Of a stretch of 64,000 nt of DNA, positions 1 to 64,000 are shown one piece after another. Source of the DNA: an uncultured Planctomycetia bacterium (lineage in GTDB: Bacteria; Planctomycetota; Planctomycetia; Pirellulales; Thermoguttaceae); contig CAWDRV010000004.1 in NCBI GenBank assembly GCA_963804825.1, positions 271,278 through 335,277 on the forward strand. The letters run 5' to 3'. Position 1 is the stretch's first letter, and each line of letters starts with the position of its first letter. The position numbers were made by a program, and so were the translations under genes. The notes beneath the pieces are model-generated. The model did no database searches, was not told the DNA's origin, and saw nothing but the letters and a program-made list of their open reading frames with translations.

Positions 1-488
1 CCGAAGAGCCCGGGGACGGCCATGCCGTCGTAGTCCACCAGTTTCAACCGTCCTGCCCGCGTAACGAGGATATTGGCGTGCTGCAAGTCGCCGTGAGCCA
101 CGCGGGCGTCGGCGAGTTTGGCGACCAGCGCGCACCAGTGCCGGCTTCCCTTGACCAGGGAGTCTGTCTTGCCTTTCCGGCACTTGCAGCGGACCCATTG
201 GAAGAGGGTTTGGCCCTCGACCCACTCCATCAACAGCATCGGATACCATTTCCCGTCGCCCGCGGAACGAATGGCGTCGTCACGATACTCGAAGTCGATC
301 AACGAGCGAAGTTTGTGTGACTTCAGGTAGTTGCCCAGAAGTTGATAATGCTCTCGCCGCAGCGGCGACTCCGTGGAGAAGGTCCGAACGGCCAGGGGTT
401 TTCCCTCGGGGTCAACGGCCTTGTAGACGACGGCGAATGCCCCGGACCTGGGCGCGGCTGCCCGCGCGAGTCCGTCTCGATGCGGCAA
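1..488 (-). CDS. Protein kinase-like catalytic domain protein (partial; C-terminus beyond window start)
   Basis: Minus-strand translation gives G-loop-like PRSGAFAVVYKA, then VAHGDLQHANILV (HRDLKxxN-like) and DYDG (DFG-like). No ATG; TTG at 486-488 preceded by GCAAGG is a possible start. Runs off the window edge. Confidence 0.55.
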   Translation of the reverse strand, partial: MPHRDGLARAAAPRSGAFAVVYKAVDPEGKPLAVRTFSTESPLRREHYQLLGNYLKSHKLRSLIDFEYRDDAIRSAGDGKWYPMLLMEWVEGQTLFQWVRCKCRKGKTDSLVKGSRHWCALVAKLADARVAHGDLQHANILVTRAGRLKLVDYDGMAVPGLF

Positions 489-621
489 CCTTGCAGCCGA
501 CGGTCGCGAAACGCCGCGTGCGGCTTCTGGAGCATCGCGCTGAAATGCGAAGCTAAAGGCCAGGACATGGCTGGAGACTACCGTTCTTCCACAAGGCTAG
601 ACCGCTTGCCCATTCATGCCG

Positions 622-3416
622 TTATTCGCTGAGCAGTTCCCGTGCTTGTTTACCGTCGGGCCCATCAGGATCAAGCGCCGCTGCGCGGCGCAGTTTGTCT
701 TCGTAAACCTCCGGTCTCTGATTCTTGAACGCCACCGCGGACGCGACCAGTTTGTGGGCCCGGACGGCTCCCTGGTGGCGGGCCCGCTCCAACAGCGCGC
801 GGGCTTCCTCGTGCGCCGGGTCCATCTCCAAGATCTCCGGCAGTGCAGCCAAAAGCGCCAGAACGTCGTCCTCGGTGAACAACTTGCGGTGCTTGTCAAG
901 CAGGAGGAACCGTGATCCCGCCTCGGCCCTGGCCTCCTCGATCCGCTGCTGAAGCCCGTGCAGGGCAGCGGCCTCCGCGGCAGGCAAGGGGGCAAGGCGC
1001 AACAGGTCGATCCGCGCGGGCTTTGGCCCACTGCTGGTCGGCCAGCAGGGCCTCCGCCTCGTGCAGGGCCTGTTGGCTGCGACGTTGTATGCGCTGTTTC
1101 GTTTGGGTGAGCAGGGCATCGACCTGCCCGGCATATGCGCCCTTGGGAAAGCGACGGCGAAACTGGCCAAGCTCCTTCCAAAGCTCAAACTCCGCGTCGG
1201 CCTGGCCGCGCAAGGCCTGGATGCGGTCCCACTGTTCCTGTTCGGCCCGGCGGTCGGCGCGGAGCTTGATTTCCGCTTGCCACTGGGCAGAAAGGCTGCG
1301 GGCACGCTGCCGCGTCAACAGCGCGCCGAGCAACTCCGTCGGCGCAGCCTCGGCGACCGCTTCCGCCAGCTTGTCCTCCGCGGCCAAGGCCACCGCACGA
1401 CCCAGCACCCTTCGAGCGCGTTCGTCACCCTGCTGTCGCAGCACGGCGTCCAGCGCCTTCCAACGGCCGTCTGCCTTCCACGGGGCAAGCTGATCGAGCC
1501 AGCGCCGCACGGCGGTCAGTTGCCGGAGCGGATCGGCCGGTCTGTTCGCGAGTGCGGCGGGCTGAAACTCGTTGGCTGCGAGCATTTCCAAGAACGTCGA
1601 AGACCATTACCCCCATGCGGGTATGCATCTGCTGCGATGCCGCTTCGCCGGGCGAAAGCAGCGCTTCAACCTGCAAGCAGGCGGACACCAATTCTTGCCA
1701 CTGGCCGTCGCCGTATTGTTCCAACGCGGTCTCGTAGAATTCGCGCCGATCGATCGACTGGGCCAGTGTCGAGGTGGGCCTGCGCACGCCAGCGGCCGCG
1801 TCGTCTTTCGTCCACGGTTGGATCTGTTCCAGCAGCGGCCGGATGCGGCTTTCCGGAAGCCCGGGGAGCAGAGACGTCGCCCGCCGGGCCTCGCGGTCCC
1901 TGCCGCCGGGATCTCCGGCACGTTCGCACGCCAACGCATCATCGACCGCGCGCTTGCCCCGGGCGAAATGGACCTCGGGAGCGAGGTCCCTCAGGGTTTG
2001 TTGGAATTCATTTCTCTCGTCGGCATTCAGCGGCGTGCGCCAACCGGCGTAGAACCTGGCTCGCTGCATGAATTCCAGACCTTCGGTGACTTTCCCTGCC
2101 GCCAACTCCTCGACGGCTTTCTTGAACCACTGGCGGATTCTGTCGCACGCCGTCGCGCACGGCCCGCTGTTTGGCGAATCCGGACTTCAACGTGAGCAGC
2201 CGGCGGCCATACGGCGCCAACTCGTCCGGGTGGGCCTGGGCAAGGCGCTCGGCCTGCTTGACAAGTTGGTCGAGTTGTTGGAGGAGTTCTTCGGCCCGGT
2301 CGAGTGCCTTGCTTTCTTCCGCGGCGTTCTCTTCTTTGAGCTTATCGGCAATCTGCTGGAGCAGTTTTTGGAAGTCGGCAAGATAGGGCGGCGGCGGCTG
2401 CGGCTTCGGCGTCAGGCGTTCCGTCATCGCCTCGATCACCTTGACCAGGCGGGCCAGTCGTGGGTCGCCGGTCGCCACCTTCTGATCGCGGAGCGCCTCT
2501 TGCCACACTTGGGCCTGAACGAGGGCCCCCGCCGGGTCCTTGCTCCCTAGCAGCTTCTCGATCATCTCCAACGTGATGGGCGGAGCCAGTTGCCTTTCCA
2601 ACTTCTCGATCACCTGGGCCAACTTGACCAGTCGCGGATCGTCTTTGCTCACGCTCGAATCGCGACGAAGCCAGGCGAGCCATCGCCGGGCGCCGATCAG
2701 CGCGCTGGTCGGGTTGCGATTCTGCGACATGGCGTCGATGTCCGCCAACGTCAGGACCCACTGAGGGCGATTTGCCTTCGCCCTGGCCGCGCGCTTCGGC
2801 TTGTGGGCATCCGTCGTGGCGGCATCGGGTTCCCCGGAACGCCACATCCGATAGGCGCCGAACGCCGCCAGTGCCAACATAAGGATCGCGGCCGTTGCGC
2901 CAGACGAGAACAAACACGCCGGAACCGCGACCGGGGAGGAGAAGTCTCACGGGCGGGGGTCGGCGTCGCGCCAGCGGCTTGGGCGATGCGATACTTCTCA
3001 CGGTCGAGCGTAGGGCCGACGTGGATTTCGGTCCCGCAAGACGGGCAGTAGACACTGCTGCCGTAGTCCTCGGCGCGTACCGGGATCTGCACCCCGCACA
3101 GGCAAATCTCGTCGCCGACCACACGGGTCGCCGCCTCGACCAGGCCGCTGGCGGAGAACACCCCAGCATCGCGCGGGCTGCCGGTCTCCGACGGGGAAGG
3201 CTCGGGCGGCGGTGACGCGGCAACCGGGGCGGCCACCTCAGGCGGCGCGGCGCCTTGTTCGGCGGAGGGCGGCAGCACGGCTGCGGCGCAAGGGGCGGAA
3301 TCCGGTCCCGCAGGCACAAAGTTGGCCCGGCCGCACGAGGGACAATAAACGTCACTCCCTCGATCTTCTTCGTCGAAGGGGATAAGCGAGTCACAGTGTC
3401 GGCAAGAAATCACCAT
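622..3416 (-). CDS. Large zinc-ribbon/TM/helical-repeat protein, split into 5 frames (>=4 frameshifts)
   Basis: N-terminus has two CxxC...CPSC zinc ribbons (3416-2990). ORF 2008..2913 carries a TM helix plus DPRLxKLxxVIE helical repeats. ORFs 1425..2105, 896..1591 and 622..1305 continue protein-like sequence in shifted frames. The junction near 1010 reads ...QQWAKA | RIDLLRLA in frames one base apart. Confidence 0.5.
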
Positions 3417-3419
3417 ACG

Positions 3420-4244
3420 TCAGTTCTTTATGCCTTTCCCGTGGCCGGAACTGAGTTCCAACTTTTCCCCGGATGCCATGGGCGACCATCCTGCATCGAA
3501 GCCGCGATCCCATACGATGGAGCGGGCCTCACGAAAGGCGGCGTAGCTGTCGGGCCAGACGTCAAACTTGACGTAATAGTCAGCCGATTTTCGCCCCGCA
3601 AGTGCCTTTGCAAATCGCGACCCGGGACGCCGGATCTCTTCCAGACTCTCGCCGGGATGATTCGCCTTGCGGATGGCTGTCAGCTTCACGTCGGTGCCTT
3701 CCAGGGTGCCCTCGATGCGAAAATCCGAATCCGTCAGGTCGAAATCGACCGCCTGCCTGCCGCCTCCCCCGCGAGCGGCGAGATCGAGGACCTTCTTCAG
3801 AATCTCCTCGAAGTCGATGAAACTGATGGTCCCGTTCTCGCAGACAAAGTTGACGGATTTTTGATCCGTCAATTGTTCGTGCGGTTTGCGATATCGGACC
3901 CCCGGTGTCGGCGGCGGTGGCGGCGGATTTGACTCGTGGCCCTTCTTTTGAACCTGGACCGAGTCGGTGTCCTTCATGAGTTGGCGCAGTTCTTGATCGA
4001 CTCTCGGCAGCCGGCTGCCCAAGTCTTGCAGGCCCTGGCGACTCTGCTGGAGACTGTCGTGGATCACGCGCTGTAGGTGTTGGGTCTCGGCGTCTTCCGC
4101 GGCCGCGGGCGCCTTCGACGGGGCCCTTTCCCCCGCCGCGCCCAGACACACCGCCAGGATTGCCGCGCAGGCCAGGCCGAGGGCCATTCTGCAAGACATA
4201 AGCCGAACCGCTCTCTTGCCAGGCGCCGTGATGCTTGCCGTCAT
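3420..4244 (-). CDS. Secreted/membrane-anchored hypothetical protein (coiled-coil)
   Basis: Start ATG at 4244 with RBS GAGGAGAAAG. N-terminus MTASITAPGKRAVRLMSCRMALGLACAAILAVC is signal-peptide/TM-like. The N-terminal 176 aa of the listed ORF is low-complexity junk. Confidence 0.5.
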   Translation of the reverse strand: MTASITAPGKRAVRLMSCRMALGLACAAILAVCLGAAGERAPSKAPAAAEDAETQHLQRVIHDSLQQSRQGLQDLGSRLPRVDQELRQLMKDTDSVQVQKKGHESNPPPPPPTPGVRYRKPHEQLTDQKSVNFVCENGTISFIDFEEILKKVLDLAARGGGGRQAVDFDLTDSDFRIEGTLEGTDVKLTAIRKANHPGESLEEIRRPGSRFAKALAGRKSADYYVKFDVWPDSYAAFREARSIVWDRGFDAGWSPMASGEKLELSSGHGKGIKN

Positions 4245-4642
4245 GGTCTTTCTCCTCGATGGGTCGGCGGGGCGAGAGCGACGCGGCGGTCGCCGTCCGG
4301 GGCGGCGGCTTTGCGGCGGAAAGGCTCCGCCCCGGTCTGCGCTGCGGCGGATTTCGCCCTGGCGGCCTGGCGAAGCTTCCCCACGCGGTCGCGCAGCGCG
4401 GGGAGTTCCTTTTCCAGCGCCGCCGTCTTGTTGTCCACGTCGCGGATCGCCGCCTTCAGCAGCTCGATGTCCGCCAGCAGGGGGCGTACCGGCCGGCCGG
4501 CGTGGCCCGCCTCCGTCGGAGGCCCTGGAGGCAGGAGGATTTCCGGGGTCTTGGCGTGGGTAATCAGCAGCACGAGGATGACGAGGCGGATCATGGCCGC
4601 GGCCACATTGGTGATCGTGTCGGTCATGGGGTCGAAGTTCAT
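4241..4642 (-). CDS. Small TM coiled-coil protein
   Basis: MNFDPMTDTITNVAAAMIRLVILVLLITHAK TM helix then coiled coil. ATGA overlap with the downstream gene at 4241-4244 suggests an operon. Confidence 0.4.
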   Translation of the reverse strand: MNFDPMTDTITNVAAAMIRLVILVLLITHAKTPEILLPPGPPTEAGHAGRPVRPLLADIELLKAAIRDVDNKTAALEKELPALRDRVGKLRQAARAKSAAAQTGAEPFRRKAAAPDGDRRVALAPPTHRGERP

Positions 4643-4687
4643 TTTCGGCCCTTCGTTTCGCGCCGGCTTTGGCATCTGCTTCTCCCT

Positions 4688-5470
4688 TCACTCCTCCGAG
4701 CCGATCAACAACCAATCGTCCGAGAAAGGCTCCACTCCCAGGTCGATGCGGGACTTTGTGATCTCCAACCAACTACGCCCCGGAATAATGTCCTCGCGGA
4801 TGGTCTCATTGAAGTTCTTCAGCAGGTACTTGCGGAGCTTCTCGTAAGTTGCCACGCCGTTGGGATGGACCAAGAGCAAGAGGTACTGGCTTGCGCGCTT
4901 ACGATCAATTTGGGCGAGGAACGTGGCCATTGGGGAACCGGTCCGATCCAGGTCGGCCACGGCATAGAGCCGCTTTTCGGGATGGACCACGAATCCCTCG
5001 GCCTTGACCTCGACGAGAACCGCCTTCTTGCGAAATGTGCTGTCGCCACCCTGGTCGGGAATCATGTGAACCCCGTGAATGTACGTCAAGGGCTCTCCCT
5101 GGACGACGCGATCGCCGCCGACAATACCCGCCACCTCGTCTTCTTTCGCCTGGATGTAGGCCTCGACCTCCGTCTTGAGCTTGGCCAGCCGGTTGTACTC
5201 CGCGGTGTGCTGGAGCAGTTGCTTGGCCAGCGCGTCGACCTGCGCCTTGCAAGCGACGCACTCGTCCTTGGGCAGACACGGCTCATGGACCTCGCCGCCA
5301 CCGCCGCCGGGGACCACGGACGGACGCGGGGGTGGCGGCTCGTCGCCGGGTATCGCCCGGGTGATGACGATGCCGGCCAAAAACAACGTCAATACGCCGA
5401 TCACGGCGAAGAGGATGCTGAGGAACGGGAAGGTCGAGACTTCCAATCCTGCTGGCTGGCGGCGACTCAT
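4688..5470 (-). CDS. Membrane protein (N-terminal TM; possibly ExbD/TolR-like partner of upstream MotA/ExbB-like gene)
   Basis: 260-aa ORF, N-terminal TM VSTFPFLSILFAVIGVLTLFLAGIV, protein-like throughout. Confidence 0.5.
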   Translation of the reverse strand: MSRRQPAGLEVSTFPFLSILFAVIGVLTLFLAGIVITRAIPGDEPPPPRPSVVPGGGGGEVHEPCLPKDECVACKAQVDALAKQLLQHTAEYNRLAKLKTEVEAYIQAKEDEVAGIVGGDRVVQGEPLTYIHGVHMIPDQGGDSTFRKKAVLVEVKAEGFVVHPEKRLYAVADLDRTGSPMATFLAQIDRKRASQYLLLLVHPNGVATYEKLRKYLLKNFNETIREDIIPGRSWLEITKSRIDLGVEPFSDDWLLIGSEE

Positions 5471-5488
5471 GATCCCCGGCCTCCCGCG

Positions 5489-7268
5489 TTAGCGATTGAA
5501 GATCCGGCGCCACAACGTTGTGCGGGCCTCGGCCGGCTCCGGCTCCGCCACCAGCGGCGCCTCGCTGAGCGGCACGGTGACCGAGGGAGCCCGCGGCATC
5601 GTCAGCGGTGGGCTCGGCGGCATCGTCAGCGGTGGACCGATCGCCGGCGCCTTGTCCTGGCCATCTCCTCGCTGCGGTTGGGCCCCATCGAGCCAATGAG
5701 TGAAGCGGCCAATTTGCGTCGCCAGCTCGGCGACGCTGTTTTGCAGTTCGGCGCTGAAGTGCTGCGGCGCGCCTTGGAGCTGTTGCTGCGACAACTCGTG
5801 GAAGAGCCTGCCGTGCTCGATCAAGGTCTGCTGCAATTGAACGACGGCCTGCTGGAAGGCCTGGGCCTCGGAGGCCATGCCTTGCTGAGAGCGGTGCCAG
5901 GTGGCGGTGGCGGCGCCGGCCTTCTCGAAGAACTCGGCCATGCTGCGGCCGATCTGGTCGAGTTTTTGGAATCGCGTGGCGTCGCCCTGGGCGATCTGCT
6001 GCTGCATGCGCGGCCGCGGCCTCGAAATCGCCGCCGATGAGCTGACCGAGCTGCCCGATCTGCGCCTGCCACTGCGCCAGCCACCGCTGGTGCTCCTGGA
6101 AGGCCGAATCGAGGGCGTCGCGCACCACCTCCGGGAGCTTCTCATGCTGGTAGCCGAGCCGCTCCTCGGCCATGCGACGCAGCAGCGACTCGTTGGAAAA
6201 TCCCTCGATGCGGTCCAGCATCCCGTACTCGGTTTTTCGCAGCCCTTCGACGGGAAAGACCATCACGATGGCCATCACCAGGGCCAGCAAGGTCGCATCG
6301 AAGGCCGTGGCCAGTCCCTTGGTGACTTCGCCCAGCCCCTTGAGCAGGTTTTCGCCCTTGGGGGCGGCGGGTGCCGGCGGGGCGCTGCGATCAGCCGGGG
6401 CGGTCGCCGCCGGCGCCGAACCGGAGTCGCCGAGGCTGGTGTGCAGGCCGGCCACGGCGGCACTGATGCCCAGCACCGTGCCGACGAAACCCAGCAGCGG
6501 GATGCTCCAGATGAACGTGCGGAGCAGGCTGTAACCGGAATCGACGCCGGAGGCGTCCAGATCGGCCTGCTTGGCCAGGTACTCCTGGACTTCGGGGACG
6601 CTGTTTCGCGATTTGAAGTGTTCCAGGGCGCCGCGGATGCGTCGGCCGAGAATGCTCTGGCGTTCGGCCGGCGGCAGCCCGTCCAGGTGCCCGAGAAACT
6701 GATCAACGTTCGTGGGAGTGATTTGCAGGCCGATGTCCAGGGGGATCAGCTTCAGTTCCAGCTCGGCGTAGCTGAGTTGCTTCTTGACCGCGATGTACTT
6801 CAGTGCCAACAACGACATTCCCCAGCAGACGACCATGGTAATGCAGATCTGCATCGGGCCACGGCGCGCGAACAGGTCGGCAATGAACCATCCCGATCCA
6901 GGTTTTTCCACCATCACGGGCCTGCCCGACTGATCGACAAGACCGTTGCCCTCCTGGTCCTTTTGCTGAACCAGTTCGCTCCGCAGCGGCATAAAGAGGC
7001 CCAGGTAGAGCACCGCGGTGAGGACCACTCCGATCGCCGCGCCCCACCAGGCGGGGACGCTCGTGGAGCTGAGGCGGGCATCGGTTTCGCGGCGGAGGCC
7101 GGCCGCCGCCGTGGGATGAAGGGTGGCAAACGACTCGTCACCTACGGGGGCCTTGATTTCCACCAGGGCTTTGCAGCCCGGGCAGCGGCCTTTGCGTCCG
7201 ATGTACTCGGAGGAGGCTCGCATCCGGTTGTTGCAGTGCGGACAGACGACGGTGATCGCGGTTGCCAT
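5489..7268 (-). CDS. MotA/TolQ/ExbB-family proton-channel protein with N-terminal zinc ribbon (frameshift near 6000)
   Basis: CPHCNNR...CPGCK zinc ribbon. TM helices ICITMVVCWGMSLLALKYI, FIWSIPLLGFVGTVLGI, LLALVMAIVMVFPVEGL are typical of MotA/ExbB. The C-terminal part continues in ORF 5489..6145 (MQQQIAQGDATRF...). RBS GGGAGAAAG sits before the ATG at 7268. Confidence 0.6.
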
Positions 7269-7372
7269 ACGTCTTTCTCCCATGGCGGCAATCGAGGATA
7301 AGATCGGTTAATTTACATACGCCTTCAAGCTCCGGGAATTACAGCCCCCTGTCGAGGTCTCTTGCCTGCCCG

Positions 7373-9330
7373 TCACGGCGGGGAGACCGGCTCCTTCTCC
7401 TCGCGGACGCAGCGGAACCCCACGCCCTTGTCCGTCACCTGTCCGCCGTAAAGGAATTGGTTGGAGCCGATGCCCCACACGTATCCCAGCGACTTGAACT
7501 CCCCCCCCTTGGCGGCGCGCCACATCTGTCCATCGACCTCGGTCCATCCGCGCAGGAACTCGCTCGCGTTGCCGACCATGTTGTACACCATGAAGGGGCT
7601 TACGTCCTTGGGCGTATCATACACGGAGGAAGTCGAGGGGAACTTGGGGTTGTCCTTAACGTTGTGCGCGCCGCATCGTATTTGTCACCCCAGGGGAACA
7701 ACCAATCGTGATCCCCGCGGTACGCCCGCATCCACTGCTCGCGGGTGGGCAGGTCCTTTCCGGCCCAGCGTGCATACGCTTCCGCGTCCTCGTAACGGAC
7801 GCCAACGACCGGGTGGTCGTCCTTGCCGGGAGGCGGGCTGCCGTCGGTCCAGTCGGCCGGCGCGGCCCGGCCGGTCTCCCGGATGAACTTGGCGTACTGG
7901 GCATTGGTGACTTCATACTGATCGATCCAGAACGCCGGCACGTGGACGCGCCGTTGCGGCTCCTGGCGGAAGAACTTCAAAAAGGCCTCCACCGACTGGT
8001 CGTTCATGTAGTCGGAAAGGCAGTTCCGCACCTTGAGTTCGCTGTTTCCTAGACGGGCGAAGCCGACCTCGACGAAGACCATCCCAGCAGGGGCCTCACG
8101 AACGCGAACGTCCGGGGGAGGCGGGGGCGGAAACGCCTTCTGCCCCATCGTGAAGTTCAAGACCAATCCCACGATGAGGAAGGCGGCCAGGATGGCCCCG
8201 CCGGCGTACAGCCACGGCAGTTTCTCCCGCAACCATTCCTTGCGCGTCTCGAGGGGGAGCAGCTCGATGACGGGAAGTTGCCCTTCCCGATGCGTCTCCA
8301 CCGAGGCGGCCGACAACTCGTCGGTTCTCCAGATCGAGTCGCTCCGAGCCGGGGCGGCGCGGATCAAGTCTCGCAGCTCGTTGGCCATGGCCAAGGCGGT
8401 GGGAAAGCGGGATTCGGCTCGCCGCGCCATCGCCCGGGCAAGAAACTCCTGGACCTTGTGGGGCACCTCGATATTGATCCGGTCCACGGGGGCCGGCGGG
8501 ATGCCGCTGGAAATCGCTCCCACGACTTCCCCGACGGTCCCCTCGAACGGCGGCTTTGCCGTGAGGAGACAGTACATCGTGCCGCCGAGCGAAAAAATAT
8601 CGCTCCGCCGGTCCAAGGGCTTGCCCTGGCATTGTTCCGGTGACATGAAAGCAGGGGTACCCACGACCTGTCCCGTGCGCGTCAAGCTCGAGTCGCTCTC
8701 CTCGCGCACCAGGCCGAAATCCATCAGCAGGACGCGGAGGTCCGAGGAGAGCATAATGTTGGTCGGCTTGACATCGCGATGGACCAGCCCCTGATTATGG
8801 ACTGCATGAAGCCCCCGGGCCACCAACTGGATGATGCGGGCGGCGGAGCGCCAGGGGAGGGGACCACCTTGGTCCTGGACAACCTGAAGGAGGTTTCTGC
8901 CCTGGATGTACTGCATAATGATGAAGTACAAGCCGCCTTCTTCCCCCACGTCGTGGATAACCACCACGTTGGGGTGTTCGATTCGCGAACAGACGCGTGC
9001 CTCCTTGAGAAACCGCTCGATATGTTCGCGTGCGCCGAGGTTGGGGGGGAGGATTCTCAGCGCCACCGGTTTTTCCAGCGCGAGGTGCTGGGCCAGATAG
9101 ACCTCACCCATCCCGCCCCGCCCGAGCAACCGGACGATTCGGCAGCCTCGAATGACCTGCCCGCTGGCCAGAGTCTGTGTTCGTTGACGGACTTCCACGT
9201 TCTTCGCCCGCACGAGATCGCGTCGGCAGATCGTCACCGTGGGAAGCGGCGGCGCTGGGCGACCGATCCGACAAAAGGGGTCCCTCGTTTGCAGGAAGGC
9301 CAGCTTACCATGGGAGCAAATTTCTTGCAA
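7373..9330 (-). CDS. Ser/Thr protein kinase fused to FGE-sulfatase (formylglycine-generating enzyme-like) domain; frameshift near 7630
   Basis: Kinase motifs GRGGMGEVYLA, HRDVKPTNIML, DFG, SPE. The C-terminal FGE domain (PAFWIDQYEVTNAQY...) continues in ORF 7373..7624 (GNASEFL...GFRCV). The listed start at 9330 is TTG; the true start is probably a few codons downstream. Confidence 0.8.
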
Positions 9331-9414
9331 CGGGCCTGATGCCCCTAAGTGGTGGGATGGAAGAAATCGGCCCCCCCGGAAATCGGCCCGTCCTGAGTGA
9401 ATTTGTTTTGGTAA

Positions 9415-9930
9415 TTACGCGTTCCTTCGATGCGGCTCGACGTGGCTTGAGAGGTCCAGAACCGCCCTCAAGTGTGCCTTGGCCCGGCACGTCGCCACGG
9501 CCAGTGCGCCGGGAGTGAGCCGTAACTCCCGGCAGATTGCCTCCCGATTCTTGCCCGCCATGTATGCCAGGCAGATCGCCAGTTGTCTCCCTCGGAGGGT
9601 CGCCAGGGCTTCCCGGACCACCAAGTGGCGCAGTAGAATGCCGGGTGGGTCCGGCTGCCTGCCAGCGGGGGCGGACTGCCGGGTGCGTCGCCGGTGCTGC
9701 CTTCTCGCCGAGTCGGCCATTTCCCAGCGCAGCGCGCGATAGAAATAGGTCGCGGCGTGAGCGGCAGAGCAGCGATCCGCGGACCAATGGCGGCGGCAGC
9801 GGAGATAGGCCGAATGCACCACGTCCTCGGCGTCTTCCAACGTGCCTCGCAGGTGCTTTCGGCAGCAACGGATGAGGGCCGGGTAGTAACGACAAAACAA
9901 GTCGTTGAGAGATGCGAGAGACGGTGACAT
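9415..9930 (-). CDS. ECF-type RNA polymerase sigma factor
   Basis: C-terminal 171 aa of ORF 9415..10770 has sigma region 2 (HSAYLRCRRHW) and a region-4 HTH (LAICLAYMAGKNREAICRELRLTPGALAVATCRAKAHLR). ATG at 9930. The upstream part of the ORF is antisense junk. Confidence 0.7.
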   Translation of the reverse strand: MSPSLASLNDLFCRYYPALIRCCRKHLRGTLEDAEDVVHSAYLRCRRHWSADRCSAAHAATYFYRALRWEMADSARRQHRRRTRQSAPAGRQPDPPGILLRHLVVREALATLRGRQLAICLAYMAGKNREAICRELRLTPGALAVATCRAKAHLRAVLDLSSHVEPHRRNA

Positions 9931-10020
9931 AAGGGTATTCTTTTTTGGGGATAATCGTGGAGTTTTGCGCGTGCCTGGCGTAGGACACCCGCATCCACAG
10001 TCCTTAATGGCTGTCGAACG

Positions 10021-10980
10021 ATGAGCGTGGGAAAAAAATCGCTCGCTAGGGACGGGCCGGTTGCCGACGGTCTTCGGCATGACGGCGGCCGTGGGGATAC
10101 CTTCCCAGAAACCCAGACCAAGATCCTTGCTGATGCGGCCGCCGGCGATTGGGGCCCCTTTCTTGATCATTACCTGCGACCGCTCTGGCGGGAGGTGATC
10201 CTGGCATGCCGTGCGCATAGCCTTCCCCTGACCGACGCCGACGACTTGTACCAGGAACTGATGCTGCGGCTGATGCGAGACGGCCGCTTCCGTCGCGAGG
10301 TCCGCAGCCTCTTCGGTCAAGGGGGAGCCGCCGAAGGCTTCCGCGGCAACCTGGTGAGCCGGTTCCTGAAGTACCGGGAACTGCCGTTGCTGTCGGCTCG
10401 TTTCCGCACCTTTCTCAAAGGAGTGGTGCGGAACCTCGTCTACGAAGCGGTGCGGAAGGCTAGGCGGCGCCCTCGGCAGCTCACCGATTCCCGCTGGGAA
10501 GTGCTGGAGCCCTCGCTGGAAGAGTCGTGGGCTTCCTCGCTGGACCGCACTTGGGTGTCCGACTGCCTGGCGACCGCGGCCTGGCGGCTGCGGATGGAAT
10601 GCCAGTCGGCGCGGACCCGCGGGCAGAAGCGGCTTTTCGACCTCCTTTACTTGTCTACGGTGAAGGATCAATCGCCCGGCAAGATCGCGGCCGACTACGG
10701 CGTTGACCGCACGACGGTTGCCGCCCTGCTGGCCGCCGCGCGGAAACGGTTCGCGATCCTGCTGGGGCAACTTACCGGGATCGACAGCGCCGCGGAGTTG
10801 AAGAAGCTGTTAGAGGGCCGGACCAAGGACTTGACGGAGGCCCTGGCTGTGGCTCACTCCAGCCGGCTCGAGTCGGCGGAAAATCGCGTAGAATTCCCAC
10901 AAGAACCCGACTTGGGACATAGAGGTTCCAGAGGCGCCGGCCAGCGGCGGCAATCAAGCGCGAGAGGTGTCAAACCATGA
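10021..10980 (+). CDS. Sigma-70 family (ECF-like) sigma factor, translationally coupled to downstream Hsp70
   Basis: Region 2-like DADDLYQELMLRLMRDGRF and a region-4 [28 protein letters not shown]. The stop TGA overlaps the ATG of the next gene (ATGA at 10977-10980). Confidence 0.7.
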   Translation: MSVGKKSLARDGPVADGLRHDGGRGDTFPETQTKILADAAAGDWGPFLDHYLRPLWREVILACRAHSLPLTDADDLYQELMLRLMRDGRFRREVRSLFGQGGAAEGFRGNLVSRFLKYRELPLLSARFRTFLKGVVRNLVYEAVRKARRRPRQLTDSRWEVLEPSLEESWASSLDRTWVSDCLATAAWRLRMECQSARTRGQKRLFDLLYLSTVKDQSPGKIAADYGVDRTTVAALLAAARKRFAILLGQLTGIDSAAELKKLLEGRTKDLTEALAVAHSSRLESAENRVEFPQEPDLGHRGSRGAGQRRQSSARGVKP

Positions 10981-12674
10981 ACGAGCGCGCGTGTGAAGCG
11001 GTGGGCATTGATCTGGGTACGACCTACTCGTCGCTGGCGTACATGGATCAGAACATGGTCCCGCGCGTCGTCACCGACAGTTCCGGCCAGTCGGTGATGC
11101 CGAGCGTCGTCTTTTTCGACGCCGACGAGATCATCGTGGGCGAGATGGCACTACAGCAGGCCAAGCTATGCGCCGAGCGGATCGTGCAGTTCATCAAGGT
11201 CCACATGGGCGACATGTGGCGAAAAGAGATTCTCGGCCGCACCCAAACCCCCGAGAGCATCTCCGCCATCATCCTCGGCCAGCTCGTCAAGGAGGCGGAA
11301 CCGCAGATCGGGCCCATCGCCAAGGCGGTGATCACCGTGCCCGCCTACTTCACGGAGAAACGCCGCCGCGCCACGCAGCAAGCGGGCGAAATCGCCGGTC
11401 TGGACGTGATCGGCACCCTCAACGAGCCGATGGCAGCGACCCTCGCCTACGGGTTGCATCGCACCGACCGCGAACAGATCGTCGTCGTCTACGACCTGGG
11501 CGGCGGGACCTTCAACGTCACCGTGGTGCGAATCTCTCCCAACGCGCTCGAGGAACTGGCGACAACCGGCAACCGGCAACTCGGCGGCCGGGACTGGGAC
11601 CAGGTCCTGATCGACTACGTGGCCGACGACTTCCAAAAGAAGCACGGCGCGGATCTTCGCACCGATCCCCAGGCCATGCAAGACCTCTTCCTGGAAACTG
11701 AAAAGGCCAAGAGACGGCTGGGACGAATGGCGAAGACCTCGATGCGCGTTCATGGTTTCGGGCACGATCATCACGTGGAGATCACGCGCGAGAACTTCGA
11801 GGAGCTTACCGCCCACCTCCTCCAGGCCACCAAGCTGACCACCGAGATGGCCGTCCGCGACGCGAGGTTGAAATGGAGCCAGGTGGCGCGGGTTGTCCTC
11901 GTCGGCGGCTCGACGCACATGCCGGCGGTGCGGGAGATGCTAAAGAAAGTCAGCGGGCAGCCGCCCGACGTGGGCGTCAATCCCGTCGTGGCGGTGGCGC
12001 TGGGGGCGGCCATCTACGCGCACATGCTGGAAACCGGCCATGCGATGAAGGCCATCCAGCAACGTGCCGCCACGGACACCGAAGAGCCGGCCCGCGCGGA
12101 GGAACCGCGGATCTTCGTCACGCCTCCGCCCGTCCCCGAGGTCCCCGGGGTGCCGACCGTCCGCTTCGTCACCGCCCACGGCGTGGGCGTGAAGGCCCAG
12201 GCCGGCACCTCGACGCGATGGGTCAACAAGGTGCTGATTCACAAGAACACCCGCGTCCCCTGCCAGACCACGATGCAGTTCCGCACGCGGAGGACGGGGC
12301 CGAATTCGGACATCAAGATCTGCATCACCCAGGGGGACACGACCGATGTCGCCGTGGCGGAGCAGTTGGGCATCGGAACGATCAGCGGCTTGCCACCCGA
12401 CGAGCCCGACGGCCAACCGGTCAATATCACGATGGAGTTCGACGCCCAGGGGCGCCTGCACATTCGCGCCATCTACGTGCCGCGGAACCAGCAGATGCAG
12501 ATGTCGCTGGAGATCCCCGGCGGACTCCGCCCGGAGGAAGTGGTCGAGCATCGCCGCTTCCTGGAGAGCACCGGCTTCTTCCAGGCCCCGGCCGCAGAGC
12601 CGCCGCTGGTGGCGCTGGAGAACGCCGATGACGACGATGACGACGACATCTCGCTCCTGGAGGCGATTGAATGA
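10977..12674 (+). CDS. Hsp70-family chaperone lacking the alpha-helical lid (HscC-like), acidic C-terminal tail
   Basis: NBD motifs GIDLGTTYS, DLGGGTFNV and VLVGGSTHMPAV. SBD-beta-like region (IHKNTRVP...ISGLPPDEPDGQPVNITMEFDAQGRLHIRA) but no lid. Ends DDDDDDDISLLEAIE. 565 aa, intact. Confidence 0.85.
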   Translation: MNERACEAVGIDLGTTYSSLAYMDQNMVPRVVTDSSGQSVMPSVVFFDADEIIVGEMALQQAKLCAERIVQFIKVHMGDMWRKEILGRTQTPESISAIILGQLVKEAEPQIGPIAKAVITVPAYFTEKRRRATQQAGEIAGLDVIGTLNEPMAATLAYGLHRTDREQIVVVYDLGGGTFNVTVVRISPNALEELATTGNRQLGGRDWDQVLIDYVADDFQKKHGADLRTDPQAMQDLFLETEKAKRRLGRMAKTSMRVHGFGHDHHVEITRENFEELTAHLLQATKLTTEMAVRDARLKWSQVARVVLVGGSTHMPAVREMLKKVSGQPPDVGVNPVVAVALGAAIYAHMLETGHAMKAIQQRAATDTEEPARAEEPRIFVTPPPVPEVPGVPTVRFVTAHGVGVKAQAGTSTRWVNKVLIHKNTRVPCQTTMQFRTRRTGPNSDIKICITQGDTTDVAVAEQLGIGTISGLPPDEPDGQPVNITMEFDAQGRLHIRAIYVPRNQQMQMSLEIPGGLRPEEVVEHRRFLESTGFFQAPAAEPPLVALENADDDDDDDISLLEAIE

Positions 12675-12695
12675 CTGGGCCGGCACCCTCGGCGC

Positions 12696-13127
12696 TCACC
12701 GTGACCCGCTGACGGACCCTTTCTCCAAGCACTCGACGACGCGGGCGCGGAGGCTGTCGCGGCTCGACTGGGCATCCTCCTTGCACACCACCGGGACGCC
12801 GATCATCCGCTCCAACTCCTCCCGCGTCGTCAACGCATCGGTCAAGGCCGAAGTGTAGACGATGATCGGCAAGTTGGGCTGCGTGCGGCGCAGGCGGGCG
12901 CAGACGGCGGCCGCGTCGTCCAGCGGCTGGGTGCCCGGCATGAGGTGGTCCAAGATCAGCAGGTCGACGCCCCCTTGCGCAAGGCGCGCCAGCGCAGACT
13001 CGAAGTCGTCGGCAAACTCCACCTCGTACTTGGGGGAAAACAGCGCCGATACATATTGCCGCCAGCCGCGCTCGTCGTCGGCGTGCAAGATCACCTTTCG
13101 TCGTTCAGTCATCGTCAATCTCCTCAC
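12696..13127 (-). CDS. Response regulator receiver (CheY-like) protein
   Basis: KVILHADDE...DLLILDHLMPG...IIVYTS receiver-domain pattern. Overlaps the 3' end of the upstream histidine kinase gene (operon). Confidence 0.7.
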   Translation of the reverse strand: MRRLTMTERRKVILHADDERGWRQYVSALFSPKYEVEFADDFESALARLAQGGVDLLILDHLMPGTQPLDDAAAVCARLRRTQPNLPIIVYTSALTDALTTREELERMIGVPVVCKEDAQSSRDSLRARVVECLEKGSVSGSR

Positions 13128-14889
13128 AAGTTGGTGCTTTCGATCCTGCGCGGTATTGCGCGTAATCGGGAATGATCGTCAAACGTGGTCGGATGGCCTC
13201 GACGGCCGCGAGGCGTGCCTCTTCGGTCTTGGGCAGGCTGAAGGAGACCACCGTGCCGGGCGCATACGTGCCTTGCGGCTCGGTCGAGGTGGCGATCCGC
13301 ACCTGGCCGCCGAGTCGCCCGACGATATCGGCGACCAGGTAGACTCCCAGTCCCATGCCTTGCCTGTTCTCCCCCGTCACGAAGGGATTGCCCAATTGAT
13401 CGAGAATTCCGCAGGGAATCCCGCCGGCGTCGTCGCAGACGCTCATCAGACAGAAGCGGCGGGGGGCGTCGAAATCGTCGCCGGAGACGAGCTGGATGGT
13501 CCCGCTCCGTTTTTCGTGCCGGCGCCATGCCTCGTGCAGCACGCACAAGGAGTTCTTCACGCAATTGACCAGCACCTGCTGGACGGCCGGCTGGTCAATG
13601 ACCGCGCGGTGCGACTCGCGGCAGGCGTTCACCAGTTTCACGTCGGCCCGGTGCGCTTGATCGAGGAAGTATCGCTGGCACATGTCGAGCACTTCGTCGG
13701 CCACGACGCGGAGCGCGACTTCGCGCGGCTGCAAGTCGCCCAGGCCGGTGCGGGCCCGGCGGATCGCATCGCGGGTGATCTGGCGGAGGAAGACCAGGTC
13801 CTGCTTGACAAATTGCCAGGAGGGGTCTTGGGCCAGGGCGGGAAAGCCCTGTTCCACGCCGATCATGTTCTTTCCCAGGGCGTCGAGTACCGGTCGGGCG
13901 TCGTGCGACAGCCCACTGACGGCCTCGCCGGCCGCGGCCGCCGCCCGCCAGCGGCTGCGCTGCTCGGCGTCGGCGGCCCGATTGATCAGCAACGAGGCCA
14001 CGGTCCCCAGCAAGCAGAGCAACTGGGTGTCACGGCGCGTCAGCGGCCGGCCTTGACCGGCGATCGTGTGGATCTGCAAGAAACCGTGGATGGCGCCCAC
14101 CCGCCACAGCGGCAGGCACACGCAGGAGTCCATCGTCCGGCGCAGCACGCTGGGGGCGTCGGGGAGCGACGTGCCGGTGCCGTAAAACAGCGGTTTCTTT
14201 TGGGCGTAGGTCTGCGCCAGGATGTGAAAGCTGTACTTCGCCTCGACTCCCTGGTCGGCGCCGCGGCGGGGCGCGAAAACCACGCTGCCGATGTCGATGG
14301 ACCCGGGCTGCAACTGCTCACCGCAACCGGGCAGCAAGTCGATCAGCACCACGTAGGCGGCATCGGGAAAAACCTTGGCCAAGGCGTCGCAGATGGCCGC
14401 CCGCGTCTCCTGCATGCTGGTCGCATCCAGCGAGGGCAGGTCGAGAAACGCCCGCAACTGGGCAATCTGCTGCGCCGCCAGGGGCACTTCCTCGTGCGGT
14501 CCCTGGTGGTTCGCGTCCACCGACATGGTGCCCAGGTAATCGCCCTCGTCGCCGCGCGACATCTGGGCCGCCTCGGCCGTGACCGCCTCGACCAGGATCG
14601 TGGTGTTTCCCAAAATGATCTCGTCGTCGCTCTTGACTTCCCAGTCCGATTTCAGCGGTCCCAGCCAAATCGTCTCGCCGCCGCTGCGGACGAACGAGCC
14701 GTTACGGCTCAAGAGGTCGCGGTAGAGGCAGCGGGCGCCGATGTAGAGGAACTCGCCGTGCAGGTGCGAAACCTTGTTGTCCTTGAGCACGAGGTCGCAG
14801 TCCGCCCAGCGCCCGACGCTCACGACGCCCTGCCGGGTCTTGATCTGCTCGCCCTTGTCCGGCCCCTTGGTCACGCGAATATGGATCAT
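13105..14889 (-). CDS. Sensor histidine kinase with FHA and GAF domains
   Basis: N-terminal FHA (GRWADCDLVLKDNKVSHLHGEF), central GAF-like region, HisKA (LSHDARPVLDAL), HATPase_c (GMGLGVYLVADIVGRLGGQVRIAT). 594 aa, intact. Confidence 0.8.
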   Translation of the reverse strand: MIHIRVTKGPDKGEQIKTRQGVVSVGRWADCDLVLKDNKVSHLHGEFLYIGARCLYRDLLSRNGSFVRSGGETIWLGPLKSDWEVKSDDEIILGNTTILVEAVTAEAAQMSRGDEGDYLGTMSVDANHQGPHEEVPLAAQQIAQLRAFLDLPSLDATSMQETRAAICDALAKVFPDAAYVVLIDLLPGCGEQLQPGSIDIGSVVFAPRRGADQGVEAKYSFHILAQTYAQKKPLFYGTGTSLPDAPSVLRRTMDSCVCLPLWRVGAIHGFLQIHTIAGQGRPLTRRDTQLLCLLGTVASLLINRAADAEQRSRWRAAAAAGEAVSGLSHDARPVLDALGKNMIGVEQGFPALAQDPSWQFVKQDLVFLRQITRDAIRRARTGLGDLQPREVALRVVADEVLDMCQRYFLDQAHRADVKLVNACRESHRAVIDQPAVQQVLVNCVKNSLCVLHEAWRRHEKRSGTIQLVSGDDFDAPRRFCLMSVCDDAGGIPCGILDQLGNPFVTGENRQGMGLGVYLVADIVGRLGGQVRIATSTEPQGTYAPGTVVSFSLPKTEEARLAAVEAIRPRLTIIPDYAQYRAGSKAPTCEEIDDD

Positions 14890-14917
14890 GGTTGCAGTCC
14901 CCGATGAGCGAGGCGAT

Positions 14918-16333
14918 TTACTTGCGCCGCCATTTCTGCAACTCGTCTCTGGCCGCGTCTTCCGTCTTCTTGGCGACGATCTTTGTTACCCAGTCGGGGT
15001 GGGAAGCCGATATCCGCCGATTCGAGCTGGCCCGTTGGGACTTCAACTCCTTGATCTGCTTTCTCGACTCGCTGCGCACCTCGTCGAGCGTGCCGGAGAT
15101 GACGTCGCCCCAGAGGAGTTTGCCTTTCTGGAACACGCCGACGACGTAGTATTTCTCGGATCCTTCCGGCTTGGCCAGCGGCTTCTTGCCGTCCTTTGCC
15201 GAGCGCCCGATGGCTGCGAAGTTGTCCACGCCGTCGGAGCCGCGCGAAGCGGCGGCCGTCACTTCGACGGCCACGCTGTCCCAATACGAGATCCCTGCCG
15301 GGTCCGTGACGGTGATTCTTACTCGATAGGACCCAGGTTCAGAGTACTCGTGCAACGCGGCGACGGAGCCGGCCGGATTACTGCCGGCAGAGCCGTCGGC
15401 CGGCGCGGAACAACTTGCCCTGACCGTTGCAGGTTGCACCTGACCGCCGTCGCCCCAGTCAATGGCGGCCGTACACCGACCACTGTCTTCCGGAAGCCAA
15501 ACGCTCGCTCGGACAAGCACCCGCGTGCCCGATTGAGCCGAAATCAATTTCCTCTCGGCGGTCACGACCAGGGGTGCACTGACAACGGAAATCCTGCTCC
15601 CCGCCCCACCGTGGTCGCCGCCTCGATTGGTGATCAACACCGATGCCATGTACGCGCCCTTGTGGGCATAGCGGTGCGTCGCGGAAACAGTCCCCTTGAT
15701 GCGCCCCGGCCGGGCGAACGTGTCCGCCGCCTGTTCGACCACCGTGCCCACCGTGATCACGCCGTCTCCCCACTCGATTTGGGCCTGGTGTGGTGACGAT
15801 AAGCCGGCGTCCTCGAAGGTCACCTGCAACTCCGCCACCCTCCCCTGCGTCACGGTCTGGTCGGCTATCGATTCGACCGCGAGCACTACAGGATGAGGGA
15901 GCGAACGCAAGAAAACGGGTGAAGCCTTTAGCACGATCTTGTCCCAGGTGCTCTCGGTGGCAACCGTGCCTTCGATCCACAGCAGATTGCCTGCGCGCTC
16001 ACGGGAGAAGTCGATCTCGCCAGCATCCGAAATATCGATCTCCAGCACCTGGACAGTCGTATCCGTTTGCCCCGGGGGTGGGCCGACGCAAAGGCGTCTG
16101 TCGTAGGGGCGATACGCTACGAAGCGGGCTGTTCCATGGACGATCGTCCCCGCGGGCGGATGAAATCGCCACGCCCTGGCCAGGTCGTCCGTCTCGACTT
16201 GTCCAGACGCGCTCCGCAGCATCACGATGATATCCCGCAGTTGGACTAGCCGCGCGTGCGGTTCGATGCGAAAGCGGACGTTTCCCGGCGGGGACGGGAC
16301 CGCTTCGCCTTCGATCCGGACCAAATCGCCCAA
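14918..16333 (-). CDS. PKD-domain repeat protein
   Basis: Two WGDG...H.Y...G.Y PKD-like repeats (IEWGDGVITVG...ATHRYAHKGAYMASV; IDWGDGGQVQP...ALHEYSEPGSYRVRITVTD). The N-terminus may instead continue from the upstream J-like ORF via a frameshift near 16290. Confidence 0.6.
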   Translation of the reverse strand: MGDLVRIEGEAVPSPPGNVRFRIEPHARLVQLRDIIVMLRSASGQVETDDLARAWRFHPPAGTIVHGTARFVAYRPYDRRLCVGPPPGQTDTTVQVLEIDISDAGEIDFSRERAGNLLWIEGTVATESTWDKIVLKASPVFLRSLPHPVVLAVESIADQTVTQGRVAELQVTFEDAGLSSPHQAQIEWGDGVITVGTVVEQAADTFARPGRIKGTVSATHRYAHKGAYMASVLITNRGGDHGGAGSRISVVSAPLVVTAERKLISAQSGTRVLVRASVWLPEDSGRCTAAIDWGDGGQVQPATVRASCSAPADGSAGSNPAGSVAALHEYSEPGSYRVRITVTDPAGISYWDSVAVEVTAAASRGSDGVDNFAAIGRSAKDGKKPLAKPEGSEKYYVVGVFQKGKLLWGDVISGTLDEVRSESRKQIKELKSQRASSNRRISASHPDWVTKIVAKKTEDAARDELQKWRRK

Positions 16334-17235
16334 GAAAAACCTTCCCTCATCATTCCTGCCGGAAAATCGTGCTGCCAGGCGCGCGAGACAGCGGCGTCTG
16401 GGGTGAAAGCCTCCACCAGGCTCGGCCCCCCAGGATTCGTACTAGGCAAGACCGTGCCGACAAGCACGTGGAGCTCGTTGCCATGGCTGCGAATGTCGAG
16501 CAACTTGCCTTCCCAGGCTTTGTCCTGCGCTGTCGGGGTCACCGTGCCGGACGCTGCTCTCGTCTTGGTGGAAGACGATCCTCGATCAATCGCGCCGGCC
16601 ATCGGGTCGCCGCCGAACCATCCGGCAGCGTGATATCCCGCCAAGGCCAGGATTCCCAGAAGCGTCGTGGCGATCGCAGTCACCCCCCACTCTTTCGTCC
16701 ACAATCCGTGGAAGAGGCGTCTGGACCGCGGTCTGCCGCTCTTGGAGGACGGTTGCAGCGCGGCGTAGGAAGGAGACAAAACCGGTTCGACGGCCTGGGT
16801 TTCGGCAACCCCAAGCACAAGTGTATCGCCCTGTGCCTTCAGAACCGCTTCGGCCACCGCGGGCAACTGGTCCGGCACCACGTTACCTTCCGCTTCCAGC
16901 CACTCCTGCACGCCATCCAAAGACCAAGGCACGCTCGGATCCCCGCAGATCGCACCGTAAGCCTCTCGGAAAGAAGCGACGATCTTCCCGTGGTGCGCCT
17001 CGATCTTTTGCGGGTCGGAAAGAATGTCCTCGGCGCGGCCAAGCTCCCTCTGAAGCTTGACGGCCCGCGCCGCGACCTGCGGATCGGCGTGGTTCTGATA
17101 GGGGAGCAAGTCGGCGTACGCCGTGCGAACGCCTTCGAGCAATTCTTCCCGGTGCGGATCGAATCGCCGTCGGCCCAGCAGATCGTACAAATCCGCAGGC
17201 TGTCGCTCGGTCTTGAGCCAATCGCGAATCGCCAT
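16246..17235 (-). CDS. J-domain-like membrane protein (HPD replaced by HAD), DjlC-like candidate
   Basis: N-terminal DLYDLLGRRRFD...VRTAYADLLPYQNHADPQ...LSDPQK resembles a J-domain but lacks the HPD tripeptide. Internal TM VTAIATTLLGILALAGYHAAGWFGG. The C-terminal tail is low quality. Confidence 0.45.
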   Translation of the reverse strand: MAIRDWLKTERQPADLYDLLGRRRFDPHREELLEGVRTAYADLLPYQNHADPQVAARAVKLQRELGRAEDILSDPQKIEAHHGKIVASFREAYGAICGDPSVPWSLDGVQEWLEAEGNVVPDQLPAVAEAVLKAQGDTLVLGVAETQAVEPVLSPSYAALQPSSKSGRPRSRRLFHGLWTKEWGVTAIATTLLGILALAGYHAAGWFGGDPMAGAIDRGSSSTKTRAASGTVTPTAQDKAWEGKLLDIRSHGNELHVLVGTVLPSTNPGGPSLVEAFTPDAAVSRAWQHDFPAGMMREGFSWAIWSGSKAKRSRPRRETSAFASNRTRG

Positions 17236-17661
17236 GGTTGCCCTTCGTCCAAGCGGCGTCCATGAAGCAACCCCTCCGCCCGCACCGTCGCGGGACGGAC
17301 GGTTTGCGATAAGTCAATTCGCCTCCGCTCTTTGATACGCCACAGCCTGTTCCAGATTTCAGCGTCCCGCCGATGGCTGGCCGCTAGATTACCATTATAG
17401 CCTCGCCGTTGGGGAGGACAATCACCACACCGCGACCGGGGGCGAGCTATCGACGGCGAAGATTCTGCCTTTGGACCGCTTCGGGTCGGATGGCGCAAGT
17501 GTCAGTCGCGAAAGCACTTGCCGAGTGCCTTACCCGCTGCGCAAGTGTGTCACTGGTCTTGCCGGTGGCACACCACCTCGGCCCCGTTATCGTCAGTGCC
17601 ACTCGCCGCCTTGGCGTGAAATACTCATGTCCGGCGGCGCTTAGGTTCCGGGGTGATCATG

Positions 17662-17886
17662 TCAACGCTGGATCGTGCAATTCGGCAATGCCTGCTGGAG
17701 CTTCCGTACACCGGCGTCCGTGACGCTCGTGTTTCGCAGGTCCACGTGCCGCCCGTCTCCGATGCGAAACCCGGCGCGGGAGCGGTGCCGCAGCAACTGC
17801 CGCTCGCCGATCACCTCGCCCAGGGGCGTCGAGTTCAGCAGGCGGACCAGTTCGTTCGGTCGCAGCTGTCGCGGGTCAATCGGCAT
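17662..17886 (-). CDS. Hypothetical small protein (LRR-like C-terminal motif)
   Basis: 74-aa ORF ending VDLRNTSVTDAGVRKLQQALPNCTI. Overlaps the upstream small ORF by 11 nt. Confidence 0.3.
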   Translation of the reverse strand: MPIDPRQLRPNELVRLLNSTPLGEVIGERQLLRHRSRAGFRIGDGRHVDLRNTSVTDAGVRKLQQALPNCTIQR

Positions 17887-18100
17887 TGCTCAACTCCCGC
17901 ACCAACCAGGCAGCGTAATGCACAAGGTTCATTGTCCCGTTGGGGTTGGTCGGTGCGCCTTCGGCGATGTCCGCCTCGAGCATTTCCACAGTGACTGGCC
18001 TCGAACCCGAGGCGGAAAGGATGCGGGCCATATCCGCCAGCCGTAATGCCTGGGGGTTTAATGGGCCGTCCGGCCGTCCTTCAGGGTTAAGGTCACTCAT
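17876..18100 (-). CDS. Hypothetical small protein
   Basis: 74-aa ORF with non-repetitive composition, paired with 17662..17886. Confidence 0.3.
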   Translation of the reverse strand: MSDLNPEGRPDGPLNPQALRLADMARILSASGSRPVTVEMLEADIAEGAPTNPNGTMNLVHYAAWLVRELSNAD

Positions 18101-18248
18101 CAGCGAGCCTTTCGGTGCCCAGCCATTACAAATGAATTACAGAAATCTGGCCCCCGGGCCTCGTAATCCGCTTGATCTTTTTCCGAAAACACGGCTCATG
18201 TGTGGATGTGCGAACGAACATGCGACATCCAACCCAAGGAGAACCAAG

Positions 18249-18599
18249 ATGACCACCAACCGCAAACGGAAAGGAGCCCGCAAGACCAACGCCTACGAGT
18301 TGGGCGACGACCTCGTAATCACCAAGACGACACGTCGGGCCTCCGGCGGCGGAACCTGGGTGTGCGGGACGATCGCCGGATACCGCTTCAACGCCCTGGT
18401 CTTTGCCGAGCACGCCGAATGCCCTGACTACGAGTTGGGCGACAGCCGCATCTCGAAGCTCTGGATCGCCCGGCTCAAGAACAAAGAGACGGTCTTCAAC
18501 TGGGACCGCGGAATGGACCAGCCGGCCACCTCTGCCAAAACGCAGGCGGTGGTCGATTTTCTGGCCGACGGATTGGCCGAACACGTTTACGGCAACTAA
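18249..18599 (+). CDS. Hypothetical protein
   Basis: ATG at 18249 preceded by AAGGAGAACC. 116 aa, [12 protein letters not shown].... Confidence 0.5.
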
Positions 18600-18634
18600 C
18601 CCCTGTTTCCCTTTTTCCCAAGGAGAATGTGTGA

Positions 18635-19239
18635 TGAAGAAGAACGAAGTGAAGATTGGCAAGGTGTACACCGCGAAGGTGACCAACAAGGTCGTCCAGG
18701 TGCGGATCGATGCGGAGAGCCGGTACGGCGGCTGGGACGCGACCAACCTGACCACCGGCAAGAAGGTCCGTGTCCAGTCGGCCCAGCGCCTGCGGGCGGC
18801 CGTCGGGGGCGACAGTGCCCAGACGGGCGGCAAGAAGGGCAAGGCCACCAAGAAGGCCAAGGCCCCGGCCGAGGCCCAACCGGCGCAAACGTCGGGCCCC
18901 ACGGCCGAAGATACGGCCAAGGACCAGCCGGTCGCCGGCACCGAGCCCGCTGCGGCCGAGAAGGCCGACAAGCCCAAGCGGACGCGGGCCAAGAAGGAGC
19001 CCAAGGAGAAACGCATTAGCGGCCTGGATGCGGCGGCCAAGGTGCTTGAAGAGTCTGGCCAGCCGATGACCTGCAAGGAGATGGTCGAGGCATCCGAGGC
19101 CAAGGGCTACTGGAAGTCGCCCGGCGGTAAGACACCCCACGCGACTCTTTACAGCGCGATCGCCCGCGAGATCAAGGCCAAGGGCGCCGAGGCCCGGTTC
19201 TCCAAGGCCGACCGCGGCAAGTTCACCCGCAAGAGCTGA
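18635..19239 (+). CDS. DNA-binding protein with C-terminal HARE-HTH winged helix and Lys/Ala-rich histone-like linker
   Basis: ATG at 18635 preceded by CCAAGGAGAA. N-terminal KOW/SH3-like region, then a [15 protein letters not shown] linker. C-terminal [34 protein letters not shown] matches the HARE-HTH pattern. Confidence 0.6.
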
Positions 19240-19261
19240 TTTCATTCTCTTCCCTCCTTCC

Positions 19262-19292
19262 AACCCCGGCTAGCCCGGGGTTCTCTTCGGCC
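19262..19292 (+). terminator. Intrinsic terminator-like hairpin (CCCCGGCTAGCCCGGGG + TTCTCTTC)
   Basis: Perfect 7-bp GC stem with a T-rich tail directly after the 18635..19239 CDS. Confidence 0.45.
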
Positions 19293-19416
19293 TGATCGGC
19301 TGGCGGAAGCCGAACTGCCGGATCGACTCGGCCACGGCATCAACAGCGGCATCGTTTTGGCGGGGATTGCCCGGGTAGGGCGTGATTCTTGCCAACTCCC
19401 ATTGCTCGATCTTCAT
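19270..19416 (-). pseudogene. ParB/Srx-like nuclease N-terminal fragment (48 codons)
   Basis: MKIEQWELARITPYPGNPRQNDAAVDAVAESIRQFGFRQPI resembles the ParB N-terminal domain. A premature stop lies inside the terminator hairpin. Confidence 0.4.
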
Positions 19417-20023
19417 ATCGCGTCTCCTCCAGTGCGTAAGTACATTGTTTTCAATGGTTTAGAAAAGTCGGACAAGCAAAAGAAAGTCTGTCTATCCGGG
19501 GGCCTGTTCCCGCGGGCCAATCGGCGACGCAAGTTCCTGGGAGGACCCAAGGCCGGGGGGCCCAAAGCGGATACGCTACGTTGGGCCGTGTTGGGCCGCG
19601 CGCAACGTTGGGGGAAGGGCAAACGGCGCGACACCGGGCCAACGTGCGCAAACGTGGGGCAACAAGGGGCATTGCCTGCGGAGCGGCCGGCCTCCGTCTT
19701 GCCGGCGCCGAGGTGTGCGCCTCTGCGGTTGAATTGTCAGAATATCCAGAGCGCTTTTCGGCAAGGTCGTGCGCGATGGCCAGGGTTGATTGGCGCAGCG
19801 CGGAATGGAGAGCGCGGGAAGCACTACGCATGGCGTCCTCCCGTTGCCTGGATGATAGCGGCGATAGTATCGCGGATCGCAGAGGGAAGAGTGGGCCACG
19901 CGTCGATTACGCTGGCCAGTTGCGGGTCGGCAGGAGGGGTTTCTGGCGAGAGTGCTGCGCCTGTGCTGCGCTTGTTGGAGAAATGCCAGATTTCTCGGGG
20001 TTCTTGGGGTCTTCGTCTAGACT

Positions 20024-20068
20024 CGAAATCAGGTGCCGGGCAACCGGTTGAGGGTTCGAATCCCTTGC
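20024..20068 (+). tRNA. Partial tRNA (3' half of a class-II Ser/Leu-like tRNA): probable att-site remnant
   Basis: GGTGCCGGGCAACCGGTTGAGGGTTCGAATCCCTTGCCCTCCGC is a variable-arm, T-arm and 3' acceptor segment. No matching 5' half upstream. Similar to the 3' ends of array tRNAs at 26218 and 27879. Confidence 0.4.
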
Positions 20069-20319
20069 CCTCCGCTTCGCACTGTCTCGCACTGACTCGC
20101 ACAAGCCCGCAACTCGTAAAGAGTTGGGGCTTGTGCCATTTCTTGGGGGCGGCCTTTCTTCGTCGCACCCCGTCGCATCGTCCAGCACCAAATCGCGCCC
20201 TGAGTGCTGCGCATGCGCTGCGCTTTTTTGGGCCGACCCTGGATCGAAGCCCCCGGTCTTCATGGGCAACCGGAGTACCGGTGCCTCGTCGGTCCCTGTC
20301 GCCCGGAGGGCCATGGGCT

Positions 20320-20839
20320 CGCTGGCCATCATATTCGGCAGCCGGGCGACCGTGGCGGCGTCCTGGCCCGGGAAGAGGTGCCCGTAGGTATCCATCGTCA
20401 GCACGATCGTCGAGTGCCGCATCACCGATTGCACCGCCTTGGGGTGGGCACCGGCCATCGCCAGCCAGGCCCCGCAGGTGTGTCGGAGACTGTGGAAGTC
20501 GAGGAACTCCCCCTCGTGGTTCTTCTCTCCCAGGAAATCGCTCTCTCCCCGCCGCATAGATTCCTTGGCGTCCCGCTTGGCGGCCTTCAGCCAGGCCTGC
20601 CGGGCGTCGGCCACGTCCGCCCGGAACATCGCGGCGACGTCGGGCCGCGGCTTCATGGCCTCGGTACGAAACGGCGAAACTTCCTTCGTCTCTCCTGTCT
20701 TCCACGTTCGCCACGCTTCCTTCCACGTTTCGTATTCGGCGGCCACTGCCTGTTCCATCGCGCTGGCAAAGCCGCCCTCCCGGTAGTGGCCTAATTTGGC
20801 CGGATTCGCCCTAAAAATGGGTGTGACTTTGAAAGCCAA
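20320..20839 (-). pseudogene. Tyrosine recombinase/integrase C-terminal catalytic fragment (N-terminally truncated, stop lost)
   Basis: FHSLRHTCGAWLAMAGAHPKAVQSVMRHSTIVLTMDTYGHLF is the box II H-x-x-R...Y region. About 155 aa of catalytic domain with no N-terminal domain. The ORF then runs about 160 aa beyond the catalytic Tyr as low-quality sequence. Confidence 0.6.
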
Positions 20840-21144
20840 AAACGTCAGCGGCCCGCAAGGCTGATGCGGGTTCTAGCATTAGCCGGTTGTCTTTTCTAAC
20901 TCGTTGTCTCCATTAGGTTTGGGAGAGTTACGCAGCCCCGCTCTTGCGCCATAGCGGTTCGTAGAAGCCTGCCGGTATGGGGTTCTTGGGCCTTGGAAGT
21001 TTCGGCCCGTTCTTGTAACGATCCGGCTGGCGCTTGTCCCCGCTAAAGCGTGTTTCGGTCGCCTTGTTGCATTGTCTTCCTCTTGACTCGCTCTACGATT
21101 CGTCGTGTGTCAACAAACACCCATTAGAAAAGCGAGTTTTGGAC

Positions 21145-21384
21145 ATGTCTAATTTAGAAGCTGCGTTAATTGGGGCAATTTGCGAGGAGGGACGCGCCCC
21201 AAAAACCAAGGAGGCAATCCTAGCTGAACTCAACCACCCGGACGTAACATGCTATTGGTGGTGGTGGCAGTATTGTCCCCTCGTCATTACGAATAACTGG
21301 CAATCCCTGTCATTTGAAAGCAAACTCGTCGCAATGCTCATCGGCGCAGAGACGGCGAGTTACATACTTGCGAACATGGATTGA
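21145..21384 (+). CDS. Hypothetical small protein (lower-GC island)
   Basis: 79-aa ORF MSNLEAALIGAICEEG...CYWWWWQYC in a lower-GC segment. Confidence 0.3.
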   Translation: MSNLEAALIGAICEEGRAPKTKEAILAELNHPDVTCYWWWWQYCPLVITNNWQSLSFESKLVAMLIGAETASYILANMD

Positions 21385-21525
21385 ATTACACGGCGGTCGC
21401 ACCCTTGTAAGTGCTGGGGTCTATTCGCCATTGAACATTCGCAAGCCCGACGTAAAGCATGATGATACAACCTAAAAAGACATACTGCTCAGGCTTAACC
21501 GTTGGCGTCAATTGGCCCGCTCGCA

Positions 21526-21996
21526 TCAGCGCGCCGCCCATCCGGGAATCATTGTTCCATCCGTGGTTTGCATCTGCCACTTAGGTTGCTCGGCTTCAAG
21601 CCATTGTTGCAAAATTTCCATCTGGGCCATTACTTCTTTATCCACAAGTTTGATCGCAAAATCAGCGTGCGCGATCGCATTGCGAATATCTCTAATCGCT
21701 TTCAGCGCCTTTAAGGGCTCGCCGTCGAATAAACCAAACTTCACGCCACGACTGAGGTTTTTGCCAATACTCAATGCACCCTTACACCCCGGTTTCTTTG
21801 CCTTCAGGCATCGTATGACGGCGTTATTAAGGAACTCTGTTCCTATGAGAACCTGTGCCAGTTCGCTTTCCGGTTTGAGCACATCCAATAGGGGTTGCCC
21901 CTTCTTGTTAAGAAACTCCGCGGCTACCACCATCTTGCCATCGGGCGTTCCCTGCGCGGTCGTGCCGCGTGGAAACGGAAGAAAATACATCTCCAT
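21526..21996 (-). CDS. HEPN-domain protein (Rx4-6H motif RNAIAH)
   Basis: ATG at 21996 with GGAGG RBS. IRDIRNAIAHADF matches the HEPN Rx4-6H motif. Lower GC. Confidence 0.5.
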   Translation of the reverse strand: MEMYFLPFPRGTTAQGTPDGKMVVAAEFLNKKGQPLLDVLKPESELAQVLIGTEFLNNAVIRCLKAKKPGCKGALSIGKNLSRGVKFGLFDGEPLKALKAIRDIRNAIAHADFAIKLVDKEVMAQMEILQQWLEAEQPKWQMQTTDGTMIPGWAAR

Positions 21997-22022
21997 TTTC
22001 TGCCCTCCTATAACAGTGCCCC

Positions 22023-22069
22023 TTGACACGTAAGTGTCTTATGATACAATTCCGCCTAGAAAGGGTCAA
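22023..22069. promoter_or_regulatory. Overlapping divergent sigma70-like promoters (plus: TTGACA-N16-TACAAT; minus: TTGACC-N17-TATCAT)
   Basis: Plus strand: TTGACA 22023-22028, TACAAT 22045-22050, then ATG at 22073. Minus strand: TTGACC (rc of 22064-22069) and TATCAT (rc of 22041-22046), upstream of the HEPN gene start at 21996. Confidence 0.5.
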
Positions 22070-22072
22070 CCC

Positions 22073-22267
22073 ATGAGACGAGAACCGATACCCCAGAGAC
22101 TTAGAACCGCCATTAGGCGGACGGGCAAGAGCATTTACCGGGTCGCAAAGGACGCGGGTGTCGGCCACCCGATCATTCTCCGCTTTCTGAGCGGAGAGCG
22201 AGACATACGGCTGGAGACGGCCGAGAAGCTAGCGCGGTCGCTAGGCTTGGAATTGAAAGAAGTGTAG
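22073..22267 (+). CDS. XRE-family helix-turn-helix transcriptional regulator
   Basis: SIYRVAKDAGVGHPIILRFLSGERDIRLETAEKLARSLGL is an HTH_XRE pattern. 64 aa. Confidence 0.65.
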   Translation: MRREPIPQRLRTAIRRTGKSIYRVAKDAGVGHPIILRFLSGERDIRLETAEKLARSLGLELKEV

Positions 22268-22299
22268 CAATAAAAACGCCCGGAGCGGTGGCAACCGTT

Positions 22300-23330
22300 C
22301 CGGGCAACCACAACCGGGCTTTCGCCCAATTGCGGGTTCGATGCTTGCATTATAGCGAAAGCCCCCAACAAAGGGAAGGCTTCGCTATGTGCAACGTCGT
22401 GAAACCGGAGCGCCAAAAGCAGGTGCTCCACATGCTGGTGGAGGGCAGTTCAATCCGATCCACGTCGCGCCTTACGGGAATCCATCGGGATACCATTGGT
22501 CGGCTGTTGGTCCGTTTCGGGCAAGGGTGCCGTCGTTTGCTCGATAACCGGTTGCAGGGATTGGCTTTACGGCACCTGGAATTGGACGAAATGTGGACTT
22601 TCGTGCTCAAAAAGGAGGGGCGATTGACCCTGGAAGAGCGCCAGGAGCGTTACGACATTGGGGATATTTACCTATGGACCGCCCTTGACCAGAAAACCAA
22701 GCTGATTCCCGCCTTTTTGGTTGGGAAACGGTCGGCAGACAACGCAAGGCGGTTTCTGCGGGACGTGGCCGGCCGGCTGCGGTTCCCCACGGCCCATGAC
22801 TCCGATCCGCACCACTACCAGCCGGGCGGGTATTCGCTGGTAGTGCAGATTTCCAGCGACGCCTTCCGGGCCTATCCCGAAGCGGTTGACTTGGCTTTCG
22901 GCCCCTATTGCAAATACGGCCAGATCATCAAGAACTATCGCAACGCCGACCAGCCGGGGCGCTATGCTCCCCCGGAGATGGTCGAGACTGAGCGCCGGAG
23001 GGTGTTCGCGTTGAGAGAAGACGAGGAGCGGACAATATGCACGTCCCACGTGGAGCGCCACAACTTGACCGTCCGCACCTTGTTGCGGCGGTTCACTCGC
23101 CTTGCTCTGGGATTCTCCAAAAAACTAGAGAACCTCGAGGCGGCGTGCGCGGCGTTTCTGGCGTACTACAACTTCGTTTGGCGAACCAGATACCCGGATG
23201 ACAGCGGGAAGGCAGGGCGGTATCGTCCGCCGGCCGCGGTCATGGCAGGCGTGGTTTCCAACCTCTGGACATTCACAGACCTGTTCAATCGTGTAATGGG
23301 GTAGAACCGGGCTGTTGTGGAGGCATACAT
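22300..23330 (+). mobile_element. IS1-family insertion sequence
   Basis: Contains an IS1-type transposase. Imperfect terminal inverted repeats around CCACAACCGGGCT (about 22307-22325) and CCGGGCTGTTGTGG (about 23300-23325). Confidence 0.55.
22386..23304 (+). CDS. IS1-family transposase (InsAB-like single ORF)
   Basis: N-terminal HTH IRSTSRLTGIHRDTIGRLL (InsA-like). The C-terminal HVERHNLTVRTLLRRFTRLALGFSKKLENLEAACAAFLAYYNF parallels IS1 InsB [41 protein letters not shown]. Confidence 0.7.
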
Positions 23331-23731
23331 GGCAGATACTTTTTCGCCAATGGAGAAAGCATCATGGGAAAAAACATGTATGCTTCTCCATCGTTCGCTT
23401 CATCAAGATGGCCGTGCGCACTCGCGCGAACAAAGATGTTCTTCTTTAGCAACCCAGCGACTAGAGGGGTATCTAATGGAAAGTCTAAGGTGTTCCGTTG
23501 CTGTTTCGTGAATCTGTTTATCGCCTCCCATTCGGAGGGATCAAGAGAAGCAATAGCTTGCTTTATGGCCTGTGTTTTTTGATCGTTGATTTCAACATGT
23601 TCCGTTTGGCAAGGACGGCTAATGCAGAAGAAAAAGGCAACGATGATCGCGCCAGACACTATCCCTACTCCGATTGCCGACAAGATCGCTGGAATGAGAT
23701 GCCATCCGCCCACCCAAGCGATAAGGTACAC
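23285..23731 (-). CDS. Membrane protein, 3' end possibly disrupted by the IS1 element
   Basis: N-terminal TM helices IAWVGGWHLIPAILSAIGVGIVSGAIIVAFFFCI. The ORF tail overlaps the IS1 right end. Confidence 0.35.
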   Translation of the reverse strand: MYLIAWVGGWHLIPAILSAIGVGIVSGAIIVAFFFCISRPCQTEHVEINDQKTQAIKQAIASLDPSEWEAINRFTKQQRNTLDFPLDTPLVAGLLKKNIFVRASAHGHLDEANDGEAYMFFPMMLSPLAKKYLPCMPPQQPGSTPLHD

Positions 23732-23943
23732 GGCCGCGCCTCCGATTACAGCAGCAGTAGCCGCAACGTTTTTTGCGAACGACCAAGCGGCATTAACCCG
23801 GATAACCCATTTTCAACACCATTCTTCGCTCATCGGACGCCCTCTTGCAATAGCGGCCGAAGGGCGTACAATGACAGCATCATTCAACCAGTGCCGCCCT
23901 ACGGCACGAGAACAGAAAGCGGCCGGATTTCCCCCGGCCGCTT

Positions 23944-24258
23944 TCATTTTATCCCGACCAGCGGCACGTGCAACCCACCATACCACCCAGAGGTGCAAAT
24001 TAGGCCACTGCCGCCCTCCCCGGTGGCTTGAAAGCGAACTTCAAAGGCAGTCGGATGATTCGCAATGGTCGAGCGCAGCCAACCGCGGCGTTCGACCATG
24101 CCGGCGGCCGTCAACAGAAACAGGGCATTGTCTTGAATGACGGTCAGCCGGTCGAGATCGAAGTCAGCCCACGTTTCGGGGATCGTCCGCAGCAACTCGG
24201 CGATTGCCCGCTTGAGAAGATCGGCTTCAGCGTCGGTTCGCGGGAGACGTTCTGCCAT
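23944..24258 (-). CDS. Hypothetical protein
   Basis: MAERLPRTDAEADLLKRAIAELLRTIPETWADFDLDRLTVIQDNALFLLTAAGMVERRGW... Protein-like composition. Confidence 0.35.
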   Translation of the reverse strand: MAERLPRTDAEADLLKRAIAELLRTIPETWADFDLDRLTVIQDNALFLLTAAGMVERRGWLRSTIANHPTAFEVRFQATGEGGSGLICTSGWYGGLHVPLVGIK

Positions 24259-24796
24259 GAATTCGCCCTTCGTTCTGCGGGTCGGCCCGCGCCGGCTGGG
24301 TTGTCCAGGTGGCCACCCGGCACAACCGTCCGGACGATTCTGCTCCACCCGTTTCTATCCCAGCATGCCCGCCATTTTACCCTCGGCGATGGCGTTTACC
24401 AGCCAGCGGGCGTAACGGCGGCTGCAGGGAGACGGACGGCAATCACTGGCCGCCCCGGGCAAAGGCACGACCTTCTCCATGGGTCACCGGCTCGCACCGT
24501 GGAAAATTTTCCGCGGGGCGGGAATAATTTCGCCCGTTCGAGCGTCTTATAGATAAGGCCGCCGTGCTCGGGAAAATTTCGTGAACTTCTGTAGCATCGG
24601 CGGCGTCTATACGATATAATAGCGATAGTGCGGCCCTCGGCGGGCTGCCAGTTTGAGAGAAAGAGCCATGACTTCGATACGGCTAAGTCACAAACAGCGA
24701 AGATGGATGGGTACATTCGCCGCCCAAGCGGCGAATACGCTCCCGTCCTATCCATTGCGCGTTTGACACCGGCCGTACCTATTCCGAAGAATACCG

Positions 24797-24832
24797 AAAG
24801 CCCGGTGTCATAACGACATCGGGCTTTTTTTA
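24797..24832 (+). terminator. Rho-independent terminator (AAAGCCCGGTG...CATCGGGC + TTTTTTTATT)
   Basis: GC stem agcccg/cgggct followed by a run of 7 T. Lies about 150 nt upstream of the first tRNA of the array. Confidence 0.6.
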
Positions 24833-24985
24833 TTGGGTCGGTAGCTGAGATGCGGGCACCGACCGAAGGTTGGTCGGCGGCGGCCTGAAAAGCCGCAGAC
24901 GCGGATTCGAGCACCGCCCGACCCACTGCGTGAAACGTGCGCGCGAACCCCTTGCTTCAACTGCGTGGAAGGTGCGCGCTGAGAT

Positions 24986-25059
24986 GGCCTGTTCGTCTAT
25001 CGGTTCGAGGACACCGGCCCTTCAAGCCGGGAAGACGGGTTCGACTCCCGTACGGGCCG
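24986..25059 (+). tRNA. tRNA-Glu(UUC), non-canonical (C33)
   Basis: Acceptor ggcctgt/acgggcc. The D-arm TTCGTCTATCGG resembles bacterial tRNA-Glu. Anticodon stem ccggc/gccgg with loop CCTTCAA. T-arm acggg-TTCGACT-cccgt. Confidence 0.7.
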
Positions 25060-25066
25060 CTGTGGG

Positions 25067-25160
25067 CAGAACGTAGCGAAGCCTGGTTATCGCGCGGGCA
25101 CCGATGCGCAGCATTGGTCCGGGGACCAGGAGACCGGCGGTTCAAATCCGCCCGTTCTGA
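25067..25160 (+). tRNA. tRNA-like, 94 nt, Pro-type D-loop, hairpin repeat where anticodon arm should be (probable pseudo-tRNA)
   Basis: Acceptor cagaacg/cgttctg, T-arm ggcgg-TTCAAAT-ccgcc, D-loop AAGCCTGGTTAT. The interior carries GGGCACCGATGCGCAGCATTGGTCC (array hairpin repeat). No standard anticodon arm. Confidence 0.35.
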
Positions 25161-25168
25161 CTGGATGA

Positions 25169-25241
25169 CGGGATGTAGGGTAGCGGCGAACCCGTGTGTT
25201 CTGGGAACACAAGATCGCAGGTTCGAGTCCTGCCATCCCGA
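25169..25241 (+). tRNA. tRNA-Pro(UGG), non-canonical (C33)
   Basis: Acceptor cgggatg/catcccg. Anticodon stem tgtgt/acaca with loop TCTGGGA. T-arm gcagg-TTCGAGT-cctgc. Confidence 0.65.
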
Positions 25242-25267
25242 CCTGACGGACAACGACGTTGGCACAT

Positions 25268-25339
25268 GGTAGTCGAGGGCCGGTTGCCCAAACCCGGCTG
25301 ATAACCGAGTGGCGCTGAGTTCGACTCTCAGGGCTACCA
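25268..25339 (+). tRNA. tRNA-Ile(GAU) (short D-loop; possible indel)
   Basis: Acceptor ggtagtc/ggctacc. Anticodon loop CTGATAA. T-arm ctgag-TTCGACT-ctcag. The D-arm looks truncated. Confidence 0.6.
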
Positions 25340-25405
25340 CTGGAAAGTGAGGAGCATGACCATGAAGCAAACCCGATGGAAACGCATACGCCCGGCCTGC
25401 ATTTC

Positions 25406-25477
25406 GGGGTCGTGGTGTAACGGCAGCACTCCGGACTTTTAATCCGGTAGGTGAAGGTTCGAGTCCTTTCGGCCCCA
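25406..25477 (+). tRNA. tRNA-Lys(UUU)
   Basis: Acceptor ggggtcg/cggcccc. Anticodon stem ccgga/tccgg with loop CTTTTAA. T-arm gaagg-TTCGAGT-ccttt. Confidence 0.8.
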
Positions 25478-25487
25478 CTCGCCGTGA

Positions 25488-25576
25488 CGGCGCGTAGCTC
25501 AATGGTCAGAGCGGGCCTCTTATAAGGGTCAGGACCACCTGCGGTGGTGCCCAGGGTTCGACTCCCTCCGCGCCCA
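25488..25576 (+). tRNA. tRNA-like with long variable hairpin, anticodon loop CTTATAA (UAU?); anticodon and acceptor ambiguous
   Basis: Canonical D-arm TAGCTCAATGGTCAGAGC. Anticodon stem ggcct/gggtc needs two G-U pairs. Variable hairpin ACCACCTGCGGTGGT. T-loop TTCGACT. The 5' acceptor pairing is imperfect. Confidence 0.4.
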
Positions 25577-25602
25577 CTGCTGCGCGTAACGAAGCAGACG
25601 AC

Positions 25603-25675
25603 GGGACCAAGGTGCTAGCGGCAGCACAGCGGATTCTTAATCCGCCAGGTGAGGGTTCAAGTCCCTCTGGTCCCA
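25603..25675 (+). tRNA. tRNA-Lys(CUU)
   Basis: Acceptor gggacca/tggtccc. D-arm gtgc/gcac. Anticodon stem gcgga/tccgc with loop TTCTTAA. T-arm gaggg-TTCAAGT-ccctc. Confidence 0.8.
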
Positions 25676-25690
25676 CTGATGTGAGCACTG

Positions 25691-25790
25691 GTCCGGGCAC
25701 CGACGCGCAGCGTTGGTCGTGGCGAGGATACCGCACCCGTAATGCGGCGACGAGGGTTCGAGTCCGGGCACCGACGCGAAGCGTTGGTCT
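25691..25790 (+). pseudogene. Pseudo-tRNA: Thr(CGU)-like anticodon arm (loop CCCGTAA, C33) flanked by two copies of the hairpin repeat, T-arm broken
   Basis: A direct repeat GTCCGGGCACCGACGCG[C/A]AGCGTTGGTC sits at both ends. Anticodon stem ccgca/tgcgg. The sequence around GGTTCGAGTCC cannot form a 5-bp T-stem. Confidence 0.35.
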
Positions 25791-25827
25791 GGTGCTCCTG
25801 TTGTTTGACAATTCGGCACACCACGAC

Positions 25828-25917
25828 GCGCCCATGGGGCACCGTCGCGAAGCGATGGTCGCGGCAGCCTGCTGCCTTGCCATGGCAGAAGTGCGGGTTC
25901 GACTCCCGCTGGGCGCT
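25828..25917 (+). tRNA. tRNA-Gly(GCC) with expanded D-region containing the hairpin repeat
   Basis: Acceptor gcgccca/tgggcgc. Anticodon stem ctgcc/ggcag with loop TTGCCAT. T-arm gcggg-TTCGACT-cccgc. 34 nt lie between the acceptor and the anticodon arm, including GGGGCACCGTCGCGAAGCGATGGTC. Confidence 0.5.
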
Positions 25918-25925
25918 TTTCAGCG

Positions 25926-26000
25926 CAGGACGTAGGAAAGCCTGGTATTCCGCGTGCCCCGGGCAGCACGAGATCGCGGGTTCAAATCCCGCCGTCCTGA
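25926..26000 (+). tRNA. tRNA-Pro(CGG)-like, 8-nt anticodon loop CCCGGGCA / C33
   Basis: Acceptor caggacg/cgtcctg. D-loop AAGCCTGGTAT. Anticodon stem cgtgc/gcacg. T-arm gcggg-TTCAAAT-cccgc. Confidence 0.5.
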
Positions 26001-26007
26001 CTTTGAT

Positions 26008-26082
26008 TGCGGTGGGGCCTGTGTTGGCACGGGCGGGCGCTTGTTAAGCGTCATGTCGCAGGTTCGATTCCTGCCACCGCAG
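26008..26082 (+). tRNA. tRNA-Asn(GUU)
   Basis: Acceptor tgcggtg/caccgca. Anticodon stem ggcgc/gcgtc with loop TTGTTAA. Variable loop ATGTC. T-arm gcagg-TTCGATT-cctgc. Confidence 0.7.
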
Positions 26083-26096
26083 CCTGTTGAGAGAAC

Positions 26097-26218
26097 GGAA
26101 GGGCAAGCCGGACCACCGCTTCGCGGCGGTGCCCGCGATGGCAGCCGCCGGGCACCATGCGAAGCATGGTCAGCGGCCGAGCGATGAGCCTTGAGGGTTC
26201 GACTCCCTCTCCTTCCGC
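26097..26218 (+). tRNA. Ser-type tRNA-like element, 122 nt with two hairpin insertions (probable pseudo/unusual tRNA)
   Basis: Acceptor ggaaggg/tccttcc (Ser-like), T-arm gaggg-TTCGACT-ccctc. The interior contains CACCGCTTCGCGGCGGTG (UUCG hairpin) and GGGCACCATGCGAAGCATGGTC (array repeat). Confidence 0.3.
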
Positions 26219-26223
26219 CTGCT

Positions 26224-26312
26224 GTGCCCTTGGCCGGCCGGCAGAGGTGCCAGCCTTCCAAGCTGGCGCGACCAACCTTCGGTCGGTGCCCGGTTCGACT
26301 CCCACAGGGCAC
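26224..26312 (+). tRNA. tRNA-Gly(UCC)-like with reverse-orientation hairpin repeat in variable region, defective T-arm (pseudo)
   Basis: Acceptor gtgccct/agggcac. Anticodon stem ccagc/gctgg with loop CTTCCAA, followed by GCGCGACCAACCTTCGGTCGGTGCCC. Relative to the paralog at 27439 it lacks about 18 nt, so the T-stem cannot pair. Confidence 0.35.
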
Positions 26313-26327
26313 TCTCAGCGATGACGA

Positions 26328-26398
26328 TCGGGGATCAGCTAGTGGCAGGCTTCCTGGCTTTGAACCAGGCAACGGAGGTTCAACCCCTCCTCCCCGAG
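26328..26398 (+). tRNA. tRNA-Gln(UUG)
   Basis: Acceptor tcgggga/tccccga (U1-A72 as in bacterial Gln). Anticodon stem cctgg/ccagg with loop CTTTGAA. T-arm ggagg-TTCAACC-cctcc. Confidence 0.75.
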
Positions 26399-26435
26399 CT
26401 TGCAGCCGGCGAGCCGTGTCTCGTCACGCAAACGA

Positions 26436-26506
26436 TGCGGAGTCATCTAACGGTAGGATGAGACTCTCTGAAGGTCTTCATGTTGGTTCAACTCCAGCCT
26501 CCGCAG
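26436..26506 (+). tRNA. tRNA-Gln(CUG)
   Basis: Acceptor tgcggag/ctccgca. D-stem catc/gatg. Anticodon stem agact/ggtct with loop CTCTGAA. T-arm gttgg-TTCAACT-ccagc. Confidence 0.7.
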
Positions 26507-26515
26507 CTTGATAAC

Positions 26516-26601
26516 GGAAGCCATCCGGCCGGATGAGGAGCCTGTCTTGAAAACAGGTGGCGGCCCGACGCCGCTTGTGGGTTCGAGTCCCACGGCTTCC
26601 G
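26516..26601 (+). tRNA. tRNA-Ser(UGA)
   Basis: Acceptor ggaagcc/ggcttcc. Anticodon stem cctgt/acagg with loop CTTGAAA. Long variable arm TGGCGGCCCGACGCCGCT. T-arm gtggg-TTCGAGT-cccac. Confidence 0.75.
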
Positions 26602-26606
26602 CCTTT

Positions 26607-26677
26607 GGGGTCATGGTCCAACAGGACGACGCCAGCTCCGCACGCTGGAGATCCGGGTGCGACTCCCGGTGACTCCA
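26607..26677 (+). tRNA. tRNA-Ala(CGC), non-canonical (C33, T-loop TGCGACT), G3-U70 present
   Basis: Acceptor ggggtca/tgactcc gives G3-U70 and discriminator A. Anticodon stem ccagc/gctgg with loop TCCGCAC. T-arm ccggg-TGCGACT-cccgg. Confidence 0.65.
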
Positions 26678-26689
26678 CTGTAGAAACAT

Positions 26690-26761
26690 AGCCCCGTGGT
26701 CCAACGGCAACGACGCTTGGTCCACACCCAGGAAACGATGGTTCGACTCCATCCGGGGCTA
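26690..26761 (+). tRNA. tRNA-Val(CAC), non-canonical (C33)
   Basis: Acceptor agccccg/cggggct. D-arm GTCCAACGGCAACGAC. Anticodon stem cttgg/ccagg with loop TCCACAC. T-arm gatgg-TTCGACT-ccatc. Confidence 0.65.
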
Positions 26762-26765
26762 CTGC

Positions 26766-26839
26766 GGCTCGGTAGGCAACCGGCAGACCACCTTGGCTTA
26801 GAACCAGGGATGCTGTGGGTTCGACTCCCACCTGAGCCA
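26766..26839 (+). tRNA. tRNA with anticodon UAG (Leu) on a class-I body (short variable loop), non-canonical
   Basis: Acceptor ggctcgg/ctgagcc, discriminator A. Anticodon stem cttgg/ccagg with loop CTTAGAA. Variable loop GATGC. T-arm gtggg-TTCGACT-cccac. Confidence 0.55.
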
Positions 26840-26853
26840 CTGTGAACGACCCT

Positions 26854-26928
26854 GCCCTCGTGGAGCAGCCTGGAGTGCTCGCCTGCCTGTCACGCAGGAG
26901 ATCGCGGGTCCAAATCCCGTCGAGGGCG
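26854..26928 (+). tRNA. tRNA-Asp(GUC) (T-loop TCCAAAT, C54)
   Basis: Acceptor gccctcg/cgagggc, discriminator G. D-stem gagc/gctc. Anticodon stem cctgc/gcagg with loop CTGTCAC. T-arm gcggg-TCCAAAT-cccgt. Confidence 0.7.
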
Positions 26929-26942
26929 CTTTCAAGTATGAC

Positions 26943-27017
26943 GGCGCGGTACGCAAATCGGCAAAGCGGTCAAGCTCAAACCTTGGTGATCTGCGGGTTC
27001 GACTCCCGCCTGTGCCA
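26943..27017 (+). tRNA. tRNA with anticodon CAA (Leu) on a class-I body, non-canonical
   Basis: Acceptor ggcgcgg/ctgtgcc. D-arm CGCAAATCGGCAAAGCG. Anticodon stem tcaag/cttgg with loop CTCAAAC. Short variable loop. T-arm gcggg-TTCGACT-cccgc. Confidence 0.5.
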
Positions 27018-27028
27018 CTGGAAACCAT

Positions 27029-27112
27029 GCGTCAACTGGGCATCGGCGAGCCCAACTGCCCGTAAAACAGCCAGCCCGAAAGGCTATGCAGGTTCGACTC
27101 CTGCCCGGCGCA
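27029..27112 (+). tRNA. Class-II-like tRNA element, anticodon arm degenerate (loop CCCGTAAAA), acceptor mismatched (probable pseudo/chimera)
   Basis: D-arm GGGCATCGGCGAGCCC. Variable hairpin AGCCCGAAAGGCT. T-arm gcagg-TTCGACT-cctgc. The 5' gcgtcaa does not fully pair with the 3' ccggcgc. Confidence 0.3.
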
Positions 27113-27122
27113 CTGACAACAT

Positions 27123-27195
27123 GGCCCGTTCGTCTATCGGCCAAGGACACCGGCCCCTCACGCCGGAAAGGCGGGTTCAATTCCCGCACGGGCTG
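27123..27195 (+). tRNA. tRNA-Glu(CUC), non-canonical (C33)
   Basis: Paralog of 24986. Acceptor ggcccgt/acgggct. Anticodon stem ccggc/gccgg with loop CCCTCAC. T-arm gcggg-TTCAATT-cccgc. Confidence 0.65.
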
Positions 27196-27202
27196 CTGAC
27201 AT

Positions 27203-27284
27203 GACCAAGTGGCGCAACTGGTAGACGCGCGACGCTCAGAACGTCGTGCCGCAAGGCATGGGAGTTCGAATCTCCCCTTGGTCA
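27203..27284 (+). tRNA. tRNA-Leu(CAG), class II
   Basis: Acceptor gaccaag/cttggtc, discriminator A. D-arm GGCGCAACTGGTAGACGCG. Anticodon stem cgacg/cgtcg with loop CTCAGAA. Variable hairpin TGCCGCAAGGCAT. T-arm gggag-TTCGAAT-ctccc. Confidence 0.75.
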
Positions 27285-27295
27285 CTGAGGAATTG

Positions 27296-27362
27296 CAGGC
27301 GCGGCAGGTGCCCAACTGGCTCCCATAAGGCCGGTGCGCCCGGCTCGATACCGGGGCCTGCA
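27296..27362 (+). tRNA. Degenerate tRNA-like element, anticodon loop CCCATAA (CAU, C33)
   Basis: Acceptor tgcaggc/gcctgca. T-arm cccgg-CTCGATA-ccggg. The interior is only 38 nt, with a 4-bp anticodon stem ggct/ggcc. Confidence 0.3.
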
Positions 27363-27364
27363 AC

Positions 27365-27429
27365 TGCGGGTGGGCCAGTGCTCAGCCGGGCCCCATAAGC
27401 CTGGACCGCCGGGCGCAACACCCGGACCC
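27365..27429 (+). tRNA. Degenerate tRNA-like element, anticodon loop CCCATAA (CAU, C33), 1-72 mismatch
   Basis: T-arm ccggg-CGCAACA-cccgg. Acceptor tgcgggt/acccgcc has a T1xC72 mismatch. Anticodon stem gggc/gcct. Confidence 0.25.
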
Positions 27430-27438
27430 GCCACTTGC

Positions 27439-27530
27439 GACCGGGTACGCAAATTGGCATAGCGGCGCGACCAACCTTCGGTCGGTGCCCGAGAGCCTCG
27501 TGCCTGTGGGTTCGACTCCCACCTCGGTCA
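27439..27530 (+). tRNA. Class-II-like tRNA with reverse-orientation hairpin repeat occupying the anticodon-arm position (loop AACCTTC)
   Basis: Acceptor gaccggg/ctcggtc. D-arm CGCAAATTGGCATAGCG. The anticodon-position segment CGACC-AACCTTC-GGTCG is part of GCGCGACCAACCTTCGGTCGGTGCCC. Variable arm GAGAGCCTCGTGCC. T-arm gtggg-TTCGACT-cccac. Confidence 0.4.
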
Positions 27531-27544
27531 CTGACAAGGAAAAC

Positions 27545-27617
27545 GATCCCGTGGTCCAACGGCGAAGACGCCTGGGTGACAACCAGGAAAGCGATGGTTC
27601 GACTCCATCCGGGATCA
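27545..27617 (+). tRNA. tRNA-Val(GAC)
   Basis: Acceptor gatcccg/cgggatc. D-arm GTCCAACGGCGAAGAC. Anticodon stem cctgg/ccagg with loop GTGACAA. T-arm gatgg-TTCGACT-ccatc. Confidence 0.7.
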
Positions 27618-27711
27618 TGTTGGAAAAACGGTCTGTAGGTGTTTCGGCAGCACACCTCCTCGGTAAAGAGGAAGACCCGGTTCATCTCCGGGACGGACCT
27701 CTTGATGATGC

Positions 27712-27782
27712 GGGCCGCTGGTCCAACGGGAAGACGCTTGGTTTGCACCCAGGCAATCGGGGTTCGATTCCCCGGCGGTCCA
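27712..27782 (+). tRNA. tRNA-Ala(UGC)
   Basis: Acceptor gggccgc/gcggtcc with G3-U70, discriminator A. Anticodon stem cttgg/ccagg with loop TTTGCAC. T-arm cgggg-TTCGATT-ccccg. Confidence 0.8.
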
Positions 27783-27791
27783 CTGAAATAC

Positions 27792-27879
27792 GGAAGGTAG
27801 CCGGATACCGGGTTGCCGGGCCGCCCCGCTAAGGCGGTTCTCCCCTGTGGAGATGAGGGTTCAACTCCCTTGCCTTCCG
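27792..27879 (+). tRNA. tRNA-Ser(GCU), class II, non-canonical (C33)
   Basis: Acceptor ggaaggt/gccttcc, discriminator G. Anticodon stem ccgcc/ggcgg with loop CCGCTAA. Variable hairpin TCTCC-CCTGT-GGAGA. T-arm gaggg-TTCAACT-ccctt. Confidence 0.65.
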
Positions 27880-27898
27880 CTTGGTGTGTCGGGTTGAC

Positions 27899-27969
27899 GC
27901 CCCGATAGTGAAACGGAAATCATGCCTCGCTTCTAACGAGGCGATCCAGGTTCAACTCCTGGTCGGGGT
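27899..27969 (+). tRNA. tRNA-Arg(UCU)
   Basis: Acceptor gccccga/tcggggt. Anticodon stem cctcg/cgagg with loop CTTCTAA. T-arm ccagg-TTCAACT-cctgg. Confidence 0.75.
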
Positions 27970-27990
27970 GCTGGCGGAGACAGTTATATA

Positions 27991-28066
27991 TGGTGTCCGT
28001 GGTGTAGCGGTTCCTGCACGCCTGGCTGTGAACCAGGAGGTAGGGGTTCGATTCCCCTCGGATACC
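27991..28066 (+). tRNA. tRNA-His(GUG) with encoded G-1 and C73
   Basis: G at -1, acceptor gtgtccg/cggatac, discriminator C. Anticodon stem cctgg/ccagg with loop CTGTGAA. T-arm agggg-TTCGATT-cccct. Confidence 0.8.
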
Positions 28067-28096
28067 CCTGGGGAGAATTGTGGGAAGGAGAACGTT

Positions 28097-28693
28097 ATGG
28101 TCACCAAGGTACTCCAGCGGCCGACGCTGGTGCTGAACCGCAACTGGCAGCCGGTGAACGTCGCCACCGTGACGCGGGCACTGGTGCTGCTGTGGAACGA
28201 GTCTGCGCGCGTCGTGGACCCGGCCGACTACCAGCTCTACACCTGGGCCGACTGGGCCAAGCTGCGGCCGGGCAACGGCGAGGACTGCATCCAGGCGGTG
28301 AGGTTCAAGCTGCGGGTGCCGGAAGTGGTCGCACTGAGCGGCTACGATCGGCTGCCGACGGCCCACGTGACCTTCAGCCGCCGGAACATTTTCAAGCGGG
28401 ACCACTACACCTGCCAGTACTGCGGCGCCCAGCCGGGCAGCGATGAACTGACGCTGGACCACGTCCTGCCGCGTTCCCAGGGTGGCGTGTCGGGTTGGGG
28501 GAACTGCGTGCTGGCCTGTGTGGCCTGCAACAAGCGGAAGGCCGATCGGACACCGGAGCAAGCACGGATGCACCTGCGCCGTAAGCCGGTCCGGCCGACG
28601 TGGAAGCCGCTCTATGCGGATCACGAGGTGCGGATCGAGAGCTGGTCGAAGTTCGTCAGCGAAGCGTACTGGAACGTAAGGCTTGAGACCTGA
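28097..28693 (+). CDS. HNH endonuclease
   Basis: ATG at 28097 with RBS GGAAGGAGAA. HNH motif CQYCGAQPGSDELTLDHVLPRSQGG...NCVLACVACNKRK. 198 aa. Embedded in the tRNA array; the larger listed ORF 27881..28693 overlaps tRNAs and is spurious. Confidence 0.8.
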   Translation: MVTKVLQRPTLVLNRNWQPVNVATVTRALVLLWNESARVVDPADYQLYTWADWAKLRPGNGEDCIQAVRFKLRVPEVVALSGYDRLPTAHVTFSRRNIFKRDHYTCQYCGAQPGSDELTLDHVLPRSQGGVSGWGNCVLACVACNKRKADRTPEQARMHLRRKPVRPTWKPLYADHEVRIESWSKFVSEAYWNVRLET

Positions 28694-28736
28694 GACCTGA
28701 GACCTGAGACCTGAGGCTTGAGGCTTGAGTGGTGAG
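28681..28736. repeat. Tandem heptad repeats (GCTTGAG/ACCTGAG x8)
   Basis: gcttgag acctgag acctgag acctgag acctgag gcttgag gcttgag tggtgag overlaps the HNH stop codon. An inverted complement array lies at 29117-29196. Confidence 0.7.
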
Positions 28737-28740
28737 GAAG

Positions 28741-29121
28741 TTAGGCACTTCGGCGAAGAGACCGCACTAGACCTGCCAGGACCTTTGCGGTCTCGTCCGC
28801 CTGTTGTGCGACTTTCTGGGCGGCATCGTCCGGCACGTATCCTAGGCGATGAGCGACCGTAAGCTGGTACTGGACCTCACGCGATGAACCAAACGCCATG
28901 TCGAGAAAACGAATGTAGTCGGCCTGCGAGTGCCTGGCGCAGCCCTCGACGATATTCGAGGCAATGGAGATTGCGGCACGACGCAATTGGATGGTCAGTC
29001 CGAACTGCTCCTGCCTAGGAAATGTCTTGGTAATTGAATAGATCGACAGAACAAGATTGTCGGCTAACTCGAACGCACGGAGTTTTCGATGGTCTCGCAT
29101 CGCTGTATTGTGCCACTTCAA
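28741..29121 (-). CDS. Four-helix-bundle protein (23S rRNA intervening-sequence protein family, TIGR02436-like)
   Basis: MRDHRKLRAFELADNLVLSIYSITKTFPRQEQFGLTIQLRRAAISIASNIVEGCARHSQADYIRFLDMAFGSSREVQYQL matches the conserved family pattern (FGLTSQLRRAA.SI..NIAEG). The start may be the Met at 29100 rather than 29121. Confidence 0.7.
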   Translation of the reverse strand: MKWHNTAMRDHRKLRAFELADNLVLSIYSITKTFPRQEQFGLTIQLRRAAISIASNIVEGCARHSQADYIRFLDMAFGSSREVQYQLTVAHRLGYVPDDAAQKVAQQADETAKVLAGLVRSLRRSA

Positions 29122-29196
29122 GCCTCACAACTCAAGCCTCAGGCCCCAGGCCTCAAGCCTAAGGCCCCAGGCCTCAAGCCTAAGGCCTCAGGCCTA
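29117..29196. repeat. Tandem heptad/21-bp repeats (CTCAAGC/CTAAGGC/CCCAGGC), inverted complement of the 28681-28736 array
   Basis: caagcctcacaactcaagcctcaggccccaggcctcaagcctaaggccccaggcctcaagcctaaggcctcaggcct. Together with the left array it can form a long imperfect stem around the 4HB gene. Confidence 0.65.
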
Positions 29197-29200
29197 TTAC

Positions 29201-29270
29201 AGGAGTGTCCTCCTGGGAGAGGAAGCGGCCTCCAAAGCCGCTGCACGGGGTTCGAATCCTCGCGCTCCTG
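29201..29270 (+). tRNA. tRNA-Trp(CCA)
   Basis: Acceptor aggagtg/cgctcct, discriminator G. Anticodon stem gcggc/gccgc with loop CTCCAAA. T-arm cgggg-TTCGAAT-cctcg. Confidence 0.75.
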
Positions 29271-29273
29271 CTT

Positions 29274-29345
29274 GCCGACGTGGCCGAAAGGCAAGGCGGC
29301 GGTCCTGTAAACCGCATGATGCTGGTTCGAATCCAGTCGTCGGCT
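29274..29345 (+). tRNA. tRNA-Thr(UGU), non-canonical (C33)
   Basis: Acceptor gccgacg/cgtcggc. D-arm GCCGAAAGGCAAGGC. Anticodon stem gcggt/accgc with loop CCTGTAA. T-arm gctgg-TTCGAAT-ccagt. Confidence 0.6.
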
Positions 29346-29356
29346 TTGGTACGTTT

Positions 29357-29428
29357 GTCCCGATGGTGTAGCGGATCGCACGGGGCTCTCCTAAGGCCCT
29401 GGCCCTGGTTCGACTCCAGGTCGGGACA
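29357..29428 (+). tRNA. tRNA-Arg(CCU)
   Basis: Acceptor gtcccga/tcgggac. D-arm GTGTAGCGGATCGCAC. Anticodon stem gggct/ggccc with loop CTCCTAA. T-arm cctgg-TTCGACT-ccagg. Confidence 0.75.
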
Positions 29429-29434
29429 CTATTC

Positions 29435-29506
29435 GTCTCGATGGTGTAGCGGATCGCATAGGACCCTCCGAAGGTCCAGGTCCAGGTTCGACTCCTGGTC
29501 GAGACA
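29435..29506 (+). tRNA. tRNA-Arg(CCG)
   Basis: Acceptor gtctcga/tcgagac. Anticodon stem ggacc/ggtcc with loop CTCCGAA. T-arm ccagg-TTCGACT-cctgg. Confidence 0.75.
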
Positions 29507-29509
29507 TTT

Positions 29510-29582
29510 GCCCTGCGAGTGTGCCGGATTAGCACGGCAGACTACGAATCTGCAAGACGGGGTTCGATTCCTCGGCGGGGCG
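29510..29582 (+). tRNA. tRNA-Arg(ACG)
   Basis: Acceptor gccctgc/gcggggc, discriminator G. Anticodon stem gcaga/tctgc with loop CTACGAA. T-arm cgggg-TTCGATT-cctcg. Confidence 0.75.
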
Positions 29583-29593
29583 CTGAAACGAAT

Positions 29594-29666
29594 GTCCTCG
29601 GAGTGTGCCGGATAAGCACGCGACCGTGCGAAGGTCGTAGACCAGGTCCAATTCCTGGCGAGGACG
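29594..29666 (+). tRNA. Arg-type tRNA body with anticodon arm CGACC-GTGCGAA-GGTCG (GCG; stem identical to the hairpin-repeat core), T-loop TCCAATT
   Basis: Paralog of 29510 (same D-arm GTGTGCCGGATAAGCAC). Acceptor gtcctcg/cgaggac. Purine at position 32, anticodon GCG. Confidence 0.45.
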
Positions 29667-29690
29667 CTTGACAATTCGGCGCTGGAGCCA
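29667..29690. repeat. Direct repeat DR1 (CTTGACAATTCGGCGCTGGAGCCA): promoter-like TTGACA plus a copy of the first 13 nt of tRNA-Cys
   Basis: 21 of 24 positions identical to 30734-30757, which is the true 5' end of tRNA-Cys. The two repeats flank a 1.04-kb lower-GC insert. Confidence 0.6.
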
Positions 29691-29859
29691 CAGCATAGCA
29701 TTTGGGCGGCGGTCGCCCATCGCAGATGTAAGCGGGCCAACTGGCGCACCCCACCACAATTCGGTGCGACAGCGCATCGTGTCGGGCCATAGCCCGCCCG
29801 AGAATGCGCTAATCTCACTGTGGATAACAAGGGATTCCCAGTCAACGCGGAGAAATGCA

Positions 29860-30738
29860 ATGGCCATCAATTACCAACGAGCGAGTGAACTGCTACTAGA
29901 GACCCAACAAGCAATGCAGTGCGACGAAAGCACGCGTCTGTGCGAAGCGGTGGGCAAGTTGCTGGATGCGCGTCTATGTGGGGCTGATCCTTGGGACTGG
30001 CGCTACAACACCACGCATTGGGCATTGGATGTGGTCAATGTCTGTAAGGAGATCGGGTACAGCGTTGCATGGATGCGAGCGTTGGCTCGCTACTGCTCGG
30101 AGTCGGAGGAGCAGGATCGGCAATCCGTCGAGGGCCTCGTGTCGTATTATGCGGACAACGCTGCAACGAGGATCAGTTCGTGCCGTGACAAACTCGCGCT
30201 CCTTGCATGGTCGTATTATTGCCCATTCAACCCTGACAAGAAGGACGACGTCTTGAGTTTTGAGCAGGTTCACGCCCGATTGACCACCCCGCTTAGGTTC
30301 GGCCTCCACTTCAACGGTCACAATGAGTTCCTCGTCGAACTGAACAAGCTCCTGGGATCAGGCTTTGAAAGGGCTATTGCCTACCGACACAAAAAGGTAC
30401 ATCGCATGGAACCGCGCGTTATGATGCGTAAGCCCGAGGTCCCCGACCAACGATGTTACATGTTTGCGGTAACGACAGAAAAGGACGTTCGCGGATTCGA
30501 CGATAAGCTCAAGAAGATGTACCCAGATGATGGGTTTCGAGCAGAAGTCCGACAGGGGTGCTTCCTCGATGGCGTGCTTTTTGACCGGCGAGCGCCCGAG
30601 GAATTGCTCTGGCACTTCGAGGATTTCGACGGATTCACTTATCCTTGTTGGAAGAGTCTATGTGATGCGACCGCGGGCTCGTGCGAGATACTGTTACGTC
30701 GTGAACCAATGCTTTCAAAGGCTGGCCAAGGCACTTGA
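29860..30738 (+). CDS. Hypothetical protein (cargo of insertion within tRNA array; lower GC)
   Basis: ATG at 29860 with RBS GGAGAAA. 292 aa, no recognisable motifs. About 50% GC against about 65% for the flanks. Confidence 0.5.
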   Translation: MAINYQRASELLLETQQAMQCDESTRLCEAVGKLLDARLCGADPWDWRYNTTHWALDVVNVCKEIGYSVAWMRALARYCSESEEQDRQSVEGLVSYYADNAATRISSCRDKLALLAWSYYCPFNPDKKDDVLSFEQVHARLTTPLRFGLHFNGHNEFLVELNKLLGSGFERAIAYRHKKVHRMEPRVMMRKPEVPDQRCYMFAVTTEKDVRGFDDKLKKMYPDDGFRAEVRQGCFLDGVLFDRRAPEELLWHFEDFDGFTYPCWKSLCDATAGSCEILLRREPMLSKAGQGT

Positions 30739-30757
30739 CAACGTGGCGCTGGAGCCA
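30734..30757. repeat. Direct repeat DR2 (CTTGACAACGTGGCGCTGGAGCCA), overlaps 5' end of tRNA-Cys
   Basis: Matches DR1 at 29667-29690. Confidence 0.6.
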
Positions 30758-30816
30758 GACGGCACGGCGGCTGCCTGCAAAGCAGCTTCAAGTGGGTTCG
30801 ACTCCCACCGGCGCCT
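30745..30816 (+). tRNA. tRNA-Cys(GCA)
   Basis: Acceptor ggcgctg/cggcgcc, discriminator U. D-arm GCCAGACGGCACGGC. Anticodon stem gctgc/gcagc with loop CTGCAAA. T-arm gtggg-TTCGACT-cccac. Confidence 0.8.
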
Positions 30817-30927
30817 TTTTGGAAGCAATGATACGGCCGGGCCAACGGCGCAGCGCCGCCCTGTCCTCCAGCGAGGCGGTCGGCGACGTGCGTTCCGTAC
30901 ATGGGTTCTGACCGATGGTCGTGTCAA

Positions 30928-31000
30928 GCGAGGTTAGCTCAGTGGATAGAGCACCAGACCAATAATCTGGCTGTCGCGGGTTCGACTCCCGTACCAACAC
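30928..31000 (+). pseudogene. Pseudo-tRNA (canonical D-arm TAGCTCAGTGGATAGAGC, loop CCAATAA, 3' acceptor does not pair with 5' end)
   Basis: T-arm gcggg-TTCGACT-cccgt is followed by accaaca, but the 5' acceptor is gcgaggt. Anticodon stem ccaga/tctgg with A34 and C33. Confidence 0.35.
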
Positions 31001-31447
31001 CGCAGGCTAAACCCCTGCTCCAAACGGCCCGCGACCAACGCGGGGCGTTGGTGCCCGGCGGGCCAACGTGTGATCGGCCACCGGCGGCCGAGCGACCGAC
31101 GGCGCCGAGGACTCTGGGCATACTGCCTGTAAGGCAGCGCCCGGAGGAATCGACGCCCAAGGGAGCACACGGTTGTCCGGTGGCAGCACGGCCGAGTGCC
31201 ATGTAGTGCGTGGATACCGCTTCCGCCGGCCTCCGGCAAGCGGCAACGGATGCCTGGCGACTCGCCCCAGGGCTTTGCCCCTTCGGCGACCAGCCCGGCG
31301 GAAACTGCCGCACCGCCGCAGGCTATGCGGATGCTCAAACGACACTCCGCAGTTGTCCGTGTGATCGCCGCTGGCTCCGCCGCCCGACGGCTTTATGAAA
31401 CGCAGACAAGAGCGGCCCACGAAAGGCCGCAGGAAGGAAGGTGAAGG

Positions 31448-32554
31448 ATGTTCGTCATCAAGACCGTCAAGATTCGCAGCTACGAAACGGGCCTGCACTT
31501 CCGTGACGGCGAGTTCAAGGGCCTGCTCGGCGCCGGCCGGCACTGGTTCTTCGACCCGCTGGGCAAGGTCAAGGTGGAGGTCGTCTCGCAGCGCAGCCCG
31601 TGGCTGGCCCACGAGAAGCTCGACGTGATCGTCAAGTCGGGGGCGCTGAAGGACCGCGCCGTGGTGCTGGACCTGAAGGACTACCAGCGGGCCGCTGTGT
31701 GGGTGGACGGCCGGTTCAGCCACATCCTGCCGCCGGGCCTGTACGCCTACTGGACCACCTTCCGCGAGGTCGCCGTCGAGGTGATCGACGCCCGCCGTGT
31801 CCGCTTCGAGCACAAGGACCTCCAGGTGATCGTCCGCTCGGCGCTGGCCGATCGGCTGCTGGATGCCTTTGCCGTCGAGCAGGGCCACGTCGGCGTGCTG
31901 TTCGAGGACGGCCGCTACGTCGAGACCCTGCCGCCGGGCAAGTACGCCTTCTGGAAGAACATGGCCAAGGTCATGCTCGTGCCGATGGACCTGCGCGAGA
32001 CGATGCTGGACATCGGCGGCCAGGAGATCATGACCGCCGACAAGGTCACGCTCCGCCTGAACGCGGTGGCCACTTACCGGGTGGCCGACGCCCACAAGGC
32101 GCTGAGCGCGGCCGACGACGCCCGCCAGGCCCTGTACCGCGAGGCCCAGTTGGCCCTGCGGGCGGTGATCGGCGGCCGCGAACTCGACCAGTTCCTGGCC
32201 GACAAGGACGCCGTGGCCAAGGAACTGGAGGTCATCGTCCGGCAGCGGGTGGCTGCGCTGGGTCTGGAGGTCATCTCGGTGGGCATCCGCGACGTGATCC
32301 TGCCGGGCGACATGAAGGACCTGATGAACAAGGTCACGGAGGCCAAGAAGGCGGCCGAGGCCAACCTGATCGTTCGCCGCGAGGAAACCGCGGCCATGCG
32401 CAGCCAGGCCAACACGGCCAAGGTGCTGGAGGGCAACCCGACGCTGATGCGGCTCCGGGAACTGGAAGTCCTGGAGCGGGTCGCCACCAGCGGCAAGCTG
32501 AACGTCGTGCTGGGCGAGAAGGGCCTGGCCGAGCGGGTCGTGAACCTGCTCTGA
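31448..32554 (+). CDS. SPFH/band-7 domain protein
   Basis: 368 aa. A hairpin terminator follows at 32562-32600. Confidence 0.75.
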   Translation: MFVIKTVKIRSYETGLHFRDGEFKGLLGAGRHWFFDPLGKVKVEVVSQRSPWLAHEKLDVIVKSGALKDRAVVLDLKDYQRAAVWVDGRFSHILPPGLYAYWTTFREVAVEVIDARRVRFEHKDLQVIVRSALADRLLDAFAVEQGHVGVLFEDGRYVETLPPGKYAFWKNMAKVMLVPMDLRETMLDIGGQEIMTADKVTLRLNAVATYRVADAHKALSAADDARQALYREAQLALRAVIGGRELDQFLADKDAVAKELEVIVRQRVAALGLEVISVGIRDVILPGDMKDLMNKVTEAKKAAEANLIVRREETAAMRSQANTAKVLEGNPTLMRLRELEVLERVATSGKLNVVLGEKGLAERVVNLL

Positions 32555-32561
32555 TTGAACC

Positions 32562-32600
32562 TGATGCCCGGAGGCTGGGAGCGATCCCGGCCTCCGGGCC
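32562..32600 (+). terminator. Hairpin terminator-like element (CCCGGAGGC...GCCTCCGGG)
   Basis: 9-bp GC stem immediately after the SPFH gene stop, with a weak T-tract. Confidence 0.4.
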
Positions 32601-33035
32601 TATTTCGAACATCTGGAGCGTCCGCAATTCCATTCTTGTAACTGTCGTATCCGTTCTACCCGCAAGGGTCGCCAATCAATCTTGCGGACCGGGCTCGGCC
32701 CACGCTAATGGTTGCGTTGTGACGGAAATCGAGGCGGTGAAACCGCCCCCAGTTCCTCTGTTGGGATCAGGAATGTTCTAGTTTCAACAACACTGATACC
32801 CGTTTCCTGGGCGGCCATCGGCTGGTACACTGACGCTATCGCCCCGGTCAGCCCGAGATTGCCATCTATGTCCCAGGACCAACACTCCTTCCGCAAGCTG
32901 CTGCCCAATTTCGTCATCTCGGCGGGCACCCAGGTGGTGCTCAAGGTGGCCAAGGTTCTGGTGGATGGCCAGCAGTTCAAGCCGCCGGGCTGCGTGGGCG
33001 TCGTCTTGCAGAGTCCACCGGATAATCCCTACGGG

Positions 33036-33497
33036 TCAAGACGCCGGTTGTCTACACGACCGTCTTCCCCGTCGTTGAGCAGATACCTGTCTCCTCACGC
33101 TTTGCAACACGACGTATTGCTTCCGGAACTCGTAGCCGGCGGCGGGCCAGCTCGTGGCATATTCCCGCAGCGCCTGGGCTCCCTTCTCCCAGTCCTCGCC
33201 GTTCACTCGACAGTCGGCCTGCGGCATCCCTTCCGCGTCACGGGCGGCAAACAGGCGCAGCCCATAGAAGCCGTCTCCTTCGAGGAAAGTCCGGAATGCC
33301 TCGAAGGTCTTCGTCAACAGGCAGCAGGGGCAGAAAGGATGCTCGTCGGGCGATTCTTCCTCGCCTTGGCTCGGCGGTTTCTGCCTGAAATGGCCGACCG
33401 GCCCCAAGACGGCGCGGCGGATTCGCGACGGCTTACCGCCGCCTGCCGGACTACAAATCGGGATTTCGATGTGATACCCTGAGACATAGTAATACAA
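33036..33497 (-). CDS. Hypothetical protein
   Basis: 153-aa ORF, partly protein-like (HPFCPCCLLTKTFEAFRTFLEGDGFYGLRLF). Start uncertain. Confidence 0.3.
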   Translation of the reverse strand: MYYYVSGYHIEIPICSPAGGGKPSRIRRAVLGPVGHFRQKPPSQGEEESPDEHPFCPCCLLTKTFEAFRTFLEGDGFYGLRLFAARDAEGMPQADCRVNGEDWEKGAQALREYATSWPAAGYEFRKQYVVLQSVRRQVSAQRRGRRSCRQPAS

Positions 33498-33606
33498 ACC
33501 ATGCTACCCCCCCTGCACGGGGCTTGGTGATGGGGTGCAGTCATGGCGCAGACGACAAAGACCGTGGCGATAGCAGGCCAAAAGCCCTGAAGAAAGAAAG
33601 GAGCAG

Positions 33607-34140
33607 TTGCCAATGTTCAAAGAAGAACGCGAGGAATCTGCTTTTCAATGGACCATGCTTGGGCAGATCGATGTAGGCCGGCCAAATCTTGGGTTTAAGA
33701 CAGACGTTGCCGTCTACCGGCTGATGCAGTTCACGCTTCGGGATGTGCTCATCAGGCAGTATGGCGTGGAGGCGGCGGACAAGGTTTTCTACTCCGCCGG
33801 CGAGACTGCCGGAAGGCATTTCTACGAGAACCTCATCACAAAGCGAGATTCCTTCGGCGACTTTGTTGCCGAACTCCAGGAGGTGCTAAAGAATCTGGGC
33901 ATCGGCATCCTGCGGGTCGAGAAAGGGGATTTGGAGAATCTGACCTTCACCTTGACGGTCGCCGAGGACCTCGATTGTTCCGGCCTGCCCGCGTGCGGCG
34001 AGCAGATCTGCACTTATGACGAAGGGTTCATCAGCGGCCTCCTTTCCGCCCACACCGGCAAGCGATTCCTGGTCAAGGAGGTGGACTGCTGGTGTTCGGG
34101 TGACAGAGTATGCCGCTTCGATGTGAAGCCCATTTCTTAA
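33607..34140 (+). CDS. V4R-domain protein (hydrocarbon/ligand-binding 4-vinyl-reductase-like)
   Basis: C-terminal DEGFISGLLSAHTGKRFLVKEVDCWCSGDRVCRF matches the V4R signature with conserved Cys/Gly. Confidence 0.65.
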   Translation: MPMFKEEREESAFQWTMLGQIDVGRPNLGFKTDVAVYRLMQFTLRDVLIRQYGVEAADKVFYSAGETAGRHFYENLITKRDSFGDFVAELQEVLKNLGIGILRVEKGDLENLTFTLTVAEDLDCSGLPACGEQICTYDEGFISGLLSAHTGKRFLVKEVDCWCSGDRVCRFDVKPIS

Positions 34141-34150
34141 AGGCAATCGC

Positions 34151-35350
34151 ATGCTTGAAGTACGGGAAGAGGACATTGACAGGATCACGGCGCTGTTCTA
34201 CCGCGTTCTGAAGGGCGAGTTGCCTCCGCCGCTGGACTTGCCGAAGGACTATCCGGACAACGAGGTCAGGCAGGTCGTGGAGTACGCCAATCGATTCGTC
34301 GCGGAGTATCAGGCTCTGGCCGGCGCGATATCCGCCGTGTCACGTGGCGACCTCGACCTCAATGTCCCCGTCGGCAAGATGCATGTCCTTCAATCGTTCA
34401 AGAATCTCCACGCGAACCTTCGCCACCTGACTTGGAAGACCCAGCAGATCGCTGGGGGCGACCTAAGCCAGCGCGTCGATTTCATGGGAGACTTCTCCAA
34501 GGCATTCAACAGCATGACGCACCAGTTGCAGGAAGCCTTCGCGAAGATCGAGCGGCAGAACCAGGATCTCTTCCGTGCGAATCAGCGCATGAAGCGAGAC
34601 CTGGATGCCGCCGCCCGTGTACAACGGACGCTCCTGCCCGAAGGCTTTCCTGAAATCCAGGGGTTGAACTTCGCCTGGACATACAGGCCCTGTGACGAGT
34701 TGGCCGGAGACGCCCTCAACATCGTCCGGATCAACGATGACCTGATCGCCCTTTACCTGCTGGACGTCAGTGGGCACGGCGTGCCGGCCGCCCTGCTTTC
34801 GGTGACGGCCACCCGTAGCCTGCACCCGCGTGCGGGGGGCGCGCCTTCCCTCGTGGCCGGTCCCGGTATGAGCCCCGATGCCGTGGACCCGGTACTGGTG
34901 GCCTCCAGGCTGAACACACTCTACCCGATGGAGTCGAACGGAGATCACTATTTTACGATGATCTACGGACTCTTGGACGTTCGTACCCATCGGTTTCGCT
35001 TCACGGTTGCCGGGCATCCCGCGCCAATCTTGGTCCGCGAGGGAAGTCCCCCCAAACGTCTCGATGTGATGGGCTTTGCTATTGGCATGATCGATGAGGC
35101 AGAATATGACGAGTCGGTAATCGATTTGCAGCGTGGCGATCGCTTGTATCTCCATTCGGACGGCGTGACCGAGGAGGTGAATGCCCAGGATGAGGAGTTC
35201 GGCAATGAGCGGTTGCTTAGCGCTATCGCCGATGGCCAGGCACTCGGCTTGCAAGAAACCGTCGAATCCCTGGTCCAGAAGGTCCTTGCCTGGCGAGGCG
35301 AAGAGCACCTCAGCGACGACCTATCGATTCTGGCCGTCTCAGTCCCCTAG
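34151..35350 (+). CDS. RsbU/SpoIIE-type PP2C Ser/Thr phosphatase with HAMP-like N-terminal region
   Basis: ELAGDALNIVRINDDLIALYLLDVSGHGVPAALL...MIYGLLD...RFTVAGHPAPILVR...LYLHSDGVTE is the SpoIIE/PP2C pattern. Confidence 0.8.
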   Translation: MLEVREEDIDRITALFYRVLKGELPPPLDLPKDYPDNEVRQVVEYANRFVAEYQALAGAISAVSRGDLDLNVPVGKMHVLQSFKNLHANLRHLTWKTQQIAGGDLSQRVDFMGDFSKAFNSMTHQLQEAFAKIERQNQDLFRANQRMKRDLDAAARVQRTLLPEGFPEIQGLNFAWTYRPCDELAGDALNIVRINDDLIALYLLDVSGHGVPAALLSVTATRSLHPRAGGAPSLVAGPGMSPDAVDPVLVASRLNTLYPMESNGDHYFTMIYGLLDVRTHRFRFTVAGHPAPILVREGSPPKRLDVMGFAIGMIDEAEYDESVIDLQRGDRLYLHSDGVTEEVNAQDEEFGNERLLSAIADGQALGLQETVESLVQKVLAWRGEEHLSDDLSILAVSVP

Positions 35351-35635
35351 GCCAAGGATTCCAGCAGAAAACGGCGACCAGCGTCAACGTGCGGTCGGTC
35401 CATGATCCGCAGAGTTTTCAGCACCGAACTGCGCACCATGTGGAAGATCGACGACTTTCTCGAATGTGTTTGCGACTCGCCGCCAAACAGGCCGGTGATG
35501 GACCGATTGCCAGCCACCAAGTGGTTCAACAGATTGGTGTGGTACGAATAGCGAAAGTCTGAAAGGACTGGTATACTGGTGATAATTCCAGGCCGGCGCA
35601 TCGTTGGCCCAAACTTGATTCGAAGGGAGCGAGCC

Positions 35636-36037
35636 ATGGCAGTAGTCAAGAGCGAAGTTAAGGACGAGATCCGCATCATTTTCGTGGACGTGGCACGGTT
35701 CGTGGATGGAGCGGTCATCGAGCAGTGCTATCGAGAGATCGTGGAACTCTTGGACAAGACCGAGGAGAGCAACGTGCTGTTGCACTTCGGTCGCGTGGGG
35801 TTCATGTCCTCGGCGGCGTTGGGCATGCTGATTCGGGTGATGAAGAAGTGCAAGGAACTCAAGATCACCCTGAAGCTGTGCAACATCAGCCCCGACATCG
35901 TCCAAGTGTTCAAGATCACCGGCCTTGACAAGGTGTTTGACATTCATGCGGACGCTGCCGATGCTATGGCGTCGTTCAAGGCGAGCGGCACGTCATTCTT
36001 TCGCAGGCACCGCGAATCGCGTCATGACTTGACGTGA
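35636..36037 (+). CDS. STAS-domain anti-sigma factor antagonist (SpoIIAA/RsbV-like)
   Basis: MAVVKSEVKDEIRIIFVDVARFVDGAVIEQCYREIVELL...LLHFGRVGFMSSAALGMLIRVMKKCKELKITLKLCNISPDIVQVFKITGLDKVFDIH. Confidence 0.75.
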   Translation: MAVVKSEVKDEIRIIFVDVARFVDGAVIEQCYREIVELLDKTEESNVLLHFGRVGFMSSAALGMLIRVMKKCKELKITLKLCNISPDIVQVFKITGLDKVFDIHADAADAMASFKASGTSFFRRHRESRHDLT

Positions 36038-36129
36038 CGGTGGATACCCGATTCTATTTCGGCTCGGCACCGACCTTCAGAGATCGATTTCCATCAACGT
36101 AACCCGTCCTCGCGCCCTTAGAGGATCGT

Positions 36130-36954
36130 ATGAACATTGTTCGACGCTTGGCTGGGCATGGAACTCTTCTACTGGCGGTCCTCGGCCTGTTTCTGTGCAT
36201 CGTAGGGATCGTCGGTGTTTGGGTGGGCAAGAGTCGCGTGGACCCCTTTGGCGCTGCCGTGTTCGGAACCGCCGACGAGGCGCTCGGCTTTGTGGACATC
36301 AAGCTTGATCGCGTGAAGCAGGTGTTGGAAAGGAGCCGCCATCGGGTCAGCGACATGTCGAAGCTCGCAGAGCGGTTGAACAGCGCGGAGGCAAACGCAA
36401 GAAGAGAGTGCGAGCCGTTGCTGAAAACCTTGGAAGAGGTCTATCAGGAGTTGAAGTCGGCGGAATCTTGGCTGGATTCCAGCCAGGCGCTTGCCAGCGG
36501 TGTCAGTAGGGTGTCCGAAGCTGTGGTGTCCTCCGACTATGCCGCCTCGCATCAAGAAGCCGTAGGATTGACTGTAGCCCGCCAGCTTCAGGCGTGCGCG
36601 GACGCCCTGACCGACGCCATTGCCAAGCTCCAGGCCATACGCGTGGAACTCATCGAACTTCGGGACACGGGAAAACTCGCCCGCAAAGCCACCGTAGGCA
36701 TCATCGCCCGTGTGGCGGATCTGGATGGGAAGTTGGCGAGCATGTACGCTCGAATCGAGAAACTGGATGCGAGGGTGGTGACGACCAGGGCGTCCTGCGC
36801 CGACCTCGGTCAGAGATTCCGCTGGTGGACTCTGGTTGCGGCGGTGGTGGTCACCGTTATCCTGGCGTGGTTCGGCATTTCGCAGATCGTGATGATGGGC
36901 TGCGGATGGCGGCTGGCGCACGCCTTGGCGAATCCCTTGTCCCAGAAGCGATAA
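36130..36954 (+). CDS. Membrane protein with N- and C-terminal TM helices and central coiled coil
   Basis: 274 aa, TM helices LLLAVLGLFLCIVGIVGVWV and LVAAVVVTVILAWFGISQIVMMGC. Confidence 0.5.
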   Translation: MNIVRRLAGHGTLLLAVLGLFLCIVGIVGVWVGKSRVDPFGAAVFGTADEALGFVDIKLDRVKQVLERSRHRVSDMSKLAERLNSAEANARRECEPLLKTLEEVYQELKSAESWLDSSQALASGVSRVSEAVVSSDYAASHQEAVGLTVARQLQACADALTDAIAKLQAIRVELIELRDTGKLARKATVGIIARVADLDGKLASMYARIEKLDARVVTTRASCADLGQRFRWWTLVAAVVVTVILAWFGISQIVMMGCGWRLAHALANPLSQKR

Positions 36955-37526
36955 AGAAGTCAGGATTCCTCAATTCTGGTCCAAGGCAACTGCGGAAGGG
37001 GTTGCTGTTTTCCATCAAGCGCTCCGATAGGAACGATACCACTCTTGGGTTATCCATCCCCCGAAGGTGTTAGTCATAACCTATTGCAACATAAGGATTT
37101 GGCGTAATTCCAGTCAGGATGGAAGGACTCTATGTAGGACGCAATTGCCCAGGATGGGAAGGCGCCCCGTAGCTACCCCCTTGCTCCCTTTGCCTTCTCT
37201 GCCTTGGCCAGCAACTCCCCCCAGGTGCCGCTCGGCCTGCACCTGCGCAACCTGCACCCTTTTTGGTGTTTGGATTCCGAACACGCCTTCGCCGAAAGGT
37301 TCGCGTCGAACCTTTTTTCCCTGACGGACGGCATGTCGGCACGGAAATGTCGGGAGGCGGTTCCTGGCTGAAGTTTCGGCATCAGGAGCGTTGCTTGCCG
37401 ACCGGTGCCGGGTTATGCTCAGGAGTGCCGTTTCCCGCCTGCCCCGAAGGCGGCCGCGACGAGCACCGCTCGCGGCAAATGGCCAAGGAGCAAACCAAAT
37501 CACGCCTTTTGCAGAAGGAGCTTCCC

Positions 37527-40362
37527 ATGACCCGTCTCGTTTCCCCCCTGCTCCTGTTGGGCATGCTCTCCCAAGCGGTCTTCGCGACGGCGGCCGACGC
37601 GCCGCCGGCGAGGAAGTATTTTGCCCACTCGGTCGTCGAGGACGGCGACGGGGTCATCGCCCCCTGGTACCAGGGCCAGAATGGCCAAATCGACCTCCGC
37701 ATCCGCGTCGCCGTCGAAACGCTCAAACGCTATCCCTGGGCCGACAAGCCCGTGGCGATCACGCCGGCGCCCCATTTCGTCTTCAATAGCTCCTGGGGCA
37801 TCGAGCCCAACGGCACCATCCACGTCAACCCCGCCCTGGACGACTGGATGAATGCCGATCTCGGCCAGCGGTCGATCAGCACGCTGTTGGGCTTCACCCA
37901 GTATTATCGCTACACGGGCGATCCGGCGGCCATCGGCTTGATGACCTTGACTGCCGACTACCTCCTGGACTACTGCCGGACCCCGGCCGATCACCCCTGG
38001 CCGAATTTCATCATCAGTTGCCCGACGAAGGGCAAGGCCTATGGCCGGGCCAACCCGCACGGCTTGATCCAACTGGACCTCTGCCGCGCACCTCGGTTCG
38101 GCCGTCTTGTCCGCCTACAAGGTGACCGGCAACCCGCGTTATCTCGCGGCGGCCACGCATTGGGCCGACCTGCTGGCCCAGCATTGCGATCTGCGGCGCG
38201 GCGCGGTGCCGTGGCCCCGCCACGCCGTTTTGGCCGACGCCCCCAGGGATTGGAGCCAGAACGCCACCGGCGGCGTGTCGCTCATTTTGCGGTTTCTCAA
38301 CGACATGATCCGCATGGGGCACCGCGGGCCGGGCGACTCGCTCGTAAAGGCCCGCGATGCCGGCGAGACCTACCTTCGCGACGCCCTGATGCCGGTCTGG
38401 AGCGACAATCCCACCTTCGGCCGACATTTCTGGGACTGGGACAACTCCGTCTACTCCTGTTCGGTGCCGGGCTTTGTGGCCGAATACATGATGGATCGCC
38501 GCGAGGCTTTCCCGCAGTGGAAGACCAACGTCCGCAATTTTATGTCCTTGTTCTTCTGTCGCTCCAGCGTCGATCCGGGCTCGGCGGGCGGCGTGTACTC
38601 AGGGGCCTGGGGGACGCCCGAGTCCAGCGGCTGCTGCGGTAAGACGCTGCAAGCCTCGATGATGCTGGTTCCGCCGTTGGCTCGCTACGCGCTGGTTGCC
38701 GACGACGCCTGGGCCCGGGAGATCGCCCGCCGACAAACCATCCTCACCACCTACGATGCCCGGGAAAATGGCGTGGTGGAAGACCTTGTCGACGGCGGTG
38801 CCAATACAGCGGCGGGGTGGTTCAACTCGGCCCATCCTTGCCCCTTGCGGATGGTGATGGAGATGCTCGCCTGGCAGCCGGAGCTCTTCGGCCCTGCCCG
38901 CGAGAACCACATCATGCGCACCAGTTCTGTGGTCCGCACCGTCCGCTACGGCAAGGCGCGGATCGCCTACTCGACGTTCGACGGCCTGTCGCCCTGCGAG
39001 GACGTGCTGCGGCTGGCGTTTGCTCCCAAATCGGTCACGGCCGACGGGATGCCCTTGCCGCTCCGGCAGGAAGCGGCGGGCAGCGGCTTCGTCGTCAAGC
39101 CGCTCTCCAACGGCGACTGCATCGTGACGATCCGCCACGACGGCTGCCGTGACATCGTGGTCGAGGGGGCCGATCCGCAAGAAACGCTTTCCCACGAGCG
39201 GCTGCGGTATGAAGGACCGTGGACGACGGAGGATTGCGCCGGGGCGGCGGATGGCAAGCTGCACGTGGCCTCGCTGGCCGGCGCGCGGGCCCGCGCGGAC
39301 TTCACCGGCAACCAGGTCCGCCTCATCGGCCGCGCCGACCCAGGCGGCGGCCGTGCCGACGTGTATCTCGACGGAGTGAAGCAGCTCTGCGGCATCGACT
39401 TCTGGTGCCCGCAGGCCCGCGACCAGCAGGTCCTTTGCTACAAGAACGGCCTGGCGCAGGGGCCGCACCGGCTGGAGATCGTGGCCACGGGAACGAAGAA
39501 CCCCGTCTCGACCGGCACGCGGGTCTACGTGGACGCCGTGCAGTGGTCGGCCGCGCAAGGGGAGAGCGGCTTCGGCTCCGGCAGCGGCCCGACCCAGACG
39601 CAGCGGGTGATCTTCGGCTACGTGGGCCGGAAGGATTACGTCGATACGGCGGGCCGCGCCTGGCGCCCGGCCACCGAGTTCGTCATGCGGCTGGGGACGC
39701 TGGTGGATCTGGTGCCGGCGTCGTTCTGGAGGGAGCCGCAGTTGAAGGAGGTGGGCGGCACGGCGGACCCCGAGCCTTACCGCCACGGCGTCTACGGCCG
39801 GGACTTTACGGCCTACTTTACGGTGGCCCCTCGGCACGCTTACCACGTGCGGCTGAAGTTCTGCCAGGCGAGAAAGCCGCCGAAGCCGGGCGGCTACATC
39901 ACCAACGTCGAGATCAACGGCAAGCCGGCGGTCCGCGATATGGACGTGGCCGCCGCGGCAGGGGGATTGGGCAAGGCGATAGACCTCGTGTTCGACGATG
40001 TCCGCCCGCAGCACGGCGTGATCGCCGTCCGGTTCTTCGGCAGCCCCGGGGCCGTTGCCATGATCCAGGCGATCGAGGTCGGTCTGGCGCGGGGGCGCCG
40101 GCGCCAAGCGGGCAGCCGTGTCCCCGGAGCCGCCTGTCCGATCCCGGCCCTAAAGCGCCCGCCGCTCACGCTGGGGCCACAGGACAAGCTACTGCCTTTC
40201 TCCATGCCACGCCACCGGCACCACGCCGGTGATGCTCACCACCAGGAGCACCGCGGCCCCCAACGCCGCCTGCGGCCCGCGGGGTCAGCCAACTGGGACT
40301 GTTCCAAGACCCCCGTGGAGTACAACGCCGCACCGTCGTCCCATCGAAGCAACATACCTTGA
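37527..40362 (+). CDS. Secreted glycoside-hydrolase-like protein with C-terminal malectin-like carbohydrate-binding domain (frameshift near 38090; C-terminal end uncertain)
   Basis: ATG at 37527 with RBS AAGGAG. Signal peptide MTRLVSPLLLLGMLSQAVFATAA. Continues in ORF 38107..40362. Malectin-like region HVRLKFCQARKP...GGYITNVEINGKPAVRDMDV...IQAIEV. Probably ends near 40090; the later tail is low-complexity. Confidence 0.55.
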
Positions 40363-40404
40363 CACCTGGTGGCAAATCACTAGATTGAGGGGAGTGGTGT
40401 CCGT

Positions 40405-40462
40405 ACCGTGCAGGAACTCCTCGGGCACAAGGACGTGAAGACGACCATGATCTACACCCGAC
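40405..40462 (+). pseudogene. Relic of a tyrosine recombinase 3' end (encodes [19 protein letters not shown])
   Basis: [15 protein letters not shown] is the highly conserved extreme C-terminus of XerC/integron-type integrases. No upstream integrase body. Confidence 0.4.
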
Positions 40463-40481
40463 GTGGATCATCAAGGATGTT

Positions 40482-41370
40482 GTGATGACGCCCCGGAAAG
40501 TCAATTCTGTTCTGGAGTTAATCGGAAACACATCGCTGGTGCGCATCAATCGTCTGAACCCCGTCCCAGGTGTCGAGGTGCTGGTGAAACTGGAGGGGCT
40601 GAATCCTGGGGGCTCGGTCAAGGACCGCATCGCGCTGAAGATGATCGAGCAAGCTGAGGCCACCGGCGAACTGATTCCCGGCAAGATCGTGCTCGAGGCC
40701 AGCAGCGGCAACACCGCCATCGGCTTGGCCATGGTCTGTGCGGTCAAGGGCTACCAGCTCTTGGTCACGATGAGCGAGTCGGCGAGCGAAGAACGCAAAC
40801 GCATTCTGAGGGCCTACGGGGCACAAATCCTCCTGACGCCGGGCTACCGCGGCACCGACGGGGCCATCGAAGAGGCCTACCTCTTGGCCAGGGAAGAGCC
40901 CGGAAAGTATGTCCTCGTCAACCAGTTCAACAACGAGGCCAACTGGCAAGCTCACTATGAGGGCACGGGCAAGGAGATTTGGGAAGCCACCGAGGGCAAG
41001 GTCAATGTCGTGGTGGTCACGATGGGGACCACGGGCACGTTGATGGGCACAACCCGTGCGCTCCGGGAATTCAACCCCGCGGTCCGCGTCGTCGGTGTCG
41101 AGCCCTTCAAGGGCCACAAGATCCAAGGCCTGAAGAACATGAAGGAAAGCTACCCGCCGGGGATCTTCAAGCCGGATGAGCTGTGCGCGATCGTCAGCGT
41201 GGATGACGATTCGGCCTATGCGGTGGCCAGGCGGCTGGCGCGAGGAGGGGATCTTCGTCGGAATGAGCGCCGGGGCCGCCATGAAGGTCGCCCTGGACGA
41301 GGCCCAGGCGTTGGGAAAGGGCACGGTTGTCGCCCTGCTTCCGGACGGGGGCGAGCGGTATCTTTCCACC
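40482..41370 (+). CDS. cysK: Cysteine synthase (CysK/CysM family), frameshift near 41240; no stop before cysS in the corrected frame
   Basis: [35 protein letters not shown]-terminus [22 protein letters not shown]...[10 protein letters not shown] is in ORF 41176..41748. Confidence 0.75.
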
Positions 41371-41394
41371 TCGCTGTTCGTTTTCGAGACCACT

Positions 41395-42787
41395 CCGGAG
41401 CCCCTGCGTTTCTACAACACGCTGACCGGCCAACTGGAGCCGCTGGAGCCCGTCTCTCCGGGCAAGATCACCATGTACTCCTGTGGGCCGAGCCTGGATG
41501 GGCCTCCCGACTTGGGGCTTTGCCGCCGGGTCGTCTTCTCCGACGTCCTTCGACGCTATCTCGAATGCCGCGGCCATCAGGTCAAACATGCCATGAATCT
41601 CGGCGACATCGATGACCGCACCGTCAAGGAGTGTCTGAAGGCCGGGAGCAATTTCGCGCGAGTTCACCACGCGATGGGAGAAGGTCTTTTTCAAAAGCCT
41701 GGAGACGCTGCGCGTCAAACGCGCACACTACTATCCCAAGGCCAGTGAGCATGTCGGCGACATGGTTGAACAGACTCGCAGCCTCCTGGAAATGGGATTG
41801 GCCTACGAGAAACTGCGATCGGTCTACTTCCGCATCAGCAGTTTCTCCGACTACGGAAGGCTGTCGGGCATCGAGCCGGACCGGATGCGGAGCGAGGCTT
41901 CCACGACCTACGACTACTATGATAAGGACAACCCCGGCGACTTCGTTCTCTTCAAACGTTCCACGTTGGCAGAGCTCAAATCGGGCATCTTCTGGCAAAC
42001 TCCTTGGGGCAACGCCAGGCCGGGCTGGCACGTGGAGTGCGCCTGTATGGCGGTGCGGTACCTGGGCCAGCCCATCGACATCCACACCGCAAGCACCGAC
42101 CTGACCTTTCCGCACGGCGACAACGAGATCGCCATCGCCAGCGGACTGAAACACAAGCCCTTGGCCAAGCTCTGGATGCACTGCGAAGTGGTCATGGCCG
42201 ACGGCAAGAAAGTCAGCCGCGCCGGCGGCAATGAGTTGACCCTCGAAGACCTGAGGGAACAAGGTTTCGACGGGCCGACGGTCCGCTACTGGCTGTTGGC
42301 CACGCATTACCGCACGGTGCTCCACTATTCTCTCCACGAACTTCAGCGGGCGGCGCAGTGTGTGGCCCGGCTGAATGAGTTCGCCGCGCGGCTGGCGCGT
42401 TTCCAATCCGGTCGGCGAGGCCCCGACGTGGGGCAGGCCCTGCACGACGTTCAAGCCGCTTGGCGGGACGCCATGGACAACGATCTCAACATCCCCAAGG
42501 CCCTCGGAAAGCTCTTTCGCTTCGTTCGCCAGATCAACCGGCTTCTGAATCGCGAAGAACTGGATGGCGACCAGGTCGGGCAAATTCTCGACTTCATGCA
42601 CCAGGCCAATGAGGTCCTCAACGTGGTGGACTTCCAGCCCGAAGAGCCCAATACCCAAGTGGCCAAACTGATCGAGGCACGCGAGAAAGCACGTCAAATA
42701 AAGGATTTCCGCACGGCGGATACGATCCGGAAAGAATTGGAGTCGATGGGCGTCCGTGTGGCGGATAGTCCCATAAGCACATCGTGA
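41395..42787 (+). CDS. cysS: Cysteinyl-tRNA synthetase (frameshift near 41650; start codon unclear)
   Basis: LRFYNTLTGQLEPLEP...MYSCGP, YYPKASEHVGDMVEQTRSLLEMGLAY (in the third frame), WHVECACM, KKVSRAGGNELTLEDL (KMSKS-like). Confidence 0.75.
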
Positions 42788-42816
42788 TAGGAAATGTCCG
42801 TTAAGAGGGAGGGGTT

Positions 42817-44723
42817 ATGCGGAAGGCAACAAAGCTACTCGCAGCGGCCGTGATCGCGGGCGGAGTCGTCATGGGACTGCTCGGATCACGCCTGCCGTGG
42901 CACGTAGGGCCGGGCTTGGCGCTCGGCGCCGACATCGTGAGCACCATGCCGCCGGAGGCGGTCGGGTTCAACGGCACGCTGTCCGGCCAGGTCGCGAAAC
43001 CCGGCGGCCAGGGATGGTTTGTGATCAAGGTGGTCAAAGTGATCGGATTGGCTCCGAACAACCGGACCAGGCTCAATGCCAAGGCCCTGACCGCCGCGTG
43101 GAAGGACAAGTACGTGACCATCGTGGGCAAGAACCTGCCGCCGGTCGCCGTGGGCGACATGGTGACCGTGGTGGGCACGCAGTTCGAAATGCACATCCGC
43201 TCGTCGAAGGTGACGAAGCAGGACGGGGGCCGACCGGGCGGACATGCGCAAGCCCGTCGCGGGAGGCCGGAACTACGACCTCGTATTTTCCACGTATTTC
43301 GGCCAGAAGATGGACTGCCGCGGGATGACCGTCGACGCCCAGGGCAACGTCTATCTCGCCGGGTCCACGTGGGACGCGGAGTGTCCGACCACCAAGGGCG
43401 CCTATGACCGGATATTCCACGGCGAGGCCGACATGGCCATTTCCAAGTGGTCGCCTGAGGGAAAACTTCTCTGGTCCACGCTGGTGGGGAGCCCGGGGCA
43501 CGACCGCCCCTATTCGGTCAAGGTGGACAGTCATGGCTGTGTCTACGCGGCGGGGATCGGCGGCGTGGGAATGCCCGTCTCGCCGGACGCCTTCCAGCCC
43601 AAACCGCTGGCCCGCACGAAGAACGTGAAGATCCCCGGCGAGGAGTACGTGGGGGCCAACGGCTACATCGTCAAGCTCAGCGCCGACGGCTCGAAGGTCC
43701 TATGGGGCAGTTACGTCGGCAGCAACATCGAGTGCCGCGACCTGGCGATCGACGACGAGGACAACTTGTACCTGACGTTCGGCTGGAGGAAGGATTCAGC
43801 CGGGGAATTGCCCGCGCAGTTGGTTCGCCAACGCCTACCGCAAGCGGCCCCATGCAGGCCGCACGCCGCCTGGTCGCATCGAGGATCTTGGCGTGATGAA
43901 GGTTTCCAGCGACGGGAAGAGGGTCTTCTGGGCGACCTACATCGGCGGCACCGGCGGGAACGCCCTTGAGGCGAGCCTCTGCGTCGGCCCCGACCATTGC
44001 CCGGTCGTCTTCACCGGCACCTCGTCCCGCGACATGCCGACGACTCCCGGCGTTTTCAGCAACAAGCCCAACTCCTCCTGGTTGGGCAAGTTCTCCGCCG
44101 ATGGATCGAAACTGATCTTCGGCACTTACCTGGGCGCGGGAAAGGTGTCGGTCCCGAGAACGCACGACGTCGCCATGGATTCCAGGGGCCACATCTTTGC
44201 GACCTTCAGCGTTGACGGCACGTGGCCCACGACCCCCGGCGCCTTCCAGCGGAAATACGGCGGCGGCAAGACGGATTTCGGCATCGTCAAGCTCTCTCCG
44301 ACAGGGAAGCTGCTGGCATGCACCTACCTCGGCGGGAGCGGGGACGAAATCAACGGCCCGGATACCCTATCGGTGGGCAAGGACGGCAGCGTCCTGATCA
44401 CCAGCGGATGGGGGACCACGTCGCCCGATTACCCCGTCACCGCGGGGTGTTTTCAGCCGAACCTCCGGGGAAAGAACAATGCGTTCTTCTCGCTGCTTTC
44501 CAACGACCTGGGCACGCTTCTCTATTCGACCTACATGGGAGGCAATGGGGCCAATCTTCGCGCCAACGCCTTTGCCCCGGACGGGTCGATCTGGGTAGCC
44601 GGACACTCGCCGGGGCCGGACTGGCCGCTGAAGAACGCCTACCCGAACGTCCGCAAGGCCGGCCTCGTGCTGGCCAAGTTTTCGCCCCGTTCCTCGGCCT
44701 CCGGGGGATTGCCGTCACGGTGA
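42817..44723 (+). CDS. Secreted SBBP beta-propeller repeat protein (2 frameshifts, near 43240 and 43890)
   Basis: Signal peptide MRKATKLLAAAVIAGGVVMGLLG. Repeats of the type YSTYMGGNG...D.SGNVY..G in ORFs 43244..43969 and 43893..44723. Confidence 0.6.
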
Positions 44724-44769
44724 GGAAGCACCGGCTGCCCCCCTGAACGCGGTGGGTCAACTTGTTCGT

Positions 44770-44925
44770 TTACGATGCCTTACGGCTTGTGCTCCAGTTG
44801 CTTGGCCTTGGCGAAGTCCTGGTTGGCCTTGTCCAACTGGCCGTTTTGCTGATAGGCCAGGCCGCGATTGCTGTACGCCAGAGCGAATCCCGGGTCCAGC
44901 CGGATGGCTTCATCTAATCGCAACA
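44770..44925 (-). pseudogene. TPR-repeat fragment (C-terminal part only)
   Basis: Minus-strand translation ...LDPGFALAYSNRGLAYQQNGQLDKANQDFAKAKQLEHKP*. No start codon or N-terminal body. Confidence 0.3.
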
Positions 44926-45005
44926 AAATGGGCCCGGGGGGCGACAACCTTGCCCCTCCGGGCCCCTGGTCCCCGGTCCTTGCTTCGATCCCCGGTTCTT
45001 ACTTA

Positions 45006-45148
45006 GTTTCTGTTGCGGAAGCGGTTTTCGACGGCGGGTAGGGTGGGACGAGCACAGCGAAGTCCCACCATAATACGCGAAAAACCGATGGTGGGTCTTC
45101 GCTGCGCTCGACCCACCCTACCAATTTCCAACCTTCCGCAACAGAAAC
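45006..45148. repeat. Nested palindromic element (~140 bp): outer IR GTTTCTGTTGCGGAAG, inner 35-bp arms GGTAGGGTGGGACGAGCACAGCGAAGTCCCACCAT
   Basis: The arms at 45038-45072 and 45088-45122 are near-perfect reverse complements. A second copy of the family is at 56835-56965. Confidence 0.75.
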
Positions 45149-47346
45149 TACTTAATGGTCATGCCGTCGAGCCAGGCGCGGAACGGCCCGCCGCCCCACG
45201 GGAAGAACTCGATGGTCATCCAATTCATGGTGGCGGGGACCTCTCCCTCGAGATTCCACACTTCGTTGCCGTGCAGCGGGATGCTTTTGTGGATCCAATC
45301 GAGACCGCCCTGCCAATTCAGCGGGTCGTCGTTCGGCCGGAGTTGGCAGAACTTGGTGGGCGACTCGTAGATCACCACGGTGGGCATCAGGCCTTTCCAG
45401 GCGTGGGTGTTGTTGTTGATCATCTTGACCCAGAAGACCAGGCTGGTCTTGCCCGCCAAGGGGATCCCGGCGTTCTTCGTGCGCGGATAGAGCAGGCGGA
45501 TGGCGGCTTCGCTGGCGGGCGTGACGCGGAGGGCCAGCGACGACTGGCCCACCAGGTGGACGTCGCGGTCGTCGCTGATCTCGACCTTGGTTTTCGGGTC
45601 TTTGACGGGCGTGACCTTTGCGTCCGAGGCCTTCTGCCCACGCGGCACGTGCCACTGATAGTTGCGGCCTTGGAGTTCTTCCCAGGACCAGTCGGCGGCA
45701 TGGCCCTCGGTGGCGGGCTCAACGACGTCCTCGTAAGCGAGGAAGTCGCCATAGGCGAGGTCCGAGAAGCGGCCGTTGGTGACGGTCATGCCGATGCTGT
45801 GCGGGCCGACCTTGTGAAAGGCGTGGGTGACGCGGGGTCCGGTGGCGGCGGTCGTCCCGTCGTTGAAGTCCCAGCGGAAGGTGAGCGGATGACCGTCGGG
45901 GTCGGTGCTGCCCGAGGCGTCGAACACCAGCTCCTGGCCCGTTTTGACGGGGGTCAGCTCGCCCGGTTTGGCGGCAATCGGCAGGACCAGCTTGGCGTGG
46001 GGCGAGCGGGTGATCTTGGGATCGTCCCTGTGGATCGTGATGTTGGTGTTGAAGCCGCCCTGAATGTCGCCGTCGCGGTTGCCTCCCATGACGTTGCCGG
46101 CGATGTCGATCCAGTCGGCCGACTCCATGTAGATGCCCCAGCGGTTGTCGCGGATGACGTTGTTTTCGATGACCCAGTGGAAGACCCTGGATTGCTGCTT
46201 GGGCGACGCGTTGATGGCCAAGCAGATGCCGGCGCCGTTATTGCCGACGCACTTGTTGCCGCGAACGATGATATGGTTGCACCAGCCGAGCATGATGATG
46301 CCGCCGGCGCCGTTTTGCGGCCCGTTCGGCACGTACTTGAACTGCCACGGCGCGTTGTGCAGCCCGCTGGGCACACCGTTGTAGCAGCACTCGTTGTCCT
46401 CGACGATCGACTCGTTCGACAGGCCGATCCAGATGCCGTGGCTGCCGTGGTTGGCCTTGTTGTGGCGATAGATGTTGCGCGGGCATTGGGCCTCGATGCA
46501 ATTGTTGTTGGCAAACGAGGTGTCGTTCGACTCGATCACGTTGCCGCTGCTGGCACCACCGGACGGACGCAGGAACAGCCCGTCGCCGCCGTAGGTGATG
46601 TCGTTGTCGGCGAAGTAGTTGTCGTTCGAGCAGGCCAGGACCAGCACGCCGGCCGAATCGCGGGCGTGGACCTCGCCCGGACGGATGCGGATGCCATAAC
46701 TGAGATTGTTCTTCAGGAAGCGGTTGCGGCAGGCGGCCCACAGCCTCACGCAGTTGTTCGAGGTGACGGAGAAGTTGTTTTCCTCGACCAGGTTGTCGTT
46801 CGAGTCGGCCAACTGGCAGGCGTCCCAGACCCGATTGGCCTTATTCTTGCGGAGGGTGGAATGATCGACGCCCTCCAGCACGATGCCGCCGTGCTGGCCG
46901 ATTTCTCCCCAGCCTGCCTCAGGATAGTGGAAATTGTCGGAGAAGTTGCAGTTCTCCACCAGCCACTTGCTGCCTTTTTCGACTTTCAGCCCGATGTCCC
47001 AGCCCTTGGCATTGACGTTCCTCAGGGTAACGTTCGAGACGCCCTTGGCCGCGATGCCGATGCCTTTGAAGTCTTTCGGATCGCCCTGGCGGGCGCCGAT
47101 GACCCATGCCCCGTGGCCGTCGATGGTGATGTTCGAGGCCTTGATGACGATGGGTCCGTAGGTCTTCGCGGGGTCGAGCACGGTGTCGGCGGTGATTTCC
47201 AGCGGGGGCGGGCCCGCGGGCGCCGGCGCCTGGGCACGCGCGATGGCGGCCGCCACGCACACGGCCCCGAGCGCGGACAACACCCACGTCCGCGAGATTT
47301 CAAAACGCGACCAGCCGCGACGGCGAGAACAAGACGGTGCAATCAT
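45148..47346 (-). CDS. Secreted right-handed beta-helix (pectate-lyase-fold) protein with PKD domain
   Basis: Signal peptide MIAPSCSRRRGWSRFEISRTWVLSALGAVCVAAAIARA. Parallel beta-helix repeats (NITIDGHG, NVTLRNV, NCNFSDN). PKD TFRWDFNDGTTAATGPRVTHAFHKVGPHSIGMTVTNG. Intact. Confidence 0.75.
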   Translation of the reverse strand: MIAPSCSRRRGWSRFEISRTWVLSALGAVCVAAAIARAQAPAPAGPPPLEITADTVLDPAKTYGPIVIKASNITIDGHGAWVIGARQGDPKDFKGIGIAAKGVSNVTLRNVNAKGWDIGLKVEKGSKWLVENCNFSDNFHYPEAGWGEIGQHGGIVLEGVDHSTLRKNKANRVWDACQLADSNDNLVEENNFSVTSNNCVRLWAACRNRFLKNNLSYGIRIRPGEVHARDSAGVLVLACSNDNYFADNDITYGGDGLFLRPSGGASSGNVIESNDTSFANNNCIEAQCPRNIYRHNKANHGSHGIWIGLSNESIVEDNECCYNGVPSGLHNAPWQFKYVPNGPQNGAGGIIMLGWCNHIIVRGNKCVGNNGAGICLAINASPKQQSRVFHWVIENNVIRDNRWGIYMESADWIDIAGNVMGGNRDGDIQGGFNTNITIHRDDPKITRSPHAKLVLPIAAKPGELTPVKTGQELVFDASGSTDPDGHPLTFRWDFNDGTTAATGPRVTHAFHKVGPHSIGMTVTNGRFSDLAYGDFLAYEDVVEPATEGHAADWSWEELQGRNYQWHVPRGQKASDAKVTPVKDPKTKVEISDDRDVHLVGQSSLALRVTPASEAAIRLLYPRTKNAGIPLAGKTSLVFWVKMINNNTHAWKGLMPTVVIYESPTKFCQLRPNDDPLNWQGGLDWIHKSIPLHGNEVWNLEGEVPATMNWMTIEFFPWGGGPFRAWLDGMTIK

Positions 47347-47692
47347 GGCGAGACTCTCCAAGGTGGGGCGGTCATGCGGCAACGGGATCGACCGCGGTCG
47401 TTTTTTGGTAGGAAACACCCGCGGAAGGACGCACGCCGGATGACTGCTACAAGGGGGGGTAAACTTAGGCAGGACGGCAACGAACGCCCCTCATTATACT
47501 CTGGCGCGAAGCAAGAGCAACCAAATTCCCGAAATCGATCTTCGGGCCCCTACTTTTTTCGTTCCCATGTCGCCACTACAATAACGCCCGCGGCGGCGTG
47601 GTGGGCTTGTCGTCCGGCGTCCTCGGGGCCGTCGGCCGGCGGTCGTTTTTTTCAGGGGTCATCGGCACCGGGCATGAAGCGGAGGGTCAAGC

Positions 47693-48942
47693 ATGAATTG
47701 GGCGGTTTATCTTGAACTCAGCGGGGTGTTTCTGCTGGAATTTGCCGTCTGGGGCGCGTGGATGCCGGTGTTGGCCGCCCGATTGCTGGGGCCGTTGAAG
47801 CTGAGCGGGAAGCAGACCGGGTGGATATATGCCACTCTGCCGCTGGCCAGCCTGATCGCCTTTCCTTTGGCCGGCCACTTGGCCGACGGATACGTGGACC
47901 TCCGCACAATCTTGATCGTCTCGCACGCGGCGGGGGTGGCGCTGCTCTATCTGGCCTCGCGGATGGAAAAATTCGGCGGGCTGTTCGTGACCATGTTTCT
48001 TTACTCGCTGTTTTATGGGGCCACGCTGCCGCTGGTCAACGGCTTGGTCTTTCGTCATGTCGCCGAGACCGGCGTTGCAGAGGCAACCATCATCCCGTGG
48101 ATTTTCGTTTGGGGGCCCATCGGCTGGTCGCTGACGGGATACGTGCTGGCCGGCCTGCGGCAATGGGGGATCACGAAGGCCGACGGCAGCGACGCCCTGA
48201 AACTGGCGGCCGTCCTGTCGCTGGTCATGGTTCTGATTTGCGTGGCGGCGCCACTGTCGCCTCCGGGAAACAAGGGCACGCCGATTCTCCAGGCATCTCC
48301 CTGTTCCGCGAACCCAATTTCGCGATCTTTATGGTCGTTTCCTTGGTCTTGGCCGCCACGACCTCGTTCTACTTCCAGGGGACGGCCCAGTTCCTCCAGG
48401 ACATCGGCGTCTCCGGCAAGAACGTCTCGGCGGCCATGAGCATCGCTCAAGCCGTCCAGGCGGTGGCGACCATGACGATCCTCGGTCTCCTTTATTACCA
48501 CGGGCCAAAGTGGACGGTCGCGCTGGGCGCCGGCTGCTGGGTACTGATGTACGCGATCTACGTCGGCAGCCGGCAACGATGGCTCATCGTCCCGGCGCAA
48601 GCGCTGCACGGGGTGGCCTACCTGTTGGCGTTCAACGCCGGCTGGCTGTTCGTCAAGGACATTGCCCCGGAGGAAATCCAGAATTCCGTCCAGTCGCTTT
48701 TCAACCTGGCGATCGTGGGCGTCGGGCCGTTCCTCGGCACGCAACTGGCGGGTGTGGTCATGGACCGGTTCGCCGTGGAGGGCAAGTTCCAGTGGCGGAA
48801 AATATTCTTGGTGCCGCTGCTTTGCACGCTCCTGGGAACGATCGTTTTCGCCGCGGCGCTGCACGATCCGCAGAAGATGTCGGGTGAAAAGGCCCCCGCC
48901 GGCAAGACCGCCCAGCCCGCGACGGCGACCGACAAGCCGTAA
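47693..48942 (+). CDS. MFS transporter (nucleoside:H+ symporter-like), frameshift near 48290
   Basis: 12-TM pattern split across ORFs 47693..48439 and 47758..48942. Confidence 0.65.
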
Positions 48943-49002
48943 CCTTCCCGGTTTGGACATAAGCCGCGGCAAGGTTGTCGGCGGCCCGATCCTCCTGTAT
49001 AA

Positions 49003-50126
<1,124 letters not shown>

Positions 50127-50477
50127 TCGTAACCGTGCACGCCCCCGGCAGAGAAACCGCGGATTAACGCAGATAAACGCGGACAGAGATGGATTTCATC
50201 AACTGCGTTGATCCGCGTTTATCCGCGGTTCCCTCGCTGGATTTTCCGATCTGTGAACGGTTACCTGTAATCTGCCAAGTGCCCATGAATTTTCCACGAC
50301 GAGGAGGGCGGACATGGTTGTCCGTCCTCCTTCCTCGTTTTTTTCCTGGTCTCGGGTTCGATTTCCCCGCCGCGGCCCGGACCCGTATAATACACGGAGG
50401 ATCGTGGGGGACTGTCCCGATTTTCGTCCGACGAAAATGGGACTGTCCCCTTGGGAAGTGCCTCCGTGAACCGAACG

Positions 50478-51903
50478 ATGTCCACCACCCTGAACAGGAC
50501 GAGACTGAGCGACAGCGGATACGACTTCATCGACGAGCCGTATCTCTTGGGGCTGTTGAAGCGGCCGTCGTCGCCGGGCCGCCTGCGCGACGTGATCGCC
50601 AAGAGCATGGCCAAGGAATCGCTCGACGTCGAGGAGACCGCCGTGCTGTTGGCCGCCGCCGACGCCGAGAGCGTCCAGCGGATTTTCGACGCGGCCCGGC
50701 AGCTCAAACGCAACGTCTACGGCAATCGCATCGTGTTGTTTGCGCCGCTGTACGTCGGCAACGAATGCACCAACGATTGCCAATACTGCGGCTTCCGCCG
50801 GTCCAACCGCGAGGCGGTCCGCCGGACGCTTTCGCCGGCCGACCTTCGCGCCCAGGTCGAGGCCCTGGAAAGCCGCGGCCACAAGCGGATCATCCTCGTC
50901 TTCGGCGAGCACCCGTCGTATACGCGCCCCGTACATGGCCGATTGCATCCGGCAGGTCTATGCGGTCAAGGTCGGCCGCGGCGAGATTCGCCGGGTGAAT
51001 CTCAATGCCGCCCCGCTGGACCACGCCGGCTACGAGATCATCCAGGCAGCCGGCATCGGCGCCTATCAAATCTTCCAGGAAACCTATCACCACGAAACCT
51101 ATGGCCGCGTGCACCCCCGCGCGACGGCCAAGGCCGACTATCTCTGGCGGTTGGACGGCGTCGCCCGGGCCATGGAATCGCAGTGCGGCGACGTGGGCAT
51201 CGGCGCCCTGTTCGGACTGTACGACTGGCGTTTCGAGGTGCTTGCCCTGGTGGCGCATGCCAGGCACTTGCAAAAGCATTACCAGGTCGGGCCGCACACG
51301 ATCAGCTTCCCGCGGCTGCGGCCGGCCAGCGGCGTGCGGTTGGACGACACCTGCCTGGTCGGCGATGAGGCGTTCAAGCGGCTGGTGGCCGTGCTGCGGC
51401 TGGCGGTGCCCTACACGGGCTTGATCTGCACCGCGCGCGAGCCCCCCAGCTCCGGCGCGAGGTCCTGGCCCTGGGCGTCTCGCAAATCGACGCCGGCAGC
51501 CGCGTCGAATTGGGCGGTTATACCGAGGTCGGCGACGCCCAGGTCATGGAACGCGGCAATTCGAGCTCGGCGACATCCGCAGCCTCGACGCCGTGTTGGG
51601 CCAACTGGTGACCGACGGCTACATCCCCAGCTTTTGCACCGCCTGCTATCGGCTCGGCCGCACCGGCGAGCACTTCATGGAGTTTGCCATCCCCGGCTTC
51701 ATCCAGAACTTTTGCACCCCCAACGCCCTGAGCACGTTGATGGAATACTTGCAGGACTACGCCTCGTCGGAGACCTATGCGGCCGGCCATCGGCTGATCG
51801 AGCAAGAGCTGGCGAAGATGCCCGAGGGAAAACGCAAGACGGAACTGATCGACCGGCTCCGCCGCATCCGCGAGACCGAGCAGCGGGATTTGTATTTTTG
51901 AAA
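50478..51903 (+). CDS. ThiH/HydG-family radical SAM enzyme (2-iminoacetate synthase-like), >=3 frameshifts
   Basis: CTNDCQYCGF radical-SAM cluster motif. QETYHHETYGRVHP. The C-terminal GYIPSFCTACYRLGRTGEHFMEFA is typical of ThiH. Pieces lie in ORFs 50451..51368, 50740..51924 and 51593..51901. Confidence 0.7.
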
Positions 51904-52009
51904 GGCAGTGAGCCGGCGGCGTAAGCCGGCGGATGAGGCTTGCCGCGATGGGTCCCGGGCAGTAGAATCAGACGCACCAGAACACAGCCCCGATCGGTGG
52001 TTTTCAGCC

Positions 52010-52549
52010 ATGACCGCGAAACAATTCTACGATTGGCAAACTGCCGGCGGCACCGACGACGTCATGCGGCTGGTGGACTGCCTTGAGAGGGCGGATATCG
52101 CTTGGTGCGCCATCGGCGGCGTGGCTGTGAATCACTGGGCGAAAGAACCCATGGTGACCCAGGACGTTGATTTCGTCGTGGCCAGCAACGCCGTCCCGCG
52201 CACCGTCGCGTTGCTCGAGGAAGCGGGATTCCGATCCGAAAGATTCGAGTGGTCCGTCAACTTCCAGGGCCGCTCGAAGCTGACCCTTCAACTCAGCACC
52301 GAGGAATTCTACCGGGAGTTTCCCGCCCGAGCCGTGCCAGCCGACGTTCACGGCATTCTCTTGCGGGTGGCCTCGCTGGAGGACACGCTGCGGGGAAAGA
52401 TCAAAGCATGGGCCGAACCGTCGCGGAGGCAAAGCAAGCGGATCAAGGACCTCGGGGATATCGCCCGGCTGGTGGAAGCGCATCCCCGGCTCTGGGACCA
52501 TTTGCCGGACGAACTGAAACGGCAAATTCAACGGCCGGAGGGGAAATAG
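52010..52549 (+). CDS. Nucleotidyltransferase-fold protein (DVDFVV motif)
   Basis: MTAKQFYDWQ...CAIGGVAVNHWAKEPMVTQDVDFVV. Minimal NTase-like pattern; function not established. Confidence 0.45.
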   Translation: MTAKQFYDWQTAGGTDDVMRLVDCLERADIAWCAIGGVAVNHWAKEPMVTQDVDFVVASNAVPRTVALLEEAGFRSERFEWSVNFQGRSKLTLQLSTEEFYREFPARAVPADVHGILLRVASLEDTLRGKIKAWAEPSRRQSKRIKDLGDIARLVEAHPRLWDHLPDELKRQIQRPEGK

Positions 52550-52573
52550 TCGCTTACGCCTCCGGCCCGCTTT

Positions 52574-53685
52574 TCATCGCAGCGTCGGGCCGTCGATCAC
52601 GTCGATGTGCTGGGCCATGAGGTGGCTGGCCTGCTGCTCGGGCACGTAGCCGCGGGTGCCGTTGATGCCCACTTGCCGGCCGAGATAATAGCGCAGGTTC
52701 ATGCCGGGCTCGGGCGTCACGTAGCAACGCACGCGGCCGTAATCGTCCAACAGGGCGTATTGCGGCGCCCCGATCCGCGACGGACTCACCCGCGCCAGCT
52801 TGCCCACCCCGTCGTACCGCCCGTCGGTGTCGAATTGCGGCGCGACGCCGCGTAGCCGCGGGCCGACGCGGGCCGATTGGCGGTCCATGCGGTCGATCTC
52901 GTCGTGCATCGCGTTGATGTGGTCGTAACGTTGTTTCATGTCCTCGAAGCGGGCGATCTTGCCCAACAGCAGCCGGGCCCGGCCGCGATCGACCGCGGTC
53001 TCGGCCTGGTCCAACAACGCCTCGCTCCGCGTGCGCAACTCGCCGAACTGCCAAACGGTCGGCTCCTCGACCACGACGCTCGAAAGATCGAGTTCGATCC
53101 GGTTGACCGCGGTCTCAAAGGGCGCGGCCGAGGCGGCCCGACCGTCGCCACGGGTCTTCCGCAGACCGTTGTAGGGGAAGTCGGCGTCGACGAACCGGCC
53201 CGAAATCCAGCGGAACTCGCCCGCCGGCGGGGCAATCTTGACCCAGGCGCCGGCGGCCGTGCCGGCGTCCGGACCCTCTCGCTTGGCCTCCAAGACTTCG
53301 ACCAACTCGCCGCGGTGCAGGCGGACCTGGATCACGTCGCGGATGTCGCTGAAGCGGCTGCCCACGCGGGCGGCCACGTGCTCTTCGCTCACGGTGGCGA
53401 GGTTCTTGTGGCCCAGTTCCAGGTACCGCCCGGAAACCCAGGAAAAACTGCCCCGGCCGGCCGAATGGCCAGCCAACCGCCGGGATCCTGGCGATAGACC
53501 TCGACCGGATCGCCCGTCTTGAGCTTGTCGGTGGGGTAGTAGTTGTCGCCCGGACCGCTGCGGACGTAGACATCGTTGGCGATGACGTAAGCCTTGTAGG
53601 GGAAGGTCTGGCCCGGGGCGGCCCGCGCCGTGGCAACCCAACAGCCAAGAAAACAGCACGAAATCGCGGCAAGGGACAATCGCAT
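52574..53685 (-). CDS. Secreted SH3b-domain protein (frameshift near 53440)
   Basis: Signal peptide plus SH3b YVIANDVYVRSGPGDNYYPTDKLKTGDPVEVYRQDPGGWLAI in ORF 53389..53685. The rest is in ORF 52574..53887. Confidence 0.5.
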
Positions 53686-53764
53686 GGTTCCATACCTCCC
53701 AGGACAGTGGGAAGAGATCGGGTTGATTTCGAGTTAGGCGGTTTCTTCGTTCGGGCGAAGCAGT

Positions 53765-53915
53765 AGTGCCACGGGCATCTTGCCCGTGCCCTCGTGCGGG
53801 GTGCCACGGGCATCTTGCCCGTGCTGCAATCGGCATTGGCACACGCACCAGTGTTGGCTTCGGGCACTGGCAAGATGCCAGTGGCACCCGTGCCAGATGC
53901 CAGTGGCACCCGTAT
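53765..53915. promoter_or_regulatory. Cluster of short palindromes/direct repeats in divergent intergenic region (2x CACGGGCATCTTGCCCGTG, CACTGGCAAGATGCCAGTG, 2x ATGCCAGTGGCACCCGT)
   Basis: 7-3-7 inverted repeats ACGGGCA-tct-TGCCCGT at 53770-53788 and 53805-53823. ACTGGCA-aga-TGCCAGT at 53866-53884. They lie between the SH3b gene start and leuS. Confidence 0.4.
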
Positions 53916-54132
53916 CCGTGCTACCCAACGCTATGTGAAAAGTGGCTGGAAAAGTAGACCGAGAAAAGTAGACCGCGGACTTGTAGCGAAAATGGGCCGC
54001 CGATTCAAGGGCAATTGTGGTTTGCCGCGGAGGGCCGGTTCTCGATAAAATCATGGTTTCGTCTTCCGCTCCCTCTTCCTCCGGGAGGGGGGGAGACCGT
54101 TTTCACGCCCTTTCCCTGAAGCAGGCTGTGCC

Positions 54133-56803
<2,671 letters not shown>

Positions 56804-56834
56804 CGACGGCGCAATCGCTTCGGGATGCGAATTA

Positions 56835-56965
56835 GTTTCTCTCGCGGAAGGCTGAGAATTTGTAGGGTGGGTCAAGCGCAGCGAGACCCACCATCAGTCT
56901 TTCGCGAATTTTGGTGGGTCTCGCTGCGCTTGACCCACCCTACCATAGTTTTCCGCAACAGAAAC
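56835..56965. repeat. Nested palindromic element, second copy (outer IR GTTTCTCTCGCGGAAG; arms GTAGGGTGGGTCAAGCGCAGCGAGACCCACCAT)
   Basis: Same architecture and about 85% identity to 45006-45148. Sits between the convergent leuS and GYD genes. Confidence 0.75.
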
Positions 56966-56969
56966 GCAT

Positions 56970-57254
56970 TTAGATGCCGGCCACCAGGGCGTCGAAATCC
57001 TGCACGGAAACGGCCGGCGACGTGTTGAACGCGATGCCGGTCAGCTTGCTCAGGGCGACGGACGCCTTCATCGCGTCGCCGTTGCCGGGAAACGACACGA
57101 CGAACACCAGGTCGTACCGCCCGAGCGTCGCATACAGGCCAATCACCTCGCCGCCGTAACGCTTGATCAACTCCGTCGCCTTTTCGGTCCGCTGCCGGCT
57201 GATTTGCCGCGAGCCCTCGGGCGAGTACCGTCCGAACATGATGAACGTGGACAT
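56970..57254 (-). CDS. GYD-domain protein
   Basis: MSTFIMFGRYSPEG...GEVIGLYATLGRYDLVFVVSFPGNGDAMKASVAL matches the GYD family pattern. 94 aa. Confidence 0.65.
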   Translation of the reverse strand: MSTFIMFGRYSPEGSRQISRQRTEKATELIKRYGGEVIGLYATLGRYDLVFVVSFPGNGDAMKASVALSKLTGIAFNTSPAVSVQDFDALVAGI

Positions 57255-57350
57255 GGCTCTACTCCCTGTCAGGTTGTGAGGTTCGTACCCCGTGTCACCG
57301 CAGTACCATTATACGGGGCGGTCCAGGGGCATCAAGCGGCAGCACCCCGG

Positions 57351-58106
57351 CTACCAGAGCCACCACGCGCTGAACTTCAACACGTAGAGTCCCAACAGCA
57401 GGTTGGTCAACGCATGCGCGGCCACGCAGTCCCAGATGTTCTTGGTCTTGGCCATCAGCCAGGTGATCAGCGAGAACCAGACCAGGACCGCCGGCGTCTC
57501 GACGGGAAAGTGGTGATACAGGACCGGCACGCCCACGCCCACCGCCACCGCGACGGGGGTCAACTTGCCGAAGGGCACTTCCCACCAGCGCGGCTGAATG
57601 ACGTATCGCATGAGGAAGCCGCGGAGGAAGAACTCCTCGATCATCGGCGCCACGACGACCAGTCCCAGGAAACGGACGCCCAGGAAGCCCCAGGCGCAAA
57701 CGGGGCAGGCGGCCAGTTGCTCGAAGGGGTCGTAGGCCGTTCGGGCCCCGACGTTGGTGAGCCAGCCGAGAGACAGCGTCTTGCCGATCCAGGTTTCCAG
57801 TCCCAGTCCCAGGTAGCAGAGGCCGATCCAAGCGGCGCCGCCCCCGACGCCGGCGAGGATCGCCCAGGGACTCAGCCGCAGCGGGAATTGGCGATAGCCG
57901 GACCACACCAGGGCCACGGCCGCAAGCGTCAAGACGATCTTCAACGTGTAGAGCCACGGATACCAGGCGTAGGGGATGGGCAATGCCCAGGCGCTGCGGG
58001 CGGCGCCGTCGGGCCCCGGCTCCAACGTGCCCAGCAACAGGAAGACGAGAAAAGGGAGCAGGAAAACCAGCCAGCGGTGCTTGGTCAGAAGGTCTTGCTT
58101 CAGCAT
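57351..58106 (-). CDS. CPBP-family intramembrane metalloprotease (CAAX protease/Abi)
   Basis: Multi-TM protein with an EEFFLRGFL (EExxxR) motif and conserved His residues. Confidence 0.7.
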   Translation of the reverse strand: MLKQDLLTKHRWLVFLLPFLVFLLLGTLEPGPDGAARSAWALPIPYAWYPWLYTLKIVLTLAAVALVWSGYRQFPLRLSPWAILAGVGGGAAWIGLCYLGLGLETWIGKTLSLGWLTNVGARTAYDPFEQLAACPVCAWGFLGVRFLGLVVVAPMIEEFFLRGFLMRYVIQPRWWEVPFGKLTPVAVAVGVGVPVLYHHFPVETPAVLVWFSLITWLMAKTKNIWDCVAAHALTNLLLGLYVLKFSAWWLW

Positions 58107-58169
58107 GGCCAGGGGTCCAAGGCTCGGCTAAAGCACCGGACTTGAAGAGTGTGCTTCCGGGAACACCGC

Positions 58170-58687
58170 TCAATCGTTCATGTCCAAGAACACCTCGTCC
58201 GAGAGGCCGCGCTCCGCCGCCATCCCCAGCTCATCCAAGCGGCGGCGCTTGCCCACGGCGTGCCAAGGACTGACGCCCCGCAGTTCGGGCATCATCTCGG
58301 TCAACTGGTCGATCAGCGTCTGGGCCATCAGGTGGACGGGCTCTTGCTCGGCCTGTTCCAAGATGGCCAGCGCCGTTTTCATCAGGCGGACCAATTGCGC
58401 CCGCTTCATCAGCGGCTCCGAAAGCGAATCGTCCGACTCGACCAGCAATTCGCCCACGGGCACTTCCAGCGCTTTTTGCCACTGGTAAAGTTTGCTGAGC
58501 GGCAGATCGGAAAACTGGTTCTCCTGCGCCTGATCTCGGCGATATCGACGTTCAATCGCCGCGCGACCGCCCGGCGCGAGATGCCTTGCAACTGGCGGAC
58601 GGCTGCCAGCCGGTGCAACGGCTGCTTGACGGGAAGGTTCAACCCCTGGGAACCCTCGGCCCCACACGCGCAATCCACGATGCTCAT
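58170..58687 (-). CDS. XRE-family HTH regulator (frameshift near 58530)
   Basis: HTH ISRRAVARRLNVDIAEI in ORF 58409..58687. The C-terminal domain is in ORF 58170..58709. Confidence 0.45.
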
Positions 58688-59040
58688 GGCACGTTCCTTC
58701 CGTGATCACGGCTGGTCGTTTGCCTTACGGAATCTCCGGGATAAACGTGAACGAAGCGACAAAGACATTCCGTTTCCCGCGACCAGACATGATCCAGCGT
58801 TCCCCATTGGGCAGCGACGGTCTAGCGACAAACCCACACTGCCACGTAATCCAACTCACTGGCGGATGGCTCACTGGAAGACCGGCGAAGAAAAGAGCCC
58901 GACTCGAAAGCACGGCCTTCGTGGTCTATCCTAACCTAGCCGCAAGCGATCCGCAAGCAAGTTCCGCACAATCGGCAAAAGAATTGCCGGCGGCATAACC
59001 GTAACAGGGGGTGCCATCGCCCGGAATGACCGCTCCCGGT

Positions 59041-59418
59041 CTATTCACCCAGGGCAAGCTGCCGCAGCCGGGCCAGGTAGTTCGGCCGCGCCGGCCGGTT
59101 GGCATGGGCGAGCCGCTCCATCCTGCGGCGGTCCTTGTCGTGGACAAAGACCATCTCGCCCCGGCTCTCGGACAGCCCGGTACGCAAGGCCGCCTCTCGC
59201 CCTAAAGGCTTGCCGTGCCGAATCATTCGCACTTGGGGATAGTGCCGGGTCAGCTCGTGGGCCACCTCGCTGGTGGCGTCGGCCGAGCCGTCGTCGATGA
59301 TCAGCAACTCGAAACGGTCGGCCAAGGCGGCCGTCGCGTCCAGGACCTCTTCGACCGTCTCCGCCAGGGTTGCTTGGGCGTCTTGGACGGGCAAAAGAAC
59401 GGTCAAGAATCGCTTCAC
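59041..59418 (-). CDS. Glycosyltransferase family 2 N-terminal-domain protein (short; possibly truncated)
   Basis: GTG at 59418 with RBS GGAAAGGAAG. VKRFLTVLLPVQD...LLIIDDGSAD...MIRHGKPLGREAALRTG is a GT2 pattern, but only 126 aa. Confidence 0.45.
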   Translation of the reverse strand: MKRFLTVLLPVQDAQATLAETVEEVLDATAALADRFELLIIDDGSADATSEVAHELTRHYPQVRMIRHGKPLGREAALRTGLSESRGEMVFVHDKDRRRMERLAHANRPARPNYLARLRQLALGE

Positions 59419-59607
59419 AGGATGCTTCCTTTCCCCTCCCGCGGGCAATAAGTTCGAGGAATGCCCCGCTTCTACCGGGGGCGCATATCCTCGTAGTTGC
59501 TTTCGGACCGGCACAAACCATAGCTCTAGACAAGCGGAGAATAATGGTTTTGCACCATCCGTAGGGGCATCGACGAAGGTGCCGCCTTTGCCGCCTTCTG
59601 CGAAAGA

Positions 59608-60405
59608 AACCGGGACAGGTCCGGTATTGACAAGATAGGTAAGATTCTCTTATCCTCTACGCCATGCCGCGTGCTGCCAGAGTCGCCCCCGGTGGAATGG
59701 TCTTCCATGTCCTCAACCGAGCCATTGCGCGGGTTCGGATATTCGAGAATAATGGGGATTATGCCGCGTTCGAGCAGACCTTGGCGGAGACGTTGCGACA
59801 ACGGCCCATGCGGGTATGCAGCTATTGTCTGATGCCGAACCACTGGCACTTTCTCCTTTGGCCGGAACGCGACGGCGAATTGGCGGCATTCCTGCAGCGA
59901 CTCACCATTGCTCACGTTCGGAAGTGGCAAGAATATCGGGGCGTCACTGGCACGGGGCATTTGTACCAGGCGCGTTACAAATCGTTTCCCGTGGAGGATG
60001 ACGAGCATTTCCTGGCGGTGGCCCGGTACGTGGAACGCAACCCGCAACGTGCTGGGTTGGTGTCGCGCGCGGAAGACTGGCAGTGGGGTAGCCTGTGGCG
60101 GCGATGCCGAAACGCCATCGCGCCGAGTATTCCGCTGTCGGCGTGGCCGATGCCGATACCCGCCTCTTGGTTGGATTGGGTGAACGCCGCGGAGGACGAG
60201 GACCAGTTGAAGCAATTGCGGACGAGTATTGGACGAGGCCGGCCGTTTGGTCGCGTGGAGTGGCAGCACCGCGTGGCCAAGCAGCTTCGCTTGGAGTCGT
60301 CGTTTCGGGAACCGGGCAGGCCCAAGGGATTCAAACGTTCGTGATCAACAAACCATCAAGACGTTAAATTACCCATTTTCACAATACCGGACCTGTCCCG
60401 GTTTC
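59608..60405 (+). mobile_element. REP-associated tyrosine transposase unit (RAYT gene flanked by inverted REP copies)
   Basis: REP AACCGGGACAGGTCCGGTATTG at 59608-59629 and its reverse complement CAATACCGGACCTGTCCCGGTTT at 60383-60405 bracket the RAYT CDS. Confidence 0.7.
59664..60344 (+). CDS. REP-associated tyrosine transposase (RAYT, IS200/IS605 TnpA-like HuH Y1)
   Basis: HuH motif CLMPNHWHFLLW and catalytic Tyr region GHLYQARYKSFPV. 226 aa. Confidence 0.8.
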   Translation: MPRAARVAPGGMVFHVLNRAIARVRIFENNGDYAAFEQTLAETLRQRPMRVCSYCLMPNHWHFLLWPERDGELAAFLQRLTIAHVRKWQEYRGVTGTGHLYQARYKSFPVEDDEHFLAVARYVERNPQRAGLVSRAEDWQWGSLWRRCRNAIAPSIPLSAWPMPIPASWLDWVNAAEDEDQLKQLRTSIGRGRPFGRVEWQHRVAKQLRLESSFREPGRPKGFKRS

Positions 60406-60461
60406 TGCCTCAAGAAACGACGCGGTGTCAAAGCGGTCTCTTTCCAGAAAGGAGCTGGATC

Positions 60462-61487
60462 ATGTACCGACTGCAAGTGGTAGGGGCGATGGCGATCCTT
60501 GTCCCGTTGCTGGCCGCCGTGCCGGCCGCGTCCCAGGACGCGGGCAGCCCCGCGTTGTCCCCCCAGGAGGCGATTGAGCGGCTGGCGAAGGTCGCTAGAG
60601 TGCTGCCCAAACCGTGGCCAAGGGAACTCGCTGCGCGGGTAACAAAGGCCGAACTACCGAGCGATCTATTTACGATTTTTGAGGGGGAAGCAGTTGAGGG
60701 CGGCGCGCTAGGTTATGGGTTTGAGGACGACAACGGCTGGCCGGCGCTCTATTGGGACATTTCGGGCCTTTCGATTAAGGGAGAGGACTGGTCGGAAGTA
60801 GGCGGTCGCCTCCACAAACGGCTTGAGAAGCTCGGCTACCGCCAGGTGACGCACACAACCTTCCTTTTCGACTGGGCGTTCCACCGCAAGACCGCCGATG
60901 CGGACTTCGTGGTCTTCTTAACGAATGCGGAGCGTGGCGGTGGTGGCAGGATGCCGCCGCTAACCGGTAAGAAGGAGCCCGGCCCAGTTGGCCCGTCATT
61001 TGCCGAACTGCGCGTTCACTGTTGGGTCCGGTCCACGCATCGCTCGTCGCTGCCCACCTACGCCGAGACCCTGCGGGCGATTCCGTCCCTGGAACTGTCT
61101 CAGGGTACAAACCGCCTCATCCCCCCCCAAGTGTTGAAGACGCTCATGGACTGGCCTGTCACTTCCGTACAGACAAGGCCAGGCTCGGAGACGAAGGTTT
61201 GTATTCAGTTCCCCCGTCCGGTGATCTCCCCGGGCAAGGCGTTATATCCGAGAGACCTTGTCGAAGGAATTCCCGATGCCTGCCTAGCGGCCGGTTATAA
61301 TCGCTATAAACCCCTGAATGGTCGGGGCGAGCACGCGGTACGGGTCGAAAAGTTCGACTCCAACGCGCAGCCGGGCGAGTGTGATGGCAGTTCGGTCGAG
61401 ATCGACTCGGAACCACTCGCAGCAAAGGCCATAGTTACAATCAACCTTCAGTATAAAGAGGTGTTGCCTTGGCAAAAGGTCCCTTGA
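60462..61487 (+). CDS. Secreted hypothetical protein (between REP elements)
   Basis: Signal peptide MYRLQVVGAMAILVPLLAAVPAASQ. 341 aa. Confidence 0.5.
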   Translation: MYRLQVVGAMAILVPLLAAVPAASQDAGSPALSPQEAIERLAKVARVLPKPWPRELAARVTKAELPSDLFTIFEGEAVEGGALGYGFEDDNGWPALYWDISGLSIKGEDWSEVGGRLHKRLEKLGYRQVTHTTFLFDWAFHRKTADADFVVFLTNAERGGGGRMPPLTGKKEPGPVGPSFAELRVHCWVRSTHRSSLPTYAETLRAIPSLELSQGTNRLIPPQVLKTLMDWPVTSVQTRPGSETKVCIQFPRPVISPGKALYPRDLVEGIPDACLAAGYNRYKPLNGRGEHAVRVEKFDSNAQPGECDGSSVEIDSEPLAAKAIVTINLQYKEVLPWQKVP

Positions 61488-61500
61488 TGAGGGCAGGGGG

Positions 61501-61582
61501 AAAACCGGGACAGGTCCGGTATTGGCAAAATAGATAATGTAATAAACATCCCAATTATACAATACCGGACCTGTCCCGGTTT
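61501..61582. repeat. REP doublet (two inverted copies of the same REP separated by 34-bp AT-rich spacer)
   Basis: AAACCGGGACAGGTCCGGTATTG at 61501-61523 and CAATACCGGACCTGTCCCGGTTTT at 61558-61582. Confidence 0.7.
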
Positions 61583-61637
61583 TATTCCTTCCGCCCTCCG
61601 CCTTCCTCCTTCCTCCTTCCTCCTGTATGCTGAACGA

Positions 61638-62054
61638 ATGACCCCAACACCCCCCACGGGACCCGATTTTTCCCGCGGCGACGGCCTGCTGCCCGCCATT
61701 GCCCAGGATGCCCAGACGGGCGAGGTCCTGATGCTGGCTTACATGAACGCCGAAAGCTACGCCGAGACCGTGGCGACCGGCCGGGCCGTCTACTACAGCC
61801 GCAGCCGGAAGAAACTCTGGCGGAAAGGCGAGCAGAGCGGCAACGTCCAACGGGTCCGCGCCATTTACCTGGACTGCGACCTGGACACGATCCTGCTCCG
61901 CGTCGAGCAAGTGGGGGGGGCCGCCTGCCACGAAGGTTATAAGAGCTGCTTCTTCCGCCAGGTCGGCCCGGACGGGCTCGACGTGATCGGCCAGCGCGTG
62001 TTCGACCCGGCGGAAGTTTATGGAAAGAAGTCCATGGAAAGAAGTGAACCATGA
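61638..62054 (+). CDS. hisI: Phosphoribosyl-AMP cyclohydrolase
   Basis: [24 protein letters not shown]...[18 protein letters not shown]...[27 protein letters not shown]. Confidence 0.85.
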
Positions 62055-62926
62055 GCACCGTCCTGAAACTCGGCATTCCTGCCGGCAGCCTCCAGGAAGC
62101 GACGGCCGAACTGTTTCGCCGCGCCGGCTACAAGATCACGTTCGGCGCCCGGAGCTATTATCCGAGCATCGACGACGAGGAGATCGAGTGCCTGTTGATC
62201 CGCGCCCAGGAGATGGCCCGCTACGTCGAGGACGGCGTATTGGACGCGGGCCTGACGGGCCACGATTGGATCGTTGAGAACGGATCGGACGTTCACGAGG
62301 TGGCGGAGTTGATCTTCTCGAAGGTCAGCCGGCGGCCGGTCCGCTGGGTGCTGTGCGTGCCGGAGGACTCGCCGGTGCGGAGCGTTGAAGACCTCCAGGG
62401 CAAGCGGATCGCCACGGAGGCGGTCGGGCTGACCACGCGCTGGCTGCACGAGCACGGCGTCGCCGCCCGGGTCGAGTTCAGTTGGGGCGCCACCGAGGTC
62501 AAGCCGCCGCGGCTGGCCGACGCCATCGTCGAGGTGACCGAGACCGGCGGCTCGCTGAGGGCGAACAACCTGCGGATCATCGACGAGGTGCTGCAAAGCA
62601 CGCCCCGCTTGATCGCCAATCGCCGGGCGTATGCCGACCCGTGGAAGAAGCAGAAGATCGACGACATCGCGCTGATGCTCCGCGGCGCCATGGCCGCGGA
62701 GGGCAAGGTCGGGCTGATGATGAACGTGCCGCGGGCGAAGCTCAAGCAGGTGCTGGCGCTGCTGCCCGCCTTGCAGCAGCCGACCGTCTCCAGCCTGGCC
62801 GACGAAAACTGGGTCGATGTGAACACGATCCTCGACGAATCGGTCGTGCGCCGGATCATTCCCCGGCTGAAGGCGGCCGGCGCCCGCGGCATCGTCGAAT
62901 ATCCCCTGACCAAAGTGATCGACTGA
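62051..62926 (+). CDS. hisG: ATP phosphoribosyltransferase (long form)
   Basis: [14 protein letters not shown]...[10 protein letters not shown]...[15 protein letters not shown] plus the C-terminal regulatory domain. Start overlaps the hisI stop (ATGA). Confidence 0.9.
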
Positions 62927-62935
62927 GGACCCCGA

Positions 62936-63408
62936 TGAGCGCGGAAGCCCGGCTTGCGGAAAAACTGAAGGAATTGGGCATCGCCATGCCACCGGCGCCG
63001 GAACCCAAGGGCGTGTACCGCCCGCTGGTCACCCGGGGCGACCTGGTCTATACGTCCGGCCACCTGCCGGTGCAACCGTCCGGCGAGTTGGTTGTCGGGC
63101 GGCTGGGCGCCGAATTGGACGTGCCGGCGGGCTACGCGGCCGCGCGGCTGGCGGGCCTGGCCATCCTCGCCTCGCTCCGCAAGGAGTTGGGCACGCTGGA
63201 CCACGTCCGCCGCGTGCTCAAGGTGTTGGGCGTGGTCAACGGCACGGCCGAATTCACCCAGCAGCCCGCCGTGCTCAACGGATGCAGCGAATTGTTCGCC
63301 GAGGTCTTCGGTCCGGAGGCCGGCGTCGGGGCCCGCAGCGCGATCGGCGTCGCTTCGTTGCCGTTGGGCGTGCCGGTCGAAATCGAAGCGATCTTCGAAA
63401 TCGCGTAA
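62936..63408 (+). CDS. ridA: RidA/YjgF-family reactive-intermediate deaminase
   Basis: Chorismate-mutase-like family pattern. 157 aa. Confidence 0.8.
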
Positions 63409-63493
63409 CGCGAAGTTTTTTGCCGGTCCACGTCGCCTGCAAAACGGCAAGCGAAGGACGGGGATTTTGCGGCAGCAACCCGAGGAACACACC

Positions 63494-64000
63494 ATGTGGA
63501 AGAACGTTGGTTGGGGCATTTTTCTCCTGGCATGTTGGACGGCCGTGTTGGCCGCGGCCGCGGCCGACCAACGGATCGAATATCCCCGCACCCGCCGCGT
63601 CGAGCAGGTGGACGATTATTTCGGCGTCAAGGTGCCCGACCCGTATCGGTGGCTGGAGGACGACGTTCGCAAGTCCCGCGAGGTGGCCGACTGGGTGGCC
63701 GCGGAAAACAAGGTCACGCGGCGCTGGCTGGATTCGATCCCGCAGCGGGAGAAGATCGGCCGTCGGCTGACGGAGCTGTGGAATTTCGCCAAGTACGACG
63801 CGCCTCGAAAGGCCGGCGGACGTTACTATTATCTGAAGAACGACGGGCTTCAGAACCAGCCGGTCCTCTATGTGATGAATTCGCTGGAGGGCCGGCCCCG
63901 GGTCCTCCTCGATCCCAACACGTGGACGAAGGACGGCACGATCGCGCTGGCCGGGCTGGCCGCCAGCGACGACGGCCGGTACCTGGCCTACGCCCGGGCC
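63494..64000 (+). CDS. Prolyl oligopeptidase (S9A) N-terminal region, partial at window end
   Basis: Signal peptide, YPRTRRVEQVDDYFGVKVPDPYRWLEDD...AENKVTRRWLDSIP...YYYLKNDGLQNQPVLYV matches the prolyl endopeptidase N-terminal propeller lead-in. Confidence 0.8.
   Translation, partial: MWKNVGWGIFLLACWTAVLAAAAADQRIEYPRTRRVEQVDDYFGVKVPDPYRWLEDDVRKSREVADWVAAENKVTRRWLDSIPQREKIGRRLTELWNFAKYDAPRKAGGRYYYLKNDGLQNQPVLYVMNSLEGRPRVLLDPNTWTKDGTIALAGLAASDDGRYLAYARA

What the first reader, a model, noticed from the sequence alone, without database searches (positions are those of the whole stretch)
45006..56965. Two copies of a ~135-bp nested palindrome at the 3' ends of convergent genes
Each copy has an outer inverted repeat (GTTTCTSTYGCGGAAG ... 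TTCCGCAACAGAAAC) that encloses two 35-bp arms which are reverse complements of each other (GGTAGGGTGGGWCRAGCRCAGCGARRYCCCACCAT). Each arm in turn contains its own GGTGGG...CCCACC hairpin. One copy follows the beta-helix gene stop (45148). The other fills the gap between the leuS stop (56803) and the GYD gene stop (56970). They are strong bidirectional terminator candidates, or a MITE-like or REP-like family distinct from the RAYT-associated REP.
Basis: seen in the sequence. Interest (0 to 1): 0.55.

Follow-up and report, generated by a model that had tools for sequence, protein, structure and literature searches.

The report
Small transposon carrying a REP doublet
The two nested palindromes are copies of a small non-coding mobile element, an inverted-repeat shell that duplicates 6 bp of its target and carries a pair of classic REP hairpins, so they are ordinary bacterial junk-like repeats that landed on gene ends rather than purpose-built terminators.

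Summary
Copy A (45006-45148) and copy B (56835-56965) are nested palindromes far beyond chance.

The element has two layers of different kinds:
- **Inner layer.** This is a head-out doublet of a GTAG-tagged REP hairpin (GTAG-GGTGGGnC-GAGCGCAGCGA-GnCCCACC). A truncated scan found the REP in 41 assemblies, nearly all Planctomycetota. Five of five genes of one 184-aa REP-associated tyrosine transposase (RAYT) clade are flanked by it. That RAYT is not in the window. The window's own Y1 gene has a different repeat.
- **Outer layer.** GTTTCTGTTGCGGAAG behaves as the terminal inverted repeat of a MITE-like shell. It occurs without any REP inside (7 metagenome copies). It is flanked by 6-bp direct repeats (48 of 66 positions against 17 expected).

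Copy A has an orthologous empty site in a relative whose beta-helix protein is 88% identical. The whole 143-bp unit inserted into TAAGTA on the stop codon of the beta-helix gene and left the protein unchanged.

Neither copy has a U-tract. The beta-helix gene keeps its own conserved terminator-like hairpin 35 nt further on. The REP/MITE reading is supported and the terminator reading is not. I rate it a new member of known kinds, of modest interest.

The parts
45000..45005 (.). Copy A, left target-site duplication TACTTA
   Evidence: It is identical to 45149-45154. The hexamer is present once at the orthologous empty site in L132.
45006..45021 (+). Copy A, left terminal inverted repeat GTTTCTGTTGCGGAAG
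   Evidence: It is 16/16 complementary to 45133-45148.
45038..45069 (+). Copy A, left REP arm (GTAG head, stem GGTGGGAC/GTCCCACC, loop GAGCACAGCGAA)
45070..45089 (.). Copy A, central spacer of the doublet (ATAATACGCGAAAAACCGAT)
   Evidence: It is homologous to the spacer of copy B and of doublets in L035, L044, L061 and L021.
45090..45121 (-). Copy A, right REP arm
45133..45148 (-). Copy A, right terminal inverted repeat. Its last base is the G of the beta-helix gene's TAG stop on the minus strand.
45149..45154 (.). Copy A, right target-site duplication TACTTA
45148..47418 (-). Beta-helix/PKD gene. The insertion rebuilt its stop codon from TAA to TAG and left the protein unchanged.
   Evidence: Pfam hits. 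C-termini are compared (...MTIK* against ...MTVK* in L132).
44922..44965 (-). Terminator-like GC hairpin plus AUUUUGUU of the beta-helix gene, 35 nt beyond the element. It is context and not part of the element.
   Evidence: Fold. It is conserved in the element-free ortholog L132.
56829..56834 (.). Copy B, decayed left target-site duplication GAATTA
   Evidence: It matches 56966-56971 (GCATTT) at 4 of 6 positions.
56835..56850 (+). Copy B, left terminal inverted repeat GTTTCTCTCGCGGAAG
56862..56892 (+). Copy B, left REP arm (GTAG, stem GGTGGGTC/GACCCACC, loop AAGCGCAGCGA)
   Evidence: (I10).
56913..56943 (-). Copy B, right REP arm
   Evidence: (I10).
56950..56965 (-). Copy B, right terminal inverted repeat
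56966..56971 (.). Copy B, decayed right target-site duplication GCATTT. It overlaps the GYD gene's stop codon at 56970-56972.

Best explanation
Each copy is a composite, non-autonomous mobile element with two layers.

**Shell.** The shell is a MITE-like unit bounded by 16-bp terminal inverted repeats (GTTTCTGTTGCGGAAG). It integrates as a whole by a staggered cut that duplicates 6 bp of an AT-rich target. In these GC-rich genomes such targets often overlap a stop codon. This step is shown for copy A by an empty orthologous site. I infer that the enzyme is a DDE-type transposase, but none was found.

**Core.** The core is a head-out doublet (REPIN type) of a GTAG-tagged REP hairpin. A 184-aa RAYT clade related to E. 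coli TnpA-REP is flanked by this REP family wherever I could look. By analogy with E. coli, that RAYT binds and cuts the hairpins on single-stranded DNA and spreads or maintains naked doublets without any target duplication. The flanking association is shown. The activity is inferred.

The doublet either inserted into the shell or was captured by it, and the composite was then copied as one unit.

The position at gene 3' ends follows from target choice and from tolerance of insertions there. Any effect on mRNA 3' ends or on translation termination is a by-product.
For: REP layer:
- These hold 55 head-out doublets and 89 single arms. The doublet boundary is exactly GTAG...CTAC and the modal length is 80-84 nt.
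- L013:4355-4906 is a RAYT. It scores 180 bits on NF047646 (cutoff 80) and matches E. coli TnpA-REP 4ER8 at E = 2.4e-37. It sits between two doublets of this REP.
- A frameshifted homolog in L097 lies next to five arms. Orthologs in L116, L117 and L118 are each REP-flanked on both sides, and L116 shows a compensatory change from GGTGGG/CCCACC to GGCGGG/CCCGCC.
- REP doublets show no target duplication: a mean of 1.5 of 6 flank matches over 56 doublets.

Shell layer:
- The outer motif lies within 45 nt outside the GTAG head in 18 of 196 arms (at least 12 of 16 bases matching), against 2 of 980 controls.
- Seven metagenome copies have 3-27 nt between the repeats and no REP arm. L120 and L121 are the same 49-nt unit in two different contexts.
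- In L063 the shell holds a different doublet.
- The 6-nt flanks match at 48 of 66 positions, against 17.4 +/- 3.6 expected and a maximum of 31 in 20,000 trials. Three copies are perfect, including copy A.
- With the element and one hexamer removed, the window aligns colinearly with L132 across the junction, 148 of 168 positions identical. The ortholog ends AAG TAA.
- Three further orthologs also lack the element.
Against: - No transposase gene bounded by the outer repeat was found, so the mobilising enzyme of the shell is unknown.
- The cognate RAYT is not in the 64-kb window, and the source genome could not be retrieved. RAYT linkage is therefore shown for the family and not for this genome.
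- Only about 10% of REP arms carry the outer motif. Many of those carry it on one side only. The history of capture, insertion or decay is unresolved.
- Four of the seven short copies contain a GTAG or a CACCCTAC fragment in the loop. They could be deletion derivatives of composites and not ancestral shells.
- The hairpin stem is nearly invariant, and position 7 is usually mismatched. Covariation support for the arm hairpin is therefore thin.
- Gene-context statistics rest on a crude GC3-based gene caller.
Confidence: 0.75

Rival explanations
1. The elements are host-selected bidirectional transcription terminators or mRNA 3'-end stabilisers, kept at the ends of convergent genes for that function.
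For: - Both strands form very stable hairpins of -94 to -99 kcal/mol.
- Both copies start 0-32 nt from a stop codon.
- Family members are enriched in convergent spacers (30 elements in 113 spacers) over divergent ones (10 in 105).
- In E. coli, REPs within 15 nt of a stop codon stall ribosomes (PMC12306157, citing its reference 17).
Against: - There is no T-run after the stems, and neither scan flags the elements.
- Copy A is an insertion that L132-L135 lack.
- The beta-helix gene retains a conserved hairpin plus AUUUUGUU 35 nt beyond the element.
- Target-site duplications and copies in unrelated contexts show mobility and not in-place conservation.
Confidence: 0.1
2. The whole 131-143 bp unit is simply a long REPIN. 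The outer repeat is part of the RAYT substrate, and a RAYT alone mobilises the unit.
For: - The core is a RAYT-associated REP doublet.
- About half of the outer-repeat ends are preceded by TAG or GTAG, like a REP head.
- REP dimers nested in longer palindromes have been described in other phyla (PMC3733652, section 7).
Against: - The outer repeat is flanked by 6-bp target duplications, with a matching empty site. By established knowledge of IS200/IS605, HUH Y1 transposition does not produce such duplications. Naked doublets of the same family lack them.
- The outer repeat exists without the REP and also holds a different doublet.
- None of the five RAYT genes is flanked by the outer repeat.
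Confidence: 0.1
3. The Y1 transposase in the window (59664-60344) mobilises the elements.
For: - It is the only Y1 gene in the window.
- A 13/16 match to the outer repeat abuts its left repeat at 59595-59610.
Against: - That match is at chance level: about 0.5 such matches are expected in the window by my calculation.
- The gene and its orthologs L126 and L128-L131 are flanked by AAAnCGGGACAGGTCCGnTATTG. They are never flanked by the outer repeat or the GTAG REP.
- It scores below the NCBIfam RAYT cutoff.
Confidence: 0.03

Closest known systems
GTAG-tagged REPs, their head-head dimers (REPINs) and RAYTs (Nunvar 2010, PMC2817692; Bertels & Rainey 2011, PMC3116915; Di Nocera 2013, PMC3733652; E. 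coli TnpA-REP, PDB 4ER8)
   Same: - A 31-32 nt hairpin with an unpaired 5' GTAG.
- Inverted doublets with the GTAG heads outside.
- Many dispersed, mostly extragenic copies with a 3'-end bias.
- A RAYT gene flanked by the same REP.
- No target duplication.
- GTAG REPs were already reported in Planctomycetes (R. baltica). Dimers nested inside longer palindromes were already noted in A. variabilis, T. roseum and H. neapolitanus.
   Different: - The loop is large (11-12 nt) and strongly conserved (GAGCGCAGCGA).
- There is a conserved mismatch at stem position 7.
- In this sub-lineage the doublet sits inside a shell with its own terminal repeats and a 6-bp target duplication.
- For A. variabilis and H. 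neapolitanus, Di Nocera found no target palindromes free of REPs. Here REP-free copies exist.
Bacterial MITEs such as Correia elements, RUP and MITEAba12 (review PMC10969869)
   Same: - Non-coding and 35-143 bp long.
- Terminal inverted repeats, a target-site duplication and a strong hairpin.
- Intergenic or gene-end location.
- Copies in unrelated contexts.
- Nesting with other small repeats, as seen for BOX, RUP and SPRITE.
   Different: - No parent IS or transposase was identified.
- The duplication is 6 bp at AT-rich hexamers that often overlap stop codons.
- The cargo is a RAYT-type REP doublet.
Rho-independent terminators
   Same: A GC-rich hairpin just after a stop codon.
   Different: - There is no U-tract.
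- The stem is up to about 59 bp.
- The element is mobile and absent from orthologous sites.
- A separate canonical terminator-like site follows copy A.

Membership tests
REP / REPIN-RAYT system (GTAG superfamily) | Short imperfect palindrome with an unpaired 5' GTAG tag | tested here: met
   GTAG plus stem GGTGGGnC/GnCCCACC plus an 11-12 nt loop. Stem positions 1-6 and 8 are paired in more than 90% of 241 arms.
REP / REPIN-RAYT system (GTAG superfamily) | Many dispersed, mainly extragenic copies per genome | tested here: inconclusive
   This is met in relatives. One MAG alone gave at least 30 arms in a truncated sample, and 41 assemblies were hit. About 77% of placed elements lie outside called genes, although called genes cover 83% of the sequence. 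For the source genome only 4 arms in 64 kb could be seen, and the rest of the genome was not retrievable.
REP / REPIN-RAYT system (GTAG superfamily) | Two REPs in inverted orientation at a fixed short spacing (REPIN) | tested here: met
   There are 55 head-out doublets with a modal length of 80-84 nt. The window copies are 84 and 82 nt.
REP / REPIN-RAYT system (GTAG superfamily) | A RAYT gene flanked by the same REP | tested here: met
   This holds for five of five genes of one RAYT clade: L013, L097, L116, L117 and L118. L013 scores 180 bits on NF047646 (cutoff 80) and matches 4ER8 at E = 2.4e-37. It is not met inside the window itself.
REP / REPIN-RAYT system (GTAG superfamily) | No target-site duplication at REPIN boundaries | tested here: met
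   A mean of 1.5 of 6 flank matches over 56 doublets, which is chance level.
REP / REPIN-RAYT system (GTAG superfamily) | RAYT binds and cleaves the REP and mobilises the doublet | not testable with these tools
   This needs biochemistry or mobilome sequencing.
MITE (TIR plus TSD non-autonomous transposon) | Terminal inverted repeats | tested here: met
   A 16-bp repeat, perfect in copy A and in 7 metagenome copies.
MITE (TIR plus TSD non-autonomous transposon) | Target-site duplication of fixed length | tested here: met
   A 6-bp duplication: 48 of 66 positions match against 17.4 +/- 3.6 expected, and three copies are perfect.
MITE (TIR plus TSD non-autonomous transposon) | Presence/absence at an orthologous site, with one copy of the target | tested here: met
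   L132 is the empty site. Flanks are colinear at 148 of 168 identical positions once the element and one hexamer are removed.
MITE (TIR plus TSD non-autonomous transposon) | A parent IS or transposase that shares the terminal repeats | tested here: not met
   None was found in the window or in the 135 loci. The distant outer-repeat pairs in L031 are chance matches inside genes. The public collections could not be searched for repeat pairs more than 600 nt apart.
Intrinsic (Rho-independent) terminator | GC-rich hairpin followed directly by a U-tract | tested here: not met
   The hairpin is present. No T-run follows it on either strand, and the scans do not flag the elements.
Intrinsic (Rho-independent) terminator | Transcript 3' ends map to the element | not testable with these tools
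   No expression data are available.

The most novel reading that the evidence does not exclude
The composite may be a doubly mobilisable element: a RAYT-type REPIN that acquired, or was captured by, the ends of a cut-and-duplicate transposon. Two unrelated enzymes could then spread it.

The shell's preference for AT-rich hexamers lets it land exactly on stop codons and rebuild them (TAA to TAG). That places a roughly 59-bp hairpin directly after the open reading frame without changing the protein.

Together with the REP-inside-REP-arm variants (L079, L034, L103, L073), this may also reveal a loop or apex insertion rule for REPINs, whose target choice is not known.
Probability: 0.25. Interest if true: 0.5.

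Novelty: new member of a known kind. Interest (0 to 1): 0.33.

Why it matters
The result is mainly a clean annotation. It removes two 'terminator' candidates. It defines a REP family and its RAYT clade that are widespread in Planctomycetota MAGs. It also defines a small MITE-like shell with a 6-bp target duplication that has no entry in Rfam and no description in the literature I could search.

It has some practical value. These repeats probably break short-read assemblies: many arms in the loci lie at contig ends. They also mark gene ends.

It has modest conceptual value. The same doublet occurs naked (no duplication, RAYT-type) and inside a duplicating shell. That makes it a natural system for asking how REPINs move and whether they hitch-hike on other transposons. 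The stop-codon-preserving insertion is a neat example of how a GC-rich genome channels AT-seeking elements to gene ends.

Tried and rejected
- **Window Y1 gene as the mobiliser.** Rejected. Its orthologs carry a different terminal repeat, and the 13/16 match at 59595 is at chance level.
- **Outer repeat as the ends of an IS.** The distant pairs in L031 and L005 are chance matches. The L031 pair lies inside coding sequence.
- **Retrieving the source genome.** An identical copy of the window's Y1 protein is listed on a 767,200-bp contig. It is not on record for context look-up.
- **RAYT search in the first 115 loci.** tblastn with the window's Y1 protein found nothing. An HMM built from its homologs gave the weak hit that led to L013.
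- **Covariation in the arm hairpin.** The stem is almost invariant and position 7 is usually mismatched, so this says little either way.
- **TAG of the GTAG head as a general stop codon.** A simple three-frame comparison was uninformative. A gene-end distance histogram then showed a spike at zero, with 16 of 101 arms.
- **Rfam.** Only the 25 tRNA matches reached threshold, so nothing at the elements.
- **Plasmid collection.** No match.
- **MAFFT global alignment of copy A against L132.** It misplaced the gap. It was redone after removing the element.
Full report
**1.

Copy A runs from 45006 to 45148 and copy B from 56835 to 56965. In each, a 16-nt outer inverted repeat (GTTTCTSTYGCGGAAG) encloses two arms of 31-35 nt. 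The arms are reverse complements of each other, 91% in copy A and 100% in copy B (I9 and I10). Each arm contains its own GGTGGG...CCCACC stem.

The arm pattern occurs four times in the window and never in 100 dinucleotide shuffles. Either strand of either copy folds as RNA at -94 to -99 kcal/mol, 12 to 15 standard deviations below shuffled sequence.

Copy A abuts the stop codon of a beta-helix/PKD gene (45148-47418, minus strand). Copy B lies between the stop of leuS (56803) and the stop of a GYD-domain gene (56970). The units are 143 and 131 bp long, not 135 bp.

**2. The inner layer is a REP doublet of a widespread family**

Each arm reads GTAG, then an 8-position stem (GGTGGGnC / GnCCCACC), then an 11-12 nt loop (GAGCGCAGCGA). 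That is the anatomy of a GTAG-tagged repetitive extragenic palindrome (REP).

These come from 41 assemblies, nearly all Planctomycetota MAGs (Thermoguttaceae, Pirellulales, Gemmataceae). A few are labelled as other phyla, including a Bradyrhizobium contig. The source genome is not among them. The best gene-level DNA identity is about 76%.

With up to four mismatches allowed, these loci plus the window hold 55 doublets and 89 single arms. The doublets have GTAG on the outside and a modal length of 80-84 nt. Conservation stops exactly at GTAG...CTAC in most copies. This is the 'head-head dimer' of Di Nocera et al. 2013 (PMC3733652) and the REPIN of Bertels & Rainey 2011 (PMC3116915). The former paper already lists GTAG REPs in Planctomycetes (R. 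baltica).

Stem positions 1-6 and 8 are paired in more than 90% of 241 arms. Position 7 is usually a mismatch. The stem hardly varies, so covariation is uninformative, apart from a GGCGGG/CCCGCC variant.

**3. The cognate transposase clade**

The window's only Y1 gene (59664-60344; Pfam Y1_Tnp) is flanked by a different repeat, AAACCGGGACAGGTCCGGTATTG. Its orthologs carry that same repeat. It scores 67 bits on NCBIfam's RAYT model NF047646, below the cutoff of 80. It is not the partner of the finding's element.

An HMM search of the 115 loci gave a weak hit in L013. This turned out to be a 184-aa REP-associated tyrosine transposase:
- NF047646 scores 180 bits.
- E. coli TnpA-REP (PDB 4ER8) matches at E = 2.4e-37, with the HUH motif and the WQxRYWEH motif aligned.
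- It lies between two doublets of the GTAGGGTGGG REP. One ends 30 nt before the start codon and the other begins 3 nt after the stop.

Further members of the clade show the same arrangement:
- A frameshifted homolog in L097 lies next to a tandem run of five arms.
- Three more members on long contigs (L116, L117, L118) are each flanked on both sides by variants of the same REP.

That makes five of five. The family therefore meets the defining RAYT association. The cognate gene is not in the window, and the rest of the source genome could not be fetched.

**4. The outer layer is a different kind of element**

The outer motif (at least 12 of 16 bases matching) lies within 45 nt outside the GTAG head in 18 of 196 arms, against 2 of 980 control positions. 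These arms come from the window and six other assemblies. Several share an 11-nt spacer (GGYYGRAAATTT). Most doublets lack the outer motif, so it is not part of the basic REPIN.

A metagenome scan for the two outer repeats 0-30 nt apart found seven copies with no REP arm inside. Examples are GTTTCTGTTGCGGAAG-CAC-TTTCCGCAACAGAAAC in L122, and the same 49-nt unit in two unrelated contexts of one metagenome (L120 and L121). In L063 the same shell holds a different inverted doublet.

The decisive observation is that the six bases to the left of the outer repeat recur as a direct repeat on its right:
- TACTTA/TACTTA in copy A, TCAGTA twice in L063 and TACTGA twice in L125.
- 5 of 6 positions in L120 and L123.
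- 4 of 6 positions in copy B, L074 and L121.

In total 48 of 66 positions match, against 17.4 +/- 3.6 expected and a maximum of 31 in 20,000 random trials. The boundaries of naked REP doublets show nothing of the kind (1.5 of 6, n = 56). By established knowledge, HUH Y1 transposition leaves no such duplication.

**5. An empty site for copy A**

The closest homolog of the beta-helix protein (88% identity) lies on L132. There the gene ends ...GTC AAG TAA CAACCGGGGATCGAGGCAAGG. In the window it ends ...ATT AAG TAG, followed by the 143-bp element, then TAAGTA AGAACCGGGGATCGAAGCAAGG.

Removing the element and one hexamer makes the two sequences colinear across the junction, with 148 of 168 positions identical. 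The whole composite therefore inserted as one unit into TAAGTA (gene orientation), on the stop codon. It duplicated six bases and changed TAA to TAG with no change to the protein. Three further orthologs (80-84% identity) also lack the element.

Stop-codon overlap is common for this shell. By my reading, it is seen for copy A, copy B, L122 (both sides), L063 and L074, which is five of eleven copies. The likely reason is that AT-rich hexamers in a 63% GC genome cluster at gene ends. That reason is inference.

**6. Not a terminator by design**

Neither copy is followed by a T-run on either strand, and the consensus scans do not flag them. The beta-helix gene keeps a GC hairpin followed by AUUUUGUU at 44922-44965, 35 nt beyond the element. 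This site is conserved in element-free L132.

Family members do favour gene ends. A rough gene caller placed 30 in convergent, 50 in tandem and 10 in divergent spacers, against 113, 363 and 105 such spacers available. In 16 of 101 arms with a co-directional gene end within 300 nt, that gene stops exactly on the TAG of the GTAG head.

In E. coli, REPs within 15 nt of a stop codon stall ribosomes (PMC12306157, citing its reference 17). A side effect on translation or mRNA stability is therefore plausible for the beta-helix gene (0 nt) and the GYD gene (5 nt). It is untested.

**7. Verdict**

The finding is a composite small mobile element: a MITE-like shell (16-bp terminal repeats, 6-bp target duplication, enzyme unknown) carrying a RAYT-type REP doublet.

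Both layers belong to known kinds. Nesting of REP dimers in longer palindromes, and of small repeats in one another, has been described (PMC3733652, section 7; PMC10969869). What is new is the particular families, their wide distribution in Planctomycetota, and a clean empty-site demonstration that the composite moves as a unit.

I found no Rfam family at the elements, no plasmid match and no planctomycete MITE literature in the library. I rate it a new member of known kinds, with interest of about 0.33.

Noticed in passing
window 24835-30995: There is a dense array of at least 25 tRNA genes on the + strand (Rfam). Small GGGCACCGAC-GCGCAGCG-TTGGTC type hairpins lie between several of them, for example at 25092-25119, 25691-25718, 25762-25789, 24853-24876 and 26269-26292. 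Their loop resembles the loop of the REP arm.
   Followed up: partly
window 59602-60406 and 61492-61592: A Y1 transposase gene (59664-60344) scores below the NCBIfam RAYT cutoff. Inverted AAACCGGGACAGGTCCGGTATTG repeats flank it, and a free doublet of the same repeat lies at 61492-61592. Orthologs in L126 and L128-L131 carry the same terminal repeats. This is a second, separate Y1-and-repeat system in the same genome. MAG JAUWPQ holds both systems (L013 and L126).
   Followed up: yes
window 54133-56803: leuS is split into two overlapping ORFs in different frames (54133-55311 and 55157-56803), and both hit class I tRNA synthetase domains. It is a frameshift or an assembly error.
   Followed up: no
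window 53766-53889: Three copies of another hairpin repeat (GTGCCACGGGCATCTTGCCCGTGCCC and its inverse) lie just upstream of leuS (I22 and I23).
   Followed up: no
window 28679-28737 and 29123-29195: Two blocks of short tandem repeats of AGGCTTG/AGACCTG type stand in inverted orientation about 385 nt apart inside the tRNA region (I1-I4).
   Followed up: no
L079:2116-2215, L034:2799-2902, L103:5534-5636, L073:6402-6503: In a sub-family of the doublet, the loop of the right arm is expanded by a second small hairpin (GACCACGCTGCGCGTGGTGCCCC). That hairpin is the same type as the tRNA-array hairpins, so this is a REP inside a REP arm. It occurs in three MAGs.
   Followed up: partly
L063:2159-2276: Here the same outer shell, with a perfect TCAGTA duplication, carries a different inverted doublet (GTCGCCTTTCGCTTCGCGAAAG / CTTTCGCGGAGCGAAAGGCGAC). 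The same repeat abuts a REP doublet in L079:2090-2115.
   Followed up: partly
L097:4553-4751: One inverted arm is followed by four head-to-tail REP arms at 39-nt spacing, right next to a frameshifted RAYT gene.
   Followed up: no
L055:118-261 and L081:6129-6272: These 144-nt doublets have a central spacer replaced by a long GACGGACGACGG-type palindrome.
   Followed up: no
loci L001-L118 (all REP arms): In 16 of the 101 arms that have a co-directional gene end within 300 nt, that gene stops exactly on the TAG of the REP's GTAG head. Many more arms lie 5-35 nt after the stop.
   Followed up: partly
L003, L008-L010, L012, L024, L025, L036, L047 and others: Many REP arms lie within 150 nt of the start of a fetched stretch that coincides with a short-read contig end. 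This suggests that the repeat family breaks assemblies.
   Followed up: no
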